A stretch of DNA of 64,000 nt, taken from contig CM059432.1 of the NCBI GenBank assembly GCA_030390025.1, positions 82,028,001-82,092,000 on the forward strand, written 5' to 3'. A program made the translations under genes and the position numbers. Below the pieces are notes generated by a model that ran no database searches, was not told the origin of the DNA, and was given only the letters and a program-made list of their open reading frames with translations. The stretch comes from Squalus acanthias. Taxonomy: Eukaryota. Shown piece after piece: positions 1 to 64,000 of the stretch (position 1 is the stretch's first letter; every line of letters starts with the position of its first letter).

Positions 1-446
1 TGTGATCATGCTATGGCCAGGAGGAAGATGGCAATGCATTCGCCCATTTTATGGTCTTGGAGATCAATGCTAGGTGCTTCCATCTCTCTTTCAAGATGCC
101 TTTTTTAGGCTAGGGAACAGAATTCTGTTTTACAAATGCATATCCCCAGCCGTATTTTCTATTCACAAAAAGGAAGTTCCCTGGGAGACTGAAAACTGTG
201 AGGAAGTTTTGCCGATAGCAGTGGTGTTGGTATTCCAGGTGTGTCAGACACTTGGCTGACCAAATTAAAAAGAGCTATGGTGTACCTAAGAGATTCACAA
301 ACCAGGTCAACAGTGGTAGAAGCAGGGGTAGGAAAGCTCGAGGAATATGAGAGTCAATCTGACTGGCAATGGTCACGTGTTCAAGCCACCACAGACTTTG
401 TTTCTGCTACTATCGCAGTTTACTGCAATAGGAGAGGGAAATCAAA

Positions 447-1291
447 GGGCTGGATTTTCTCAGCCCCGAGGAGGCGGGTATGGAGGCAGGACTGCCGGTA
501 AAGTAGCAGAAAGTGGGGGCGGATGGCAAACCCGCCCCCATCCCACCTCCGTGCCCTTTTGCCAGGAGGCGGGAAGATGTGCTGCTTCGGGTCCCGTCTC
601 CTCGAGGCGGGAAAGGGATTAAATCCTTTTAACTGCCTGTTAACAGGTAGTTAACAGGCAGAAAAAAGGATTAGTCCCATTTTACCTTTAAAGGTGAAGG
701 CTTCCCGACCTCGGAGAACCCCGCCGGGTTGGAGGAGTCGAGTAGGAGGTCTGCGGGGGTCGGAGGGACCTGAAAGTAAGATGTAGAGGTGAGTGATGGG
801 TGCAAGTGTGGAGTGGTAAGTATGTAAGGTGAGTGTTAAGTTTTAAAAATGTTCACTTACCTTGGTTTCTGCCTGCAGCCTTCATCCGCTCTGGATCGGG
901 AGTCCCGACATCTTCCTTGTCGATTTCACAGACTGGCTGTTGGATCCTCCGAACTAACAGCCATCTAAAATCAACAAAGTTGAAAGGTTTGATGAGTCCT
1001 GAACACAAGGGCTCATCAAACTACAGAGAATGTCAGTGTTTGACAGCTTCACAGAGCTGTCAAACGCTGACATTTCTTCTTTCAAGAAGTCTTGACAGAT
1101 AGCATGTCAGACGTTAACGTGCCCTGTCAGTGACTTCCCCCCTAATTGGCCTGCTGAGCCCGCAGGGCAGGCTTAACAAGGTCAATCAGGGGAAAATCCC
1201 TCTGGTTGGCCAGAAGATGATGGAGGCGGGACAATGACACGACAAGCAGCAGTCCCGCCTCCAACTCGTCTCCATTGAGAAAATCCAGCCC
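447..1291. mobile_element. Non-autonomous Harbinger/PIF-like TIR element (family A, copy 1)
   Basis: 16-bp TIR GGGCTGGATTTTCTCA...TGAGAAAATCCAGCCC; 3-bp TSD AAA (444-446/1292-1294); second copy in opposite orientation at 45895-46728; internal hairpins. Confidence 0.8.
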
Positions 1292-1950
1292 AAAGTGTTT
1301 CTTCCAGCCGCTAACTTTAGGAAACCCACTAAAATGGTGGATTTTGCCTAAGTGAGGTTTTTTGAATCATATTGCTAACAGGAGCAGATGAGAGCCGAAT
1401 TGGGCATTGATCTGGCTCTTATTTTCTGCCATAACCAAAACATAAAGCAGAGATTAAAGCATTAATCAAACTCCCACTTGCCTAATTTGTCTGTTTTCTT
1501 ATTCATGGTGTTGTCAGACTTGAGAGTGTGGAAAAAGTCTGGAGTGAGTCAGTAGATTTATTCCACTGGGATCTTACAAAAGTCACACCATGTAGCTTTG
1601 TTAAGAATCAGTCATTGGAGCATGTGATTGCTTCAGACTTTGAGAACTGCAGCTGCATTTTTGGATCACAAAAAAAATTAAGAAAATAAGAAAAGTACCT
1701 GAGGAAATGTTCTGTGGGCCTGTACTACTGCTTGAGTTCCACTGGTTGTATGCTTATATTCACAGTCATTTTACAGCTGCTTTATGATAGAACACAGATG
1801 GTCTTTGCTGGGACACACTGCTGTAGGCATTGATTTATATGAGGCAGCACTTGTAGCACTGGACGCCTGCTCTTAAACACTGATCCTCGACCCATCTGTG
1901 CTCTCCAACTACCGTCTCTAACCTGACTCTCCTTTTTTAAGATCCTCACA

Positions 1951-3297
1951 GGGGAGAGTTTTAACCCCCAAAATTGGGTGAGTTTCGATCGGCCCCAAGC
2001 TGCCCACTTCCGGTTTTAATGGAGGTGGGACGGGGGTGGGGGGAAGGTGGCGGGTGACCAACCTGTTCCCAGTAGGGGTCCCTCATTTAAATATTTTAAT
2101 GAGACTGCGTGCCTGTTCCAGCTTTAACCCTGGCCGGCTGGGTTTCCCGGGCCTCAGGAAGCCCGGCAGCTAAAGGGAGGTGAGGTGCTGCATGGAAGAG
2201 ATAAGTGCTTTTCCAGCACAGCTTGTGGGCCAGGAGGAGCAGGCGTGCTTCCCCCTGGCCTACCAAACAAACCTGGTAACCTCCTCAGTGATCGGACCTC
2301 ACCCCACCTCCCTCACGGCGATCCGATGCCCTCATGATATCATCCACGGGCCCCCCACAATCTTCTCCCCTCCTCCCCCAATCTCTCCAGCCCCCCACAA
2401 TCTTCTCCCCTCCTCCCCCAATCTCTCTGGCCCCTCACAATCTTCTCCCCTCCTCCCCCAATCTCTCTGGCCCCTCACAATCTTCTCCCCTCCTCCCCCA
2501 ATCTCTCCGGCCCCCCACAATCTTGTCCCCTCCTCCCCCAATCTCTCCGGCCCCCCACAATCTTCTCCCCTCCTCCCCCAATCTCTCTGGCCCCTCACAA
2601 TCTTCTCCCCTCCTCCCCCAATCTCTCCGGCCCCTCACAATCTTCTCCCCTCCTCCCCCAATCTCTCCGGCCCCTCACAATCTTCTCCCCTCCTCCCCCA
2701 ATCTCTCCGGCCCCCCACAATCTTCTCCCCTCCTCCCCCAATCTCTCCGGCCCCTCACAATCTTCTCCCCTCCTCCTCCAATCTCTCCGACCCCCCACAA
2801 TCTTCTCCCCTCCTCCCCCAATCTCTCTGGCCCCTCACAATCTTCTCCCCTCCTCCCCCAATCTCTACGGGCCCCACAATCTTCTTCCCTCCCCCCCGAT
2901 CTCTCCGGCCCCTCACAATCTTCTCCCCTCCTCCCCCGATCTCTCCAGCCCCTCACAATCTTCTCCCCTGATCTTCCAGGCCCGCTCATCGATGTCCCCC
3001 CCTGACCCCCAAACTCTCCGGGTCCCTCCATTGATGTGTCACCGCACCCCCCCACAGTCCACCCACCCCAGCACCCAATCTCTCCCCTCCACCTCTACGC
3101 GGTCTGGTGCCGCAGCCCTAACCACCCGACAACCAACCTGGCTGGCTGCGACCGGGAAATGGATTTCAAAAATGGTAATCAGGTCCTGACGTTAAATTCG
3201 GCAGGGCCTGAGGAAAACCAGTTCTTCTGGTCACCCGACCTCAGAACTGCACCCCCATCCCCCCGTCCCTCCCCGCTTTCCCATAAATATCTGGGCC
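1951..3297. mobile_element. Non-autonomous Harbinger-like element (family B) containing a minisatellite
   Basis: Body is similar to 17700-18494; it splits the L2; ends are GGGGAGAGTTTTAACCCC... and ...TCTGGGCC; TSD unclear. Confidence 0.6.
2351..2970. repeat. 40-bp pyrimidine-rich minisatellite, ~15 copies
   Basis: Unit CCCC(C/T)CACAATCTTCTCCCCTCCTCCCCCAATCTCTC(C/T)GG, period 40 from 2351 to 2870, then degenerate copies. Confidence 0.95.
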
Positions 3298-3666
3298 ATT
3301 GTTTGCCTCATCCCCTGTTTGAATCCTTCCCGTCCAGCTTCCATTTTTCTCACAGCACTGAGAAGGCTCTGGCCAAAGTCACAAATTAAATCCTCTGTGA
3401 CTATGACCATCTTGGACTATTGCTCTGTATCCTCCTCTGCGTCTCTGCGCTGTTTGTATGACTGCACCATTCTCCTCCTCTGGTGTCCAGCTCTGTGGGA
3501 CTCTCTTGCATAGTTCCACTCCTTCCTATTCAAATGCAGCCAGCATATCTCCAGCAATGGCTTCTCTCCCCGTCTTTGCACCTTCGCCTCTGGAGCCCCC
3601 CAAGCATCTATCCTTGTTCACATGCAGCCCCTCAGTGACATCATCCTCAGCCATGGCGTCAGCTTC

Positions 3667-5462
3667 ATAAGAACATAAGACGTGAGAGCAGGAGTAAGTC
3701 ATTTGGCCCCTCGAGCCTGCTCCGCCATTCAATAAGATCATGGCTGATCTGATCCTGGCCTCAACTCCACTTCCCTGCCCGCTCCCCATGACCCTTGACT
3801 CCCTTACCATTCAAAAATCTGTCTATCTCCACCTTAAATATATTCAATGACCCAGCCTCCACAGCTCTCTGGGGAAGAGAATTCCGAAGATTCACAACCT
3901 TCTGAGAGAAGAAATTCTTCCGCATTTCCGTTTTAAATGGGTGCCCCCTTATTCTGAAATTATGCCCCCTCGTTCTAGATTCCCCCATGAGGGGAAACAT
4001 CCTCTCTGCACCTACCCTGTCAAGCCCCTTCAGAATTTTATATGTTTCAATAAGATCCCCTCTCATTCTTCTAAACTCCAATGAGTATAGGCCCAACCTG
4101 CTCAACCTTTCTTCATAAGACAACCCTTTCATCTCCGGAATCAACCTCGTGAACCTTCTCTGAACTGCCTCCAATGCAAGTATATCCTTCCTTAAATAAG
4201 GAGACCAAAACTGTATGCAGTACTCCAGGTGTGGTCTCACTAATGCCCTGTACAGTTGTAACAGGACTTCCCTACTTTTATACTCCATTCCCTTTGCAAT
4301 AAAGGCCAACACTCCAGTTGCCTTCCAAATGACTTGCTGTACCTGCATGCTAACTTTTTGTGATTCATGTACAAGGACCCCCAGATCCCTCTTTACCTCA
4401 GTATTTTGTAATCTCTCCCCATTTAAATAATAATTTGCTTTTTTATTTTTCCTACCAAAGTGGATAACCTCGCATTTTCCCACATTAAACTCCATCTGCC
4501 AGATTTTTGCCCACTCACTTAGCCTATCTATATCCCTTTGGAGATTCTTTGGGGTAAAAATTCACTTGGTTGTGCCACCCGTTAGCGCCTTAAGAGGGCG
4601 CTAATGGGGCGCAAAGCCGCTAACGCCCGGGCGCAGCGATGTTTGCGCCGCTCGAGAACTTAACTTGAGATTGTGCGGCGGCGCTAAAACTTACCGCTGC
4701 GACCACCTGCGCGCGCAGATTGTGACGTCATTCCATGGTGCAACGCCCTTGGGGCGCCCCGTAGCGGAAATTGAGTGGCGCCCCCTGCCTTACCGCCTGG
4801 CGCTTCCAACGACCAGAAGACTGGAACGCTATCAATCGCTGTGGGGCTGGGGGGGGGCGCTATTTAAAGGGGGCCTCTTCCTGTCTTTTATTGTTGGTGG
4901 CATTTTTGAACTACGCATTCTGAGAGAGAGAGGGAGAGACTTCTGGAGAGATTCAACGTTGTGTGAAGGAGTTTTGGGTACTGAGCAGCACTTTGCAGGT
5001 TCATTTTGATTTGCCATTCCTTGTATCGATTTAGCAGAGACCGTGGGAGCTGCACTCTGAGCTCTTTGCCTGGTGCTCTCCATTGTTCTTTCCAGCACAT
5101 TTGATGTGCAAGTCTCTCCAGGCCGAGATTCAAGGCAGCAATGAACAGGATGTGGATGGAAAGCAAGATTAACCATCCCCTTTAAGAACTGGCCCGTGCC
5201 ATTGTGTGTGTGTTCCATTGCTGACTGACATTACATGAGCTTCGCCAGCGCTCCGAGTTAGCGCCTCACTGCTCGGCCTTTGCGCCTTAAGAGAGGTGTG
5301 CAGCGCCTGCTTTAGCGCTCCACTCACCTCCCGGGGCGGTAAAAGTGAAGTTTCCCGTCAGTGCCGATAATTAGCGCCAGGCGCTAATATTTGCGTCCGG
5401 ACGATATTTGCGCCCCAAATGGGGCGCGACCTAATTTCTACCCCTTTGTGTCCTCCACACAA
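3667..5462 (-). mobile_element. 5'-truncated CR1 LINE (C-terminal ORF2 plus 3' UTR)
   Basis: ORF 3761-4495 has FNVGKCEVIHFG, RDLGVLV, LYRALVRPHLEYCIQFWSP and RTRGH; (CATAAGAA)n tail; 5' stub resumes after the MITE at 5445. Confidence 0.92.
4551..5444. mobile_element. Non-autonomous Harbinger-like element inserted in CR1
   Basis: TIR GGGGTAAAAATT...AATTTCTACCCC; TSD TTT (4548-4550/5445-5447); shares GCAGATTGTGACGTCA and GCGCTATTTAAAGG with the left arm of the 37712-41841 Harbinger. Confidence 0.8.
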
Positions 5463-6957
5463 TTCAACATGTATGTTAATAACACCCACCTCTACCATCT
5501 CATCACCTCCCTCAACTGCATGACCATCTCTGCACTGTCAGGCTGGCTGTTCAAGATCAAGTCTTCAATAATCTGAATATTGGGAAGACTAAAGCCATCA
5601 CTTTTGGCTCCTGTCATAAACTTTACTCCCTTGTATGATACCTTGGCATCCTGTCTGACCTAGAGTTACGTTTCAAATCCCACATCCTATCCATCATCAA
5701 GATCAATTATTGTCACCTCCACAACATTGTCTGTCTCTGCCCCTACCTTGGTCCCTCCACTGCTGAAACCCTTATTCACACTTTTGTCACTTCCAAACCC
5801 GAATATTCCAATGCTCTCCTTGTTGGCATCCCATCCTCAAGAAAATTCAACTTGTCTAAAATTCAGTCTGTTCTGCATGACGTCCCACTTGCCCATCACC
5901 TCTGTCTTCAATGACCCACAGAGGCCCTGAATCATGCAGCACGTTAAATTTTAAATTAAAATCTTCAAATCCTTCCATGATTTCCCCCCACCCTATTTCT
6001 GCATCCTCCTCCAGCCTTATATCTTCTGTCAAACCATTTGGTCCTTGGACTCTGGCCTTTTGTGCATCCCCCTCCCTTCGCTCCATCATTGGTGGAAGAG
6101 CCTTCAGCCACGTTGGCCCCACTCTCTTGAACTCCCTCCCTAATCCTCACCGCTTCTCTCTCCACCTTTAGAAGCATTCGCAAAACCCATCTTTTTGACC
6201 AAGCTTTCGGTCAGCCCTCCTAATCGTTCCTTGCTACCGCGGTGTTTATTTCCTTATCTATTTTAACTTGTGATGTTCCTCGGATCATTTTTAATGGAAA
6301 TGGTACCATATAAAGGCAAGATATTGCTGTTATGTAAGTAGCTTTATAAGAATCTCTTGCACAATGCTCTGTGAAAGATCATTTCAAAAAAAGATTGAGA
6401 AACTTTAAGACAGTCTGGAATATGCACAATATCAGATCACTAATAAAGAACACAAGGAAATTAAGTGCTAATACTAATTTCTTCACAATAGTTACTTGTA
6501 GTAGACATCGTTTATAATATTAGGGCTATTACATAAAATTTGTAGAATGATAAACTTTCCTAATGAGAGACCTGATACAAACCAAGTTTTTCCAGTGTCT
6601 GCTGTACCTTGATATTTACTGTAACTGTGGCAAATACCTTTGAATGGAAACAATCTGAAGTTAATAGGTGGCTGCTCTGTATCTCTATTCTTTAGAGCAT
6701 GTGGATTTATTCAATCATTTGTATAACTGCCTTTGTGTTTCTCTAGTAAATTCCAAACTCTCTGCCAAGAAATAATCTCTTTATAGTTTAGCCAGGCAAA
6801 TGGCTTAGACCATAAAATAGTGCAACAGGATTCTTCCTCAGATTTACTACTCCAACCTATCACGCACAATTTTCACAGAACATGTGCTACATACTGTAGC
6901 TTATTCTGGGACTTGGTGCAGAACTAGATAACATTGCAATTATCAGCTGCATCACAA

Positions 6958-9089
6958 AGGCAGTTTCCCCTACCTCGGCGGGTCCGGTGCGGCCGGGGTC
7001 GGTGGCAGGTCCCAACCTCGCTGCTGGCTCCAGCCCGCTGTCCAAAGTGATTTTACATTGATTGGACTTGTTAAGCCCGCCCAGCGAGTTTACATAACAA
7101 CAAAAGAACATAAGAAATAGGAGCAGGAGTTGGCCATTTGGCACTTCGAGCCTGCTCTGCCATTCAATAAGATCATGGCTGATCTTCTACCTCATCTCCA
7201 CTGTCCTGCACTATCCCCATATCCCTTGATTCCATTAATATTCAAAAATCTATCGATCTCTGTCTTGAATATACTCAATGACTGAGCCTCCACAGCCCTC
7301 TGGGGTAGAGAATTCCAAAGATTCACCATCCTCTGAAATTTCTCCTCATCTCAGTCCTAAATGGCCGACCCCTTTTTCTGAGACTGTGACCCCCCTGGTT
7401 CTGGACTCCCCAGCCAGGGGAAACATCCTCCCTGCATCTACCCTGTCAAGCCCTATTGTTTGTTTCAATGAGATCACCTCTCATTCTTCTAAACTCTAGA
7501 GAATGTAGGCCGAGTATACTGAATCTCTCCTCATAGGACAATCCCCCCATCCCAGGAATCAGTCTGGTGAACCTTCGTTGCACTCCCTCTATGGCAAGTA
7601 TATCCTTCCTTAGGTAAGGAGACCAAAACTGTACACAATACTCCAGGTGTGGTCTCACCAGGGCCCTATATAATTGCAATAAGACGTCTTTACTCTTATA
7701 CGCAAATCCTCTTGTAATAAAGGCCAACATACCATTTGCTTTCCTAATTGCTTGCTGTACCTGCATGTTAACTTTCAGTGATTTGTGTACAAGGACACCC
7801 AGGTCCCTCTGAACACCAACATTTCCCAATCTCTCACCATTTAAAAAATACTCTGCTTTTCTATTTTACCTACCAAAGTGGATAACTTCACATTTCTCCA
7901 CATTATATTCAATTTGCCATGTTCTTACCCACTCACTTAGCTTGTCTATATCATCTTGAAGCCCCTTTGCATCCTCCTCACAACTTACATTCCCACCCAG
8001 CTTTGTATCATCAGTAAACTTGGATATATTACATTTGGTCCCCCCATCCAAATCATTGATGTAGATTGTGAATAGCTGAGGCCCAAGCACTGATCCTTGC
8101 AGTACCCCACTAGTTACAGCCTTTCAACCAGAAAATAACCCGTTTATTCCTACTCTCTGTTTTCTGTCCGTTAACCAATCCTCAATCCATGCTAGTATAT
8201 TACCCCCAATCCCATGAGCCCTAATTTTATTTAATAACCTCTTGTGTGGCACCTTATCGACCAATTGAAGGAAGCAGGTCTGATGACGTCCTTAAAGGGA
8301 CCATGCACAAATTGACTGACAGAACTGACCATAAACGGCAGGGACCCAGTGCTTGGTCTCTGCTATTTTTAATCTGGGATTTTCTAGCCTGCCTTTAAAA
8401 AAGGCGGAACATTTGCCTGCTCCTTACAGGCCAAAGTTATCAGGGGTGGAGTTGGGGGCAGAGCTGGGAGATCAGTTGTTATGATCCGGAATTCACTGCC
8501 TGAAAAGGTGGTGGAAGTGGATTCAGTAGTAACTTTCAAAAGGAAATATACTTGAAAAGGAGAGATTTGCAGGGCTATGTGGAAAGAGTGGGGGAGTGGG
8601 ACTAATTGGATAGCTCTTTCAAACAGCTGGCACACACACAATGGGCCAACCAGCCTCCAAATTGGCATAAGTGGGCCCCATCATAGGGTTCAGACAAGAG
8701 GAGCAACCTGGACCCCAAACAAAAGGATAACTTTTAATTTATTTTTATTGATAATAACACAAGGGGACATAGCTGGAGTCTGGGGGGGTGGGGGGGGGGG
8801 GGGGTGGTGGGGAGCTGGGTCGCCCCAAACCCCAATGGTAGGCAGGTGCCAGATGTTCTGGCTGCATAGGCAAACAAGCACCTGAGATGCACCCACTGGC
8901 GCAGGCACTCGTCTGCCTCATGTAATTTAGATGCCCTGTCGCTGACCCCGCAAACTCTGAGGAGTCATCACTAGAGGTCACCAGTGAGCATAATTCCACC
9001 ATAGTTGCTGAGCGCGCGGCCCACAGATTTTCGAGGCTGCTTTTCCTTATTTTACACATCAAGTTGGAGTGCCGTGACAAAATTTCCAC
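6958..9089. mobile_element. Probable GC-rich non-autonomous DNA element split by CR1
   Basis: GC-rich MITE-like sequence on both sides of the 7093-8260 CR1; ends ...AAAATTTCCAC; boundaries approximate. Confidence 0.4.
7093..8260 (-). mobile_element. 5'-truncated CR1 LINE
   Basis: ORFs 7446-7829 and 7866-8090 ([34 protein letters not shown]); CATAAGAA tail. Confidence 0.92.
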
Positions 9090-9486
9090 AACAAGGGAAG
9101 CAACAGGTCTGCCAACATTTTAAAATAATTTTATAACTCTGAAGCCTGCTGCACCTGCAGTAAGTAGTCTGAAAATGTGGCACATGGAAAATATATTTTG
9201 CATATGTGCTCCAGAAATAGTCTTATGAAACCAGACCCAATGATTCATATCCTGAACACCAATGAAAAATTATTGTAACATAGCCACACCTTTAATAATA
9301 ATGGTAATATTTTAAAAGGCAGCACAGATTGGAGTGCAGATGTAAGCACAGATAGGTGCAGTTAAGCTTTTAAAACATGAGCCGGTTAGTTTATTCCACT
9401 TCATTTTCTGAATCTAGTAGAATGTTGCTAATCCAAATACCACAAGTAACATGGATACACAAGTCACTAATCCAAACAAGTTAATT

Positions 9487-9668
9487 GGCCTAATTTTTAA
9501 CTTCGCTGCCTGGGTGGTAACCTGGAGATCCGGTTACTCACTGTTGTAGAACCTGCCCGATGTTCGTCCTATTAAAATCAATGGGATGAAAATTGGGCGG
9601 CTTATACACGAGCGGGTGATCTGCTCCATCAGGTTACTACCCAGGCAGCAAGGTTGAATGTTACCCCC
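9487..9668. mobile_element. Palindromic (hairpin) MITE
   Basis: Arms CTTCGCTGCCTGGGTGGTAACCTG and CAGGTTACTACCCAGGCAGCAAGG are inverted, with a further inner inverted pair. Confidence 0.65.
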
Positions 9669-9732
9669 GGCTAATCCAAACTGTGGCCAATCCCAACTAA
9701 TTTAGTGACATTCTACTGTATGTTATCTGGAT

Positions 9733-10453
9733 CAGGGTCAACTTAAGGTCCGCGAGAAGATTTCAAGGGGTCCTCTGCAGCGGCACATCAGCCCAACCTC
9801 ACGTCAGTGCACTGAATTGCACTATTTTTGGAGCAGAGGAGACTCCACCCCCTCCTCCCTCCGATCCGTTAGTGACAGTTGGCAGCGGGTTAATTTCCCG
9901 GCAGGCCGCATGCCCGCTCTCCTGCCCACCATCTTTAAATCAGGTAAGCGGAGCAACAGGTCGGTGGAGTTTGATGTCCGTTTTGTGGGGAAATGGGCCG
10001 AGAATGAATCGAAGAGCATCGGCGAATGCTCGGCTGACTTCAGCTTTCGCTCTTTATGCGACTTTCCGCTGCTGGTCTGTGGCAGCTGTTTACAGAACCA
10101 AGCACGGCACGGGCAGCTGATTAAACTGTCCGCTGCCACCAGGAGCTCGCGGTCCCGGGTCCGAGTGCCGGGGCATCACTCACAAGAGGTGCGGACGGCC
10201 ATAAAAGTTGACCTTCTTTATAAAGTACACTATTCTGCATTGGGAAGTGAGCCTGGAGCTTAGGTGCACATCGTATATGGTGATCCATCTGATTTTCTGT
10301 TGTGGGATCTTGCTGTGCGCATATTTGCTGCTGGTTTTTACAACGTGATAGGAGCCACTCTTAAAAAATAGTTGTGTTGTGTTACAGGGGGTCCGTGGAA
10401 TTTTTATAACACGGGACTTGGGGCCTCAAAAGCAAAAAGGTTGAGAAACCCTG
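9733..10453. mobile_element. Non-autonomous hAT (Charlie-like) element
   Basis: Ends CAGGGT..CAAC and AAAAAGGTTGAGAAACCCTG; 8-bp imperfect TSD ATCTGGAT/ATCGAGAT resembling the NTCTAGAN Charlie target. Confidence 0.7.
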
Positions 10454-10509
10454 ATCGAGATAATTTGTACATTTTATTATTCCTCTAATTTGACATCTTT
10501 AACGTCAAT

Positions 10510-10985
10510 GTGTCACCCTAGGCTCATGGTAGCACTCTCACCTCTGTCAATAGGTTGTGGGTTCAGGCCCCACTCCAGGATTTGAGCATATAATCCAGGT
10601 TGATACATCAGTGCACTACTGAGAGAGTGCTACACTATTGGAGGTGTTATCTGTCTTTTGAGATGTTAAACTGAGGTCCTGTCAGCCCTCTTAGGTGGAT
10701 GTAAAAAGAACCATGGCACTATTTTAAGAAGAGTGGGGGGCGGGGGGGGGGGGGGGGGGGTTCCTCGTGTCCTGGCTAATATTTATCTCTCAAACAACAC
10801 CAAAAACTGTTTAATTGGTCAATTATTTAATTGCTATTTGTGGGACCTTTTGTGCAAATTGGCTGTTGCCTTTCCCTACATTATAACAGTAACTGCACTT
10901 CAAAAGTACTTCATAGGCTGTAATGTGCTTTGGGACGTCCTGAGGTCATGAAGATGATGTGTAAAAGCAAATCTTTTATTTCTTT
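10510..10985 (+). mobile_element. tRNA-derived Deu-domain SINE (SacSINE1-like)
   Basis: A/B-box head (GGCTCATGGTAGCAC...GGGTTCAGGCCC), Deu core (TGTGCAAATTGGCTG...CTACATTATAACAGT) and L2-like tail. Confidence 0.8.
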
Positions 10986-11649
10986 GTTAAACAATATTCA
11001 TTACAAGACATTTATTAACTTTCTTATGGAACAGTTATACTGCAGATCTCACATTTATGACTTGTTTTTCACATTTCATCAATGTATAAACTGATTTAAG
11101 GGTGCTATGACTTTTAATAAGAGCATATCAAGGAGCTAGTCTCACACTGCTTGGGCTTCACACTGACTGCAGTGTCATTCTGACTGAAAGAAGGACATTT
11201 TTAAACCTTACGCTTTCTTCCTCCTTTCTCTCTCCTCCTCTCCTGAAGTACATTGACAGATTGTTGGTGTGGAGTTGCAGTTGCACAGATGCCAATCACA
11301 CCTTAGTACCTCACCCAAGCAGTATAAAATCAATTAGGTATGTGAAACTCCTTTTTGGGTTCTGGATTGTAAATACCACTAGTTTTACACATAACATGCA
11401 ATATCTAACACCCTCTTTTCACTGTCTCTGCAAAAATGTTCACATATACACACTCACATATATTACGCACAACTCGGTCTTTGACCTATTTCCCAAGGTA
11501 AAATAATGCATTTCAAATTCAGAAATTACTTCATGGTCCAAATTCCCCCAAATATTGCACATATCATGCATTACCATATAACAATTTAGCGCCATTTTTA
11601 CATGTAATATTAACCCAACTACTCATTATTCTGTACATAAAAAAGTTAC

Positions 11650-12200
11650 TGATTTTTGAGTGTTAGTATCGGACAGAAAATCATTTTCGTCGTTCTGTAA
11701 TCCGCAGAAGTACGTATTGTGAGGGAATGACACAGTTGACAGAGTGTCTCAGAGTTCACATCACAGATGCTTGCAAATAGCTTCAGCTTTTTCTCCAGAG
11801 TCTTGGTTAATGACCAGTGTATACTTGACTAATCTCCTTCTACCTTGGTATCTGAAGATATGATATGCAGTACTTTTTTTGCCACAGAGGTGGATGAGTT
11901 CCACTTGTCAATACCTCCTGAAATGAATGGTGTTCAAGTCATGCTTTTGCCGAGAAATGAAAATACACGCAAATGTTTCCGCAAGAGCCCAGAAGTTTTG
12001 AAACTGAAGTATGTTTAATGGAGAAAACTACAGACCGCCAGACTCGAAAGTGTACAACACAGTTCATGTGGTCATAACCCCCTGTAACCTTCACAACATG
12101 GGCTCTGTTGTCAGGGAACATAATTCCTCTTGACAGGTCCTTGGGACAAATCCACTCAGTGAACACTGGCAGTATTGACTGCTCAATGTTCTCAATAGAT
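11650..12200 (-). mobile_element. Possible highly decayed hAT transposase fragment
   Basis: Minus-strand frames give NRAHVV..GG..NCVVH..SIKH..YFHFSAK..DT(R)*, loosely matching the hAT DGAxxM / HCxxH / FFxxS / TRW motif order, with frameshifts. Confidence 0.3.
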
Positions 12201-12580
12201 TGGGACATTCAAACAAAGCACCATGTCAACGTGCAATGCCATGGCCAATGGGATTCACAGCAGCCACAGCTTAAGCTGCAGTATCCTTAAAAGTCACCTA
12301 TTATACCACTGGAGATAGTGAAACACGTTGGCCCTGATGGGGGTCTGCATTTTAGTAACAAATTGGATTAGCTCTCCTTGCCTTTTCTATATAGACTGGA
12401 ACATTGTTTTTTTTTCAATTTGCCTCCCTCCCCCTTTTTACCTCTACTAAAGGGGTTGGGTTTTACTGGGATGCTGTTCCATGGGCACTGTTACCCTCCA
12501 GTACCAATTCCTCATGGGTGAACCAAGAGTGTTTTGGCAAGCTATTTTACTGTGGAGGGCATCATAGCAAAGCTTGATCT

Positions 12581-14388
12581 TAAGAACATAAGAAATAGGA
12601 GCAGGAGCAGGCCATTTGGCCCCTCGAGCCTGCTCCGCCATTCAATAAGATCATGGCCAATCTTCTACCTCAACTCCACTTTCCTGCACTGTCCCCATAT
12701 CCCTTGATTCCCTTCATATCCAAAAATCTATCGATCTCTGTCTTGAATATACTCAACGACTGAGCCTCCACAGCCCTCTGGGGTAGAGAATTCCAAAGAT
12801 TCACCACCCTCTGAGTGAAGAATTTTCTCCTCATCTCAGTCCTAAATGGCCAACCCCTTATTCTGAGACTGTGACCCCTGGTTCTACACTCCCCAGTCAG
12901 GGGAACATCCTCCCTGCATTTACCCTGTCAAGCCCTGTAAGAATTTTGTTTGTTTCAATGAGATCACCTCTCATTCTTCTAAACTCTAGAGAATATAGGC
13001 CTAGTCTATTCAGTCTCTCCTCATAGGACAATCCCCCCATCCCAGGAATCAGTCTGGCGAACCTTCGTTGCACTCCCTCTATGGCAAGTATATCCTTCCT
13101 TAGGTAAGGAGACCAAAACTGTACACAATACTCCAGGTGTGGTCTCACCAGGGCCCTATAGAATTGCAATAAGACATCTTTACTCTTATACTCAAATCCT
13201 CTTGTAATAAAGGCCAACATACCATTTGCTTTCCTAATTGCTTGCTGTACCTGCATGTTAACTTTCAGTGATTCGTATACAAGGACACCCAGGTCCCTCT
13301 GAACACTAACATTTCCCAATTTCTCACCATTTAAAAAATACTCTGCTTTTCTATTTTTCCTACCAAAGTGGATAACTTCACATTTCTCCACATTATATTC
13401 CATTTGCCATGTTCCTGCCCACTCACTTAGCTTGTCTATATCATCTTGAAGCCCCTTTGCATCCTCCTCACAACTTACATTCCCACACAGCTTTGTATCA
13501 TCAGCAAACTTGGATATATTACATCTGGTCCCTGACATGAATCTGTCATTCATGAAAAAAAGACTTATGAAATAATACTGAGCGGCCTGCGGGTGGCGTT
13601 GTCCAGGGAGAGTATAAATGCTCGGGCACGGGCCCAGCTTGCGCAGGACATTCTTAACAGGAACTAGTGAAGGACACAACTAGACCTCCATGTTGTAAAA
13701 CAGTTGATTAAAGCTTTGTTTAACGTTTAGACCAAGTGCCTAGTAGTTTTCTTACATCAGTCCCCTCATCCAAATCATTGATATAGATTGTGAATAGCTG
13801 AGGCCCAAGCACTGATCCTTGCGGTACCCCACTAGTTACAGCTTGCCAATCCGAAAATGACCCGTTTATTCCTACTCTGTTTTCTGTCCGTTAACCAATC
13901 CTAAATCCATACTAGTATATTACTCCCAATCCCATGAGCCCTAATTTTGTTTAATAACCTCTTGTGTGGCCCCTTATCGAATGCTTTCTGAAAATCCAAA
14001 TACACCACATCCACTGGTTCCCCCTTATCTATTCTGCAGTTACAACCTCAAAAAACTCTAACAGATTCGTCAAACACGATTTCCCTTTCATAAATCTGTG
14101 TTGACTCTGCCCAATCCTATTATTATTTTCTAAGTGCCCTGTTACCACGTCCTTAATAATAGATTTGAATATTTTCCCTGCTACTGATGTCAGGCTAGCT
14201 GGTCTGTAGTTCCCCGTTTTCTCTCTCCCTCCTTTCTTAAATAGTGGGGTTACATTTGCTATCTTCCAATCTGCGGGAACCGTTCTATAATCTATGGAAT
14301 TTTGGAAGATGACAACCATTGCATCCACTATCTCTATAGCCACCTCTTTCAAAGCTCTAGGATGTCGGCCATCAGGTCCAGGGGATTT
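12581..14388 (-). mobile_element. CR1 LINE, RT domain to 3' end
   Basis: ORFs 14029-14352 (VPADWKIANVTPLFKKG, NYRPASLTS, KSCLTNLLEFFE) and 12897-13530 (KFADDTKL). Confidence 0.93.
13533..13759 (+). mobile_element. Solo LTR (227 bp) inserted in CR1
   Basis: TG...CA termini; perfect 5-bp TSD GTCCC (13528-13532/13760-13764); TATAAA at 13613 and ATTAAA at 13707; absent from the homologous CR1 site at ~8035. Confidence 0.8.
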
Positions 14389-14861
14389 ATCTTGTCCTCA
14401 CCCGATATCATACATGTGCAATTGGTAGGGATAATTGAACAATAATGAGAAGCAGGAACCTTGGCATGGTCTCACATACTTCTTTTGGAAACTGTCAAGG
14501 TTCCTGCTTCTCATTACTAGTCAATGAACTAAAAGCTACAATTTTATTTTCTGTCAAATTTGGGCTAGTGTAGCCCAGGACTAACAATTAACCCTATTTC
14601 CTTACGGGAGAAGACACAAGATGCCCGCTACATTCATCTGTTACCTCAAACAATGGAAAATACCACAACATACCACTGCATACAGGCTAAAACTACTGTC
14701 CAGTTATTGAGATAAAATAGTACATAGAAGTAGAAAGATCTGGGTGAAATAATATACACTGCAAAAAATTAACACTAGATACAAACTGGTTTAACTGTTT
14801 TAAATAGTCATCAAACTCTCAGAAAGACACATAGACACAGATGGTACACACAGAAACTTAC

Positions 14862-14963
14862 AAAGCTTTATCCATGGATTTGCGATCCACAGAGTAACCG
14901 TCACAGAACAATAGAAACTTCAGAAGACATTTCAGAGACATGGCTTTTTGATACGAAACTGCC
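14862..14963 (-). other. Candidate 102-nt internal exon of an unidentified minus-strand gene
   Basis: Long pyrimidine tract ending in TAG acceptor, GTAAGT donor, single open frame AVSYQKAMSLKCLLKFLLFCDGYSVDRKSMDKA; phase 2-2; peptide not recognised. Confidence 0.35.
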
Positions 14964-17227
14964 CTATTAAAAGTCATATAAAACCAAAGAAAAAAAATCT
15001 ATTTTTGGCACAATGAGTATTCAAAATGCAGTTGAATGTTACCTAAGTGAGTTGAAGACCTGTAGGTACAATTTTAATGGGAAAAATTGTCTTTTTACAT
15101 GCTTGACCTTTCTTATAAACCCTGGTTAATTTTCCTCTTTCCTAACCCAGAAATGCTGAGGCACACCCAGCTGAATTCAGCTAACCCAACACAGATAGGG
15201 GATAGAAATTAGGACCTTATTAGGTTGTGTAGTTCAGCTACTCACTGGATAAGTTCACCGGTGGGGTGCATTCCCTTTAAGTGTTGCCTCAGTCTCCATT
15301 CCTCCATCCTCTGCTGCTCTTCTTTCTCCATTAGAATGGCAGAGTAAGGACCTGCTCCTGAGTCAGTGTGGAACAAGTCTGAGGCTGTGTAGCTAAAAAG
15401 CTAGAAAAAAATGCTCCAAAACATTATTCCCAGCTGCAATAATCACTACTCAAACTCTCCAAACTCTTTAGGCTCATAAACTCCTCACTTTTGCTTGTCT
15501 CAGCGGATCCTGGCAGTAAGTACACTTTATATCTCATTCTAACTTGCGAATGTAAGACCAAGAAATTTGGACCTGTTGGGACAGTGACCCTCATTATTTA
15601 ATATAATGAGCTCACTCAGGACTCAGTGGATGAGTTATGGGAAGGGTCTAATCGTGTTAGGAAACTAGGGGGACTGATTTTAGGGCAGGAAACTGGTGGA
15701 AATGGTGTCCGCCCCATTTTACTGATCAAAACAAAAAGATGCCCCCATTTTGCACAGATGAAAAGCGGAAAATGGCAAGGAATTTTGGTACCAAAGAGTT
15801 TAAAGCCAGCTGTAGTTCAAAAAAAACTATCCAAGCATCAGGCAAATTCAATGCATATGTTAAAAAGTCAATTGAGACTAGTTTTTGAACTGTGGGCTTG
15901 AAGGAGCAACCAAGCGACTCTTGAACAAAGACAGACTTTGTGATTTGTTCAGTTAATTGTATGACAGCCCATTAATTTTGAATCCCTTATGAAAATTCAA
16001 AAAAGCCACAGCAACCAATGAAAGGGTACATAGGTGGTTGGCTCTGAGTTGGTAAAAGATTGTTGAATGGATAGGAATCTTTACAGGAAGAGATCAAGTA
16101 GACAAGATAGCTCCCATGGTCAGAAAAGATTACAAAAAGAAAAGTGCAACATATATGTAAAATGTATCTATAAAAGAATAGCATGGCATTAGATTACAAC
16201 TCTTGTCTTTCCCAATAGTGAAGTTAGATGTTAGACTTTCTCCTGAAAATTATATTATTGTTAGATTACTCGTTAATAATTTTTTGCTTAATATTTTACA
16301 GTTTTGCTGAATTCATGTTGGAAAATGTGTTCTACTTTCTGCTTGATGGTAATTCAGTATAAAAATGATGACATGGAAAAAGTACATTTTGATATTACTT
16401 AGCAAAATATCCATAATTTCATCATTTTCATATTTTTTTTCTGATGTAATTTCACTCAGCGAAATGCAGAAAAATGGAAGACTTTCAGGAGAAAAGCGAT
16501 GTAATCATCAGGAAAGCCTCTCCATGAGCTTGGGAGCATATTATACTTCATGTTATTCTTAGAGTGAGCCTAGAACATCTGTCACTGTACTTGATCTAGA
16601 GACAGCACAGACGTTGATGGGACTTGCTCGGTTCAGGGTGTACTGGCCCTAACTATTAAAATAATGATTGCTGTTATTTTCTTAACAACGCCCTCAGGAG
16701 GGATGAGGCTAAGTAATTGCAGACAGATTTAGAGAGTTTCCTGCCCTTATTGAGTTTAAATGCCGTTGTTTGTTTAGTTTTAATCTAATCTCACCCAAAA
16801 GAAACATATGCAGCATGAATCTTTTTCTCACCATCAACATTACAAATGCATTAAAAATGTATTTTCTTCACCTTCCTTTTAGGTATCTCCCAGTTTGACA
16901 ACACTTTGAGTTCATTAACAATTTATTATTTGTACACCATTGTTTTAATATGCAAGGTGCATGGATATAGAAGGGAGCGAGGAAAAATGTTCTTTCTCTC
17001 TTTTCTACCCTCATAAAATGCACAAATTGGAAAAAATGCAAAATTAATAAACAAAAATTGTGAGTGTTGGCAATGCTGTGCCACACCTAGTAAACTGTGC
17101 CCTGACTAACAGGTCAGGACAAAAAACATGCTCCTAATCACTGCCAATTCCACTGTCCATTGGTGTTTTTAAAGTAAAATAAATGTTTAAGTAAAAAATG
17201 GAAACAAGCTGCTCCATTCAATATAAT

Positions 17228-17470
17228 TAGAAAGACTTGCATTTATATAGCGCCTTTCATGAAAACCAGACAACCCAAAGCACTTTACAGCCAACAAAGT
17301 ACTTTCTTGAAATGTAGTCACTGTTGTAGTATAGGAAACATGGCAGCCAATTTGTGCACAGCACTCCCTCAGTACTGCACTAGAGTGTCAGCCTAGATTT
17401 TTGTGCTCAAGTGGAACATGAACCCACAACCTTCTGACTCAGAGGCGAGGATGCTTCAGCTGACACACAG
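17228..17470 (-). mobile_element. Deu-domain SINE, internally deleted
   Basis: Reverse complement of the 20271-20720 head and tail with the middle missing. Confidence 0.75.
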
Positions 17471-17699
17471 AAGACTCACGGACTGACAGAAGACCAATTT
17501 CATTTTATTGACAGGATTTCACAGGCTGTTAATCAAATTCTGTACCACAACCTGTTTCGGTATAATATTTCTCTCCACAATACCCACATTTCTAACTTAA
17601 CAGTGTGACCAATCCGTGTATTTGTTAGTTCTTGGGTCCCCTCTTAAAATGTAACTGTCTTCATGTAAAAGTGACAAATATCTTTTCATTAGTTTAGAA

Positions 17700-18494
17700 A
17701 GGAATTTTAACCCCCAAATATGGGTGGGTTTGGGTAGGGTGGGATGTAAAAATGTTTTAAAATCTTAAACCCAAACCGAACCCACCCACTTCCGGTTTTA
17801 ACGGAGGCAGGATGGGGCTGGGGAGGCGGGCGGCCAACCCATTTCCAGGAGGTATTTAACTATTTTACTGAGGCTGTGTGCCTCACATTTTAGCTCCATT
17901 TTAAATTTAACCTTGGCCGGCCAAGTTTCCTGGGCCTTGGGAAACTCAGCAGCTAAAGGGAGGTGAGGACTGCTGCGTGGAAGAGGGAAGTGTCTTTCCA
18001 GCAGTGCTTATGGGCCTGGAGGAGCAGGATTAGATTCTCCTAGCCCCCCAAGCTAACCTGCTTCCCCCGCTGCGATCGGACCACCACCCCCATGATCGCC
18101 CCCCCCCCCCGCGATCAGACCCCCATCGATATCATTGACCCTCCATGATCACCACCCCCGACCCCCAATCTCTGCCCCCGATCTGTCTCCGACCCCCGCA
18201 ATCACCCCCCGACCCTCCAAACCACTGTGCAGCCACCCATCCCCCCACCCCGCCACAATCTCTTAGCAGCAGGAAACCTACCTGCTCCTGGGTGGCAGCC
18301 TCTTCTGCAGCGCTCTGACAGGGAACCAAGCCTGTCAATCAGGCTGGCTTCTGGGCAGGGATCCTGTTGAAAATAAAGCACGCATGCTGTGGAGTCAAAA
18401 CTCCATAGCATTCAGGGAAACCCGGACTTACAGGTTTCCTGACCAGAACACCTGCCCCCCTCCCCCCCCCTCACACGCTTGGAAATCCTGCCCC
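17700..18494. mobile_element. Non-autonomous Harbinger-like element (family B, copy 2)
   Basis: Similar to 1951-3297 (TTTTAACCCCCAAA, CCCACTTCCGGTTTTAA, CAGCTAAAGGGAGGTGAGG) but without the expanded minisatellite. Confidence 0.6.
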
Positions 18495-18951
18495 AGTAAA
18501 TATTGGGGCCAAATGCAACAACTTAAATCTCATTGGAACACATTTACATGCAACTTGCAAATGTGTTTATTATACGTCTCATTTAGTCCTTCATTAGGTT
18601 TCAGCTGCAAAGTTGAAGAATCTCATTTAATTTTTTTATACGGAATGTTTCCAAACCCATTGCTAATACTAGACAACTGCCTAGCACCACCACCATTAGT
18701 TTCAAGATAATCAACTTTCTTGATGAGGACACAGGTTTACCGATAGGATAGTTTTGCCTATGTGTGTGTCTTGCATGAAGTGCACATATGCATATTTGTT
18801 TCCCTGAATTTAAACATTACTGCTGAAAGTAGAGAATATAATTAAACAGAGGTCATAACAACCAAACAAGGAATGTACAATTACAAAAGAAGATTACAGA
18901 CTGTACCATTCATGAAGGAAACATTATTACGTTAAAATCATTGGTTGTCAT

Positions 18952-19103
18952 TAAGAACATAAGAAATAAGAGCAGGAGTAGGCCATACGGCCCCTCGAGC
19001 CTGCTCCGCCATTCAATAAGATCATGGCTGATCTTCGACCTCAACTCCACTTTCCTGCCCGATCTCCATATCCCTTGATTCCCCTAGAATCCAAAAATCT
19101 ATC
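18952..19103 (-). mobile_element. CR1 3'-end fragment
   Basis: TAAGAACATAAGAAATAAGAGCAGGAGTAGGCC..., as in the other CR1 3' UTRs. Confidence 0.85.
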
Positions 19104-19229
19104 CGTACTCTTGGACTCTAATTCATTCATAACCAAAAAGAAAAATGTAAGTTTTGTTACTTCACTGCTAATGCTTGATTTGATGTTCTCTTATGGTTAT
19201 ATGTCATTTAATTGTCTGCTACAGTATAC

Positions 19230-19907
19230 GGCCTAGAAATGCAACTTCGGGCTAAAAGAAGCGTGAAGTCAGCAGATCGACCACTGTGCCTGCTGAATTG
19301 TGCCGGCATGAGCCACAAACCAAATTCAGATTTGGGCCTCATTTAAATGGTGCCATCGAGCTGCGGGCACCAAATAGGCACCCCAGTGCAGCTCGCCGGT
19401 TGTGGTTGGGTGGGAAATTGGCCGGCTCCTATGTTGATTCTCAGGGGGACTTGAATGGGTCAGCAGGGGACCGGAGATTTTTTGTGGGCCCAAGAGGAGC
19501 ACTCCTTCTTCTCCTGGTCCCACAAAAATAAAAACTCTAAATCTCCTGAGGATTTTGTGAGCAGCTCCAGTAGTCCCTTTAAGGACCAATGTTAGGCCAC
19601 TGAACGCCTGGTACAACTAGGTGGAGTGTGCACAACTCGCGCCCCACTCATTTGTACCTGAATTTTGCAACTAGGGCCTACAACAGGCATAGAACTCCTC
19701 CTTGCATATTTAAGCAGCCGTATGCCAGTTTCAGGCAGGCGGGTTGCTCACACATTTACAAGCCTACTTGAATATGCTGGCCTTGGGCATCAATGGGGCG
19801 GCCGAGGTTTCCCCCTTCCCTTCTCTGCCCTCCCCACCCCAATTTCCAACTGCTCCCATCCATTTTTTAGGTGCAAAACAGGTGGTGGGGAGTTGAATTT
19901 CTCCCCA
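19230..19907. mobile_element. Non-autonomous Harbinger-like element
   Basis: Imperfect TIR GGCCTAGAAATGCAACT...AGTTGAATTTCTCCCC; GC-rich body. Confidence 0.55.
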
Positions 19908-20270
19908 CTATATCTCTATATAAACGCTAGCTATAGATTACAGTGGAGTGTATTTTATGTGAATTTTTCCACTTAAAAATACTGTATTTGTTGTACTGTG
20001 TAACAAATTCTGTCATTGCTATTGAACAGTAGGTAAGGTTTTTCAATCTTTGAAAATAATTATTAAGATTCACCACCATTTAAAACATGGTTTGAGGAGG
20101 CAGCGCAGTGTAACGGAATAGTAGTTGGCAAGAGGGACAGATTCGCCAATCAAAAGCCGAGTCACTCAGTGTGCTTGTGTACAACTTGTAGTGGTCATTT
20201 ACAAAGTGGCACTTCCTGGATACCGGTGACCTGTCTGCAGCTCATCATTACATGATCCAAGAATAACTTT

Positions 20271-20720
20271 GTGTGTCAGCTGTGGCTCAGTGGAAAGCAC
20301 TCTCACCTCTGAGTCAGAAGGTTGTGGTTTCAAGTCCCACTCCAGAGACTTGAGCACAAAAATCTAGGCTGACCCTCCCGTGCAGTGCAGAGGGAGTGCT
20401 GCACTGTCGGAGGGGCCTTTCAGATGAGATGTTAAACTGAGGCCCCGTATACTCTCTCAGGTGGACGCAAAAGATCCCATGGCACTATTTCGAAGAAGAG
20501 CAGGGGAGTTATCCCCAGTGTCCTGACCAATATTTATCCCTCAATCAACATAACAAAAACAGATTATCTGGACATTGCTGTGTGCAATTGGCTGCTGCTT
20601 TTCCTATATTACAACAGTGACTGCACTTCAAAAAGTACTTCATTAGCTGTAAAGTGCTTTGGGATGTCCTGAGGTTGTGAAAGGCGCTATATAAATGCAA
20701 GTCTTTCTATCTTTTCTTTC
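20271..20720 (+). mobile_element. Near full-length Deu-domain SINE (SacSINE1-like)
   Basis: GTGGCTCAGTGG A box, GGTTTCAAGTCCC B box, Deu core, GCGCTATATAAATGCAAGTCTTTC tail. Confidence 0.85.
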
Positions 20721-21429
20721 TTTGCAAAAAGAAACATGTTTGAAGCCTAGAATAATGGAAAAGGGAATCAAGTTTATTAAAACAGAAAACTGTGTATGAC
20801 TTCAGTTGGATGAAGTTAGATTAGTAGTAAAGAAGCATTAAAACCAACGAGTGCAGGCAATTCTTTCAGGCTGTTTGGAAAAAAAATCTGCTTTGCTGAT
20901 CTGATTTACACAGTGTAAGCCTTCATCAGTAGCAGACCTGCTCTGGAGTCATGGGAAAGTCATGCTTAAGAGTTTGGCAGTTGATTTGAGAGCTTTGATG
21001 CTTTAAGTGTAGGTTATTTGGGAATTGTTTTGAGTTTTTTAAAGTCTGAATATGGAAGCTGGTTAACTTCATCAACTGTAAGGTTTTGTACTCTGGCAAT
21101 TGATTTGGAAGAAACAGTCACTTTTCTTATCTTAGAAATGGTTGTAGTTTTTTTTCAAAGCATTTCTACATGCTTATAGCTATGAGCTCACAGCACATGA
21201 CCATATTGGGAGGATTTATCGAAAGTTACAAGAAGTCACTATAAATATATCAGCAAAGTCAATAATTTGAGTATCATTTCAATAAGATGGCGATCAATTG
21301 AAACTCTTATTGCTTTATTGTTTATTTATTGAGGGAGGGAAGAAAGAAAAAACAATTTAGTTTCACCTTGCTAATTTTGAATACTCCAACAGTAGAGCTC
21401 CCTTGATGGTAAATGTACCTTTTGGTGGT

Positions 21430-21569
21430 ACAACAACTGAAAATGCTGGAAACACTCAGCAGGTCAGGCAGCATCGTGGAGCGAGAAACAGAGTTAACGT
21501 TTCAGGCCACTGAGTGTTTCCAGCATTTTCTGTTGTTTCAGATTTCCAGCATCCGCAGCATTTTGCTAT
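21430..21569. mobile_element. Penelope-like pseudo-LTR fragment with inverted structure
   Basis: AAATGCTGGAAACACTCAG...CTGAGTGTTTCCAGCATTT inverted; 16-bp TSD TGTACCTTTTGGTGGT (21414-21429/21570-21585). Confidence 0.75.
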
Positions 21570-21892
21570 TGTACCTTTTGGTGGTGTCATTTTCACTCAG
21601 TTGGTAGCACTCTTGCCTCAGTCAGAAGGTTATGAGTTCAAACTCCACAAGGACTTAACCACATCATCTTGATTAGTGAAAACATTCTTGACAAATGCTT
21701 TCAGTTTTGATTGTCTTGTCCTGGCCCAAGAATTTCAGCTCCAGCAACGAATGCCACCTTAATCAAATTTTGTTTGATAATGCTCCCGTGAAGCGCCTTG
21801 GAACGTTTTACTTTATTAAAGACGCTATATAAATGCAAGTTGTTGTAGTAATCAGGGCCCCAGTTCTGAAAACCAACAGAACAGAACTGGAA

Positions 21893-22340
21893 CAAAAACA
21901 GAAAATGCTGGAAATACTCAGCAAGTCAGGCAGCATCTGTGGAGAGAGAAACAGAGTTAACGTTTCAGGTCGATGACCCTTCGTCAGAACTGGAAAAAGC
22001 TGAAGATCGAACAGGTTTTTAAGCAAGTGCAGGGGCAGGGAAAGGGGGAGGGGAGGAAAGAACAAAGGGCAAGGTCTGTTATAGGATGGAAGGCAGGAGA
22101 GATTAAGAGACATTAAGAGATGGTGCAAGGCAAAAGGAGATGGTAATGGGACAAGTTAAGAAACAAAAGATGGCTCTAGATGAAGTGTAAATGGCACTGG
22201 CAGAATGATCGACTTTACAGCCTTCTGGACTCAACATAGAGTTCAACAATTTCAGATCATAACCTCTGCCCCATCCTTTTTTTTCCCATTTATTTAATTT
22301 TAATTTTTTTTCTCTCTCCCACATGGCAGCTGTCTTTCAT
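21893..22340 (-). mobile_element. Penelope-like element fragment (pLTR plus adjacent internal sequence)
   Basis: Same pLTR as 25751, 26050, 29458 and 62571; contains a hammerhead core. Confidence 0.7.
21955..21991 (-). ncRNA. Minimal type I hammerhead ribozyme (Penelope-associated)
   Basis: AGUU-CUGACGA-AGGGUC auc GACCU-GAAA-CG-UU-AACU: CUGAnGA and GAAA core, stem I AGUU/AACU, stem II, palindromic ACGU in place of helix III. Confidence 0.7.
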
Positions 22341-22821
22341 TCTGTGGGAGCTTGCTGCTGCATTTCCTACATTATAACAGTGACTACACTTCAAAAAATA
22401 CTTAATAGGCTGTAAAGCGCTTTGAGACATTCAGAGATTGTGAAAAACACTATATAAATGCAAGCCTTATTTTTGCATTTGCTTACAGTGGCTGCACTTC
22501 AAAAGTATTTAATTGGCTGTGAAGGGCTTTGGGAAGTCCTAAGGACATGAAAGTTGCTATCTAATTTCAATTTTTTTCTTACCGAGCTAGAAAGGACCTG
22601 GGTTTAATCCCTGCTCTGTGCCAGGTTGGGAAAGCAATGGGAATGTTACAATTAGTCCTAATGTCCCCATATTACGGAGGAGAAAAAACAAGGATCCCTT
22701 TCCTGGCTGTTGTCCTGTGAGCCCCTTCCACCACTCAAAAATGCATGAGTGTGGTAACTAGGCGCGGACAGAATTAAGCTCAGCCATGATGCTTCATAAT
22801 TGAATAGCATGCTGACACACT

Positions 22822-24118
22822 GGCCTAGAAATTCGAGTAGGCCGGAAACCTGCCGGTAACAGCGCTGGCCAAGGCTAATGGCCACCCGCAGAAAGAGCGC
22901 AGGCAGCACCGGTATTTTGGTACTGCCTGCTAAATTACATCAGCGAAGTGGAGAATCTGGTGCAACACGCTCGCTCCGGTGCTAACCTCAGCATGAGGCC
23001 GAAGTTCATGTCAGAAGGATCGGTGCGGCGTTCTTGGGCAATGTGCTATGTCGGAGCATTTGGTGACGGGTCCGGGGTTTTGCTCGAGTCCGCTGATGCC
23101 CTTATAGGATTGGAGCATTGTGTGTTGTGGCAGATGACGAGGCACTTGTTTGTCCACAGGTCCCCTCTTACTTGCACGGATATTTCTCTGGGTGTTGTGT
23201 GGCTGCCCTAGCTCCACAGTTCTTTGACCCAGATGGTTGCTGTGTGGAGGTTTGTGCCCCACCACGGTGCTGGAGGGGGACGGGGATGCACCGTCTTGCA
23301 GCTAGCAGTGACAGAGCACTAGCCCGCAGATCGCAGAGGGCATTCACTCCCTGGTGAGTGGCTCTTAAAGCACAGGCTCAGATCTGAGGGACTCCTGGAA
23401 AACTACATAAAGACTGTGGCACATGTGTCCTTAAACCATTGCATAAGACATCATTGGAAATACATTTTTTAAAAGGGGGAACATGAACTATTGCTCTGGA
23501 GTTTACTGGTGTAAATGATGCTGAAGAGAGTTCAATTACATTTTTAACAACAGCAGACTTTTGAAGAACTCTTGGTGAGAATATGCTGTCAAGCCTTTTA
23601 AAAGCAGACTTCCAAACTTTGCATATCATTTTATCAGTTCCTAAACTAGAAAACCTCAATGTATAACATTTAAGGAAATGCAGCTTTGATTTTTTCCTGA
23701 CATTATTAGAACTGTAGTACAGTATTACTTATTTTAAAAGTACCTCCTATACGGTTTGACTGACCAGGAGATTTGATGCATCGCAGTGGAAGCAATTTGC
23801 ACTCCCATAGCTCTCCATAGTTAACAGTTATCCCTGTAGCTGTTTACAGCATGGATGTGCTTTTGAAAGGGCAGTAAGAGGAGCAGCGAGCTCTAAAATG
23901 GCTGAGCAGGTGTCAATTCGGCGTTATACACCAATTGGCGTCAGGCTCCTACTAATTAAAATAATTTCCGCGAGCGCAGGCAACAGCAGCGTTGCCAACC
24001 TGCCGAAAATGGTGGCCGCCGTGGGACCCATCGGCAGTGGGTGGAAGTGAGGCAGCCACCGCCTTTTTTCCCAAAATGTGCGTTAACAGCCAGCGCTAAC
24101 ACCTCTAATTTCTAGGCC
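22822..24118. mobile_element. Non-autonomous Harbinger-like element inserted in a SINE
   Basis: Perfect 12-bp TIR GGCCTAGAAATT...AATTTCTAGGCC; TSD ACT (22819-22821/24119-24121). Confidence 0.85.
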
Positions 24119-24177
24119 ACTGTCTATAATCACACATCACTACTTGGACAAGGTACTAGGTGGCTGGTGGAAACTTT

Positions 24178-24914
24178 GGCCCGTAATTTCCGATAGGAGG
24201 CTTCCTGCATGCGGAGGCCTCCTATCGGGAAAAAATCTACAAACTTACCTGAGGGCTCCCGAGGTCCGGGCATTTCCGCTCCTGGGCCTCTCCAAAGTCG
24301 AAATGCGCAGGGCCCATGTATCCCAGGGGCGCATGCAGTTCGCAAGCGTCCCTGGGATCATGTGGGCCAAGCCAGCCAATAGGAGAAGGGAATCTCCCTT
24401 CATACTTTTGACAGATAGACCCGTCAAATATATGAATGGAGATCACCCCAAAAATACACTAAAACATTAAATAAATTTTAATAAAACCATCACGTTTTTA
24501 AAATTAGTTAAAATTACATTAAATTAAATATTTTAAACAAATATTTGAAAAACATAATTAAAGTTTTTTACGGGGCTAAAAATAAACTTACCTTTTTTAA
24601 AAGTATTTTTAAATTATAAATGAGTGAAAATTTAAAAAAAAACTTTTTTCAGCTCTTATGCTGGTAAAAGCAGGCCTTATGCCTGCTTTTACCAGGTGTA
24701 AGATTTCTAAGGGTTTTCAGCAGGCGGAGGTTCTGCAGAAAGCGGAACTCTCCCCCCGCAGAGGCCCTTCTCCAGGGCAGGCGTCCGATCTTGACAGATC
24801 AGAAATGCCGGTTTTCAACGCATGCGCTTCGCATGCCTGAAACCGGCATTTCCGATGTCTCTACGGGTGTGTACACAGCCCGTACACACCCGTAAGCATC
24901 GGAAAATACAGGCC
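24178..24914. mobile_element. Non-autonomous Harbinger-like element inserted in the same SINE
   Basis: TIR GGCCCGTAATTTCCGAT / ATCGGAAAATACAGGCC (15/17); TSD TTT; AT-rich core and internal palindromes. Confidence 0.85.
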
Positions 24915-25324
24915 TTTATCTCACCATTTACCACTATTTTCAGGACAAGAGCTGAGAAATTTGGAAAATGTTCTGTTGTTGTTACTATTATCCACGTTAG
25001 TACCAGTCTTTGTGCAGGAAACAACTCAAAGCAGGACAGCAGATTGTCTGATACAATGGCTCTTCACTTGTATCTTCCTTCTACCTTGTTATTAAATGCA
25101 TATATTTTCACTTCTGTTGAGTGAAGAATCTGTTTACCTAGTATTGTCGCTAGGACCATTCTCCCCTGTTGAATCTAGGTGTGAGGGGGGCTGGGGGGGA
25201 GGGGGGCTGGTTTACCTGGCTCAACATTAATGTCAGGCTATCACAAAATAGGACCTGGATTTATCAATTCTTGAATCCTGCCCTTTATAACTCAATGTAC
25301 TAACAGGGAATAGAGCGTTATACT

Positions 25325-25443
25325 GATAGAGTTAGATGAGGAAACACAGGAGGAGGCTCCAGTGGAGCATAAATGCCAGCATGGACTGGTTGGGTCGAAT
25401 GGCCTGTTTCTGTGCTGAAAATTCTATGTAATTCTATGTAATT
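25325..25443 (+). mobile_element. CR1-type 3'-end fragment with (ATTCTATGTA)n tail
   Basis: GGTTGGGTCGAATGGCCTGTTTCTGTGCTG followed by a tandem tail. Confidence 0.65.
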
Positions 25444-25750
25444 TTGGTACTTAATATCAGTGCATCAAGCTACATTCTGTTCAATCCTGTGGAATAAAAT
25501 TATAATATACTAGACTGCTTCCTATTCATGCCACTCTATCAAGAAACTTTGTGTTCATTTCATCTATATATATAAATCCTGAATTCAAATTTTTTTTTGT
25601 CCACAACGCTTACAATTTTGTCATGTTTTTATATCAACATTTAATATTGTAAATTGCAATGTCAACATTTCTCATTCAATGCTGCTTTATCAACCGTGAC
25701 AACGTAGTTCAGCCTCTGGTCACTAGGTGGCTCTGACACAACTCTTGATA

Positions 25751-25910
25751 CAAAAAGAAAATACTGCAGATGCTGGAAATCTGAAATAAAAACAGAAAAT
25801 GCCGGAGATACTCAGCAGGTCAGGCAGCATCTGTGAAGAGAGAAACAGAGTTAACGTTTCAAGTCGATGACCTTTCGTCTGAGTATCTCCAGCATTTTCT
25901 GTTTTTATTT
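25751..25910. mobile_element. Penelope-like pLTR fragment, inverted
   Basis: pLTR plus inverted short copy, flanked by TCTGACACAACTCT/TCTGACCCAACTCT direct repeat. Confidence 0.7.
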
Positions 25911-26049
25911 CTGACCCAACTCTGTTGCTACTTATAATCATGAATTGACCCTGAGCAATGCCACAGGTAATTTATTTGTTGTACTGTATAAATCACTTTG
26001 CATCCACTCCCATTGTACTGAATCTTGAACCCAACATAACATTTAAATA

Positions 26050-26430
26050 TAAAGAAGAAAAAAAGCAAAATACTGCAAATGCTGGAAATCTGAAATAAAA
26101 ACAGTAAATGCTGGAAACACGCAGCATCTGTGGAAGAAATTTTCCTTTTTTTATGATTTGGGTTTCTATTAGTTGTACTCCTCTAAAAACGGGGCACTTT
26201 TGTTAGATTTTAGGTTTGATGACACTGGTGCAACCCAGTGGATTCTTTGTGGGTTTTAATTGAATTTAAATAAAAGGCGCCTGTGGAAGAAAGAACAAAA
26301 GTTAACGTTTGAGGTCATGACCTTTAGAATTGACCAAGGGTCGCAAGACTGGAAACGTTGGCTTTTGTCCTTTCTTCTACAGATGCTGCCTAACCTGCTG
26401 ATAGTTTCCAGCAGGTTCAGGTTTTTAAAA
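26050..26430. mobile_element. Decayed head-to-head Penelope pLTR pair
   Basis: AAATGCTGGAAATCTGAAATAAAA...GTTAACGTTT and inverted GAAACGTT...CAGATGCTGCC...TTTCCAGCA. Confidence 0.6.
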
Positions 26431-26520
26431 AAAATTTAAGTATAAATCCCTGATTCAAACATTAATAAAAATTCCCCAACTCTCTCTTATTGTTGTCCTC
26501 ACTGAGCAGTGTGAATTTAC

Positions 26521-26816
26521 ATACCACGTGACAGTGGGAGCCGCCTGCGCTCTGTGATTGCGGGCTGTGACCCGGATGTGACTGCGCGGGCTCGGTGGCG
26601 CGAGCTTTGGATCGGAGGACGGTTGGTGCCGCTCACCGCCCGGGGCCAGACAGTGCGGGGACAGACAGCGCGGGACAGGCCGCCACCTGCCCGGGGACAG
26701 GCAGCGCGGGACAGGCCGCTCACTGCCCGGGGACAGACAGCGCGGGACAGGCCGGCCACCGCCCGGGGACAGACAGCGCGGGACAGGCCGCGCGAGCTCC
26801 GCTCCCGGCTCCGAGG
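26521..26816 (+). promoter_or_regulatory. CpG-island promoter / 5' UTR of the SPICE1 retrogene
   Basis: Abrupt switch from AT-rich to CpG-rich sequence; E-box CACGTG at 26525-26530; ETS-like CCGGATGT at 26572; CpG richness continues ~500 nt into the CDS. Confidence 0.65.
26638..26790 (+). repeat. 36-bp GC-rich tandem repeat (~4 copies) in the SPICE1 5' region
   Basis: Unit GCCCGGGGACAGACAGCGCGGGACAGGCCGCTCACT, starting at 26689, 26725 and 26761, plus an irregular first copy. Confidence 0.85.
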
Positions 26817-29402
26817 ATGTCGTCCATCCGATTGAACCGGTCCTCCCGCTCACATGCAACGGACAAGAGCCGCAAAAAGAAGGCGGGCCCGGCCTTGAAA
26901 CAGGAGTGGGACAGCACGATCAGCGACTTGAGCGTTCACCGGGCTGGCCCGGAGGAGCTTGCTAGGCGCCGCGAGAACCGCGTCTCCAAGAACCGGGCGG
27001 AGGCTCGGTGGGAGCTGCGGCAGCGGGCGGGTGGCGGCGGCCAGAGGCGGGGGCCAGAGCCTGCAGCGAGGGTCGAGGGGCAGCTCGAGCAGTGGCAGTT
27101 GCGGGAGGTGTTGGCCAGGTCTGACCGGGCTCTGGCCGTGGTCAGGGACCTGTTCGGCGATGCCCCGCGGCGGCAGGCCGGCTTTCCCAATGTGACAGTG
27201 GCACCCGTATGCCGGCAGGCGCCTTCCGCACGGCTGATCGCGCAGAGGAGCGACCAGCCCACGCAGCTGTCCATCCTCAGCGAGTCGGTCATGGACTCCC
27301 AGGCCCTCAATGAAACCGACGGTGGAACCTCCAACCCTAAGCTGTCAGAGGAGAGGCAGGAAGAAGCCGACGCTTCTGTGTCCATGGACTATCAGACCAG
27401 CGTTGACAGCAGCCGTCACCTACCAGAGAGGAAGGAACAGGAAACCCCTAAGCCCACAACACAGTCCACAGGAGAACGCTCCCATACACCACCGAACCAG
27501 TCTTTGGGTTCAAAGACCCTTGAGACTCCCTGCACGCCAGACCGTGCCTCCGTGATCCACACAGGTTTAAATGCTACTGCTGCAATCCAGAGAGTGAAGT
27601 CAAGAGTGGAAAGTAGAGCTGAAAACAATACAGAACCAGATGGCTCATCCCAGTCCGAAACCGCAAGGGTAATTCGACAAGTACTTCATCCTAGTTCAAG
27701 GGACTCAAAAAAGGACATTTCAAATGATAAAAATTGCAATATGTCTACCAAAAGAATGGAAGACAGTAGGCAAGAGGACAGGCAGCTGAGCCTGGAGGTA
27801 CTGCAGGAAATGATTGAGAATATTGACCAGGAGATGGTGGAATATGAACGCCAGACAGGACGTGAGGTCACGGGCTTGTTGCCGCAGAGAGGTCGTAGTC
27901 TAACAGGTTTCACTTTCTCGTTGGTCAGCTTGATAAGCAGACTGACCCACTATCTAAAAGAGAATGACATTCAGCAATGGCAGGAGAAAGAAAACCATCA
28001 GCAACTTCTAAAAAAATCCAAGGAACAACGAGCACTGATTGATGCACTGACAGCAGAATTTCTGACAATACAAGATGAAATTATTTCTGTGCAGGCTAAC
28101 CTGCATCAGTATATGATCAAAACAGATGAAGAGCTGTTCTTGTTGAAACAAATGTTGCATGGATCTACAGAAGCAGAAGGAACTAAACCAAAGCCAAGAC
28201 TAAACATTGCGCCTGAAGTTAGGGAGACAGCAGTGGAAGGAGCAAGTTTACATGCATGTGCCTACCCTGACAAACGAGATAAAGTAAATGCACCTCTTTT
28301 ACGGGCTGTACCAAATATTGAAGAGGAGCTTTTAGGAAGTTTGGTAAATAAACAGCCCTGTGCTTATCAGTACAAGGGGATACTGTTAGAAAAAGCTAGA
28401 AGAGGTCAAAGTTTACCTGAGCATCTATTTGGCTCTGCTGTGTTGCTTTCTCCCCCAAGACAGAGGAACAGCCAAGTAAGTACTGGATCACAAACTACAG
28501 TTAATTTGTTTCAAGAAAGGCTTCAGCCTAATGTATATCTGGAATCAACTGATGCTCATCGTTCACAAATTCATAAGGAAGCTTCAGTGTCACCAGTTGT
28601 ACTACAAGGAGAAAAAGACTCTAAAGAATACTTGGCAACACAAAACCAAAACCAGCTGCAAGATCATGAGGATCTTGCCCAGCAATGGAAGTTTTTGAAT
28701 GCTAACGAAAGACATAAGAGCTTGAGTGTCACTTCGCCTGTTACTAATTTGCCTCAAATGCACCCAGTGCCTGTTGATGACACAGCAACATGCATTCTGA
28801 GAACAAAGGAGAGCAAGGTGCAAGCTGAAGGCAGTCAAGATCTATCTTTGGATGAGTGGCTTAAACATGAAGCGATGTTATCTCAAATTGCTGAGCTACA
28901 GTTGCAGAATTCTGCTCTCAAAGCCCATCTTGATCAGTTCAAAATAGGTAAATTATCTAATCCTGCACCACAAATTGAAAAGACCATTCACGGCACTTCT
29001 GAAAGTCTTCAGCAGAGGATCACTGAACTCAACCGTCAGAGTGCCGAGGCACGCAGCAAACTTTTGAACTTGATTGAACAGCAGAGACAAGTTTCTGGTG
29101 ATTCTGCCTCCCCACCTATTTCTCCTATTCCACCGGAGGGTATATGGACAGGAACTGGCAACAGAACACTGGAAGTGTTGATCCCTCTGCCCAATGGATT
29201 GGACTCTTCCACAGGCACCACACCTTCCCCTGCTAGCAAAATAAACAGAAGTAGATCTACAGATAATGCTAGTACAACTAGTTCCTCACTATATCTGGAC
29301 AAAGGTGATGGAAATAGGACACCTGTTACTCAAAGAATGAAGCCAGAAAGATTGAAAGAAGAAGGTTGGTTTGCATTGTCTACCCACACCATGCGATTCT
29401 AA
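26817..29402 (+). CDS. SPICE1: Spindle and centriole-associated protein 1 (CCDC52), intronless, 861 aa
   Basis: Colinear SPICE1 motifs from start to end: MSSIRLNR, KQEWDSTISDLSVHRA, GFPNVTVAP, ESVMDSQALN, LNATAA, EYERQTGREV.GL, LTGFTFSLVS, LIDALTAE, AVLLSPPRQ, LQNSALKAH, ELNRQSAEARSKLL.LIEQQ and C-terminal EEGWFALSTH; no stops or introns; ATG in AGGATGT context. Confidence 0.95.
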   Translation: MSSIRLNRSSRSHATDKSRKKKAGPALKQEWDSTISDLSVHRAGPEELARRRENRVSKNRAEARWELRQRAGGGGQRRGPEPAARVEGQLEQWQLREVLARSDRALAVVRDLFGDAPRRQAGFPNVTVAPVCRQAPSARLIAQRSDQPTQLSILSESVMDSQALNETDGGTSNPKLSEERQEEADASVSMDYQTSVDSSRHLPERKEQETPKPTTQSTGERSHTPPNQSLGSKTLETPCTPDRASVIHTGLNATAAIQRVKSRVESRAENNTEPDGSSQSETARVIRQVLHPSSRDSKKDISNDKNCNMSTKRMEDSRQEDRQLSLEVLQEMIENIDQEMVEYERQTGREVTGLLPQRGRSLTGFTFSLVSLISRLTHYLKENDIQQWQEKENHQQLLKKSKEQRALIDALTAEFLTIQDEIISVQANLHQYMIKTDEELFLLKQMLHGSTEAEGTKPKPRLNIAPEVRETAVEGASLHACAYPDKRDKVNAPLLRAVPNIEEELLGSLVNKQPCAYQYKGILLEKARRGQSLPEHLFGSAVLLSPPRQRNSQVSTGSQTTVNLFQERLQPNVYLESTDAHRSQIHKEASVSPVVLQGEKDSKEYLATQNQNQLQDHEDLAQQWKFLNANERHKSLSVTSPVTNLPQMHPVPVDDTATCILRTKESKVQAEGSQDLSLDEWLKHEAMLSQIAELQLQNSALKAHLDQFKIGKLSNPAPQIEKTIHGTSESLQQRITELNRQSAEARSKLLNLIEQQRQVSGDSASPPISPIPPEGIWTGTGNRTLEVLIPLPNGLDSSTGTTPSPASKINRSRSTDNASTTSSSLYLDKGDGNRTPVTQRMKPERLKEEGWFALSTHTMRF

Positions 29403-29457
29403 TGAGGTCTATAAATCCATATTTGGGCGATTGGAGAACAAACAGAATATACGTATA

Positions 29458-29595
29458 TAAAAAGAAAAATACTACAGATGCTGGAAATCTGAAAGAGAAA
29501 ATGTAGTTCTGAAGGGTCGGCACCAAAAATGTCAACTTGTCCATTTTCTCCACAGATGCTGACTGACGTGTTTCCAGAATTTTGTCTTTTTGTTT
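29458..29595. mobile_element. Decayed inverted Penelope pLTR in the SPICE1 3' UTR
   Basis: CAGATGCTGGAAATCTGAAA...TCTCCACAGATGCTG...TTTCCAG. Confidence 0.6.
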
Positions 29596-30289
29596 GCGCT
29601 TTTACATGTGTTGTATTTTCTTTGCATTATTGTGAATGGATAAAATGTAATTTTAAATTTCAGTGAGCCCTGAGCGGTTGGATATCTTCAATAATTGTTG
29701 ATTATTGATCCACAGAGACAAAATATAAGCTCTAATTAAGCTGTTGTGATGGGATGAAAAAGGATGGGGGTTTCCTTGGTCTGCTCTGGTTTTTCTAAAT
29801 TGAGCAGTTTAAATTTTATGGGGAGTGGTGCGGGGGTAGCAAGTCGGTAGCCCATTTTACATCACTCCCGATTTTAAATAAACATGAGATGTAAAACAAA
29901 CTGCCAATTTGCTATCAAGTGTTTGGGGGAAGGGGTGGCATTTGCAGCATGTTCTGTAGGCTCCATGAATTAATTTTTTTTGACCTGGCACAAGCAGCGA
30001 TCAATGTTTATAATGGGATAATCTTTTTTAAAATGATTTTTATTAAATTTAAACAATATGAAAGAATACATTACAATATAATTAAGTTATGTTAATAAAA
30101 CTTCCACAATTTGAACAAAAATAAAATGACTTTTTACGTGGTGTTTGAATCAAAGGTTTTCAGTGTTATCCATTCTCATAACCGGTCTGAGCCTCTTAGT
30201 TTGAGAGTTGTCTCACACTGCATTATTATCTACCTCTACGATAGCAGGACCCAGGGGTGTGGCATTAATAGCCCCAAATCCATTAGTGA

Positions 30290-32215
30290 GTACAGAAGCC
30301 TAGTTGTTTGAGTACTGGATTACCAACCCAGAAGTTGTGAGTTCAGATGTCACTGGCAAGGTGTGAAATTGAATTCAATAAATTTGGTATTTGTAGGTTA
30401 ACATCAGAAAAATAACTGAAAGCTTCTGGATTGTTGTAAAAATCCAATTGTTTTACCTAATCCCTTTTAGGGAAAGGAGCCTGACATAATATCCATGTAA
30501 GACTAAAGCAATCTCAGCCCAATCAGGCCTGCAACAGGTCATGCTCACCAACATTTTTGGGCTGGTGGTCAAGTTGGGACTTGGGAGAGCAACAACCATA
30601 CATAGTTGTACTCACAGAATCATATCTACCAGCCAGCATCCCACATTCCTCCATTCCAAACCTTGGGTGTAGCCTGACCTACCAGACAGTCCCACAACTA
30701 ATGGATAAGAGCAAATCTCTCTATCCCTACGACATTCAGTTGGGAATTAACAGGAGAAAGAGGCTTAATTAACATTCCCATCATCAACCATGGTGCAGCC
30801 CTGACTGCAAGAGATAAGTCTGAAATTTTTGAAAGACTTCATCCAAAAGTGCTAAGTGGATGATTCTACTCTGCCTCTATCTGAGGTTTCCACCATCATA
30901 GATAACAGTGTGTAGTAAATTAGATTCACTTCATGTAAAATTAAGAACTGGCTAAGTGCATTGGACACAGCAATGCATTGTGATGGACTTTGACACATTG
31001 CAATTACCACCCCATGAACCTCCTCCCAATCATCTGTAAAGTGCTGGAAAGAATTATCAATAGTGCCATCAAGCAACACTTACTTACCAATAACCTGCTT
31101 ACTGATGCTCAGTTTGGGTTCCACCAGAACTTCTTCATAACCTTGATCAGGAGATGAATGCCAGAGAACAGGTCAGCAGTTGCCCTCAACATTAAGGCAG
31201 CGTTGGACTGAATATGCCACCAAGGAGCCCTAGTAAAACTGAAGTCAGTAGGAGTCAGGAAAATGCTCCATTTGTTGGGAGTCACACGTGAAATGAAGGA
31301 AGGTGATTATCGGACGCCAGTCATGGCTGCTTGATCAATGACAATTCTTTCATCATAAGGTCAGGAGTGGGGCAGTTCACTGACAATTCAGTGTGCAGAT
31401 CCAGCAGATCCATTCGAAACTGCTCTGTTAATGGAGCAATGCATGCCAGCCTTCAGCAGGACCTGGATAACATTCAGGCATAGGCTGACAGTTGGAAGGT
31501 AACATTTGTGCCCTGTAAGTGCCAGATAATGATCATCTTAAACAAGAGAAATCTGTCATCTCCCCATGACTTTCACTGACATCACCATCGCCAAATCCCC
31601 AACCAACAAGATCTTGGAAGTTGCCATTGATCAGAAGCGGAATTGGACCAACCATGCTAACACCATGGCTACAAGTGCAGGGTAGACGTTGGATACTCTA
31701 CAACGAGTGGCTCATCTCCTGACCCCTCAAAGCCTCTGCACCATCTACAAGGCTCAAGTCAGGAATGTAATGGAATACCACTTGCCTGGATAGGTGCAGC
31801 TGCATGGACACTCAAAAAGCTCGACACTATTCAGGACAACAGTCTTCTTGATCAACACACTTGCCACTGAATATCCACACTGGCACACTGTGGCTCAGTA
31901 TGTATGATCCACAGAATGCATTGCAGCAAATGAACGAAGGTTACTTCAACAGCCCCTCCCTCCCCAGCAACCTCTACCACCAAGAGGACAAGCAGCAATG
32001 TCAGGAATACCATCTCCTCCAAGTCACCATCCTGACTTGGACATATATTACCGTTCCTTCATCATTGTGTCAATATACTGGAATTTACTACCTAGCATCA
32101 TTGTGGAGCCCCATCACCACAAGGACTTCAGCGGTTCGAGGAGAAGGCTCACCATTGTTTCTCAGGGCAACCAGGGACGGGCAATAAATGTGGCCTTATC
32201 AGTGTCATCCACATT
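30290..32215 (+). mobile_element. Heavily decayed CR1-clade LINE (family 2) with tRNA-like 5' head
   Basis: tRNA-like head, APE start (TNIFGL..QQPYIVVLTES), RT region homologous to 48737-50380, tail AGGGCAACCAGGGACGGGCAATAAATG. Confidence 0.75.
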
Positions 32216-32769
32216 TTGATAAATAAAAGCTGCTTTATTTCACACCATTTCAGGTTAGACTCAATTAATTCTACTTACGTTTGCATAAAATAAATATGCC
32301 ATGCTTCCCTATATCAGTGGGGTGTCTTAATGTAAACAAGATCACTTCTAACTGTCTTCCAGCATTTCTATCCTCTTAGTATTGGTGTATACTTTGCAGC
32401 TTTCTCTTCGAAAAACCTATTTGACTGCTTTTGTATTGGTCTTTGTGTTTACAGCCAGAAAGGAATTAAAGACCTTCCAACACAATGGATGTGAGGTGTT
32501 TATAAATTCCCGAGACAAAATAATAAATTGCTTGTTGCTTGCATTCTTTCGGGGAAAATAATCTCCATTTGCCAATTAAGCACCTTTCATCGAGGTACCT
32601 TTTTCAAATTTCTGGGAGTACACTTTGTTGTCTTATTTAGGATACCACTTGATTGTTGCTATTTTTGTGGTGCTTTGAGTGAGTGTCTTCCCTTTCATCA
32701 GCTTTATTTTTTATCGGGACTGCACTTTCAAAATCTCAACTGTCTAGCCTTTGGCCCTCCATTCACCAC

Positions 32770-34826
32770 AACATTTCTGCAACTACTGATCTGCTCATCC
32801 ACATCCTCACCACCACCTTTGATGCCCTAGTCCCCATTAAAACCATTATTCCCGCTCACCCTGGTATGGCCCTCATCTCCGCTCTCTTAAGTCCAAGGCA
32901 GGCAGAAATGATATGGCAGAGAACTGGTTTAGCCATTCACCTGGCTAGACCACATAAAGCATTATCGGGTCCTGCTCTCATCTGCCAAAACTGCTCACTA
33001 TTCTGGGATCATTCTGGAATGCAAAGATAACCCCCGGCATCTTTTCTCTACTGCAAACTGTTTTCTTAAACCCCTAACCCTGTGTCCTCCACCCTCACCT
33101 CCAACAACAAATGCGAGGAGCTCATGGAATTCTTTGTCACTAAGATTGAGACCATCCGATCAGCTACCTTTGCCACTTCCCTTCCTTCCCCTAACTCACC
33201 GGACCAAACTTCCTCCAAGATTCCCCCCCTACCCTAGCCCTGAACTCACATCTTTCTCCCGTTTCTCTTCAATCTCCCCTCATGTCCTCTCCGAGCTCAT
33301 CTTGTCCATGAGACCCATTTCCTGCTCCCTCAACCCTATTCCCACTAAACTGCTTACCACTGAACTTTCTTTTCTTGCTCCCATCTAGCGGATATTGTTA
33401 ATGATTCTCCACAGGTACCCTCCCCCTCAAAAAATAATCCTTGACCCCCTCCGTCCTTGCAAACTACCGCCCCATCTCCAACCTCCCTTTCCTTTCTAAA
33501 GCCCTTGAATATGTTGTTGCCTCCAAAATCCATGCCCATCTCTCCCGGAACTCCATGTTTGAATCCCTCCAATCAGGTTTCCGCCCCTGCCACAGTACCA
33601 AAATGGCTCTTATCAAAGTCACAAATGGCATCCTATGTGACTGTGACAAAGGTAAACAATCCCTTCTTGTCCTCAACCTGTCTACAGCCTTTGACACGGT
33701 TGACCACACCATCCTCCTCCAATGCCTCTCCACCATTGTCCAGCTGGGTGGGACTGCACTCACCTGGTTCCATTGTTATCTATCTAATCATAGCCAGAGA
33801 ATCACCTACAATGGCTTCTCTTCCCACTCCCGCATCGTTACCTCTGGTGTCCCCCAAGGATCTATCCTTGGCCCCCTCCTATTTCTCATCTACATGCTGC
33901 CCCATGGTGACATCATCTGAAAACACAGTGCCAGTTTCCACATGTATGCTGACGACACCCAGCTCTACCTCACCACCACTTCTCTCGACCCCTCCACTGT
34001 CTCTAAATTGCCAGACTGGATGAGCAAAAATGTCCTTCAACTAAATATCGGGAAGACCGAAGCCATTGTCTTCGGTCCCCGCCACAAACTCCATTCCCTA
34101 ACCACTGACTCCATCCCTCTCCCTAGCATCTGTCTGAGGCTGAACCAGACCATTTGCAACCTTGGTGTCATATATGACCCTGAACTGAGCTTCCGACCAC
34201 ATATCCGCGCCATCACTAAGACCATGTATTTCTACCCCCGTAACATCGTCCGACTCTGCCCCTGCCTCAGCTCATCTGCTGCTGAAACCCTCATCCATAC
34301 CTTTGTTACCTCTAGATTTGACTATTCTAACGCACTCCTGGTTGGCCACCCACGTTCTACCCTCTGTAAACTTGATGTCATCCAAAACTCTGCTTCCCGT
34401 GTCCTAACTCGCACCAAGTCCCATTCACCCATCACCCCTGTGCTCGCTGACCCCAGTTAAGCAACGCCTCGATTTTAAAATTCATATCCTTGTTTTCAAA
34501 TCCCTCCATGGCCTTGCCCCTCCCTATCTTTGTAATCTCCTCCAGCCCCAGCACCCTGATTTTAATCGCTCCACCATTGGTGGCCATTCTTTCAGCTGCC
34601 AAGACCCTAAGCTCTGGAATTCCCTCCCTAAACCTCTCCGCCTCTCTACCTCTCTTTCCTCCTTTAAGACGCTTCTTAAAACTTACCTCTTTGACCAAGC
34701 TTTTGGTCATCTGCCCTAATTTCTCCTTGTGTGGTTTGGTGTCAAATTTTCCTTTATAACGCTCCTGTGAAGCGCCCTGGGACGTTTTACTACATTAAAG
34801 GTGCTATATAAATAAAGTTGTTGTTG
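32770..34826 (+). mobile_element. L2 LINE, RT domain to 3' end
   Basis: NYRPISNLPFLSK, QSGFRPCHST, AFDTVDH, GVPQGSILGPLLF, YADDTQLY, SRFDYSN; AATAAAGTTGTTGTTG tail. Confidence 0.92.
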
Positions 34827-37157
34827 AGCTGTTGGGCGTAATTTTAACCTAACCCGCCGGGTGGAAAATCCACGGGATTGGGCGGAATGCCGGCTTCTAT
34901 GCACGTCAGATACCTGAATGACCAAAAAATAATTGTATGTGTTATAATTATTTTTGTTGCATAACTTCAGATCTTAAATTTAACCTAAATGATGTTCTCA
35001 TCTGATCTTGTGTGAATTCCCTGATCTTTGATTCAATATTTTATTCTGTTCTCTGACCTGCATTGAGCTTAATGCTGTTTATGCCTCATTCCTTCCTATC
35101 AAGCACTTATAGAAGTTACAACACAGAAACAGGCATTCAGCCCAACCAGTCTGTCAGCGTTTTTCCACCACGGGAGAAAATAGTCATAATCACATTTACC
35201 CGCCCTGTTTCTATAGTTTCATCTGCTTTTGTCATGTTGCTATGTGACAGGCTTTCAGTCCACTCTCATTTGCTGCATTATACCTTATCATTCAGCTGTC
35301 TTTTCATTTTAATAACTTTCCCTTTCATGTTTTTCTTTTTTTCTCTAATTTGTTTATGCCTATTTAAGCTCGTATTCTGCCTGTTGCTGGCTTTTTAACT
35401 TGTAGTTTGATGTGACAACTCAAATTTAATATGTATACCCCACTCTGCCACCAGCAGTACATAAATCAGTGCCCACCATAAGATCAGCATGAATTAGACA
35501 TCCATCCCCACCACTTCCTTGCCCCCTGGTGATAATATCATCACCACCACTCTACTGGACTAACTGGATGTGAACACTTATCCCACATACTCACCATAAG
35601 ACTGCCAGGGATCAACCATGGAAACATGCTTTCTTTTTGAAATTATTAGACTTTTGGAAATAAAATATTAAAAATAAGATAATATGCAAAAAGAACTTGT
35701 GCATTTGTTACTGTGTCAATCCGCACATGGCAACTCTTTCACTGCAAGGGTAGGAAACCTTGTGATAGGACATAAAGAAATACTGTTAGCTGGGGTGGAG
35801 CTACAAGCCGTAGGAAATAAACAAGAAAAAAGGGAGAGTGACCTCCAAACCCGAAATGGTTTAAATTTGAACCTTGAATGTCAGATCAATGCAAATCTGA
35901 CTTTTTAACATTGGGATTTAGCTCAAACTCAGCAATCATCTCTACTTCAAGTGCCCACATTTGTTGTTTAATAAAAACATTGTTTTTGTAAAACTTCTAC
36001 CCCAGTTCAGTGTGATTCACTTTCTTATTTGCTAATCTCACAACCCTGTGCCATGAAAATTTCTGTACACAGGAAGGAAATGGATACTTAAGAAATATGC
36101 CACTGTAGCGGATCAGATAAACAGTGCTGAATTCAGGAAGCACTTGCAGATGGCCAAAAAAGCAAACTTTGACTTAATTGGGTGCAGATACTGAGGAATA
36201 GGATTGCACTTGAAAAGAGCAGGTAATAGGAAGCCACGGAATAGCTGTATAGCTGCATTTTACATGATGTTGACTGGCTGCAGTTGGAAATCATTTGAAG
36301 GGGCAGCCGTGCCTGTGCAAGGAACTGCCGCTTTGATAAAGCAGTGAGGACTAAATGAAAGTATGGAGCACTGCGACGACAGCTAGATAGTAAAGCGTGG
36401 CATTATTAACGACCTTGTGGGCCACTTGTGGTTTGGGGAATATGAGAGGTATTCGCATTATTGAAGCCCGAGGAGAAAGAATTGTATTAAATGTCTCCTT
36501 CTTGTATCTGTCCTACTAGTTGCTGTACCATACCCAATGTTTAACTGCTGCTTCGAGTCCATGCTGTGGCTTAATTCCAGCAGCCAATACTGAGGATAGA
36601 AATTGAAACCATTGTGATGGCTTTGTGTTTTGCAGTGACTTTTAATAAGCAGCCTTGCTGCACTAACCACTCAACACAGTAAGTAGACTTTTTATTTGTT
36701 AATCACCGTACAGATTCAGATTTGAAATGCTTCTTTAAAACAATACATTCTAACTTTGATCATGAATTCGAATCATTACTTTTGTATTTGGGTAGGTGGA
36801 GTTTTGAAAACTCCTCGTATATTTTAATATCAGCTGATGACATTTTTTTATCCAGTTCCTTGATTTTACTTTATTGTTTTGGTGACTCAGAAAATGTTTC
36901 ATTTTTGGAGTCTGGTATTTTTAAAATGTGAATGCCATTATATTTTGTAAAGATGTTTATTTTAACCAGTTATTAACTGTACAGTAGTTGTTGCTATTAG
37001 TTCTTATCTAAACCTGAAAGTTCCTGTGTTTAATGCCTGATTTCTGCTGAATTAGCTGATCTTAGGCACAGATTGACTTCAGTGTTCAGGTTGGGGAAGG
37101 AGGGGGAAAGTCAGCTTGGATTAATATTCCGTCAACTTAGCTGAAAAGCGTATGTGT

Positions 37158-37380
37158 ATAGCTGCTTTTATACTGACACTTGTTTAGGTTGGAATTCAGG
37201 AGAACGGCATCTGTAAGTTGGCCCCTGGCATTTACACTACTAAACCCCACGATAAACTGGGTCTACAGTTCTGCCAGGACACCGGAATAAAGGAGTCATA
37301 GTGTAAATGCTAGGAGCTGACTCACAGACACCAGTCTCCTGAAATCAGAACTAAACAAGGGCCAATATAAAAGTGGCTTA
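37158..37380. mobile_element. Palindromic MITE (Tc1/mariner-like) inserted in a SINE
   Basis: ~80-bp imperfect inverted arms (CTTTTATACTGACACTTGTTTAG...GCATTTACACTA / TAGTGTAAATGC...CTAAACAAGGGCCAATATAAAAG); TA at the ends; SINE continues on both sides. Confidence 0.65.
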
Positions 37381-38227
37381 TGAGTGTCAGGTGAGGATAG
37401 GATCAGGAATGGCTGTGATGTCCCCATTGCTGGAATAACCGGATGACACTTGTTCTTTAGAAGAACAGCTATTTGGGTGAGGCACTGGAGGGCTGGCAGC
37501 TCTTGTGGAACTGTGCCTCAGCAAGAATCAGCACCTTTGAGGAAGAAGGGGAGAAAATTGGGAGAATTATTTTTCTTAAAAAGGCTTCATGTCCATGTTG
37601 CAACAAGTGTTTTTTTTTAGCCTTTGCAGCTAATAACAAGATAGCTATTAAAAGTGAGACAGGAGCAAAGGGAAGGAATGGTAGTTGTATGCTCTGGTAA
37701 TGCAGTTCAATGGCCGTGAAATTCTGCACCTTAGCACCGGTAGTTAAGACCTTTTTTCAAAAAAATGGCATCCGCCTCGCTTCCACCCACTTCTGGCGCG
37801 GCCCGCGCTGTTCACCATCTTGGTGAGGGCGATGGCGCAGGCAGCACGTGCTTGCGGCGGCAGTATGCAGAGTTGGCAGATTGTGACGTCAGTCAGCACG
37901 TAACACTGATTTGACGCACGACCTGCCATTATCAGCATCACCGCTCCATTCAACACCCTCTCCTAAATACGCACAGCTGAACCTGCATTCAGCTGCACGA
38001 GGGACCCCCCCCACCAGCGCTATTTAAAGGCAAACATCCAACTTGCAGATAAGTTGATTATTGCTCTTGTACTGGCTCTTGCAGAGTTCGTATGAGTACT
38101 GGGTTGCTGTAAGTGATTTAAAAAGTTGTTAAAGTGTGTAGGGAGTGCTGCTGGACATTGGGAAGGCGTTGGCTGCTACTGGAAGTCCTCTGACTACACC
38201 ACTTGCTCCCAGTCACGGGGTCTCTAG

Positions 38228-39370
38228 TTGCAGTTCCCCTTGCGCTGCAGCATGACAGGGAGATGGAGCAGTGGCAGCAAAGAAGACAAGCTGCTCGCAG
38301 AGAGAAGAAGAGGAGTGTGGAGGGCTCTCAGTAGGAGGCCTTACCCACCTAGGGTCTTCAGGGAGCACTTCTCCTGCCTGCACCTAAGCCAGGAGCAGTG
38401 TGTTCGGTGGCTCCACTTCACCAAGGAGGTGGTCACAGAACTCTGCCACTTCCTGCAACCAGACCTGCAGCCTCACAGCAGGGCAAGGACAGCTCTGCCA
38501 GTGGCCTTGAAGGTGACCGTGGCCCTGAATTTTTTCGCCAGCAGATCCTTCCAAGCTGGAGCAGGAGACATAGCAAACATCTCGCAGTTCGCCGTCCATC
38601 GCTGCATCCAGGAGGTCACAGAGGCTCTGTACTCTAGGAGAGGGGACTTTATTGTCTTCTCTCTAAACAGTGAGAAGCAGGAGGAGCGTGCACGTGGTTT
38701 TGCCAGGATATCGGGCTTCCCCATGGTGCAGGGTGCCATCGACTGCACAAACATAGCTTTGAAGGTGCCACATATGAATGATGAGATGTTTCATAACCGC
38801 AAAGGGTGCCACTCGCTTAATGTGCAGTTGGTATGCGACCACACCCAGCACACCATGATGGTGAATGCCTGGTATTCTGGCAGCAGTCATGATGCATTCA
38901 TCCTGTACCAGTCCACTGTGCCAACAATCTTCCAGCCACCACGTCGAACCCAAGGGTGGCTGCTAGGTGATGAGGGCTATCCACTCTACACCAGGCTGAT
39001 GACTCCCATCTGCAACCCCACCACTCGTGGCCAGCACTCATATAATGAGAGCCATGCTGCCATGAGGAATGTAATTGAGCAAACTATTGGGGTGCTCAAG
39101 CAATGGTCACGCTACCTTGTCCGCTTGGGAGGACCCCTCCAGTACTCGCCGGAGTGGGTGTCACAATTCGTGGTGGTCTGCTGCATCCTCCACAACTTGG
39201 CCATCATGAGGGGACAGCCCTCACCACCACGGGTCCGCAACCACCTCAGGAAGAAGTGGAGGAGTAAGAGGAAAAGGAGGAGGAGGAAGAAGGGAGGATG
39301 CAGCCTACAAATCCACGTGCCGGATGGGCTGTCCATGAGCGCATCATTAGACTCCGCTTCCCCTGAATGA
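38228..39370 (+). pseudogene. Harbinger DDE transposase (HARBI1-like), core open but termini frameshifted
   Basis: RRPYPPRVFR, KVTVALNFFA, GFPMVQGAIDCT, NRKG.HSLNVQLVCD, GSSHDAFIL, WLLGDEGYPL, YNESH..RNVIEQTIGVLK, CCILHNLA; the acidic tail is read out of frame and there is no in-frame ATG at the expected start. Confidence 0.88.
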
Positions 39371-39535
39371 AACCCCAGATCTCCATTGCTCAACACTTCC
39401 TCACCTTACCATTCCTCTGTCACAGAACATCACAGCGTCCTCTTGGCCACAATGCTGAAATGAAAGCCACCACGAAACAAACATTCCAAACTTAATTTAT
39501 AAATGATTAATTTCAAAACTACATAACAAAGTCAA

Positions 39536-41551
39536 CTAATCACCCTTGTACATTCCCTCAGTGCTGGTTTTCCGTGTGCCTTTGCCTATCCTAGTGCTCC
39601 TACGAAGTGCTACCCCAGTGACTGCAGCATGGCTGGTGGAAGGCTGCTGACTTTCAGTGGGGGAGACTGCAATAGCCTTGGAGGATGACCTCGAGCAGCT
39701 CTGGGCCTAGAAGGCCTGGCTGTAGACTGCACCACCTTGGCATGGGCGGCAGCAGTCTGAGCTGGCTGACTGACGGGCAACAGCAAGGGCACTGGCGGGG
39801 TGACAGTGGTGCAAGTACGAATGCTGTCATCCTGAGAGAGGACAACAGGTTCGTACTCCACAGAGTACTGGCACTCCCCCAGGGCGGCACCTCAGCAATC
39901 CTAGTAATCTGTTGGAGGATTGCTGGACTGCTGTGAGACCCTGCAAGCCTCTTTCCATGCTGATAAATCCAGCCAGGATGGCAGCTGTCTGAGCTTGCGT
40001 GGCAGAATTCTGAGCTTCCACTGCAGCACTCAGACATTGGGTCGCTTCCGCCTGTGCTGCAATGGAAGCTGAGCCATTGCTCATCAGACGCTGTATCATG
40101 GTTGGGTTCTCAAGTGCTCTACTGGAGTTGCCCATCACTTCCATCCTGGAAATCACGGGCTCCAAGCTCTGTGAAAAGCCCTGTGCAAGGTTGGAGCCGG
40201 ACTCCTCCATGCTCCTTGACAGTGACAACAGGCTCTCTGGCAGGCCTGTCAATGCACCAAGCATTTCTGTGTGCATGCCCATCTTCTTCTGAAGGCCGCC
40301 CCATCAAAGTCCTCATCTGAGTTCTCTGCAGCGGAACTTGTGTGAGACCTCACTATCCGGAGAGCTGGCACCTGCGCTACCCTTTCCCCCTGCCTTGGCT
40401 GCAGGCCACTTGTGCCTGGTGACTCACCACGTGCAGATCCCACCTCTATACTACCCTCTGAATTACGCGCAGTGCCAGTTTCTGAGCTGGTGCCTGCGAG
40501 TGTCAGATCAAGTGACGGTGTCTTTCTTCTCCATCACTCTCTTGTTCTTCCTGCACTGGCTGGGCTGGTTGGATTTCTTAGATATCTGAAAGGAGAAAGG
40601 CACAAGGGTAGGGTTGTGGTGAGGGGAGGGGGAAGCAGGATGTGCATGCTTACACCAGTAACAGCTTGTAAGTGAGAAGAGATTGTGGGATGAGGGGGAA
40701 GTGGGATGTGAGAAGAAGGATTAGGTATGAGCATACCGTCATCATCAATGGTTTCAGCCTTGCTGATCGCCACCACCTTAGTGACGGCCCCTCCAATGAT
40801 GTCTCGCACTGTCTCCTCCAGCTGGATTAGGATATGCAACCGTCCCTGCCCCCCGCCTATTAGCTGCTGCTGGTGCCGGTTATGCGCCGCCTTGGCCTGC
40901 AAGAGAAAGGGAAGTGTATCAGTGAGTGTGGTGCAATGTGTTTGAGGGATGTGCCTGTCATGGTTGAATAACTGGCAGTGTGTGCAAGGTGTGAGATGTG
41001 GGTGTGAGGCTTGCAACAGTGGTAAGTGTGTGAGGGTGAAGTGAAGCTATGATTGTGAGGTGTGAGTCGTGATTGATAGAGATTGTTGGTAGGTGAGTGA
41101 GGGGGGTGTGGTGCATTGAGCAGTGTGTGAGGCTAGTGATGCAGTTGGTGGGATATGGCATTTGAAGATAAATTCACTGACCTTGATCACTCGTGTGAGG
41201 TCATTAAACTTCTTTCGGCACTGGTGGAAAGACTGGTGGTACTGACCGCTTCAGTAATCTGCTCCCACTGCCTTCTTACAGTCAGTCTGGAGGGCCTCCT
41301 GGCCCTCTGTGGGTAGAGGACCTGTCTCCTCCTTTCAACCCCTGCACTAAGGCTGCCAGCAATGTTCCCTTTAAGCTGCGTGGCCACGTGGCTGCACATC
41401 ACTCCTGGGATCCCACGCAGCCGGCTTTTCAGTGCAGAAACCGCGCATGCGCGATATTTTGAATGGCCTGCCAAAAAAAATCACAGGGAACATTGGCCAC
41501 CAGTGCTGCGTTTGAGAACCTAGGTGCCCTTTCTCTGCCCTGTTGAGCCAT
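39536..41551 (-). pseudogene. Harbinger Myb/SANT-like DNA-binding protein gene, 3 exons (41551-41182, 40896-40737, 40585-39536), disrupted
   Basis: MAQQGRERAPRFSNAAL..VERRRQVLYP..W..QCRKKFNDLTRVIK / AKAAHNR..GGG; GT-AG junctions; MITE in exon 1, premature TAA at the start of exon 3, frameshifts. Confidence 0.8.
41360..41495. mobile_element. 136-bp hAT-type MITE inside the Myb/SANT exon
   Basis: 11-bp TIR CAATGTTCCCT...AGGGAACATTG; 8-bp TSD GCTGCCAG/GCCACCAG. Confidence 0.85.
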
Positions 41552-43861
41552 AGCTACCTTCCACTCTCCTTCACAACAATTTCAGAAAGCACCTCCCCTT
41601 TAAGAAGAGCAGACTGCATTTCAAACTGCAGGCTAGCTTTAAACAGAGCTCACTTCCCACAAAATTGGGCCCCCTGTTGAGCGCTCAGCCAACCAGCAGT
41701 GCTTTCAGCACTCGGCTCAGCGCTTCAATCATGTTAATTTGCAAGCAGCATGAATTTTGTGTGCTGCCTGCATTACTTTCAACGGGCACTTGCGCGCTGC
41801 AATCCCGTGCCCATTTTTGGGCCTTATCCAATTTAGCCCCCAACATCTTCCAATCCAAAAAAAAAATTGCCCCAGCTAGTAGTACCCCCTTCAGTGTGGC
41901 CTGATAGCTGATAGAACTGATAAAAATCCCACAACCATAACTGTTTAAAATAATGTTTATTACAAGTATCGAAGCAGATTGAATCAGAATTTGAATTTCT
42001 ACCACAGAAATTCTTATGAACCATTAAACTCACCTAATGTTATGCATAAAACATGGTATAGGATTAAGATTTGGGCTTTGTAGATGTCTTCTGATGAGCA
42101 ATTTTGAAGTTAACTATCAGTTTAAGAAACAAAACCTGAAAAGTATCTTTGTTAGTGCCCTAGCTATAGCTTTCTGGGAGTTTTGATCTGATGATAGACT
42201 TCCACAGCAAAAGTTACTCCCATATTCTTCTCTTACCTATAGTAAAGGTAACGTGAAAATTTAGCGGTAAATTATTTGGATTTTAAACAGAAACATTAAT
42301 CTAATATATGTAAAGTATTAGATATCTAGGTAAGGCAGTAAACACTGAACTTGCAGCATGACTGCTTCCTGTTATGTGATGCTGCATCGCTAGCTTTCAT
42401 TATAATGATTGCTGAGGCCTTCCTTCCTGTCAGATGATCTAAATGTCACAATAGAGGATTCCATAATGGAGCATTCCACAAATATGGAAAGAAAGCAATC
42501 GAACAACAAGCTCTTACTTAATTTCAATGAAAGGAAGAACTTGCATTTATATAGTGCCTTTCACAACATAAGCACTTCACAGACAATGAAGTACTGTTGT
42601 ATTTTAGAGAAATACAAATCAAATTGTATATATTGTAAAATACAGTTTATGTTAGACTTTGATGTGCCTCTCTGTTCCTGGCAAATATGATAGAGCAACT
42701 TGTACACTGTGTGATTTATATTGGAAAAGAACAGTTTCACTGTATGAGGACACAACCTCTAAAAATGAAGAGTTCCAATTTTGCGGTATTTCTCTCTAAG
42801 TCTGGTGGTTTTATACATTGCTCTACTTTCAGTCTATTTTTAAAAAATGTGTAAGTCTTGCCACTGACTTTTTTATTGTTATATGTATGATTCTGGTTTT
42901 TGAGTTAAAATAAAATATTTATCAGCAAAATTTTAGGCAGGAGACACAGAGATGGACGAAAGAGACTGGGGGAGGGGGAGACAGAGATAGAGTCATGTAC
43001 AGAAAAAAGTCAGACTAAGAGCAAAGCTCGTATAATAGACAAAGACTAACAGTAAGACTAGTAGAAGAGACAGAGACCAATAACAAAGACAAACATACAG
43101 AGAGATATGCACACAGGCAGAAAAATTGAAAGACAAACATACAGACACGTACGACATCCAATGCAGTGAAAACATGTTGTATTAATAACATTCATAATTG
43201 TGTGCTATAAACAAAAAATTGTGAAGTGACATCATCTTTATGGATAGGCTGACTAACCTTTATTTATTTAGAAACAGAATGAAAAGGCATAAAGCCTGCT
43301 GAAACACATCATTGCAGTATTTGGGTATAATGCGGTATATTTTCTTCTGTGTATAAGGTATATAATGAGGATTTAGTAAAAGAATCATTCTTCGACTGTA
43401 CACACAGAGGAAATATGCTCCAATGTTACTGTGATGAAGATGGTGAAAGATTCCTGGCTGTTCCCCTCACAAACAAAGACTGGTTGACCAAACACTTTCT
43501 CCAGGGGAGGGCTGCTCCAAAAAGAGAAAAGCCTAACAACGGGGTACTTCTTTGTGTTAAAATGAAGCAGTTTTAATAAAGTCATAACCATACTATCCAT
43601 GAGGAAGATACGAGACTTTGGGGAGAGAGTAAGCAGTGAGCTTAGTTTGAGCTTGCTCTGGCCTCCTTGTGTGTTGCCAACTTTTCTGGTTCTATAAAGA
43701 AATGCAGGTAACTTATGAACAGCAGCAACGGTATTTTGACTAAAATGTTAGCCTAAAATGGGGCCGGGTGACTATCCATACAGATATCATCATTTCATTC
43801 ATTGAATATTAGCAGAGACTTGGAAAAAATAGCAGCGCTTATTCCTGAGTGGTAATGACTA

Positions 43862-44165
43862 AGTAACATAGGAACAGGCGTAGGCCATTCAGCCCCTCGA
43901 GCCTGTTTCGCGATTCAACTAGATCATGGCTGATCTGTATCTCAATTCCATTTACCCCCCCCCCCCCACCCCTTGGTTCCATATCCCTTAATACCCTTGC
44001 CTAACAAAAATCTATCAATCTGAGTTTTGAAATTTTTAATTCAACTAACCTCAGCAGCTTTTTTGGGGAGAGAGTTCCATATTGTCACTACCCTTTGTGT
44101 GAAGCAGTGCTTGTTGACATCGTCCCTAAACAGCCTAGCTGTAATTTTAAGTTTATGCCCCTTTA
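43862..44165 (-). mobile_element. CR1 3'-end fragment
   Basis: AACATAGGAACAGGCGTAGGCCATTCAGCCCCTCGAGCCTG... Confidence 0.8.
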
Positions 44166-44324
44166 AGGATTACAGGCAATCTTGTTTCTTTCCTGTATCT
44201 TCTAAGCAAATTCCTTGCCAGTGTTTGCTCATTTACATCGAGAGTTTAGCTAAGCCTGTTACAGTGCTTTGTTTTTTATGTCTTCCATTTCCAGTAAGTT
44301 TGAATGTCTATTCATCTGTATCAC

Positions 44325-44530
44325 TCTCTGACTGACTGCAATTCTGTCTGACTGATCGACTGGTTGTATGTCCACCTGCTGATTGTCTACCTACCTGTCT
44401 GCCCGCCCACCTGACCGTCTATTTATCTGACTGACTACTATGTGTGACTGACTGATCATCTACCTGTCTGTCTGGCTGCCTGTGTTTCTGATTATTTGCC
44501 TGTCTACTTGACAGACTGAATAACTGACTA
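44325..44530. repeat. Degenerate (CTGA/CTGT/CCTG)n microsatellite
   Basis: Repeated tetramers CTGA, CTGT, CTAC. Confidence 0.7.
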
Positions 44531-45456
44531 CTTGCCATACAATAGGATCATGCAGTTACAAATTTTGGTGATAAATAAAGCAGAAGGCCCTGTAAACCTA
44601 AACACTGGATGGTGTACTGGGCTGTGTGTTCTCCTGACTGATTAGACCATCAAAAACATTGAGAAACATTTTGACGAATGGAACATTCTACAGAATAAAA
44701 ACCTTAAAAGTAAAGAATGCTCAAGGGCAAGCTGTTGTACTTGCATTAATTCAGAGTTCACATTGTGTATTGAATCTTTTTTATTAGAATGACAGATGGT
44801 TGTAAAAAGTGGCTAATTAGGTGATAGTACATGAAGAATGACTTTGCAGCTCTGATTGTTATTACAAAATGGAAGTCATCACACTCTAAGGAAGAGGAGC
44901 AGCAATTTTATATATGTTAATTTATTCAGATATCACTGCACTGTTTAATTAGATGCTGCCTGTCCTTCAATTGCAAAACTGTGTCCTGCAGCATCTTGTT
45001 CATGCCTGGATTGTTTTTTCACTCCGTGTTATTGAATTCAGGGAAGACACCAGTAACAATTAAGAACACTGCCCTTTGTGCATACACCAAGGAGGACAGC
45101 ATGACACTGTTCTCTGGTCAAATCCCGTCAAGTACCACAATGTGTCTTTATAATCTGGCTTTTAATATAAAAAAATTCATAAGCAGTGGCATAGCCCTAC
45201 AAATTGGCGCACCAGTGGCAGTGTCACTGAGTGGGACCTGCACATAGTACCAGCACCAGTGCATAGGGCCTGTAAGTTGGTGCAGCAACGCTCAGTGCCA
45301 CAGAATAGGAGGAATTATTTCAATCCTGCACTCTGCTCCGTTCCTGATTTGAGTCGCGGAGCAAAGACTAAATGTTTCCCTGTGCGGGAAGATAGAAGAA
45401 AGAGTTAGCAACTAAGAAGAAGCATATGCTTCATGCTGTCGGGAGATGATTGCCAA

Positions 45457-45627
45457 CAATATTCTCTTCAATTTTTTTTTGGGTGCACGGCTCCTTTAAG
45501 GGGCTGCGTGGCCCATTCAAAATACCGCACGTGTGTAATTTTATCCATTTAAGAGCTGGTGATCCGGCTGTGCAGAGCTCCAGAGCGCTGTGTGGCCACG
45601 CAGCCATGCAGTTTAAAGGGAATATTG
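45457..45627. mobile_element. hAT-type MITE, same family as 41360-41495, opposite orientation
   Basis: TIR CAATATTCTCT...AGGGAATATTG; TSD ATTGCCAA/GTTGCCAA. Confidence 0.8.
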
Positions 45628-45729
45628 GTTGCCAACCCTCCAGGATTGTCCTGGAATCTCCAGGATTAAAAATTAATCTCCTGGACACTGCTGCAAGCAA
45701 CCTGGGAGAAAAATTATAGGGGCCTTAAA

Positions 45730-47137
45730 AGAGTCATAGAGTCATAACGCACAGAAGGAGACCATTCGGCCCATCGAGTCCGTGCCAGCTCTCTGTAGAA
45801 CAATTCAGTCAGTCCCATTCCCCCGCTCTATCCCCGTAGCCCTGCACATTTATTTCCCTCAAGTGCCTATCCAGTCTCCCCTTGAAAACACTCAGGGCTG
45901 GATTTTGCCAATGGGGAGCTTTTGGAGGCGGGACTCCCACTTGTCGGGTTTCAGTCCCGCCTCCATCAACTTCTGGTCAACCCACGCTATTTTCCCTTGA
46001 TTGACCTTGTTAAACCCGCCCAACAGGCTTACAGGCCAATTAAGGGAAAGCCGGTTACAGAGAACGTCAGCGTATGACGTTTCATCTGTCAAAAATTTTT
46101 GACAGATGAATTATCTTCGTTTGACAGCACTGTGAAGCTGTCAAACACTGACATTCTCTGTAGTTTGATGAGTTCTTGAATTCAAGACCTCATCAAACCT
46201 CTTTCTTTTGTAGAAATTAGATATTTGCTGCATTGGAGAATGCAACGGCCATCTGTCATCTCTACCGCGGAGGTGCGAGACTCTCCGCATACCCACCGAC
46301 TGAAGCCTGCAGGAAGAAACAAAGATAAGTACACTTTTTCTAACACTTTGCACTTACCTCAGATACTCACCTCTCCACACTTGCACCCATCACTCACCTT
46401 CACAGCACACTTTTGGACCCCTCCGACCCCCGCAGACCCAGTACTCGCCTCGCTGACCCTGGCGGATTTTGGAGCCTTCGGGAAGCCCGCACTTGTGAGG
46501 GCAAAATGGTGATAAGCCTATTTTCTGCCTGTTAACTACCTGTTAACAGGCAGTTAAGTGGCTTTAATCCCTTCTCGCCTCCATGGAGATGGGACCCGGC
46601 GTGGGATGGCTACCCACCTCCTGGCAAGATGGCATGAAGGCGGGTTGGGCACCCGCCCCCAAATTATGCCATTTTCCCGGTAGTCCAACCTCCAAACCCG
46701 CCTCCCCAGGGCTAGCAAAATCCAGCCCTGAGTGTCTCCGCTTCCACCACTTCCGTCGGCAGCGAGTTCCAGGTCCTCACCACTCGCTGCGTAAAAAAGT
46801 TTTTCCTCACCTCCCCCCCTATATCTCTTGCCCCAAACCTTAAATCCTTAAATCCCCGAGTCCTTGTACCATCAACTAGTGGAAACAGCCTTTCTCCGTC
46901 TAGCTTATCTAAACCCGTCATAATCTTGTACACCTCTATCAAATCACCCCTCAACCTCCTTTGCTCTAATGAAAACAAATCCAGCATCTCCAACCTGTCC
47001 TTGTAGCTAAGATTCCCCCATCCCCGGAACCATTCTGGGAAATCTCCTCTGCACCCTCACAAAGGCCTTCACATCCTTCCTAAAGAGTGGTGACCAGAAC
47101 TGGACGCAATACTCCAGTTATGGCCTAACCAGCGCTA
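45730..47137 (-). mobile_element. CR1 3' portion (GAGTCATA tail), split by a Harbinger MITE
   Basis: ORF 46712-46993 FSLEQRRLRGDLIEVYKIM..RTRG..FFTQRVV..WNSLP. Confidence 0.88.
45895..46728. mobile_element. Non-autonomous Harbinger-like element (family A, copy 2)
   Basis: TIR GGGCTGGATTTTGC...GCAAAATCCAGCCC; flanks TCA/TGA; body is the reverse complement of 447-1291. Confidence 0.85.
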
Positions 47138-47242
47138 TTGTGTTTTTTTCATTTTCTTTGAACATTTTTGTTTACTATAAAAATATTGGAGATGGGGAAA
47201 AAGGCGGTTTACCTGGGGTGGTGGGGGTGCAATTGGAGGTGC

Positions 47243-48308
47243 GAGGCAATGAAACCTCGAGGCGAGACGATGAAACCTCGAGGCGAGACGATGAAACCTC
47301 GAGGCGAGGTGATGAAACCTCGAGGCGAGGCGATGACACTTCGAGGCGAGGCGAGGTGATGAAACCGAGGCAAGGCGATGAAACCTCGAGGCGAGGCGAG
47401 GTGATGAAACCGAGGCGAGGCGATGAAACCTCGAGGCGAGGCGATGAAACCTCGAGGCGAGGCGATGAAATCTCGAGGCGATGAAACCTCGAGGCGAGGT
47501 GATGAAACCTCGAGGCGATGAAACCTCGAGCCGAGGCGATGAAACCTCGAGCCGAGGAAATGAAACCTCGAGGCGATGAAACCTCGAGGCGATGAAACCT
47601 CAAGGCGATGAAACCTCGAGCCGAGGCGATGAAACCTCGAGCCGAGGAAATGAAACCTCGAGGCGATGAAACCTCGAGGCGAGGTGATGAAACCTCGAGG
47701 CGAGGAAATGAAACCTCGAGGCGATGAAACCTCGAGGTGAGGAAATGAAACCTCGAGGCGATGAAACCTCGAGGCGAGGTGATGAAACCTCAAGGCGATG
47801 AAACCTCGAGCCGAGGTGATGAAACCTCGAGCCGAGGAAATGAAACCTCGAGGCGATGAAACCTCGAGCCGAGGCGATGAATCCTCGAGGCGATGAAACC
47901 TCGAGGCGAGGCGATGAAACCTCGAGGCGAGGCGATGAAACCTCGAGGCGAGGCGATGAAACCTCGAGGCGATGAAACCTCGAGGCGAGGCGATGAAACC
48001 TCGAGGCGAGGCGATGAAACCTCGAGGCGATGAAACCTCGAGGCGAAGAAACCTCGAGGCGATGAAACCTCGAGGCGATGAAACCTCGAGGCGATGAAAC
48101 CTCGAGGCGATGAAACCTCGAGCCGAGGCGATGAAACCTCGAGCCGAGGCGATGAAACCTCGAGGCGAGGCGATGAAACCTCGAGGCGAGGCGATGAAAC
48201 CTCGAGGCGATGAAACCTCGAGGCGAGGCGATGAAACCTCGAGGCGAGGCGATGAAACCTCGAGGCGAGGCGATGAAACCTCGAGGCGAGGCAAGGTGGT
48301 GAAACCTC
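47243..48308. repeat. ~1.07-kb CpG-rich minisatellite of mixed 16- and 21-bp units
   Basis: GATGAAACCTCGAGGC and GATGAAACCTCGAG(G/C)CGAGGC interspersed; nearly every unit has CTCGAG. Confidence 0.95.
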
Positions 48309-48736
48309 TAGAAGTACGTCTAACCACAGTTGCCGACCCTATGTAGGGAATAGAAATGAGGTTCTGTGTCCTTCCTAAATACTAATTTAAAAAAATTACA
48401 CTCATTTCCAGTTGAGTTAAACTCCTGTCATCCTTCCACAATCACCATTTTGATTATACACATGCCACTCGCTTGTTGCCTGAAGCCAGTTCACAAACTG
48501 CCCCCAGGACAGTGCAAGATACAATAGTGTATTATTGCACTATTCTCCTGCTGATGTATATTAGAAGTGTGCTAAAGTAACATGAGCTAAATATTATTTT
48601 TTAAAGTTACAGCTGACTTCTAGAGAGGCCTAGGAGCATAATATATTTTCCATTTCTGTTTAATTTTTCTCCTCTGCTGTCTTGGAGGCACTGACTCATG
48701 CCAGGGCATGGTGCCATGGGCACCAGGCAATTTGGT

Positions 48737-50380
48737 TTTTTTTATTCGTTCATGGGATCTGGGTGTCGCTGGCAGGGCCAGCAATATTGCCCATCCCTAG
48801 TTGCCCTTGAGAAGGTGGTGGTGAGCTGCCTTCTTGAACCGCTGCAGTCCGTGTGGTGAAGGTACTCCCACAGTGCTGTTAGGGAGGGAGTTCCAGGATT
48901 TTGACCCAGTGACGATGAAGGAACGGCGATATACTTCTAAGTCAGGATGATGTGTGACTTGGAGGGGAACTTGGAGGTGGTGGTGTTCCCATGCGCCTGC
49001 TGCCCTTGTCCTTCTAGGTGGAAGAGCTTGCGGGTTTGGGAGGTGCTGCCGAAGAAGCCTTGGCGAGTTGCTGCAGTGTATCTTGTAGATGGTACACACT
49101 GCAGCCACGGTACGCTGGTGGTGGAGGGAGTGAATATTTAAGGTGGTGGATGGGGTGCCAATCAAGCGGGCTGCTTTGTCCTGGATGGTATCGAGCTTCT
49201 TGAGTGTTGTTGGAGCTGCACTCATCCAGGCAAGTGGAGAGTATTCCCTCACACTCCTGACTTGTGCCTTGTAGATGGTGGAAAGGCTTTGGGGAGTCAG
49301 GAGGTGAGACACTCGCCGCAGAATACCCAGCCTCTGACCTGCTCTTGTTGCCACAGTATTTATGTGGCTGGTCCAGTTAAGTTTCTGGTCAATGGTGACC
49401 CCCAGGATGTTGATGGTGGGGGATTCGGTGATGGTAATGCCGTTGAATGTCATGGGGCGGTGGTTAGACTCTCTCTTGTTGGAGATAGTCATTGCCTGGC
49501 ACTTCTGTGGTGCGAATGTTACCTGCCACTTATCAGCCCAAGCCTGAATGTCGTCCAGGTCTTGTTGCATCTGGGCATGGACTGTTTCATTATCTGAGGA
49601 GTTGTGAATGGCACTGAACACTGTGCAGTCATCAGCGAACATCCCCATTTCTGACTTTATGTTGGAGGGAAGGTCATTGATGAAGCAGCTGAAGATGGTT
49701 GGGCTTAGGACACTGCCCTGAGGAACTCCTGCAGCGATGTCCTGGGGCTGAGATGATTGACCTTTAACCATCACAACCATCTTCCTTTGTGCTAGGTATG
49801 ACTCCAGCCAGTGGAGAGTTTTCCCCCCTGATTCCCATTGACTTCAGTTTTACTAGGGCTCCTTGATGCCACACTCGGTCAAATGCTGCCTTGATGTTGA
49901 GGGCAGTCACTCTCACCTCACCTCTGGAATTCAGCTCCTTTGTCCATGTTTGGACCAAGGCTGTAATGAGGTCGGGAGCCGAGTGGTCTTGGCGGAACCC
50001 AAACTGGGCATCAGTGAGCAGGTTATTGGTGAGTAAGTGCCACTTGATAGCACTGTCGACGACACCTTCCATCACTTTGCTGATGATTGAGAATTGACTG
50101 ATGGGGCGGTAATTGGCCGGATTGGATTTGTCCTGCTTTTTGTGGACAGGACATACCTGGGCAGTTTTCCACATTGTCGGATAGATGCCAGTGTTGTAGC
50201 CGTAATGGAACAGCTTGGCTAGAGGCGCGGCTAGTTCTGGAGCACAAGTCTTCAGCACGACAGCTGGGATGTTTTCGGGGCCCATAGCCTTTGTGCTCTG
50301 CCGTTTCTTGATATCACGTGGAGTGAATCGAGTTGACTGAAGACTGGCTTCTATGATGGTGGGGACCTCAGGAGGAGGCC
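48737..50380 (-). mobile_element. CR1-clade LINE (family 2), RT to 3' end, inserted in a SINE
   Basis: ORFs 49764-50417 and 48797-49780 joined by one frameshift: [47 protein letters not shown]. Confidence 0.9.
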
Positions 50381-51768
50381 AATAAAGCATCCCCCAGTAC
50401 ATCAGCCAAGTGCCCATTCTTTGTGTGTGAGCCTTTACTATGAGTGTTGGCAGACTTTTTGACCAAGGGGGGAATTTCCTCAGTTCATTCCTGTCTTCAC
50501 CAAATATTCACACATATGCGCTTTCCAGCAGGTATCAGTGGATAGCTATCAGGAGTTGGAACTCTGGCTGACTCACCCCATTCCCTAAGCACGAAGTGTC
50601 AGTATCACTGAGTGGGACCTGTATATAGGTGTATCAGTACCAATGCTTGAGACCTGCATTTTGGAGCATCATCATTCAGCTGAGGGCTTTTGTGGTGCTC
50701 TGACTGCTGGCCTGGCTGAGATCAGCTAGCCAGCACAGTTTGTGGCTCAAATCCGGAACTTCCTGGTCTGTGTGCCTTTGTGCTGCAGCGAACAGTGCAT
50801 TTACTCACTCACCTTTAAGGGAGCCTCAATTGCATCCCTGTTATAAAAATAGGTAAAACATTGCTGAACCCATTAACAAGTGTTAATTATAACATATTCA
50901 GAAAATGTAACTCTTAAGGGAATCCCCCAAGCTCGATCCTGTACTCACCACACATTCACACGTGCACTTTCCAGCAGGAGTCAGTGAATCGCAATCTGCA
51001 GTGGGATTGCTGACTGAATGGTGCATATCATTATTATGCATGTACTGAAAGTGAAAGAGTCCCTTTGAGCATGAAAAGCTGAAAACATGCCTAGGACTCT
51101 TCATTACTGCCTTTTTCCAACTGCATTTTCTTTTTGTTTAAACAAAAGCCTCCCATTGGTGGTGTTTATCCAAAATTTGGAACTATCACTTTGCTTAATA
51201 ATGTTCATCAATAAATATTTGTCCAAAGGGACTATGCAGTATACGCGTTTAATTATCATAAGCTTAAGACAGAAAAGATACATGTTAACATATAGGGTTT
51301 CTAATGCATTCCTAGTGTAAAATGACAAAAACACTAATTGTTTTTAGAATCAGCTCCCTTGATTGGTGGAGGGGGAGGGGGAGGGGGGTCGGCGGGTGGC
51401 CTCCTTTCATTTTCAGTGCATGTTTAGTAATGATATGCACTATTCATACTATCTCATAATTTGCCTGTGGCAGAAGCTGAGGAATGGCGTGGCACATGCA
51501 GCAGACGCATGGCCTAGAATATATACAGCACATTCAGTAATGTGCTTTAACTAGGTGACTAGATGTTGTTTTGAGTAACATAAAGCCTACAAATATTGTA
51601 GAATTATTTGAAAGAGGCAGCCTAACTGTGCCCCAAAGAAGTCATCAAGGATGCTTCATCAGTTTGCATTCTGTTCGGTTATTATTTGAATTTGATGAAT
51701 TTTTGTGCTCTTCAGTAGAGGGGGTCTTAGGGCTGGGAAATTAAACATTTTCCTATTTTAGACTTCCT

Positions 51769-52136
51769 GGGCTGGATTCTCCTCTTCTTGACAGGGTATC
51801 GATGGGGTGGGACTTCACCGATCACTATGATCCTGCTGTTACCCCAACCTATTTTCCTGGGTTGGGATCATTTGTTATGAAGGGTAGGAACCTACCACAA
51901 CAAGGCTGCAAAATTTTGACAGTGCTGAGACTGAGGCCTAAAAAGCTATGCGTATTGGGCCAATATGGAGGGAGAGGAACCTACTACCAGGCCTTCTCCC
52001 TCCATCCTGCAATTTAGGGTGCTTACTACACCAGGGACTACCACCACCTTTCCCCTGATGTTGTTTTGGATTGATGGAGACAGCAGTGGTAAACAGCAGT
52101 GAGTAAAGGATGGGACAGCAGAGGAAATTCCAGCCC
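51769..52136. mobile_element. Old Harbinger-like MITE
   Basis: GGGCTGGATTCTCCTCT...AGAGGAAATTCCAGCCC imperfect TIR. Confidence 0.5.
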
Positions 52137-52767
52137 CAATGTCAGTGTGAGGCACTCACAGATCAGGTGTAATATAGTTAGATGCAGATTAAAGCTCCCT
52201 TACTCTGCCCTAACACTGACTCAGCATCAACCTCAAAGATCACTTCTCACTTCACCAGTGTGACATTTTCCATCTGTCGTATCTCTGGGTGAAACTGCCA
52301 ATTCAGTGCTTGTTAGAGGTACTTTTGTGTTGTGTATAGGGCCTGCAAAATCTCCATGTAAGGAAAACAGTGTAAAAAAAAAACCTAGCATGTGTTATAA
52401 AGCAGCTCCACCAGCAAATCCTGTGATAGAAACCAAAATAGAAAAACTTTGCAGACACAAATGTCATGTAAAGGCTCCACAGATTTGCCATGAGATGGGT
52501 TGGACTGCCTACCATTTCCTTTTTTCTGATTAAACCTGCCCACATACCCTCGCAAGCAATAAAACTGAGATGAAGATACAATAGAGGCCAAATTCAAACC
52601 AGTTTTCTTCATAACCTAAGCTTGACATTAAAATTTCAATTCTCATGCATGAGACAAACCATCTGCAGTTTTTCCTCATGTCATTTTACTTGTAGCATAT
52701 TATAGATCAGATAAATTACTGAATAATCTTTCTAGAATTAAAATGTGGCAATGTAAAGGGGTGCAAG

Positions 52768-53190
52768 CAACAACAACTTACATTTATACAGCGTATTAAA
52801 TATAGGAAAATGTCCCATAATGCTTCATCAGAAAGATTTGACGCAAAGCCAAAGAAGGAGATATTAGGAGGGTGACAAAAAGCTTGATCAAAACGGTGGG
52901 TTTTAAGAATTGACTTAAAGGAGGAGAGGGATGTTGCGATGCAGAGATGTTTAGGGAGGGAATTCCAGAGCTTAGGGCCTAGACGGCTGAAGGCACAGCC
53001 ACCGATGGTGGGGCGAAAGATGGGGGATGCGCAATAGAGCAGAGTTGGAGGAAACCAGAGTTCTCAGGGGATTGTGGGGCTAGAGAAGGTTACAGAGATA
53101 GGGAGGGCAAGGCCATGAATGGATTTGAACATGAGGATGAGAAATTTAAATCGGGGGCATTGGGGGACTGGGAGCCAATCACAAGGATGA
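52768..53190 (-). mobile_element. L2 3' fragment
   Basis: CAACAACTTACATTTATACAGCG... reverse complement of the L2 tail at 34500-34826. Confidence 0.8.
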
Positions 53191-54029
53191 TGGTTAAAGG
53201 ATACAGCAATGGCTAAGATGAAATCAGACTATGTATGTGAAATTAGCATACAAACACTATTTATAACAAAGATATTAACTCACTGAATTTGATCAGGTTA
53301 CATCGTCATTAAAACAGCAGTCAAACAATTCCATAGGAATGCATCAATGCATCGCCCAGCATGATTTCACCACAGAAAGTTGCTCAGAATTCCCTGCCTT
53401 GATTTTTATGAGACTTAAAATATATTAAACATGCTTAATTATATTCTTCATTTGGGAAATCTAATGAAATTCCGCAATGTACGGAGACATGATATTTGTT
53501 TAGTTTTGCAGTGCTGAGCTGACCTTTGGTTAGATATGGCAGTTTCAGATTGCCACTCTGAGCATTACTGAGAGAATTACATAGCAGTTAAACTTCTTTC
53601 ATTCCTTTCTGTCCTAACAAAGCACAATTCAGCCCCCAGGAAAATGAAGTTGTATTTTCACAGTATCAGTAAGGATTTCATAAATCTTTTGTGATATTAT
53701 TTCTCTATTCTTGATACAGTAATGCAAGGCCTTAGAGGATAGTTTTCTTATCTGTGATAAATATATTCACTTCATAGATATTATTGTTAATTTTTGCTGT
53801 AGTTTGTAACCATGAAGCAATATGGCCTCAGATTGTAGAGGTGCTCCAAAACTATTGCAAAAAGTCCCTTCTCCAATCTTTAACTAGCATTTTCAAAATT
53901 GAGTGCATGGTTATAACAGATCAGTCCAATACAGTGTGTAAATTGCATTACAATGGTACAGTACTTGGCATAATAAGAGCTAATTGTGCCATTTGAACTT
54001 TGCAATCATTACACAAAAGGGAAAATAGG

Positions 54030-56795
54030 TGCGGCAAAGTGTTTATGGTATTGGACTAGTAATCAGGAGGTCAGGAGTTGAAATCCCACAGTGGCAAGTT
54101 GTGAAATTAAATAAAATAAATCTGGTCATTTGTGGGCTACCACCAGGAAAATAACAATGAAAGCTTCAAGATTGTTATCAAAACCCAACTGTTTGATTAA
54201 TGCCCTATGGGGAAGCAAGCCTGTCATCCTTACCTGGTCTAGGCTATGTGGTCAACTACATGCTTAACTCTTAATGTCCTCTGAAGTGACCTAGCAAGGC
54301 ACTCGATTGTAAACAATCGCGACAAAGTTCACTAATAAGAAGAAAATAGGATGGGCCTATTGGAAACATTCCAGGCATCATATCAGGGTAAGACTAAGGC
54401 AGTTTCCCTGCAAAGTCATCCTCACCAGCATTTGGGGGCTGGTGCCCAAGTTGGGAGAGTTGTCCCACAGCCTGACATAGTTGTACTCATAGAATCATTG
54501 CAGCCATCATCCCAGACTCTTCCATCACCATCCCTGGGATGTCCTGTCTCACCGGCAGGCTAGACCCACCAGAGGTGAGGGTACAGTGTTTACAGTCAGG
54601 TGAGAATGGCCCAGGGAGTGCTCAGCATTAGCTCTGGACACCGTGAAGTCTTCAGGTCAAACAAGGCCAAAGAAACCTCCTGCTGATCACCACATGCCAT
54701 CTTCCCTCAACTGATGAGCCATGTTGAACATCACTGGGAAGAAGCTATGAGGGAAGAAAGGACACAGGGATTTTAATGTGCACCACCAAGAGTGGCTCAG
54801 TAGTGCCAGACTGAACCAACACAAGTAAGTAACCTACATGTCAGCATCCTCCCCAACCAATCTGTTGTAGACGTGTGTCCATGATAGCATTAGCAGAAGT
54901 GATCACCATATAGTCCTTGTGATGACAAAGTCTCATCTTCACCATGAGGGCATCCTTCATCATGTAGTGTGGTGCTACCACCATGCTATGTGGGATAGAC
55001 TAAGGACAGATCTAGCAGCCCAAAACTGGGCATCCATGAAGCACTGTGGGCCATCAACAGCAGCAGAATAGTATACCATTACAACTTGTGACCTCATGGC
55101 CAAGCACATCCTTCACTCTGTGATCACCATCAAGCCAGGAGGCCAACCCTGGTTCAATGGAGACTGTAGAAGGACATGCCAGGAGCAGCACAAAATGCAC
55201 TTTAGAATGAGGTACAAACTTGATGAAGGTACTATACAGGGCTATTTGCATGCTAAATATTCAAAGCAGCAGACTGTAAACAGTGGTTCCATAACCAAAG
55301 GATCAAAGCAAACCTCTGTAGCTTTACCAGTTAAGCATGCTGGTGGACAACCAGGCAACAAACAAAGTGAGGAGGCTCCTTGTACATCCACATCTTTAAT
55401 CATGGTGAAGTCCAGCACATGAGTGCAAGAGACAAGACTGGAGTGTATACAAATGTCTTTAGCTGAAAATACCAAGTGGATGATCCTACTCAGCCGCCTC
55501 TAGGTCACCACCAACATAGATGCAAGAGTCCAGTCAATTCAGCTCACTGCACGTAATATTAAGAAGCAACTGAGTACACTGGGTACAGAAAAGGCTATAG
55601 GCCCAGACAACATCCTGGTAGTGCTGAAAACCTATGCACCAGAACTAGCCACCCCCTAGCCAAACAGTGCAACTTTGACACTGGAATCAACTCGACGATA
55701 TGGAAGTCAAATCCAACCCAACTAATTGCAGTCCTCTCAGCCTCCTCCCAATCATCAGTAAAGTAATGGAAGGAGTCATCAATAGTGCCCTCAAGCAACA
55801 CCTACTTACCAATAATCTGCTCATCAATGCTCAGTTCCAGAACTACTTGGATCTAGACCTCATTGCAGCCTTGATTTAGACATGGACGTAAGAGCTATGT
55901 GCAAGGAGGGAGGTGAGAATACTTGCCCTCAACATCAAAGCCATATTCGACAGAACATGATACCAAGGAACCCTAGTAAATTTGGTCACTGCTGGATACA
56001 TCATAATCCCTCCAATAGCTGGAGTCATACCTGACACTAAGGAAGAGTGCTGTGGTTGTCACAATCCAAGAACATCACTGCAGAAATTCCTCAGGGTGGC
56101 ATCCTCAGCCCAATCAACAACTTGCATTTATATAGCATCTTTAACGTAGTAGAACGTCCTAAGATGTTTCACAGGAGCATTATCAAACAAAATTTGACAC
56201 TGAGCCACATAAGGAGATATTAGGACAGGTAACAAAAAGCTTGGTGAATGAGGTAGGTTTCAATGAGTGTCTTAAAGGAGGAGTGAGAGGTAGAGAGAAA
56301 GGGAGGTTTAGGGAGGGAATTCCAGAGCTTAGGGCCCAGGCAGCTGAAGGCAGAGCTGCTGAAAGCAGTCTACTTGATCGGCACCCCATCCACTGGCTTA
56401 AACATCCACTCCATCCACCAGTGGCGCACCGTGGCTGCAGTGTATACTATCTACAGGATGCACTGCAGCAATTCGTCAAGGCTTGTTCGGCAGCACCTAC
56501 CAAACCTGCGACCTCCACCACCTAGAAGGGAAAGAGCAGCAGGCGCATGGGTACACCATCACCTCCAAGATCCCCACCAAGTCACACACCATCCCAACTT
56601 GGACATATATTGCCGTTCCTTCATTGTCGCTGGGTCACAATCCTAGAAGTCCCTACCTAATAGCATTGTGGAAGCACCTTCAACACACGGACTGCAGTGG
56701 TACAAGAAGAAGGCCCATCACCACCTTTTCAAGGGCAACTAGGAATGGACAATAAATGCTGGCCTTGCCAGCGACGCTCACATCCCAAGAATGAT
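54030..56795 (+). mobile_element. Decayed near full-length CR1-clade LINE (family 2) with tRNA-like head; L2 tail inserted at ~56115-56352
   Basis: Head as at 30290; APE motifs (QPDIVVLIES, GDFNVHH-like, SDH); RT remnants; same 3' tail. Confidence 0.75.
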
Positions 56796-56814
56796 CGTGC
56801 CCCTATGATAGGAT

Positions 56815-57275
56815 TCAGTATCCATCCCTTCCACCACCGGCGCACTGCAGTATAGACAATCTACAGGATGCACTACAGCAACTCACCAATGTTACTTCAA
56901 CAGTACTTCCATCCCCTGTGAACTCTGCCACCGAGAAGGACAACAGCAGCAATGTCATGGGAATGCCATCACCTCCAAGTTCCTCTCTATGTCAAACACC
57001 ATCCTAATTTGGATGTATAACGCTATTGCTTCAGTGTCATTGAGTCAAAATCCTGCAATTCCTACATTACAACAGTGACTGCACTTTAAAAGTACTTCAT
57101 TAGCTCATAAGCACTTTGGGACGTCCTGAGACATGAAAGGCGCTATATAAATGCAAGTCTTTTTATTCCCAACCTAGCGGTTCAAGGAGAAGTCTCAGCA
57201 CCACCATATCAGGGCAACTGGTGATGGGCGATAAAGCGGCCTTGCCCACGTCACCCACTTCCCAAGAACACATAA
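56815..57275 (+). mobile_element. Second, older 3' fragment of LINE family 2, split by a Deu-SINE tail (57055-57165)
   Basis: Repeats the 56400-56790 sequence with divergence. Confidence 0.7.
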
Positions 57276-59197
57276 AAAATTGGCATTTTAATGTAGAGGA
57301 GGTTGCAGTAGAATTTGTAAAATAACTAAAATGGAAGTCAGTAGCATTCATGGTCCCAAAAAGGGCATCAGTTAATAATTTACATCACAATAGCTCTTCT
57401 GTTTCCTGTATCATCTACAGATAATCCTAACTTTAAAAATGATAATCCTCACATTTAAATTTATTCCTTTAAATTGGCACTTTGTTGTGGGCAAAGAAAA
57501 AGGGATTTTTTTTTACTAAACTGAGGAGGTTTATAATAACGGTTTAGTTAAAGCATTTTCTTTGATCTTGCACACAAGTAAAATATCCCTCACCCCTGCC
57601 CCTGCTCCATCTGGAAACCCCCACACAAACTTGCATGGGACTGCTTACTGAAGTTGTAGGGAAAAGTCATTCCAGTAGATTTTGTTCCAACTTCACAAAA
57701 CTTGTGCAGCTAATTTTTTTTTAAATTAAAGATCATACAGCATGAAAGCGAGACAGACATAGTTTGTGCAAAAATGAAGTCAGCAAATTACATTGTGGGA
57801 GTACAAATATTTTGAAATTGGAGCTATAAAATGCTACCCTGCACTTAACCTAGATCATCTCCATAAATGTTGCTTCAATTTAAAAAAAATCTTTTAGAAT
57901 GATAATTACATAACAATATTAATATTTACAGAACAGCTCCATGGACCTCTTCATCCCATCCATTTTGCACTCCAAACAAGTTATCATGGTTGATGTTACC
58001 TCAATGTTTGCTCTGTAACACTGTTGTCCTCTCAGGTCAATTTTGTTTTTTTTCTTTCCGTTTTCTTTCAATCACTGCTGAGTATTTGCTGTTTTAGCAG
58101 CATGTCTACTCCATTGTTTGCTAAAGGAAATAGAGGCAATACAGAGCTCCACAGGGACTAGGAGCCTGGTTCTGGCAATTCAGTGACAATTTACTGCCTT
58201 TCAAACATATGTACGGTTGGCTTATATGAAAGAGAGTCAGGAAGACCTGATTACTTCTAGATAATGAAGGTAAATAAAATGGAGAACATATTAAATATTT
58301 CTAAATTCCTGCCCTCACTGTGGAAACTATTAATATTTTGTGCTGTCCACCCCATTGAATTAATATTGAACCCTGGAATTTTCAGGTGGCAGTCAGTCAC
58401 TTTAAGAGGAAGTCTGTTATTTTTTATTGTGTATTCTATTTATACAAATATGCATGGTGATTTTTGTAAAACTACAAACAATTTTTAAATGTTTTAAAAT
58501 GTAATTTTAAGGAGAATTACTACAAGCCCAGAATGTGGTTTAACTGTGTTTTGTGATGCTTCTTTCCAGAAGTGACTATAACCATTTTGAAAACCCCAGA
58601 AATAAATATTAATTTAATGTAGCTGCCTCTGGCTGAAATATTAGTACTTTCATCAATGAGGCCAGGAACTCAGTATGCAACTTAATATAAAATCTGTGCT
58701 GGGTGCTGTCAGGTAGTATATCATAGTATAGTGTAGAAGGGTTATACTAAATATAACATTGTGGAACCACAAATATTTTAAAAATGGAGCTATAAAGTGC
58801 CACTCCAAACTTGCCCTACATCTCTCCATAAATGTAGGTTCATACTTTGAGGGATTATAATGATGAATATTCACAATTTTGACAATTTGAATCAGCAGCA
58901 GAATTGGGCACAGTACATATATACTTGCTTCAGGACGCATTTATGACCCAATAAAATTATGCTAGATTAGATATAAAGTGGCGAGATTGCATGTTCCTTT
59001 GTTAAAATAAAAATCCACTAAAGATCCTAACTACAAACATTAAATATTAAATAGCAGTTTGTTGGTTGGCTTAAGTTTGAACTGAGCATGTTTGCAAAAT
59101 TGCTGAAATATACATGCAAACTAAATTTATGTTACATTAGCAAAAACACTGGATCAGCCATGAGGCCACTTGGTTTTTGCCTGTATTATAGTTAAAG

Positions 59198-59650
59198 AAA
59201 GAAAGAACTTGCATTTATATAGCGCCTTTCATGGCCTCAGGATATCCCAATGCACTTTACAGCCAATGAAGCACTATTGAAGCTAAGTCACTGTTGTAAT
59301 ATAGGCAAACTCAACAGCCAATTTGCACACAGCAAGATCCCATAAACAGCAATGAGGTGAATGGCCAGAAAAACTCCTTTTGGTGTTGGTTGAGGGATAA
59401 ATGATGTCCAGGCCACCGACAGATGCTCCCCTCCTCTTCTTTGAATATTGCCACGGATCTTTTACATCCACCTGCGAGAGCAGGCGGGACCGCAGTTTAA
59501 TATTTCATCTGAAAAACTCACCTCTGACAGTGCAGCATTCCCTGAACACTACACTAAAGTGTCAAATCTAGATTCTATGCTCAGGTCTCTAGAGTGGACC
59601 CATGACCTTCTGACTCAGAGGTGTGAGTACTACCACTGAGTTAAAGCTGA
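59198..59650 (-). mobile_element. Full-length Deu-domain SINE
   Basis: Reverse complement of 20271-20720 including the Deu core; (AAAG)n tail. Confidence 0.85.
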
Positions 59651-60469
59651 GTTAAATATTTATTGTTAAATAATTGAACCCATCAAATAATACATGTGGG
59701 CCGAACCAGAAACTCATTCCCATCATTTTCAATTAACCAATTAATCATTTCCAATTGCATCTAACCTTGATCAGTGTGTGGAAAGATGAAACTCATCATC
59801 CAGGAGAGACCTCCACAGGGGTACTGCAGAGCTGCTTTATAATATCCTCACTTCGCTGCAAGGCTTATGTACACTGATTCAAATTGTGATTAGTTTATAT
59901 TAATAAGTGTTCATTTCAACATGTTCTGCTAAATCCTTTATATACATTTGATCTAATGAGAAGCAATTATCTTGAAAAGCTACACAGGGGATTTCTTGAG
60001 TTTTGCACATCTTGAGAGAATGTTCAAACTTTCAATTGGAATAAGTTGGTGCTATATTATCATTCATAAAATTACATAGAATCTACAACACAGAACCAGG
60101 CATTTCGGCCCAACTGGTCTAGCCCGTGCTTATACTCCACGAGGCTCCTCCCACTCTAATTACCTCTTCCCACGCTGCTCATGTATCCCTCTATTCTCCT
60201 CTCCCTCACGTATGCATCAAGCCTTTCCTTGAATGATGATCTGAGGGGGCCTTGCATGGTTTCATAAGTTCATGAGACCGACTTTCATACGATTCATTAT
60301 TTCCCAGTTATTTTATGACATGCTGTCTCATTACATTAGTTTGCATGACCATTGCACTCCTAATAACTGATCCCAAAAAGCCAAGGCCTTGACGTGGAAC
60401 ACTACTCAAATTTAAAGTTACAGCGGGACAGACTTATTTCCAACCAGGTGCCTGAAAACACCAAAGGTC

Positions 60470-60830
60470 ATCCAATGGCTTAATCGGTAAATGCATTACC
60501 CAGTGTGAAAACAAAGACCAGGATTAACTACCAGGAACTCAGCAGGGGGGCAGCAATTGTGCTGAGCACCTCTGGGCTTCAAAGGGGAAGAATTACCAAG
60601 GGCTCTCACTCCTGATTGCTATCCATTTCCTCATGCTGGGTGGGTGGATGTGAGGTGAAGGTGAGGCTTGAGGATCTTCTTCATGATCGAGCAGCTTGCC
60701 AGTACTCACTGTTTAGGTTCACACGTGAAGGATAAACACTTATACAGGGTACTAGAGAGCAGCTGGCTTGAATGGAACCATACTCAAGCAAAAGTCAGCA
60801 TCCTCAGGGGAGAACAGGAGAAAATTGTAG
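60470..60830 (+). mobile_element. Decayed tRNA-derived SINE (second family)
   Basis: TGGCTTAATCGGTAAATGC head; CTCCTGATTGCTATCCA; CTCACTGTTTAGGTTCACAC; GGAGAAAATTG end. Confidence 0.55.
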
Positions 60831-61514
60831 GGACGGGCAATTGGCACTTGCACCTTGCAATTGCAATGCAGCATATTTCATTTTAGGCATTAGTGCTGTC
60901 ACCATTGCTGCAAGTCCCACTAAAGCCCTAGAATGCCATCAGAGGTGAATGCCATTTTGAAAACTTTCTAATAATGCCCAGAGATTGTATTAAAACACAG
61001 CACATTGTGTGGAATGATCAATAATGCCAGGTTTCAGTCCTTTCCGTGTTTCCTGCCCACATATGCTGGAGACTGTGTAGATAGTTTTAGCAGAAAAGAG
61101 GGATTTGGAATGTTTTGCACTAAGCATTGTTCAGACAGTCTCTGGTGGACTGCTTTGTGAATAGGTGCTTTACCTCATTTGGGTTAATTATATTCATCTG
61201 CTTAATAGGACATTTCTCTTTGAAATGTAGTTTCCCAAGAGGAAGGAATTACATGGTGTGAAAATTAGAAATAAATGATGGATTAAGAATTTAAACAATG
61301 TGATTAATTCTTTGAGGAAGCTTCAGTTTCTAATAACCAGGCAAGTTTTTCATCACAAATGTAAATTTCTATTCCAGGGGCTTTTAAAATTTCAAGTTTT
61401 TATTGAATCATAAGCAGGCCTTACCCCCAAGATCTAGAAGCTGTCCCCTTTGCAGAACTGTGCGACACAAAGATAACAAATACCCTACTTTCAATAATCT
61501 TTTTAATAGACTTT

Positions 61515-62163
61515 GGGGGAGAAATTCCCCATGAGGGCCATTTCAGGGCACTAAGTCAAAAATGTTTGAAAAGTTAGCACCAGGTGCAAACCTTTAAGAA
61601 ATATCCAATTTTTTGCTCCGAGAGCGAAGTGGGGGGCTAAATCAAGTGCTCCACTTGCCTCTTGGAGCGCAAGAGGCCGGGAATGTCCTGATCCAGGGCG
61701 ATGTGCTCAGCAGTGCCACGTGTGGCCATACGTGGCGCTGCCGCATTGCAGGGGCCCTTCCCTCAATTAAAGGGAAGGGCTCTCCGCTGCGAGCTCTGCA
61801 TTTTTTTTGACAACTGCTGGAGCACCGGGGTGCGGGAGTGAGTGCCGCGCGATCAGCAGGTTGACCGATCGTGACACTCAGCATCCAATGCTCAGAATTT
61901 TGTTTTTAAATCGGCGATTTTGTTCATGTCGGCCGGCCACCGCGCCTTTAAATGGTGCCCTGTGAGCGGCCGGCCGCACTGTTCGCAACCCCTGCAGCAG
62001 TCGGTAACATCGCCTGGCGCTGCTGTGGGGCGCGAGGGGGAATTTTTCTCCCGAGGCGCTACCGGGGCGCTGCGCCTGGAGATGACGTCATGATCTCTGG
62101 GTGCAGAAGATCAGGGCGATACCTGATAGCGCTGCCGCTAACCTCCCGCGGAATTTCGTCTCT
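61515..62163. mobile_element. GC-rich non-autonomous Harbinger-like element
   Basis: GGGGGAGAAATTCC...GGAATTTCGTCTC termini; CpG-rich body with TGACGTCA. Confidence 0.6.
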
Positions 62164-62570
62164 CCGGCTCTGCAGGATGTAACTGTTACCATCAGGTCTG
62201 TCCTCTCGCTGATCAGTTGGTACTGCAACTTTCTCTTCCCATATGGCTCTACACAGCTGGTGATTGAAATCAATGGATCCTTGTCACAGTACATCTTTCA
62301 TTATAGGGAGCTTTATGGCTGTCTCTGAAGCAGTGAGTTACAGGGAGGTGAACTGTACCACAATGGTACACTAATTGTTCCCATCATAGCTAGTGACACA
62401 TCACTGGAATAATCTTCAAATGTGGCAACAGATGACATTCCTGTAGTTCAAAATCATATCCTTCTGGCCCCAAGATTTATTTCTTAAGCATATAACAAAA
62501 TACTTAATGTTGTTTTCTTATTTAAGAAAACTTAAATAACTTAAAATGAATTTCAATTATATGAATAAAC

Positions 62571-62660
62571 GACGAAGGGTCATCGACCTGAAACGTTAAC
62601 TCTGTTTTTCTCTCTACAAATGCTGCCTGACCTGCTGAGTATTTCCAGCATTTTCTGTTT
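62571..62660 (+). mobile_element. 90-bp Penelope pLTR insertion starting inside the hammerhead core
   Basis: GACGAAGGGTCATCGACCTGAAACGTTAACTC...; perfect 14-bp flanking repeat TTATATGAATAAAC (62557-62570/62661-62674). Confidence 0.8.
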
Positions 62661-64000
62661 TTATATGAATAAACAGATTAGTTGGAATAGGGTTTGTTTT
62701 TGTTAGCTTTATCGACTAAAAACCAATAGATCCAGAAGTTACTAAAATAGACTCTGATGAATACTGAGAGCACTGCACAACTTGGAGAAATTGAACTGGA
62801 AATGCAGCAATTTGTGGAGGTGCATTTCATAATAATAATAACAACTTGTATTTATAAAGCACCTTTAAGGTAGTAAAAAGTGCTTCATAGAGGTGAAAAT
62901 GAATGCAGATCAATGGTGGGTTGGTTAGGGGAGGTGACTGAAGGTAAAGTCAAAGGAGTTAAGGGCGGAGTGGAATGATGCTTCAGAGGTGGAATTAGGC
63001 GGTCTTGGTGAATAATAGAATATAAGATTTGAAGCTCAGCTTAGGGTCAAACAGAATTCAGTTTAACGTAGTTTAAAAAAATTACAGTAATTTACAGGGT
63101 GGTCTGTTTTCTTTTGCTCCATTATTCATGAATTACCCAGTCTACCGATGTGGAGATAGGTATATCATGTAGTGTAACAGTATAGCTTTCACTGGTGAGG
63201 AACGTCTCATAATGCACAATGAGCTTGCCGGTAATCCTTACCTAAGAAATATTTAAACTGTGTTTTAAAGTCACTATACAGGTACCAAAAGAAAATCAGT
63301 CAGTGACCTTTGGAAAACTGTTAACTTTATCTTAGTATTTTATAGTGCAGTTACAGTACATGCACCAGCTTGATTCCAGTGCTATTTTTAGAGCAGTGCA
63401 AGTGGACAGTGGGGAATTATTTTGCCCTGTCTGCACAGCTCCCTTAGGCAAAATACAGCTCTGTGTATGTATTCTTCCATGTGCAGTTCTGTGCACATGT
63501 ACTTTAATGCATACCTCTGTTCATTTCTACTTAAAGAACCAACTCTATGTATGTAGACTTTACTACCTGGCTGTGTTCATGAGTACTGTAATACACAGCT
63601 CCAGTCCTGTGTACCTCAGTGCACAGTTCCCCATGCACATGTATTTCAACATGAAGTTCTATTCATGGTTATTTTAATTACCAATTCCGTACACGCGGAC
63701 TTCAATATGCAGCTTTGTTCATATGTATTTCCCCATGTCACTTTCACAAAGTTAAATTGTAGTTATACTGTTCATCTTGTACTGGTGTGCTGCAAAAGCT
63801 ATCTCACACCAATGACTGATGTTCACTATAATAATTCTTAAATACATAAACTGTTTTATGATGACTTGAAGACGCTGCTGTGAATTCAGAACAGGTCTAT
63901 GTTACCATAAAAAAAAATGTTGGGCTGGCTGAAATATCATCTTATGTTACACAAAAGATTCTGAATTCTTCCGTGATTCACCCTCCAAGAATGCCAGATA

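Follow-up and report, generated by a model that had tools for sequence, protein, structure and literature searches.

The window (the whole stretch of 64,000 nt of Squalus acanthias DNA analysed here) contains an intact SPICE1 gene without coding introns, which probably descends from a retrocopy that arose in the common ancestor of sharks and rays and replaced its parent SPICE1. An old, functional and intronless copy that had taken the place of its parent was proposed in the preliminary description, and this is supported by the intronless gene in the DNA of a second species, by RNA-like read coverage and by one copy per elasmobranch species. The positional part of that proposal is supported as well: the skate gene lies off the chromosomes of the ancestral neighbours located there and the chimaera gene is still numbered beside SIDT1.

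Reading frame, introns and transcription

The coding sequence at 26817-29402 on the plus strand was delimited by the ORF list of the window, Pfam, comparison with a fish locus and contigs of sequencing runs. As previously described, the ORF is uninterrupted (2586 nt including the stop, 861 aa); in 50 shuffled versions of the window the longest stop-free frame was 228 codons. The Pfam SPICE domain (PF15678) covers residues 35-431 with an E-value of 3.1e-91 and 307 bits against a cut-off of 27, as expected for a SPICE1 orthologue, and the protein is 80-82% identical to SPICE1 of Heptranchias and Pristiophorus. The motif GWFALSTH, named earlier as the terminus, is present, but the frame continues for four codons past it. 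The frame is also intact elsewhere, with full-length proteins in 21 named elasmobranch species, and no low-quality label was seen on the SPICE1 records of these species.

In the fish SPICE1 locus L001, 13 GT-AG introns were called within the first ~660 codons, at positions that are approximate in variable regions and with one doubtful short call, and in other bony vertebrates the limits of isoforms and exon fragments match the places of these introns. The dogfish ORF is continuous at 13/13 of the positions, giving a single coding exon as in orphan retrogenes. Directly before the ATG of L001 stands an AG; no splice acceptor scoring above 0 with a rough PWM was found between 26511 and 26830 of the window. 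The earlier reading as an intronless gene holds for the coding introns but not for a strictly mono-exonic unit, because a downstream exon lies at 36636-36678.

Introns could also have been lost in place, if a cDNA recombined into the locus of origin; this may have happened as early as the common ancestor of the cartilaginous fishes. The chimaera SPICE1 records lend this unlikely scenario some weight: they hold no skipped-exon isoform and RefSeq divides the gene at a frameshift (482 + 300 aa), a pattern that would also fit a single coding exon. However, an old chimaera model continues upstream of the Met through residues of pyrimidine type, with a Gln immediately preceding the Met, which would be expected if an acceptor of the L001 type had been kept before the ATG.

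The concern that the ORF is a cDNA or assembly artefact is largely refuted by X21, a DNA-like run of a related species, in which the ORF and its flanks were recovered. One 3.25-kb contig of X21 (26766-30006) crosses the whole ORF, so the intronless locus is no cDNA artefact, and seven flank contigs match too; substitutions amount to 5.8% in the ORF-spanning contig vs 4.7% in the flanks, which shows no stronger conservation of the ORF at this level, although gaps amount to 1.5% vs 2.9%. Cover of the ORF in the same-species DNA run X7 is thin, with no listed piece inside it (55% of the run); it would speak for cDNA contamination of the assembly or for a recent processed pseudogene before its decay, but was not counted as evidence. 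Against either stand the presence of this intronless gene between matching flanks in the second species, the use of an exon 7.2 kb downstream by a sawshark model and the full-length orthologues in the 21 species, and we regard both as extremely improbable.

The ORF is covered by the RNA-like runs X5 and X9 from two studies, as an expressed orphan retrogene would be. Their RNA nature is a guessed label backed by their empty intergenic bins: both have depth 0 in two bins of unique intergenic sequence, and X7 and X21 reach 3-18 in these bins. Furthermore, the skate orthologue is among the H3K4me3 HiChIP promoter baits of embryonic fin.

Copy number and chromosomal position

Among the matches listed, a single SPICE1 was found in each of the 21 named elasmobranch species, and no second chondrichthyan type occurs in the best 120 of 305 protein matches, a range that includes bony orthologues as low as about 33% identity. 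None of the 140 other 50%-cluster representatives listed looks chondrichthyan. Four of these 140 are marginally closer by score, all of them weak or fragments. In a quick IQ-TREE search with 40 rows, the 22 elasmobranch rows are united in one clade (SH-aLRT 100) that is sister to the chimaera; the window protein is sister to Pristiophorus (99) and Heptranchias is oddly grouped with rays (92). In this tree, whose branching agrees broadly with that of the species, the protein stands among the named SPICE1 sequences, as an orthologue should. Of the columns conserved in bony vertebrates 112/137 are kept, an equal count to that of the chimaera, vs 48/247 of the variable columns; judged from the aligned sequences, this pattern shows constraint on elasmobranch SPICE1.

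A retrocopy coexisting with an intron-containing parent missed by annotation, and perhaps germline-biased itself, is improbable. Such a parent could escape evidence that consists of the best 120 and 150 listed rows of protein databases, and the name '-like' carried by the sawshark SPICE1 protein can mark a second locus. It is opposed by the lack of a second type among the best 120 matches, by the conserved columns being kept as in the chimaera and by the single Spice1 name in the skate table, which is among active fin promoters. The germline-specialised duplicate suggested earlier is not favoured, because no second chondrichthyan copy was found among the matches listed and the skate gene is among the H3K4me3 HiChIP promoters of embryonic fin.

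As for the ancestral site, SPICE1 and CFAP44 are on records of equal length in 12/13 bony taxa, judged by eye, and one gar model joins the two genes. SPICE1 accessions are consecutive with those of the SIDT1 gene in the chimaera (SID1 XP_007902257.1, SPICE1 XP_007902258.1) and in the sterlet (RXM98340.1 and RXM98339.1), accession adjacency being a proxy only: an unrelated chimaera mineralocorticoid receptor is just 38 numbers off. In skate, Spice1 is located at 62.55 Mb of Leri_4C (chromosome 4), and its one listed name is without the -1/-2 suffix borne by paralogues in the same table. Five neighbours of human SPICE1 were located in skate, split over two chromosomes (Usf3 and Atp6v1a-1 on Leri_6C; Qtrt2, Slc35a5 and Ccdc80-1 on Leri_13C), and 0/5 are on Leri_4C. 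By accession order, aqp4 is the aquaporin numbered nearest SPICE1 in 4/4 sharks, in line with a position away from that of the parent; accession neighbours in the whale shark gave no useful signal. Genes adjoining skate Spice1 were not found. The supplements of PMC13188829, and those of PMC8302630 other than file 4, gave no matches.

These positions bear on intron loss in place. On that view the gene would have come to skate chromosome 4 later, either moved as DNA, with or without SIDT1/CFAP44, or retroposed a second time, and CFAP44 or another old neighbour could own the exon at 36636. Room for such a history is left by the failure to locate SIDT1 and CFAP44 in elasmobranchs: SIDT1, CFAP44 and BOC have no rows in the skate table, and no chondrichthyan CFAP44 is among the best 120 of 827 matches. 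The absence of the five located neighbours from skate chromosome 4 speaks against intron loss in place, as does the lack of a CFAP44 exon in the 34.6 kb downstream. It had been stated that no CFAP44 or SIDT1 exon is recognisable in the window; indeed none was detected by tblastn with the gar CFAP44 model (best E-value outside the ORF 0.85), and Pfam revealed neither SID-1 nor any other cellular family in 262 stop-to-stop frames of at least 62 aa outside the ORF, a scan that exons in shorter frames would escape.

Insertion traces were sought around the gene. As noted before, a poly(A) remnant and a TSD are absent: no poly(A) tract is present near the gene, the richest stretches having 12+ A in 20 nt (four places), and none of the direct matches in the flanks, 10-12 nt long, makes a convincing TSD, since they consist of an AT-rich word and a piece of a dispersed repeat. 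The missing scar would also suit intron loss in place. The copy lacks the poly(A) tail and TSD of a young L1-type processed retrocopy; since an old copy should lose both with time, it is not classed among the young ones. Outside the ORF, RVT_1 was found by Pfam in 6 of the 262 frames and a DDE transposase in 1, together with two sub-threshold matches; Rfam gave no matches. Retention by selection had been argued from broken mobile elements nearby; the argument is weak because a 372-aa transposase frame at 38252-39370 is still open.

For the retrocopy the following course is proposed. After the chimaera split, a LINE enzyme would most likely have reverse-transcribed a spliced SPICE1 mRNA, and the product would have been inserted into the chromosome corresponding to skate chromosome 4. 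The copy would have arrived without coding introns and without an intron before the ATG, as seen in the window and in one relative. Going by the databases, the intron-containing parent beside SIDT1/CFAP44 was then probably lost, so that the copy would make the only SPICE1 and presumably serve as usual in chromosome alignment and in the duplication or elongation of centrioles.

CpG island, N-terminal shift and alternative tails

A CpG island (26501-27500, no strand assigned; GC and CpG o/e) extends over the 5′ leader and about the first 170-200 codons, with GC contents of 0.69 and 0.66 and CpG o/e of 0.97 and 0.71 in bins 26501-27000 and 27001-27500. The bins confirm the CpG richness described earlier, and the island over leader and first codons is probably the promoter of the gene. 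The leader also holds a 36-bp tandem repeat of 3.8 copies (26656-26791, plus strand; TRF).

GC3 is 0.74-0.90 in codons 1-200 vs 0.16-0.56 in codons 201-850. At residues 33-170, all 22 elasmobranch rows have GARP values of 0.35-0.43 and R/(R+K) of 0.83-1.00; the chimaera, unlike them, is of bony-type composition (GARP 0.26, R/(R+K) 0.55), which speaks against intron loss in place. In bamboo sharks the GC shift extends to residue 440. Replacements on the elasmobranch stem are towards GC-rich codons in 10/12 cases within codons 33-170 vs 1/10 in the remaining protein. When gar serves as the outgroup, acceleration of the N-terminal part is weak (chi2 0.4-5.1), gar itself being GC-shifted over its whole length. 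On the retrocopy reading, the place of codons 33-170 inside the island may have pushed them to GC-rich amino acids. We advance it tentatively, at somewhat less than even chances, that the retrocopy replaced a centriole gene before the shark/ray split and that its new layout reshaped the protein via the promoter CpG island. The same reading places codons 33-170 in the microtubule-binding region and sees 3′ exons as beginning to be regained.

The 3′ UTR (29403-30149, plus strand; AATAAA and X5 contigs) holds poly(A) signals at 29877, 30094 and 30120, the three sites named previously, and a short dispersed-repeat fragment near 29460-29590, which has a 12-nt match to 26377 and coincides with a depth spike in bin 29220-29883. 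A single X5 contig (26761-29930, depth 21) spans the ORF, and a second (29935-30149, depth 10) stops 24 nt past the last AATAAA, contig ends being a weak hint only.

Within the last ORF codons is a weak splice donor (29362-29370, plus strand; GT at 29365), ranked in the top 4.7% of 3179 GT sites by a rough PWM. Both sawshark RefSeq isoforms depart from the usual C-terminus at the matching point. The alternative tail of sawshark isoform X1 has a homologue in a 43-nt exon of the window 7.2 kb downstream (36636-36678, plus strand; tblastn and splice PWM), with 12/15 identical residues and an E-value of 1.6e-6; 0/200 shuffled tails scored as high. This exon is in phase with the donor at 29365, and its acceptor is in the top 0.8% of 4091 AG sites and its donor in the top 2.0% of 3179 GT sites. 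The match of an X5 contig (36325-36678, depth 2.6) ends exactly at the exon donor with 19 letters left over, their side being a reading of the contig table. The joint 29364-36636 is absent among the 15 joints displayed of about 4550, 4533 being hidden by repeats, which is no evidence either way. No match to the sawshark X2 tail, the end of the X1 tail or the odd Stegostoma tail was found in the window outside the ORF end. It appears that at least one squalomorph shark joins downstream exons to the weak donor close to the stop, resulting in alternative tails.

A retained ancestral intron was considered for the 29365 donor and rejected. In bony isoforms the last junction lies near residue 842 instead of 851, and a duck model has a different end at this very place; the site therefore looks like an old cryptic donor.

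Comparison with known retrogenes and significance

Elasmobranch SPICE1 has the domain, the conserved columns and the tree orthology of vertebrate SPICE1 (CCDC52, PF15678) but differs by the lack of coding introns, by another chromosome in skate, by a GC-shifted and shorter N-terminal block (138 vs about 148 aligned residues) and by spliced alternative tails in sawshark. Orphan retrogenes are known from 25 human candidates (PMC3548309) and from 10 mammalian families, of which 9 have a CpG-island promoter and in which most of the gained exons lie upstream (PMC4772013). Like these, elasmobranch SPICE1 is a copy without introns whose outgroup counterparts have several exons, with no parent found, a probable CpG-island promoter and apparently somatic expression. 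Unlike the mammalian cases, the event would be older than the divergence of sharks from rays, a large part of the conserved domain lies under the island and the exon was added at the 3′ end. The main text of PMC3548309 contains neither SPICE/CCDC52 nor 'shark'. Retroposition is common in cartilaginous fishes: the main text of a survey of VGP genomes gives 14,081 retrocopies, of which 95.7% are species-specific and 15.7% retain an ORF (bioRxiv 10.64898/2026.06.26.734816). The SPICE1 copy differs from the bulk described there in being elasmobranch-wide and intact, and neither SPICE1 nor 'orphan' occurs in that main text. Since this class of event is known, the probable SPICE1 replacement is a good, old example of gene replacement and not a new mechanism.

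Catalogues of orphan retrogenes are mainly mammalian; a case shared by all elasmobranchs would add a genomic marker of a rare kind for the clade of sharks and rays. Orthology searches that rely on synteny would mistake SPICE1 for a gene lost from this clade. The limitation of the GC shift to island-covered codons offers a direct test of whether promoter-linked base bias fixes amino-acid changes within a functional domain, with the chimaera as control; if the tentative reading is true, it would be a long natural experiment in which promoter-driven base bias changes a conserved protein domain. The replacement would demonstrate that a gene of cell division is able to persist when its locus, introns and promoter are all exchanged.

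The SPICE1 gene and its transcripts

A single reading frame of 2586 nt (26817-29402, forward strand) encodes 861 aa and matches Pfam SPICE (E 3.1e-91), so that the uninterrupted SPICE1 frame of the preliminary description was recovered; in 50 shuffles of the window the longest stop-free run was 228 codons at most. The CpG-rich 5′ region described there corresponds to an island at ~26501-27500, covering the first 200 codons, the AATAAA signals placed at ~29878, ~30094 and ~30120 lie at 29877, 30094 and 30120, 3′ of the frame, and the reported absence of a poly(A) tract or TSD around the copy was confirmed. When translated, the leader of a skate SPICE1 contig bears a weak likeness to a 36-bp leader repeat (26656-26791; tblastn E 5e-4), so part of the leader may be common to elasmobranchs.

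Four of 24 listed sequencing runs (X5, X7, X9 and X21) were compared as contigs over 25900-45800. X21, from another species, behaves as DNA, because unique intergenic stretches are covered. The earlier-named check for an artefact, reads across the flanks of the frame, was provided by a single 3253-nt X21 contig across 26766-30006 (187 differences) and by seven flank contigs among the matches listed; X7, same-species DNA, covers the flanks with no listed piece inside the frame (55% of the run read), and an artefact is extremely improbable. X5 (one contig at 26761-29930 with 12 differences, another ending at 30149) and X9 (a second study, tiling 26987-29988 with small gaps) behave as RNA, since both have zero depth in two unique bins that X7 and X21 cover at a depth of 3-18; the RNA label itself is the tool's guess. 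The SPICE1 copy is genomic and transcribed.

As intron reference, a bony-fish SPICE1 locus (L001), in which AG immediately precedes the ATG, was spliced-aligned with its closest protein. Over ~660 codons 13 GT-AG introns were called, falling on window residues 32, 48, 87, 121, 162, ~193, 249, ~298, 382, ~442, ~525, ~557 and ~730 (approximate in variable regions, the call at ~442 doubtful), and agreeing boundaries came from gaps between isoforms, and from fragments of exon size, in turtles, birds, mammals and gar. The window frame runs unbroken through all 13 positions, and no splice acceptor was found 5′ of its ATG. The claim of an intronless gene thus stands for the coding sequence, but not strictly for the whole unit. 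In both sawshark SPICE1 isoforms the C-terminus diverges from the usual one at the residue that corresponds to a weak donor at 29365, and the X1 tail matches 36635-36679 (12/15 identical, E 1.6e-6; 0/200 shuffled tails scored as high). A 43-nt exon there has good splice sites in phase with this donor, and an X5 contig match ends exactly at the exon's own donor. The tail match and the in-phase exon show a locus common to window and sawshark and a unit that is not strictly mono-exonic. The splice from 29365 was not seen in the window species, where it is a candidate; the exon may be newly gained, or part of a neighbouring or host transcript.

Repeats in the remainder of the window

The remainder is repeat-rich: among 262 stop-to-stop frames of at least 62 aa, Pfam detected RVT_1 in six, a DDE transposase in one and two sub-threshold matches. 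As described before, no CFAP44 exon was recognised with the gar CFAP44 model as query, this search and the Pfam scan both being blind to short exons. An open Harbinger-type DDE_Tnp_4 frame of 372 aa (38252-39370, forward strand; E 2e-31), sits in a high-copy stretch (~37850-41800) of very high contig depth; a 151-aa frame without Pfam match lies on the opposite strand (39827-40282), and no clear terminal inverted repeat was found (best 11 nt). Two LINE fragments (7104-8260 and 12582-13980, ~93% identical) stand amid many older RVT_1 fragments. A CpG-rich 21-bp tandem array (47241-48311, ~54 copies) has a CpG o/e of 1.1-1.4, and ORFs of 223 and 259 aa were rejected as spurious products of a pyrimidine-rich 40-bp minisatellite (2349-2969, 15.6 copies). 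Two further CpG-rich patches (4501-5500 and 61501-62000), both lacking Pfam matches, are possibly transposon remnants or regulatory elements.

Constraint and N-terminal composition

Of 137 columns conserved among bony vertebrates, the window protein retains 112, as does chimaera, versus 48 of 247 bony-variable columns. X21 differs by 5.8% in the ORF-spanning contig versus 4.7% in the flanks, so that constraint may be modest (gaps 1.5% versus 2.9%). The copy is very probably functional.

At residues 33-170, GARP (a composition measure of the protein block) was 0.35-0.43 and R/(R+K) 0.83-1.00 in all 22 elasmobranch rows, and 0.26 and 0.55 in chimaera. Among 17 bony rows GARP was 0.18-0.25 in 15, and outside this range in gar and bowfin, both of them GC-rich over their whole length. 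With the consensus drawn without these two, the elasmobranch stem fixed 12 replacements in this block, 10 GC-ward and one AT-ward, versus one and five of 10 elsewhere (one-sided Fisher p ~0.001, by hand). In relative-rate tests, three of four outgroups (chi2 8-19) also gave faster evolution of the elasmobranch block than of the chimaera one, whereas residues 171-861 showed no difference (chi2 at most 3.6). This shift and rate, a probable promoter footprint, are indirect evidence suggesting that codons 33-170 adjoin the start site, and hence lack introns, in elasmobranchs and not in chimaera. In human SPICE1 a microtubule-binding region lies in the N-terminus (PMC6589576).

Copy number, position and origin

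The closest proteins are SPICE1 of Heptranchias (80%) and Pristiophorus (82%). In a quick-search tree of 40 rows the window protein is sister to Pristiophorus (99), within one clade of 22 elasmobranch rows (100) that has chimaera as sister; by this placement the window probably comes from a squalomorph shark. One SPICE1 per species was found in all 21 named elasmobranchs (best 120 of 305 matches), and four of 140 further 50%-cluster representatives were marginally nearer to chondrichthyan than to bony SPICE1, all weak matches or fragments; a surviving, unannotated parent gene is improbable. Isoform labels occur in one of 21 elasmobranch species versus 58 of 104 bony rows (by eye among the matches listed, the bony count being inflated by isoforms). 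The big-headed turtle model (P0017) carries a repeated 253-aa exon block.

SPICE1 and CFAP44 have a record length in common in 12 of 13 bony taxa (by eye, among the matches listed), Pleurodeles, apparently another assembly, being the exception, and one gar model fuses both genes. We take Usf3, Atp6v1a-1, Qtrt2, Slc35a5 and Ccdc80-1 to be human 3q13 neighbours, and SPICE1 and AQP4 to lie on chicken chromosomes 1 and 2, respectively. Chimaera SPICE1 (XP_007902258.1) is probably at the ancestral site, because its accession is one number from SID1 (XP_007902257.1), as in sterlet (RXM98339.1 and RXM98340.1; SID1 from a figure legend, PMC9680097). For skate, a supplement of PMC10115646 lists Spice1 among the HiChIP promoter baits, at 62.55 Mb of Leri_4C, with Usf3 and Atp6v1a-1 on Leri_6C and Qtrt2, Slc35a5 and Ccdc80-1 on Leri_13C; LER4 is tied to chicken chromosome 2 (PMC10115646). 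Among shark aquaporins (accessions in Table 2 of PMC13109646), aqp4 is closest in number to SPICE1 in four of four sharks (307, 414, 1605 and 2428 apart), a nearness that presumes RefSeq numbering in chromosome order. No elasmobranch position was found for SIDT1, CFAP44 or BOC, so SPICE1 may have moved jointly with them; the absence of chondrichthyan CFAP44 from the best 120 of 827 matches (down to 59% identity) is probably a ranking effect.

The newer assembly breaks chimaera SPICE1 (P0139, P0140) in two at a frameshift. An alternative, intron loss in place followed by relocation, is rather unlikely and turns on chimaera gene structure: the RefSeq split at the frameshift and the records without skipped-exon isoforms would suit a single coding exon too, but the upstream extension of the old chimaera model resembles read-through of an acceptor 5′ of the ATG. 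The splits concerned are ~410 and ~270-300 million years old. Orphan retrogenes, including CpG-island promoters and exon gain, have been described (PMC3548309, PMC4772013). A published SPICE1 retrogene in sharks was not found in literature mostly outside subscription journals, nor in main-text passages of the VGP retrocopy preprint, whose supplements could list it. Of the proposed functional retrogene replacing its parent, the intronless, transcribed copy, one per species in 21/21 listed elasmobranchs, held, with replacement as the best, quite probable reading. The copy is real, and belongs to a class already known; most economically, and with good probability, SPICE1 would have been retroposed in the shark-ray stem, its intron-containing parent then being lost.
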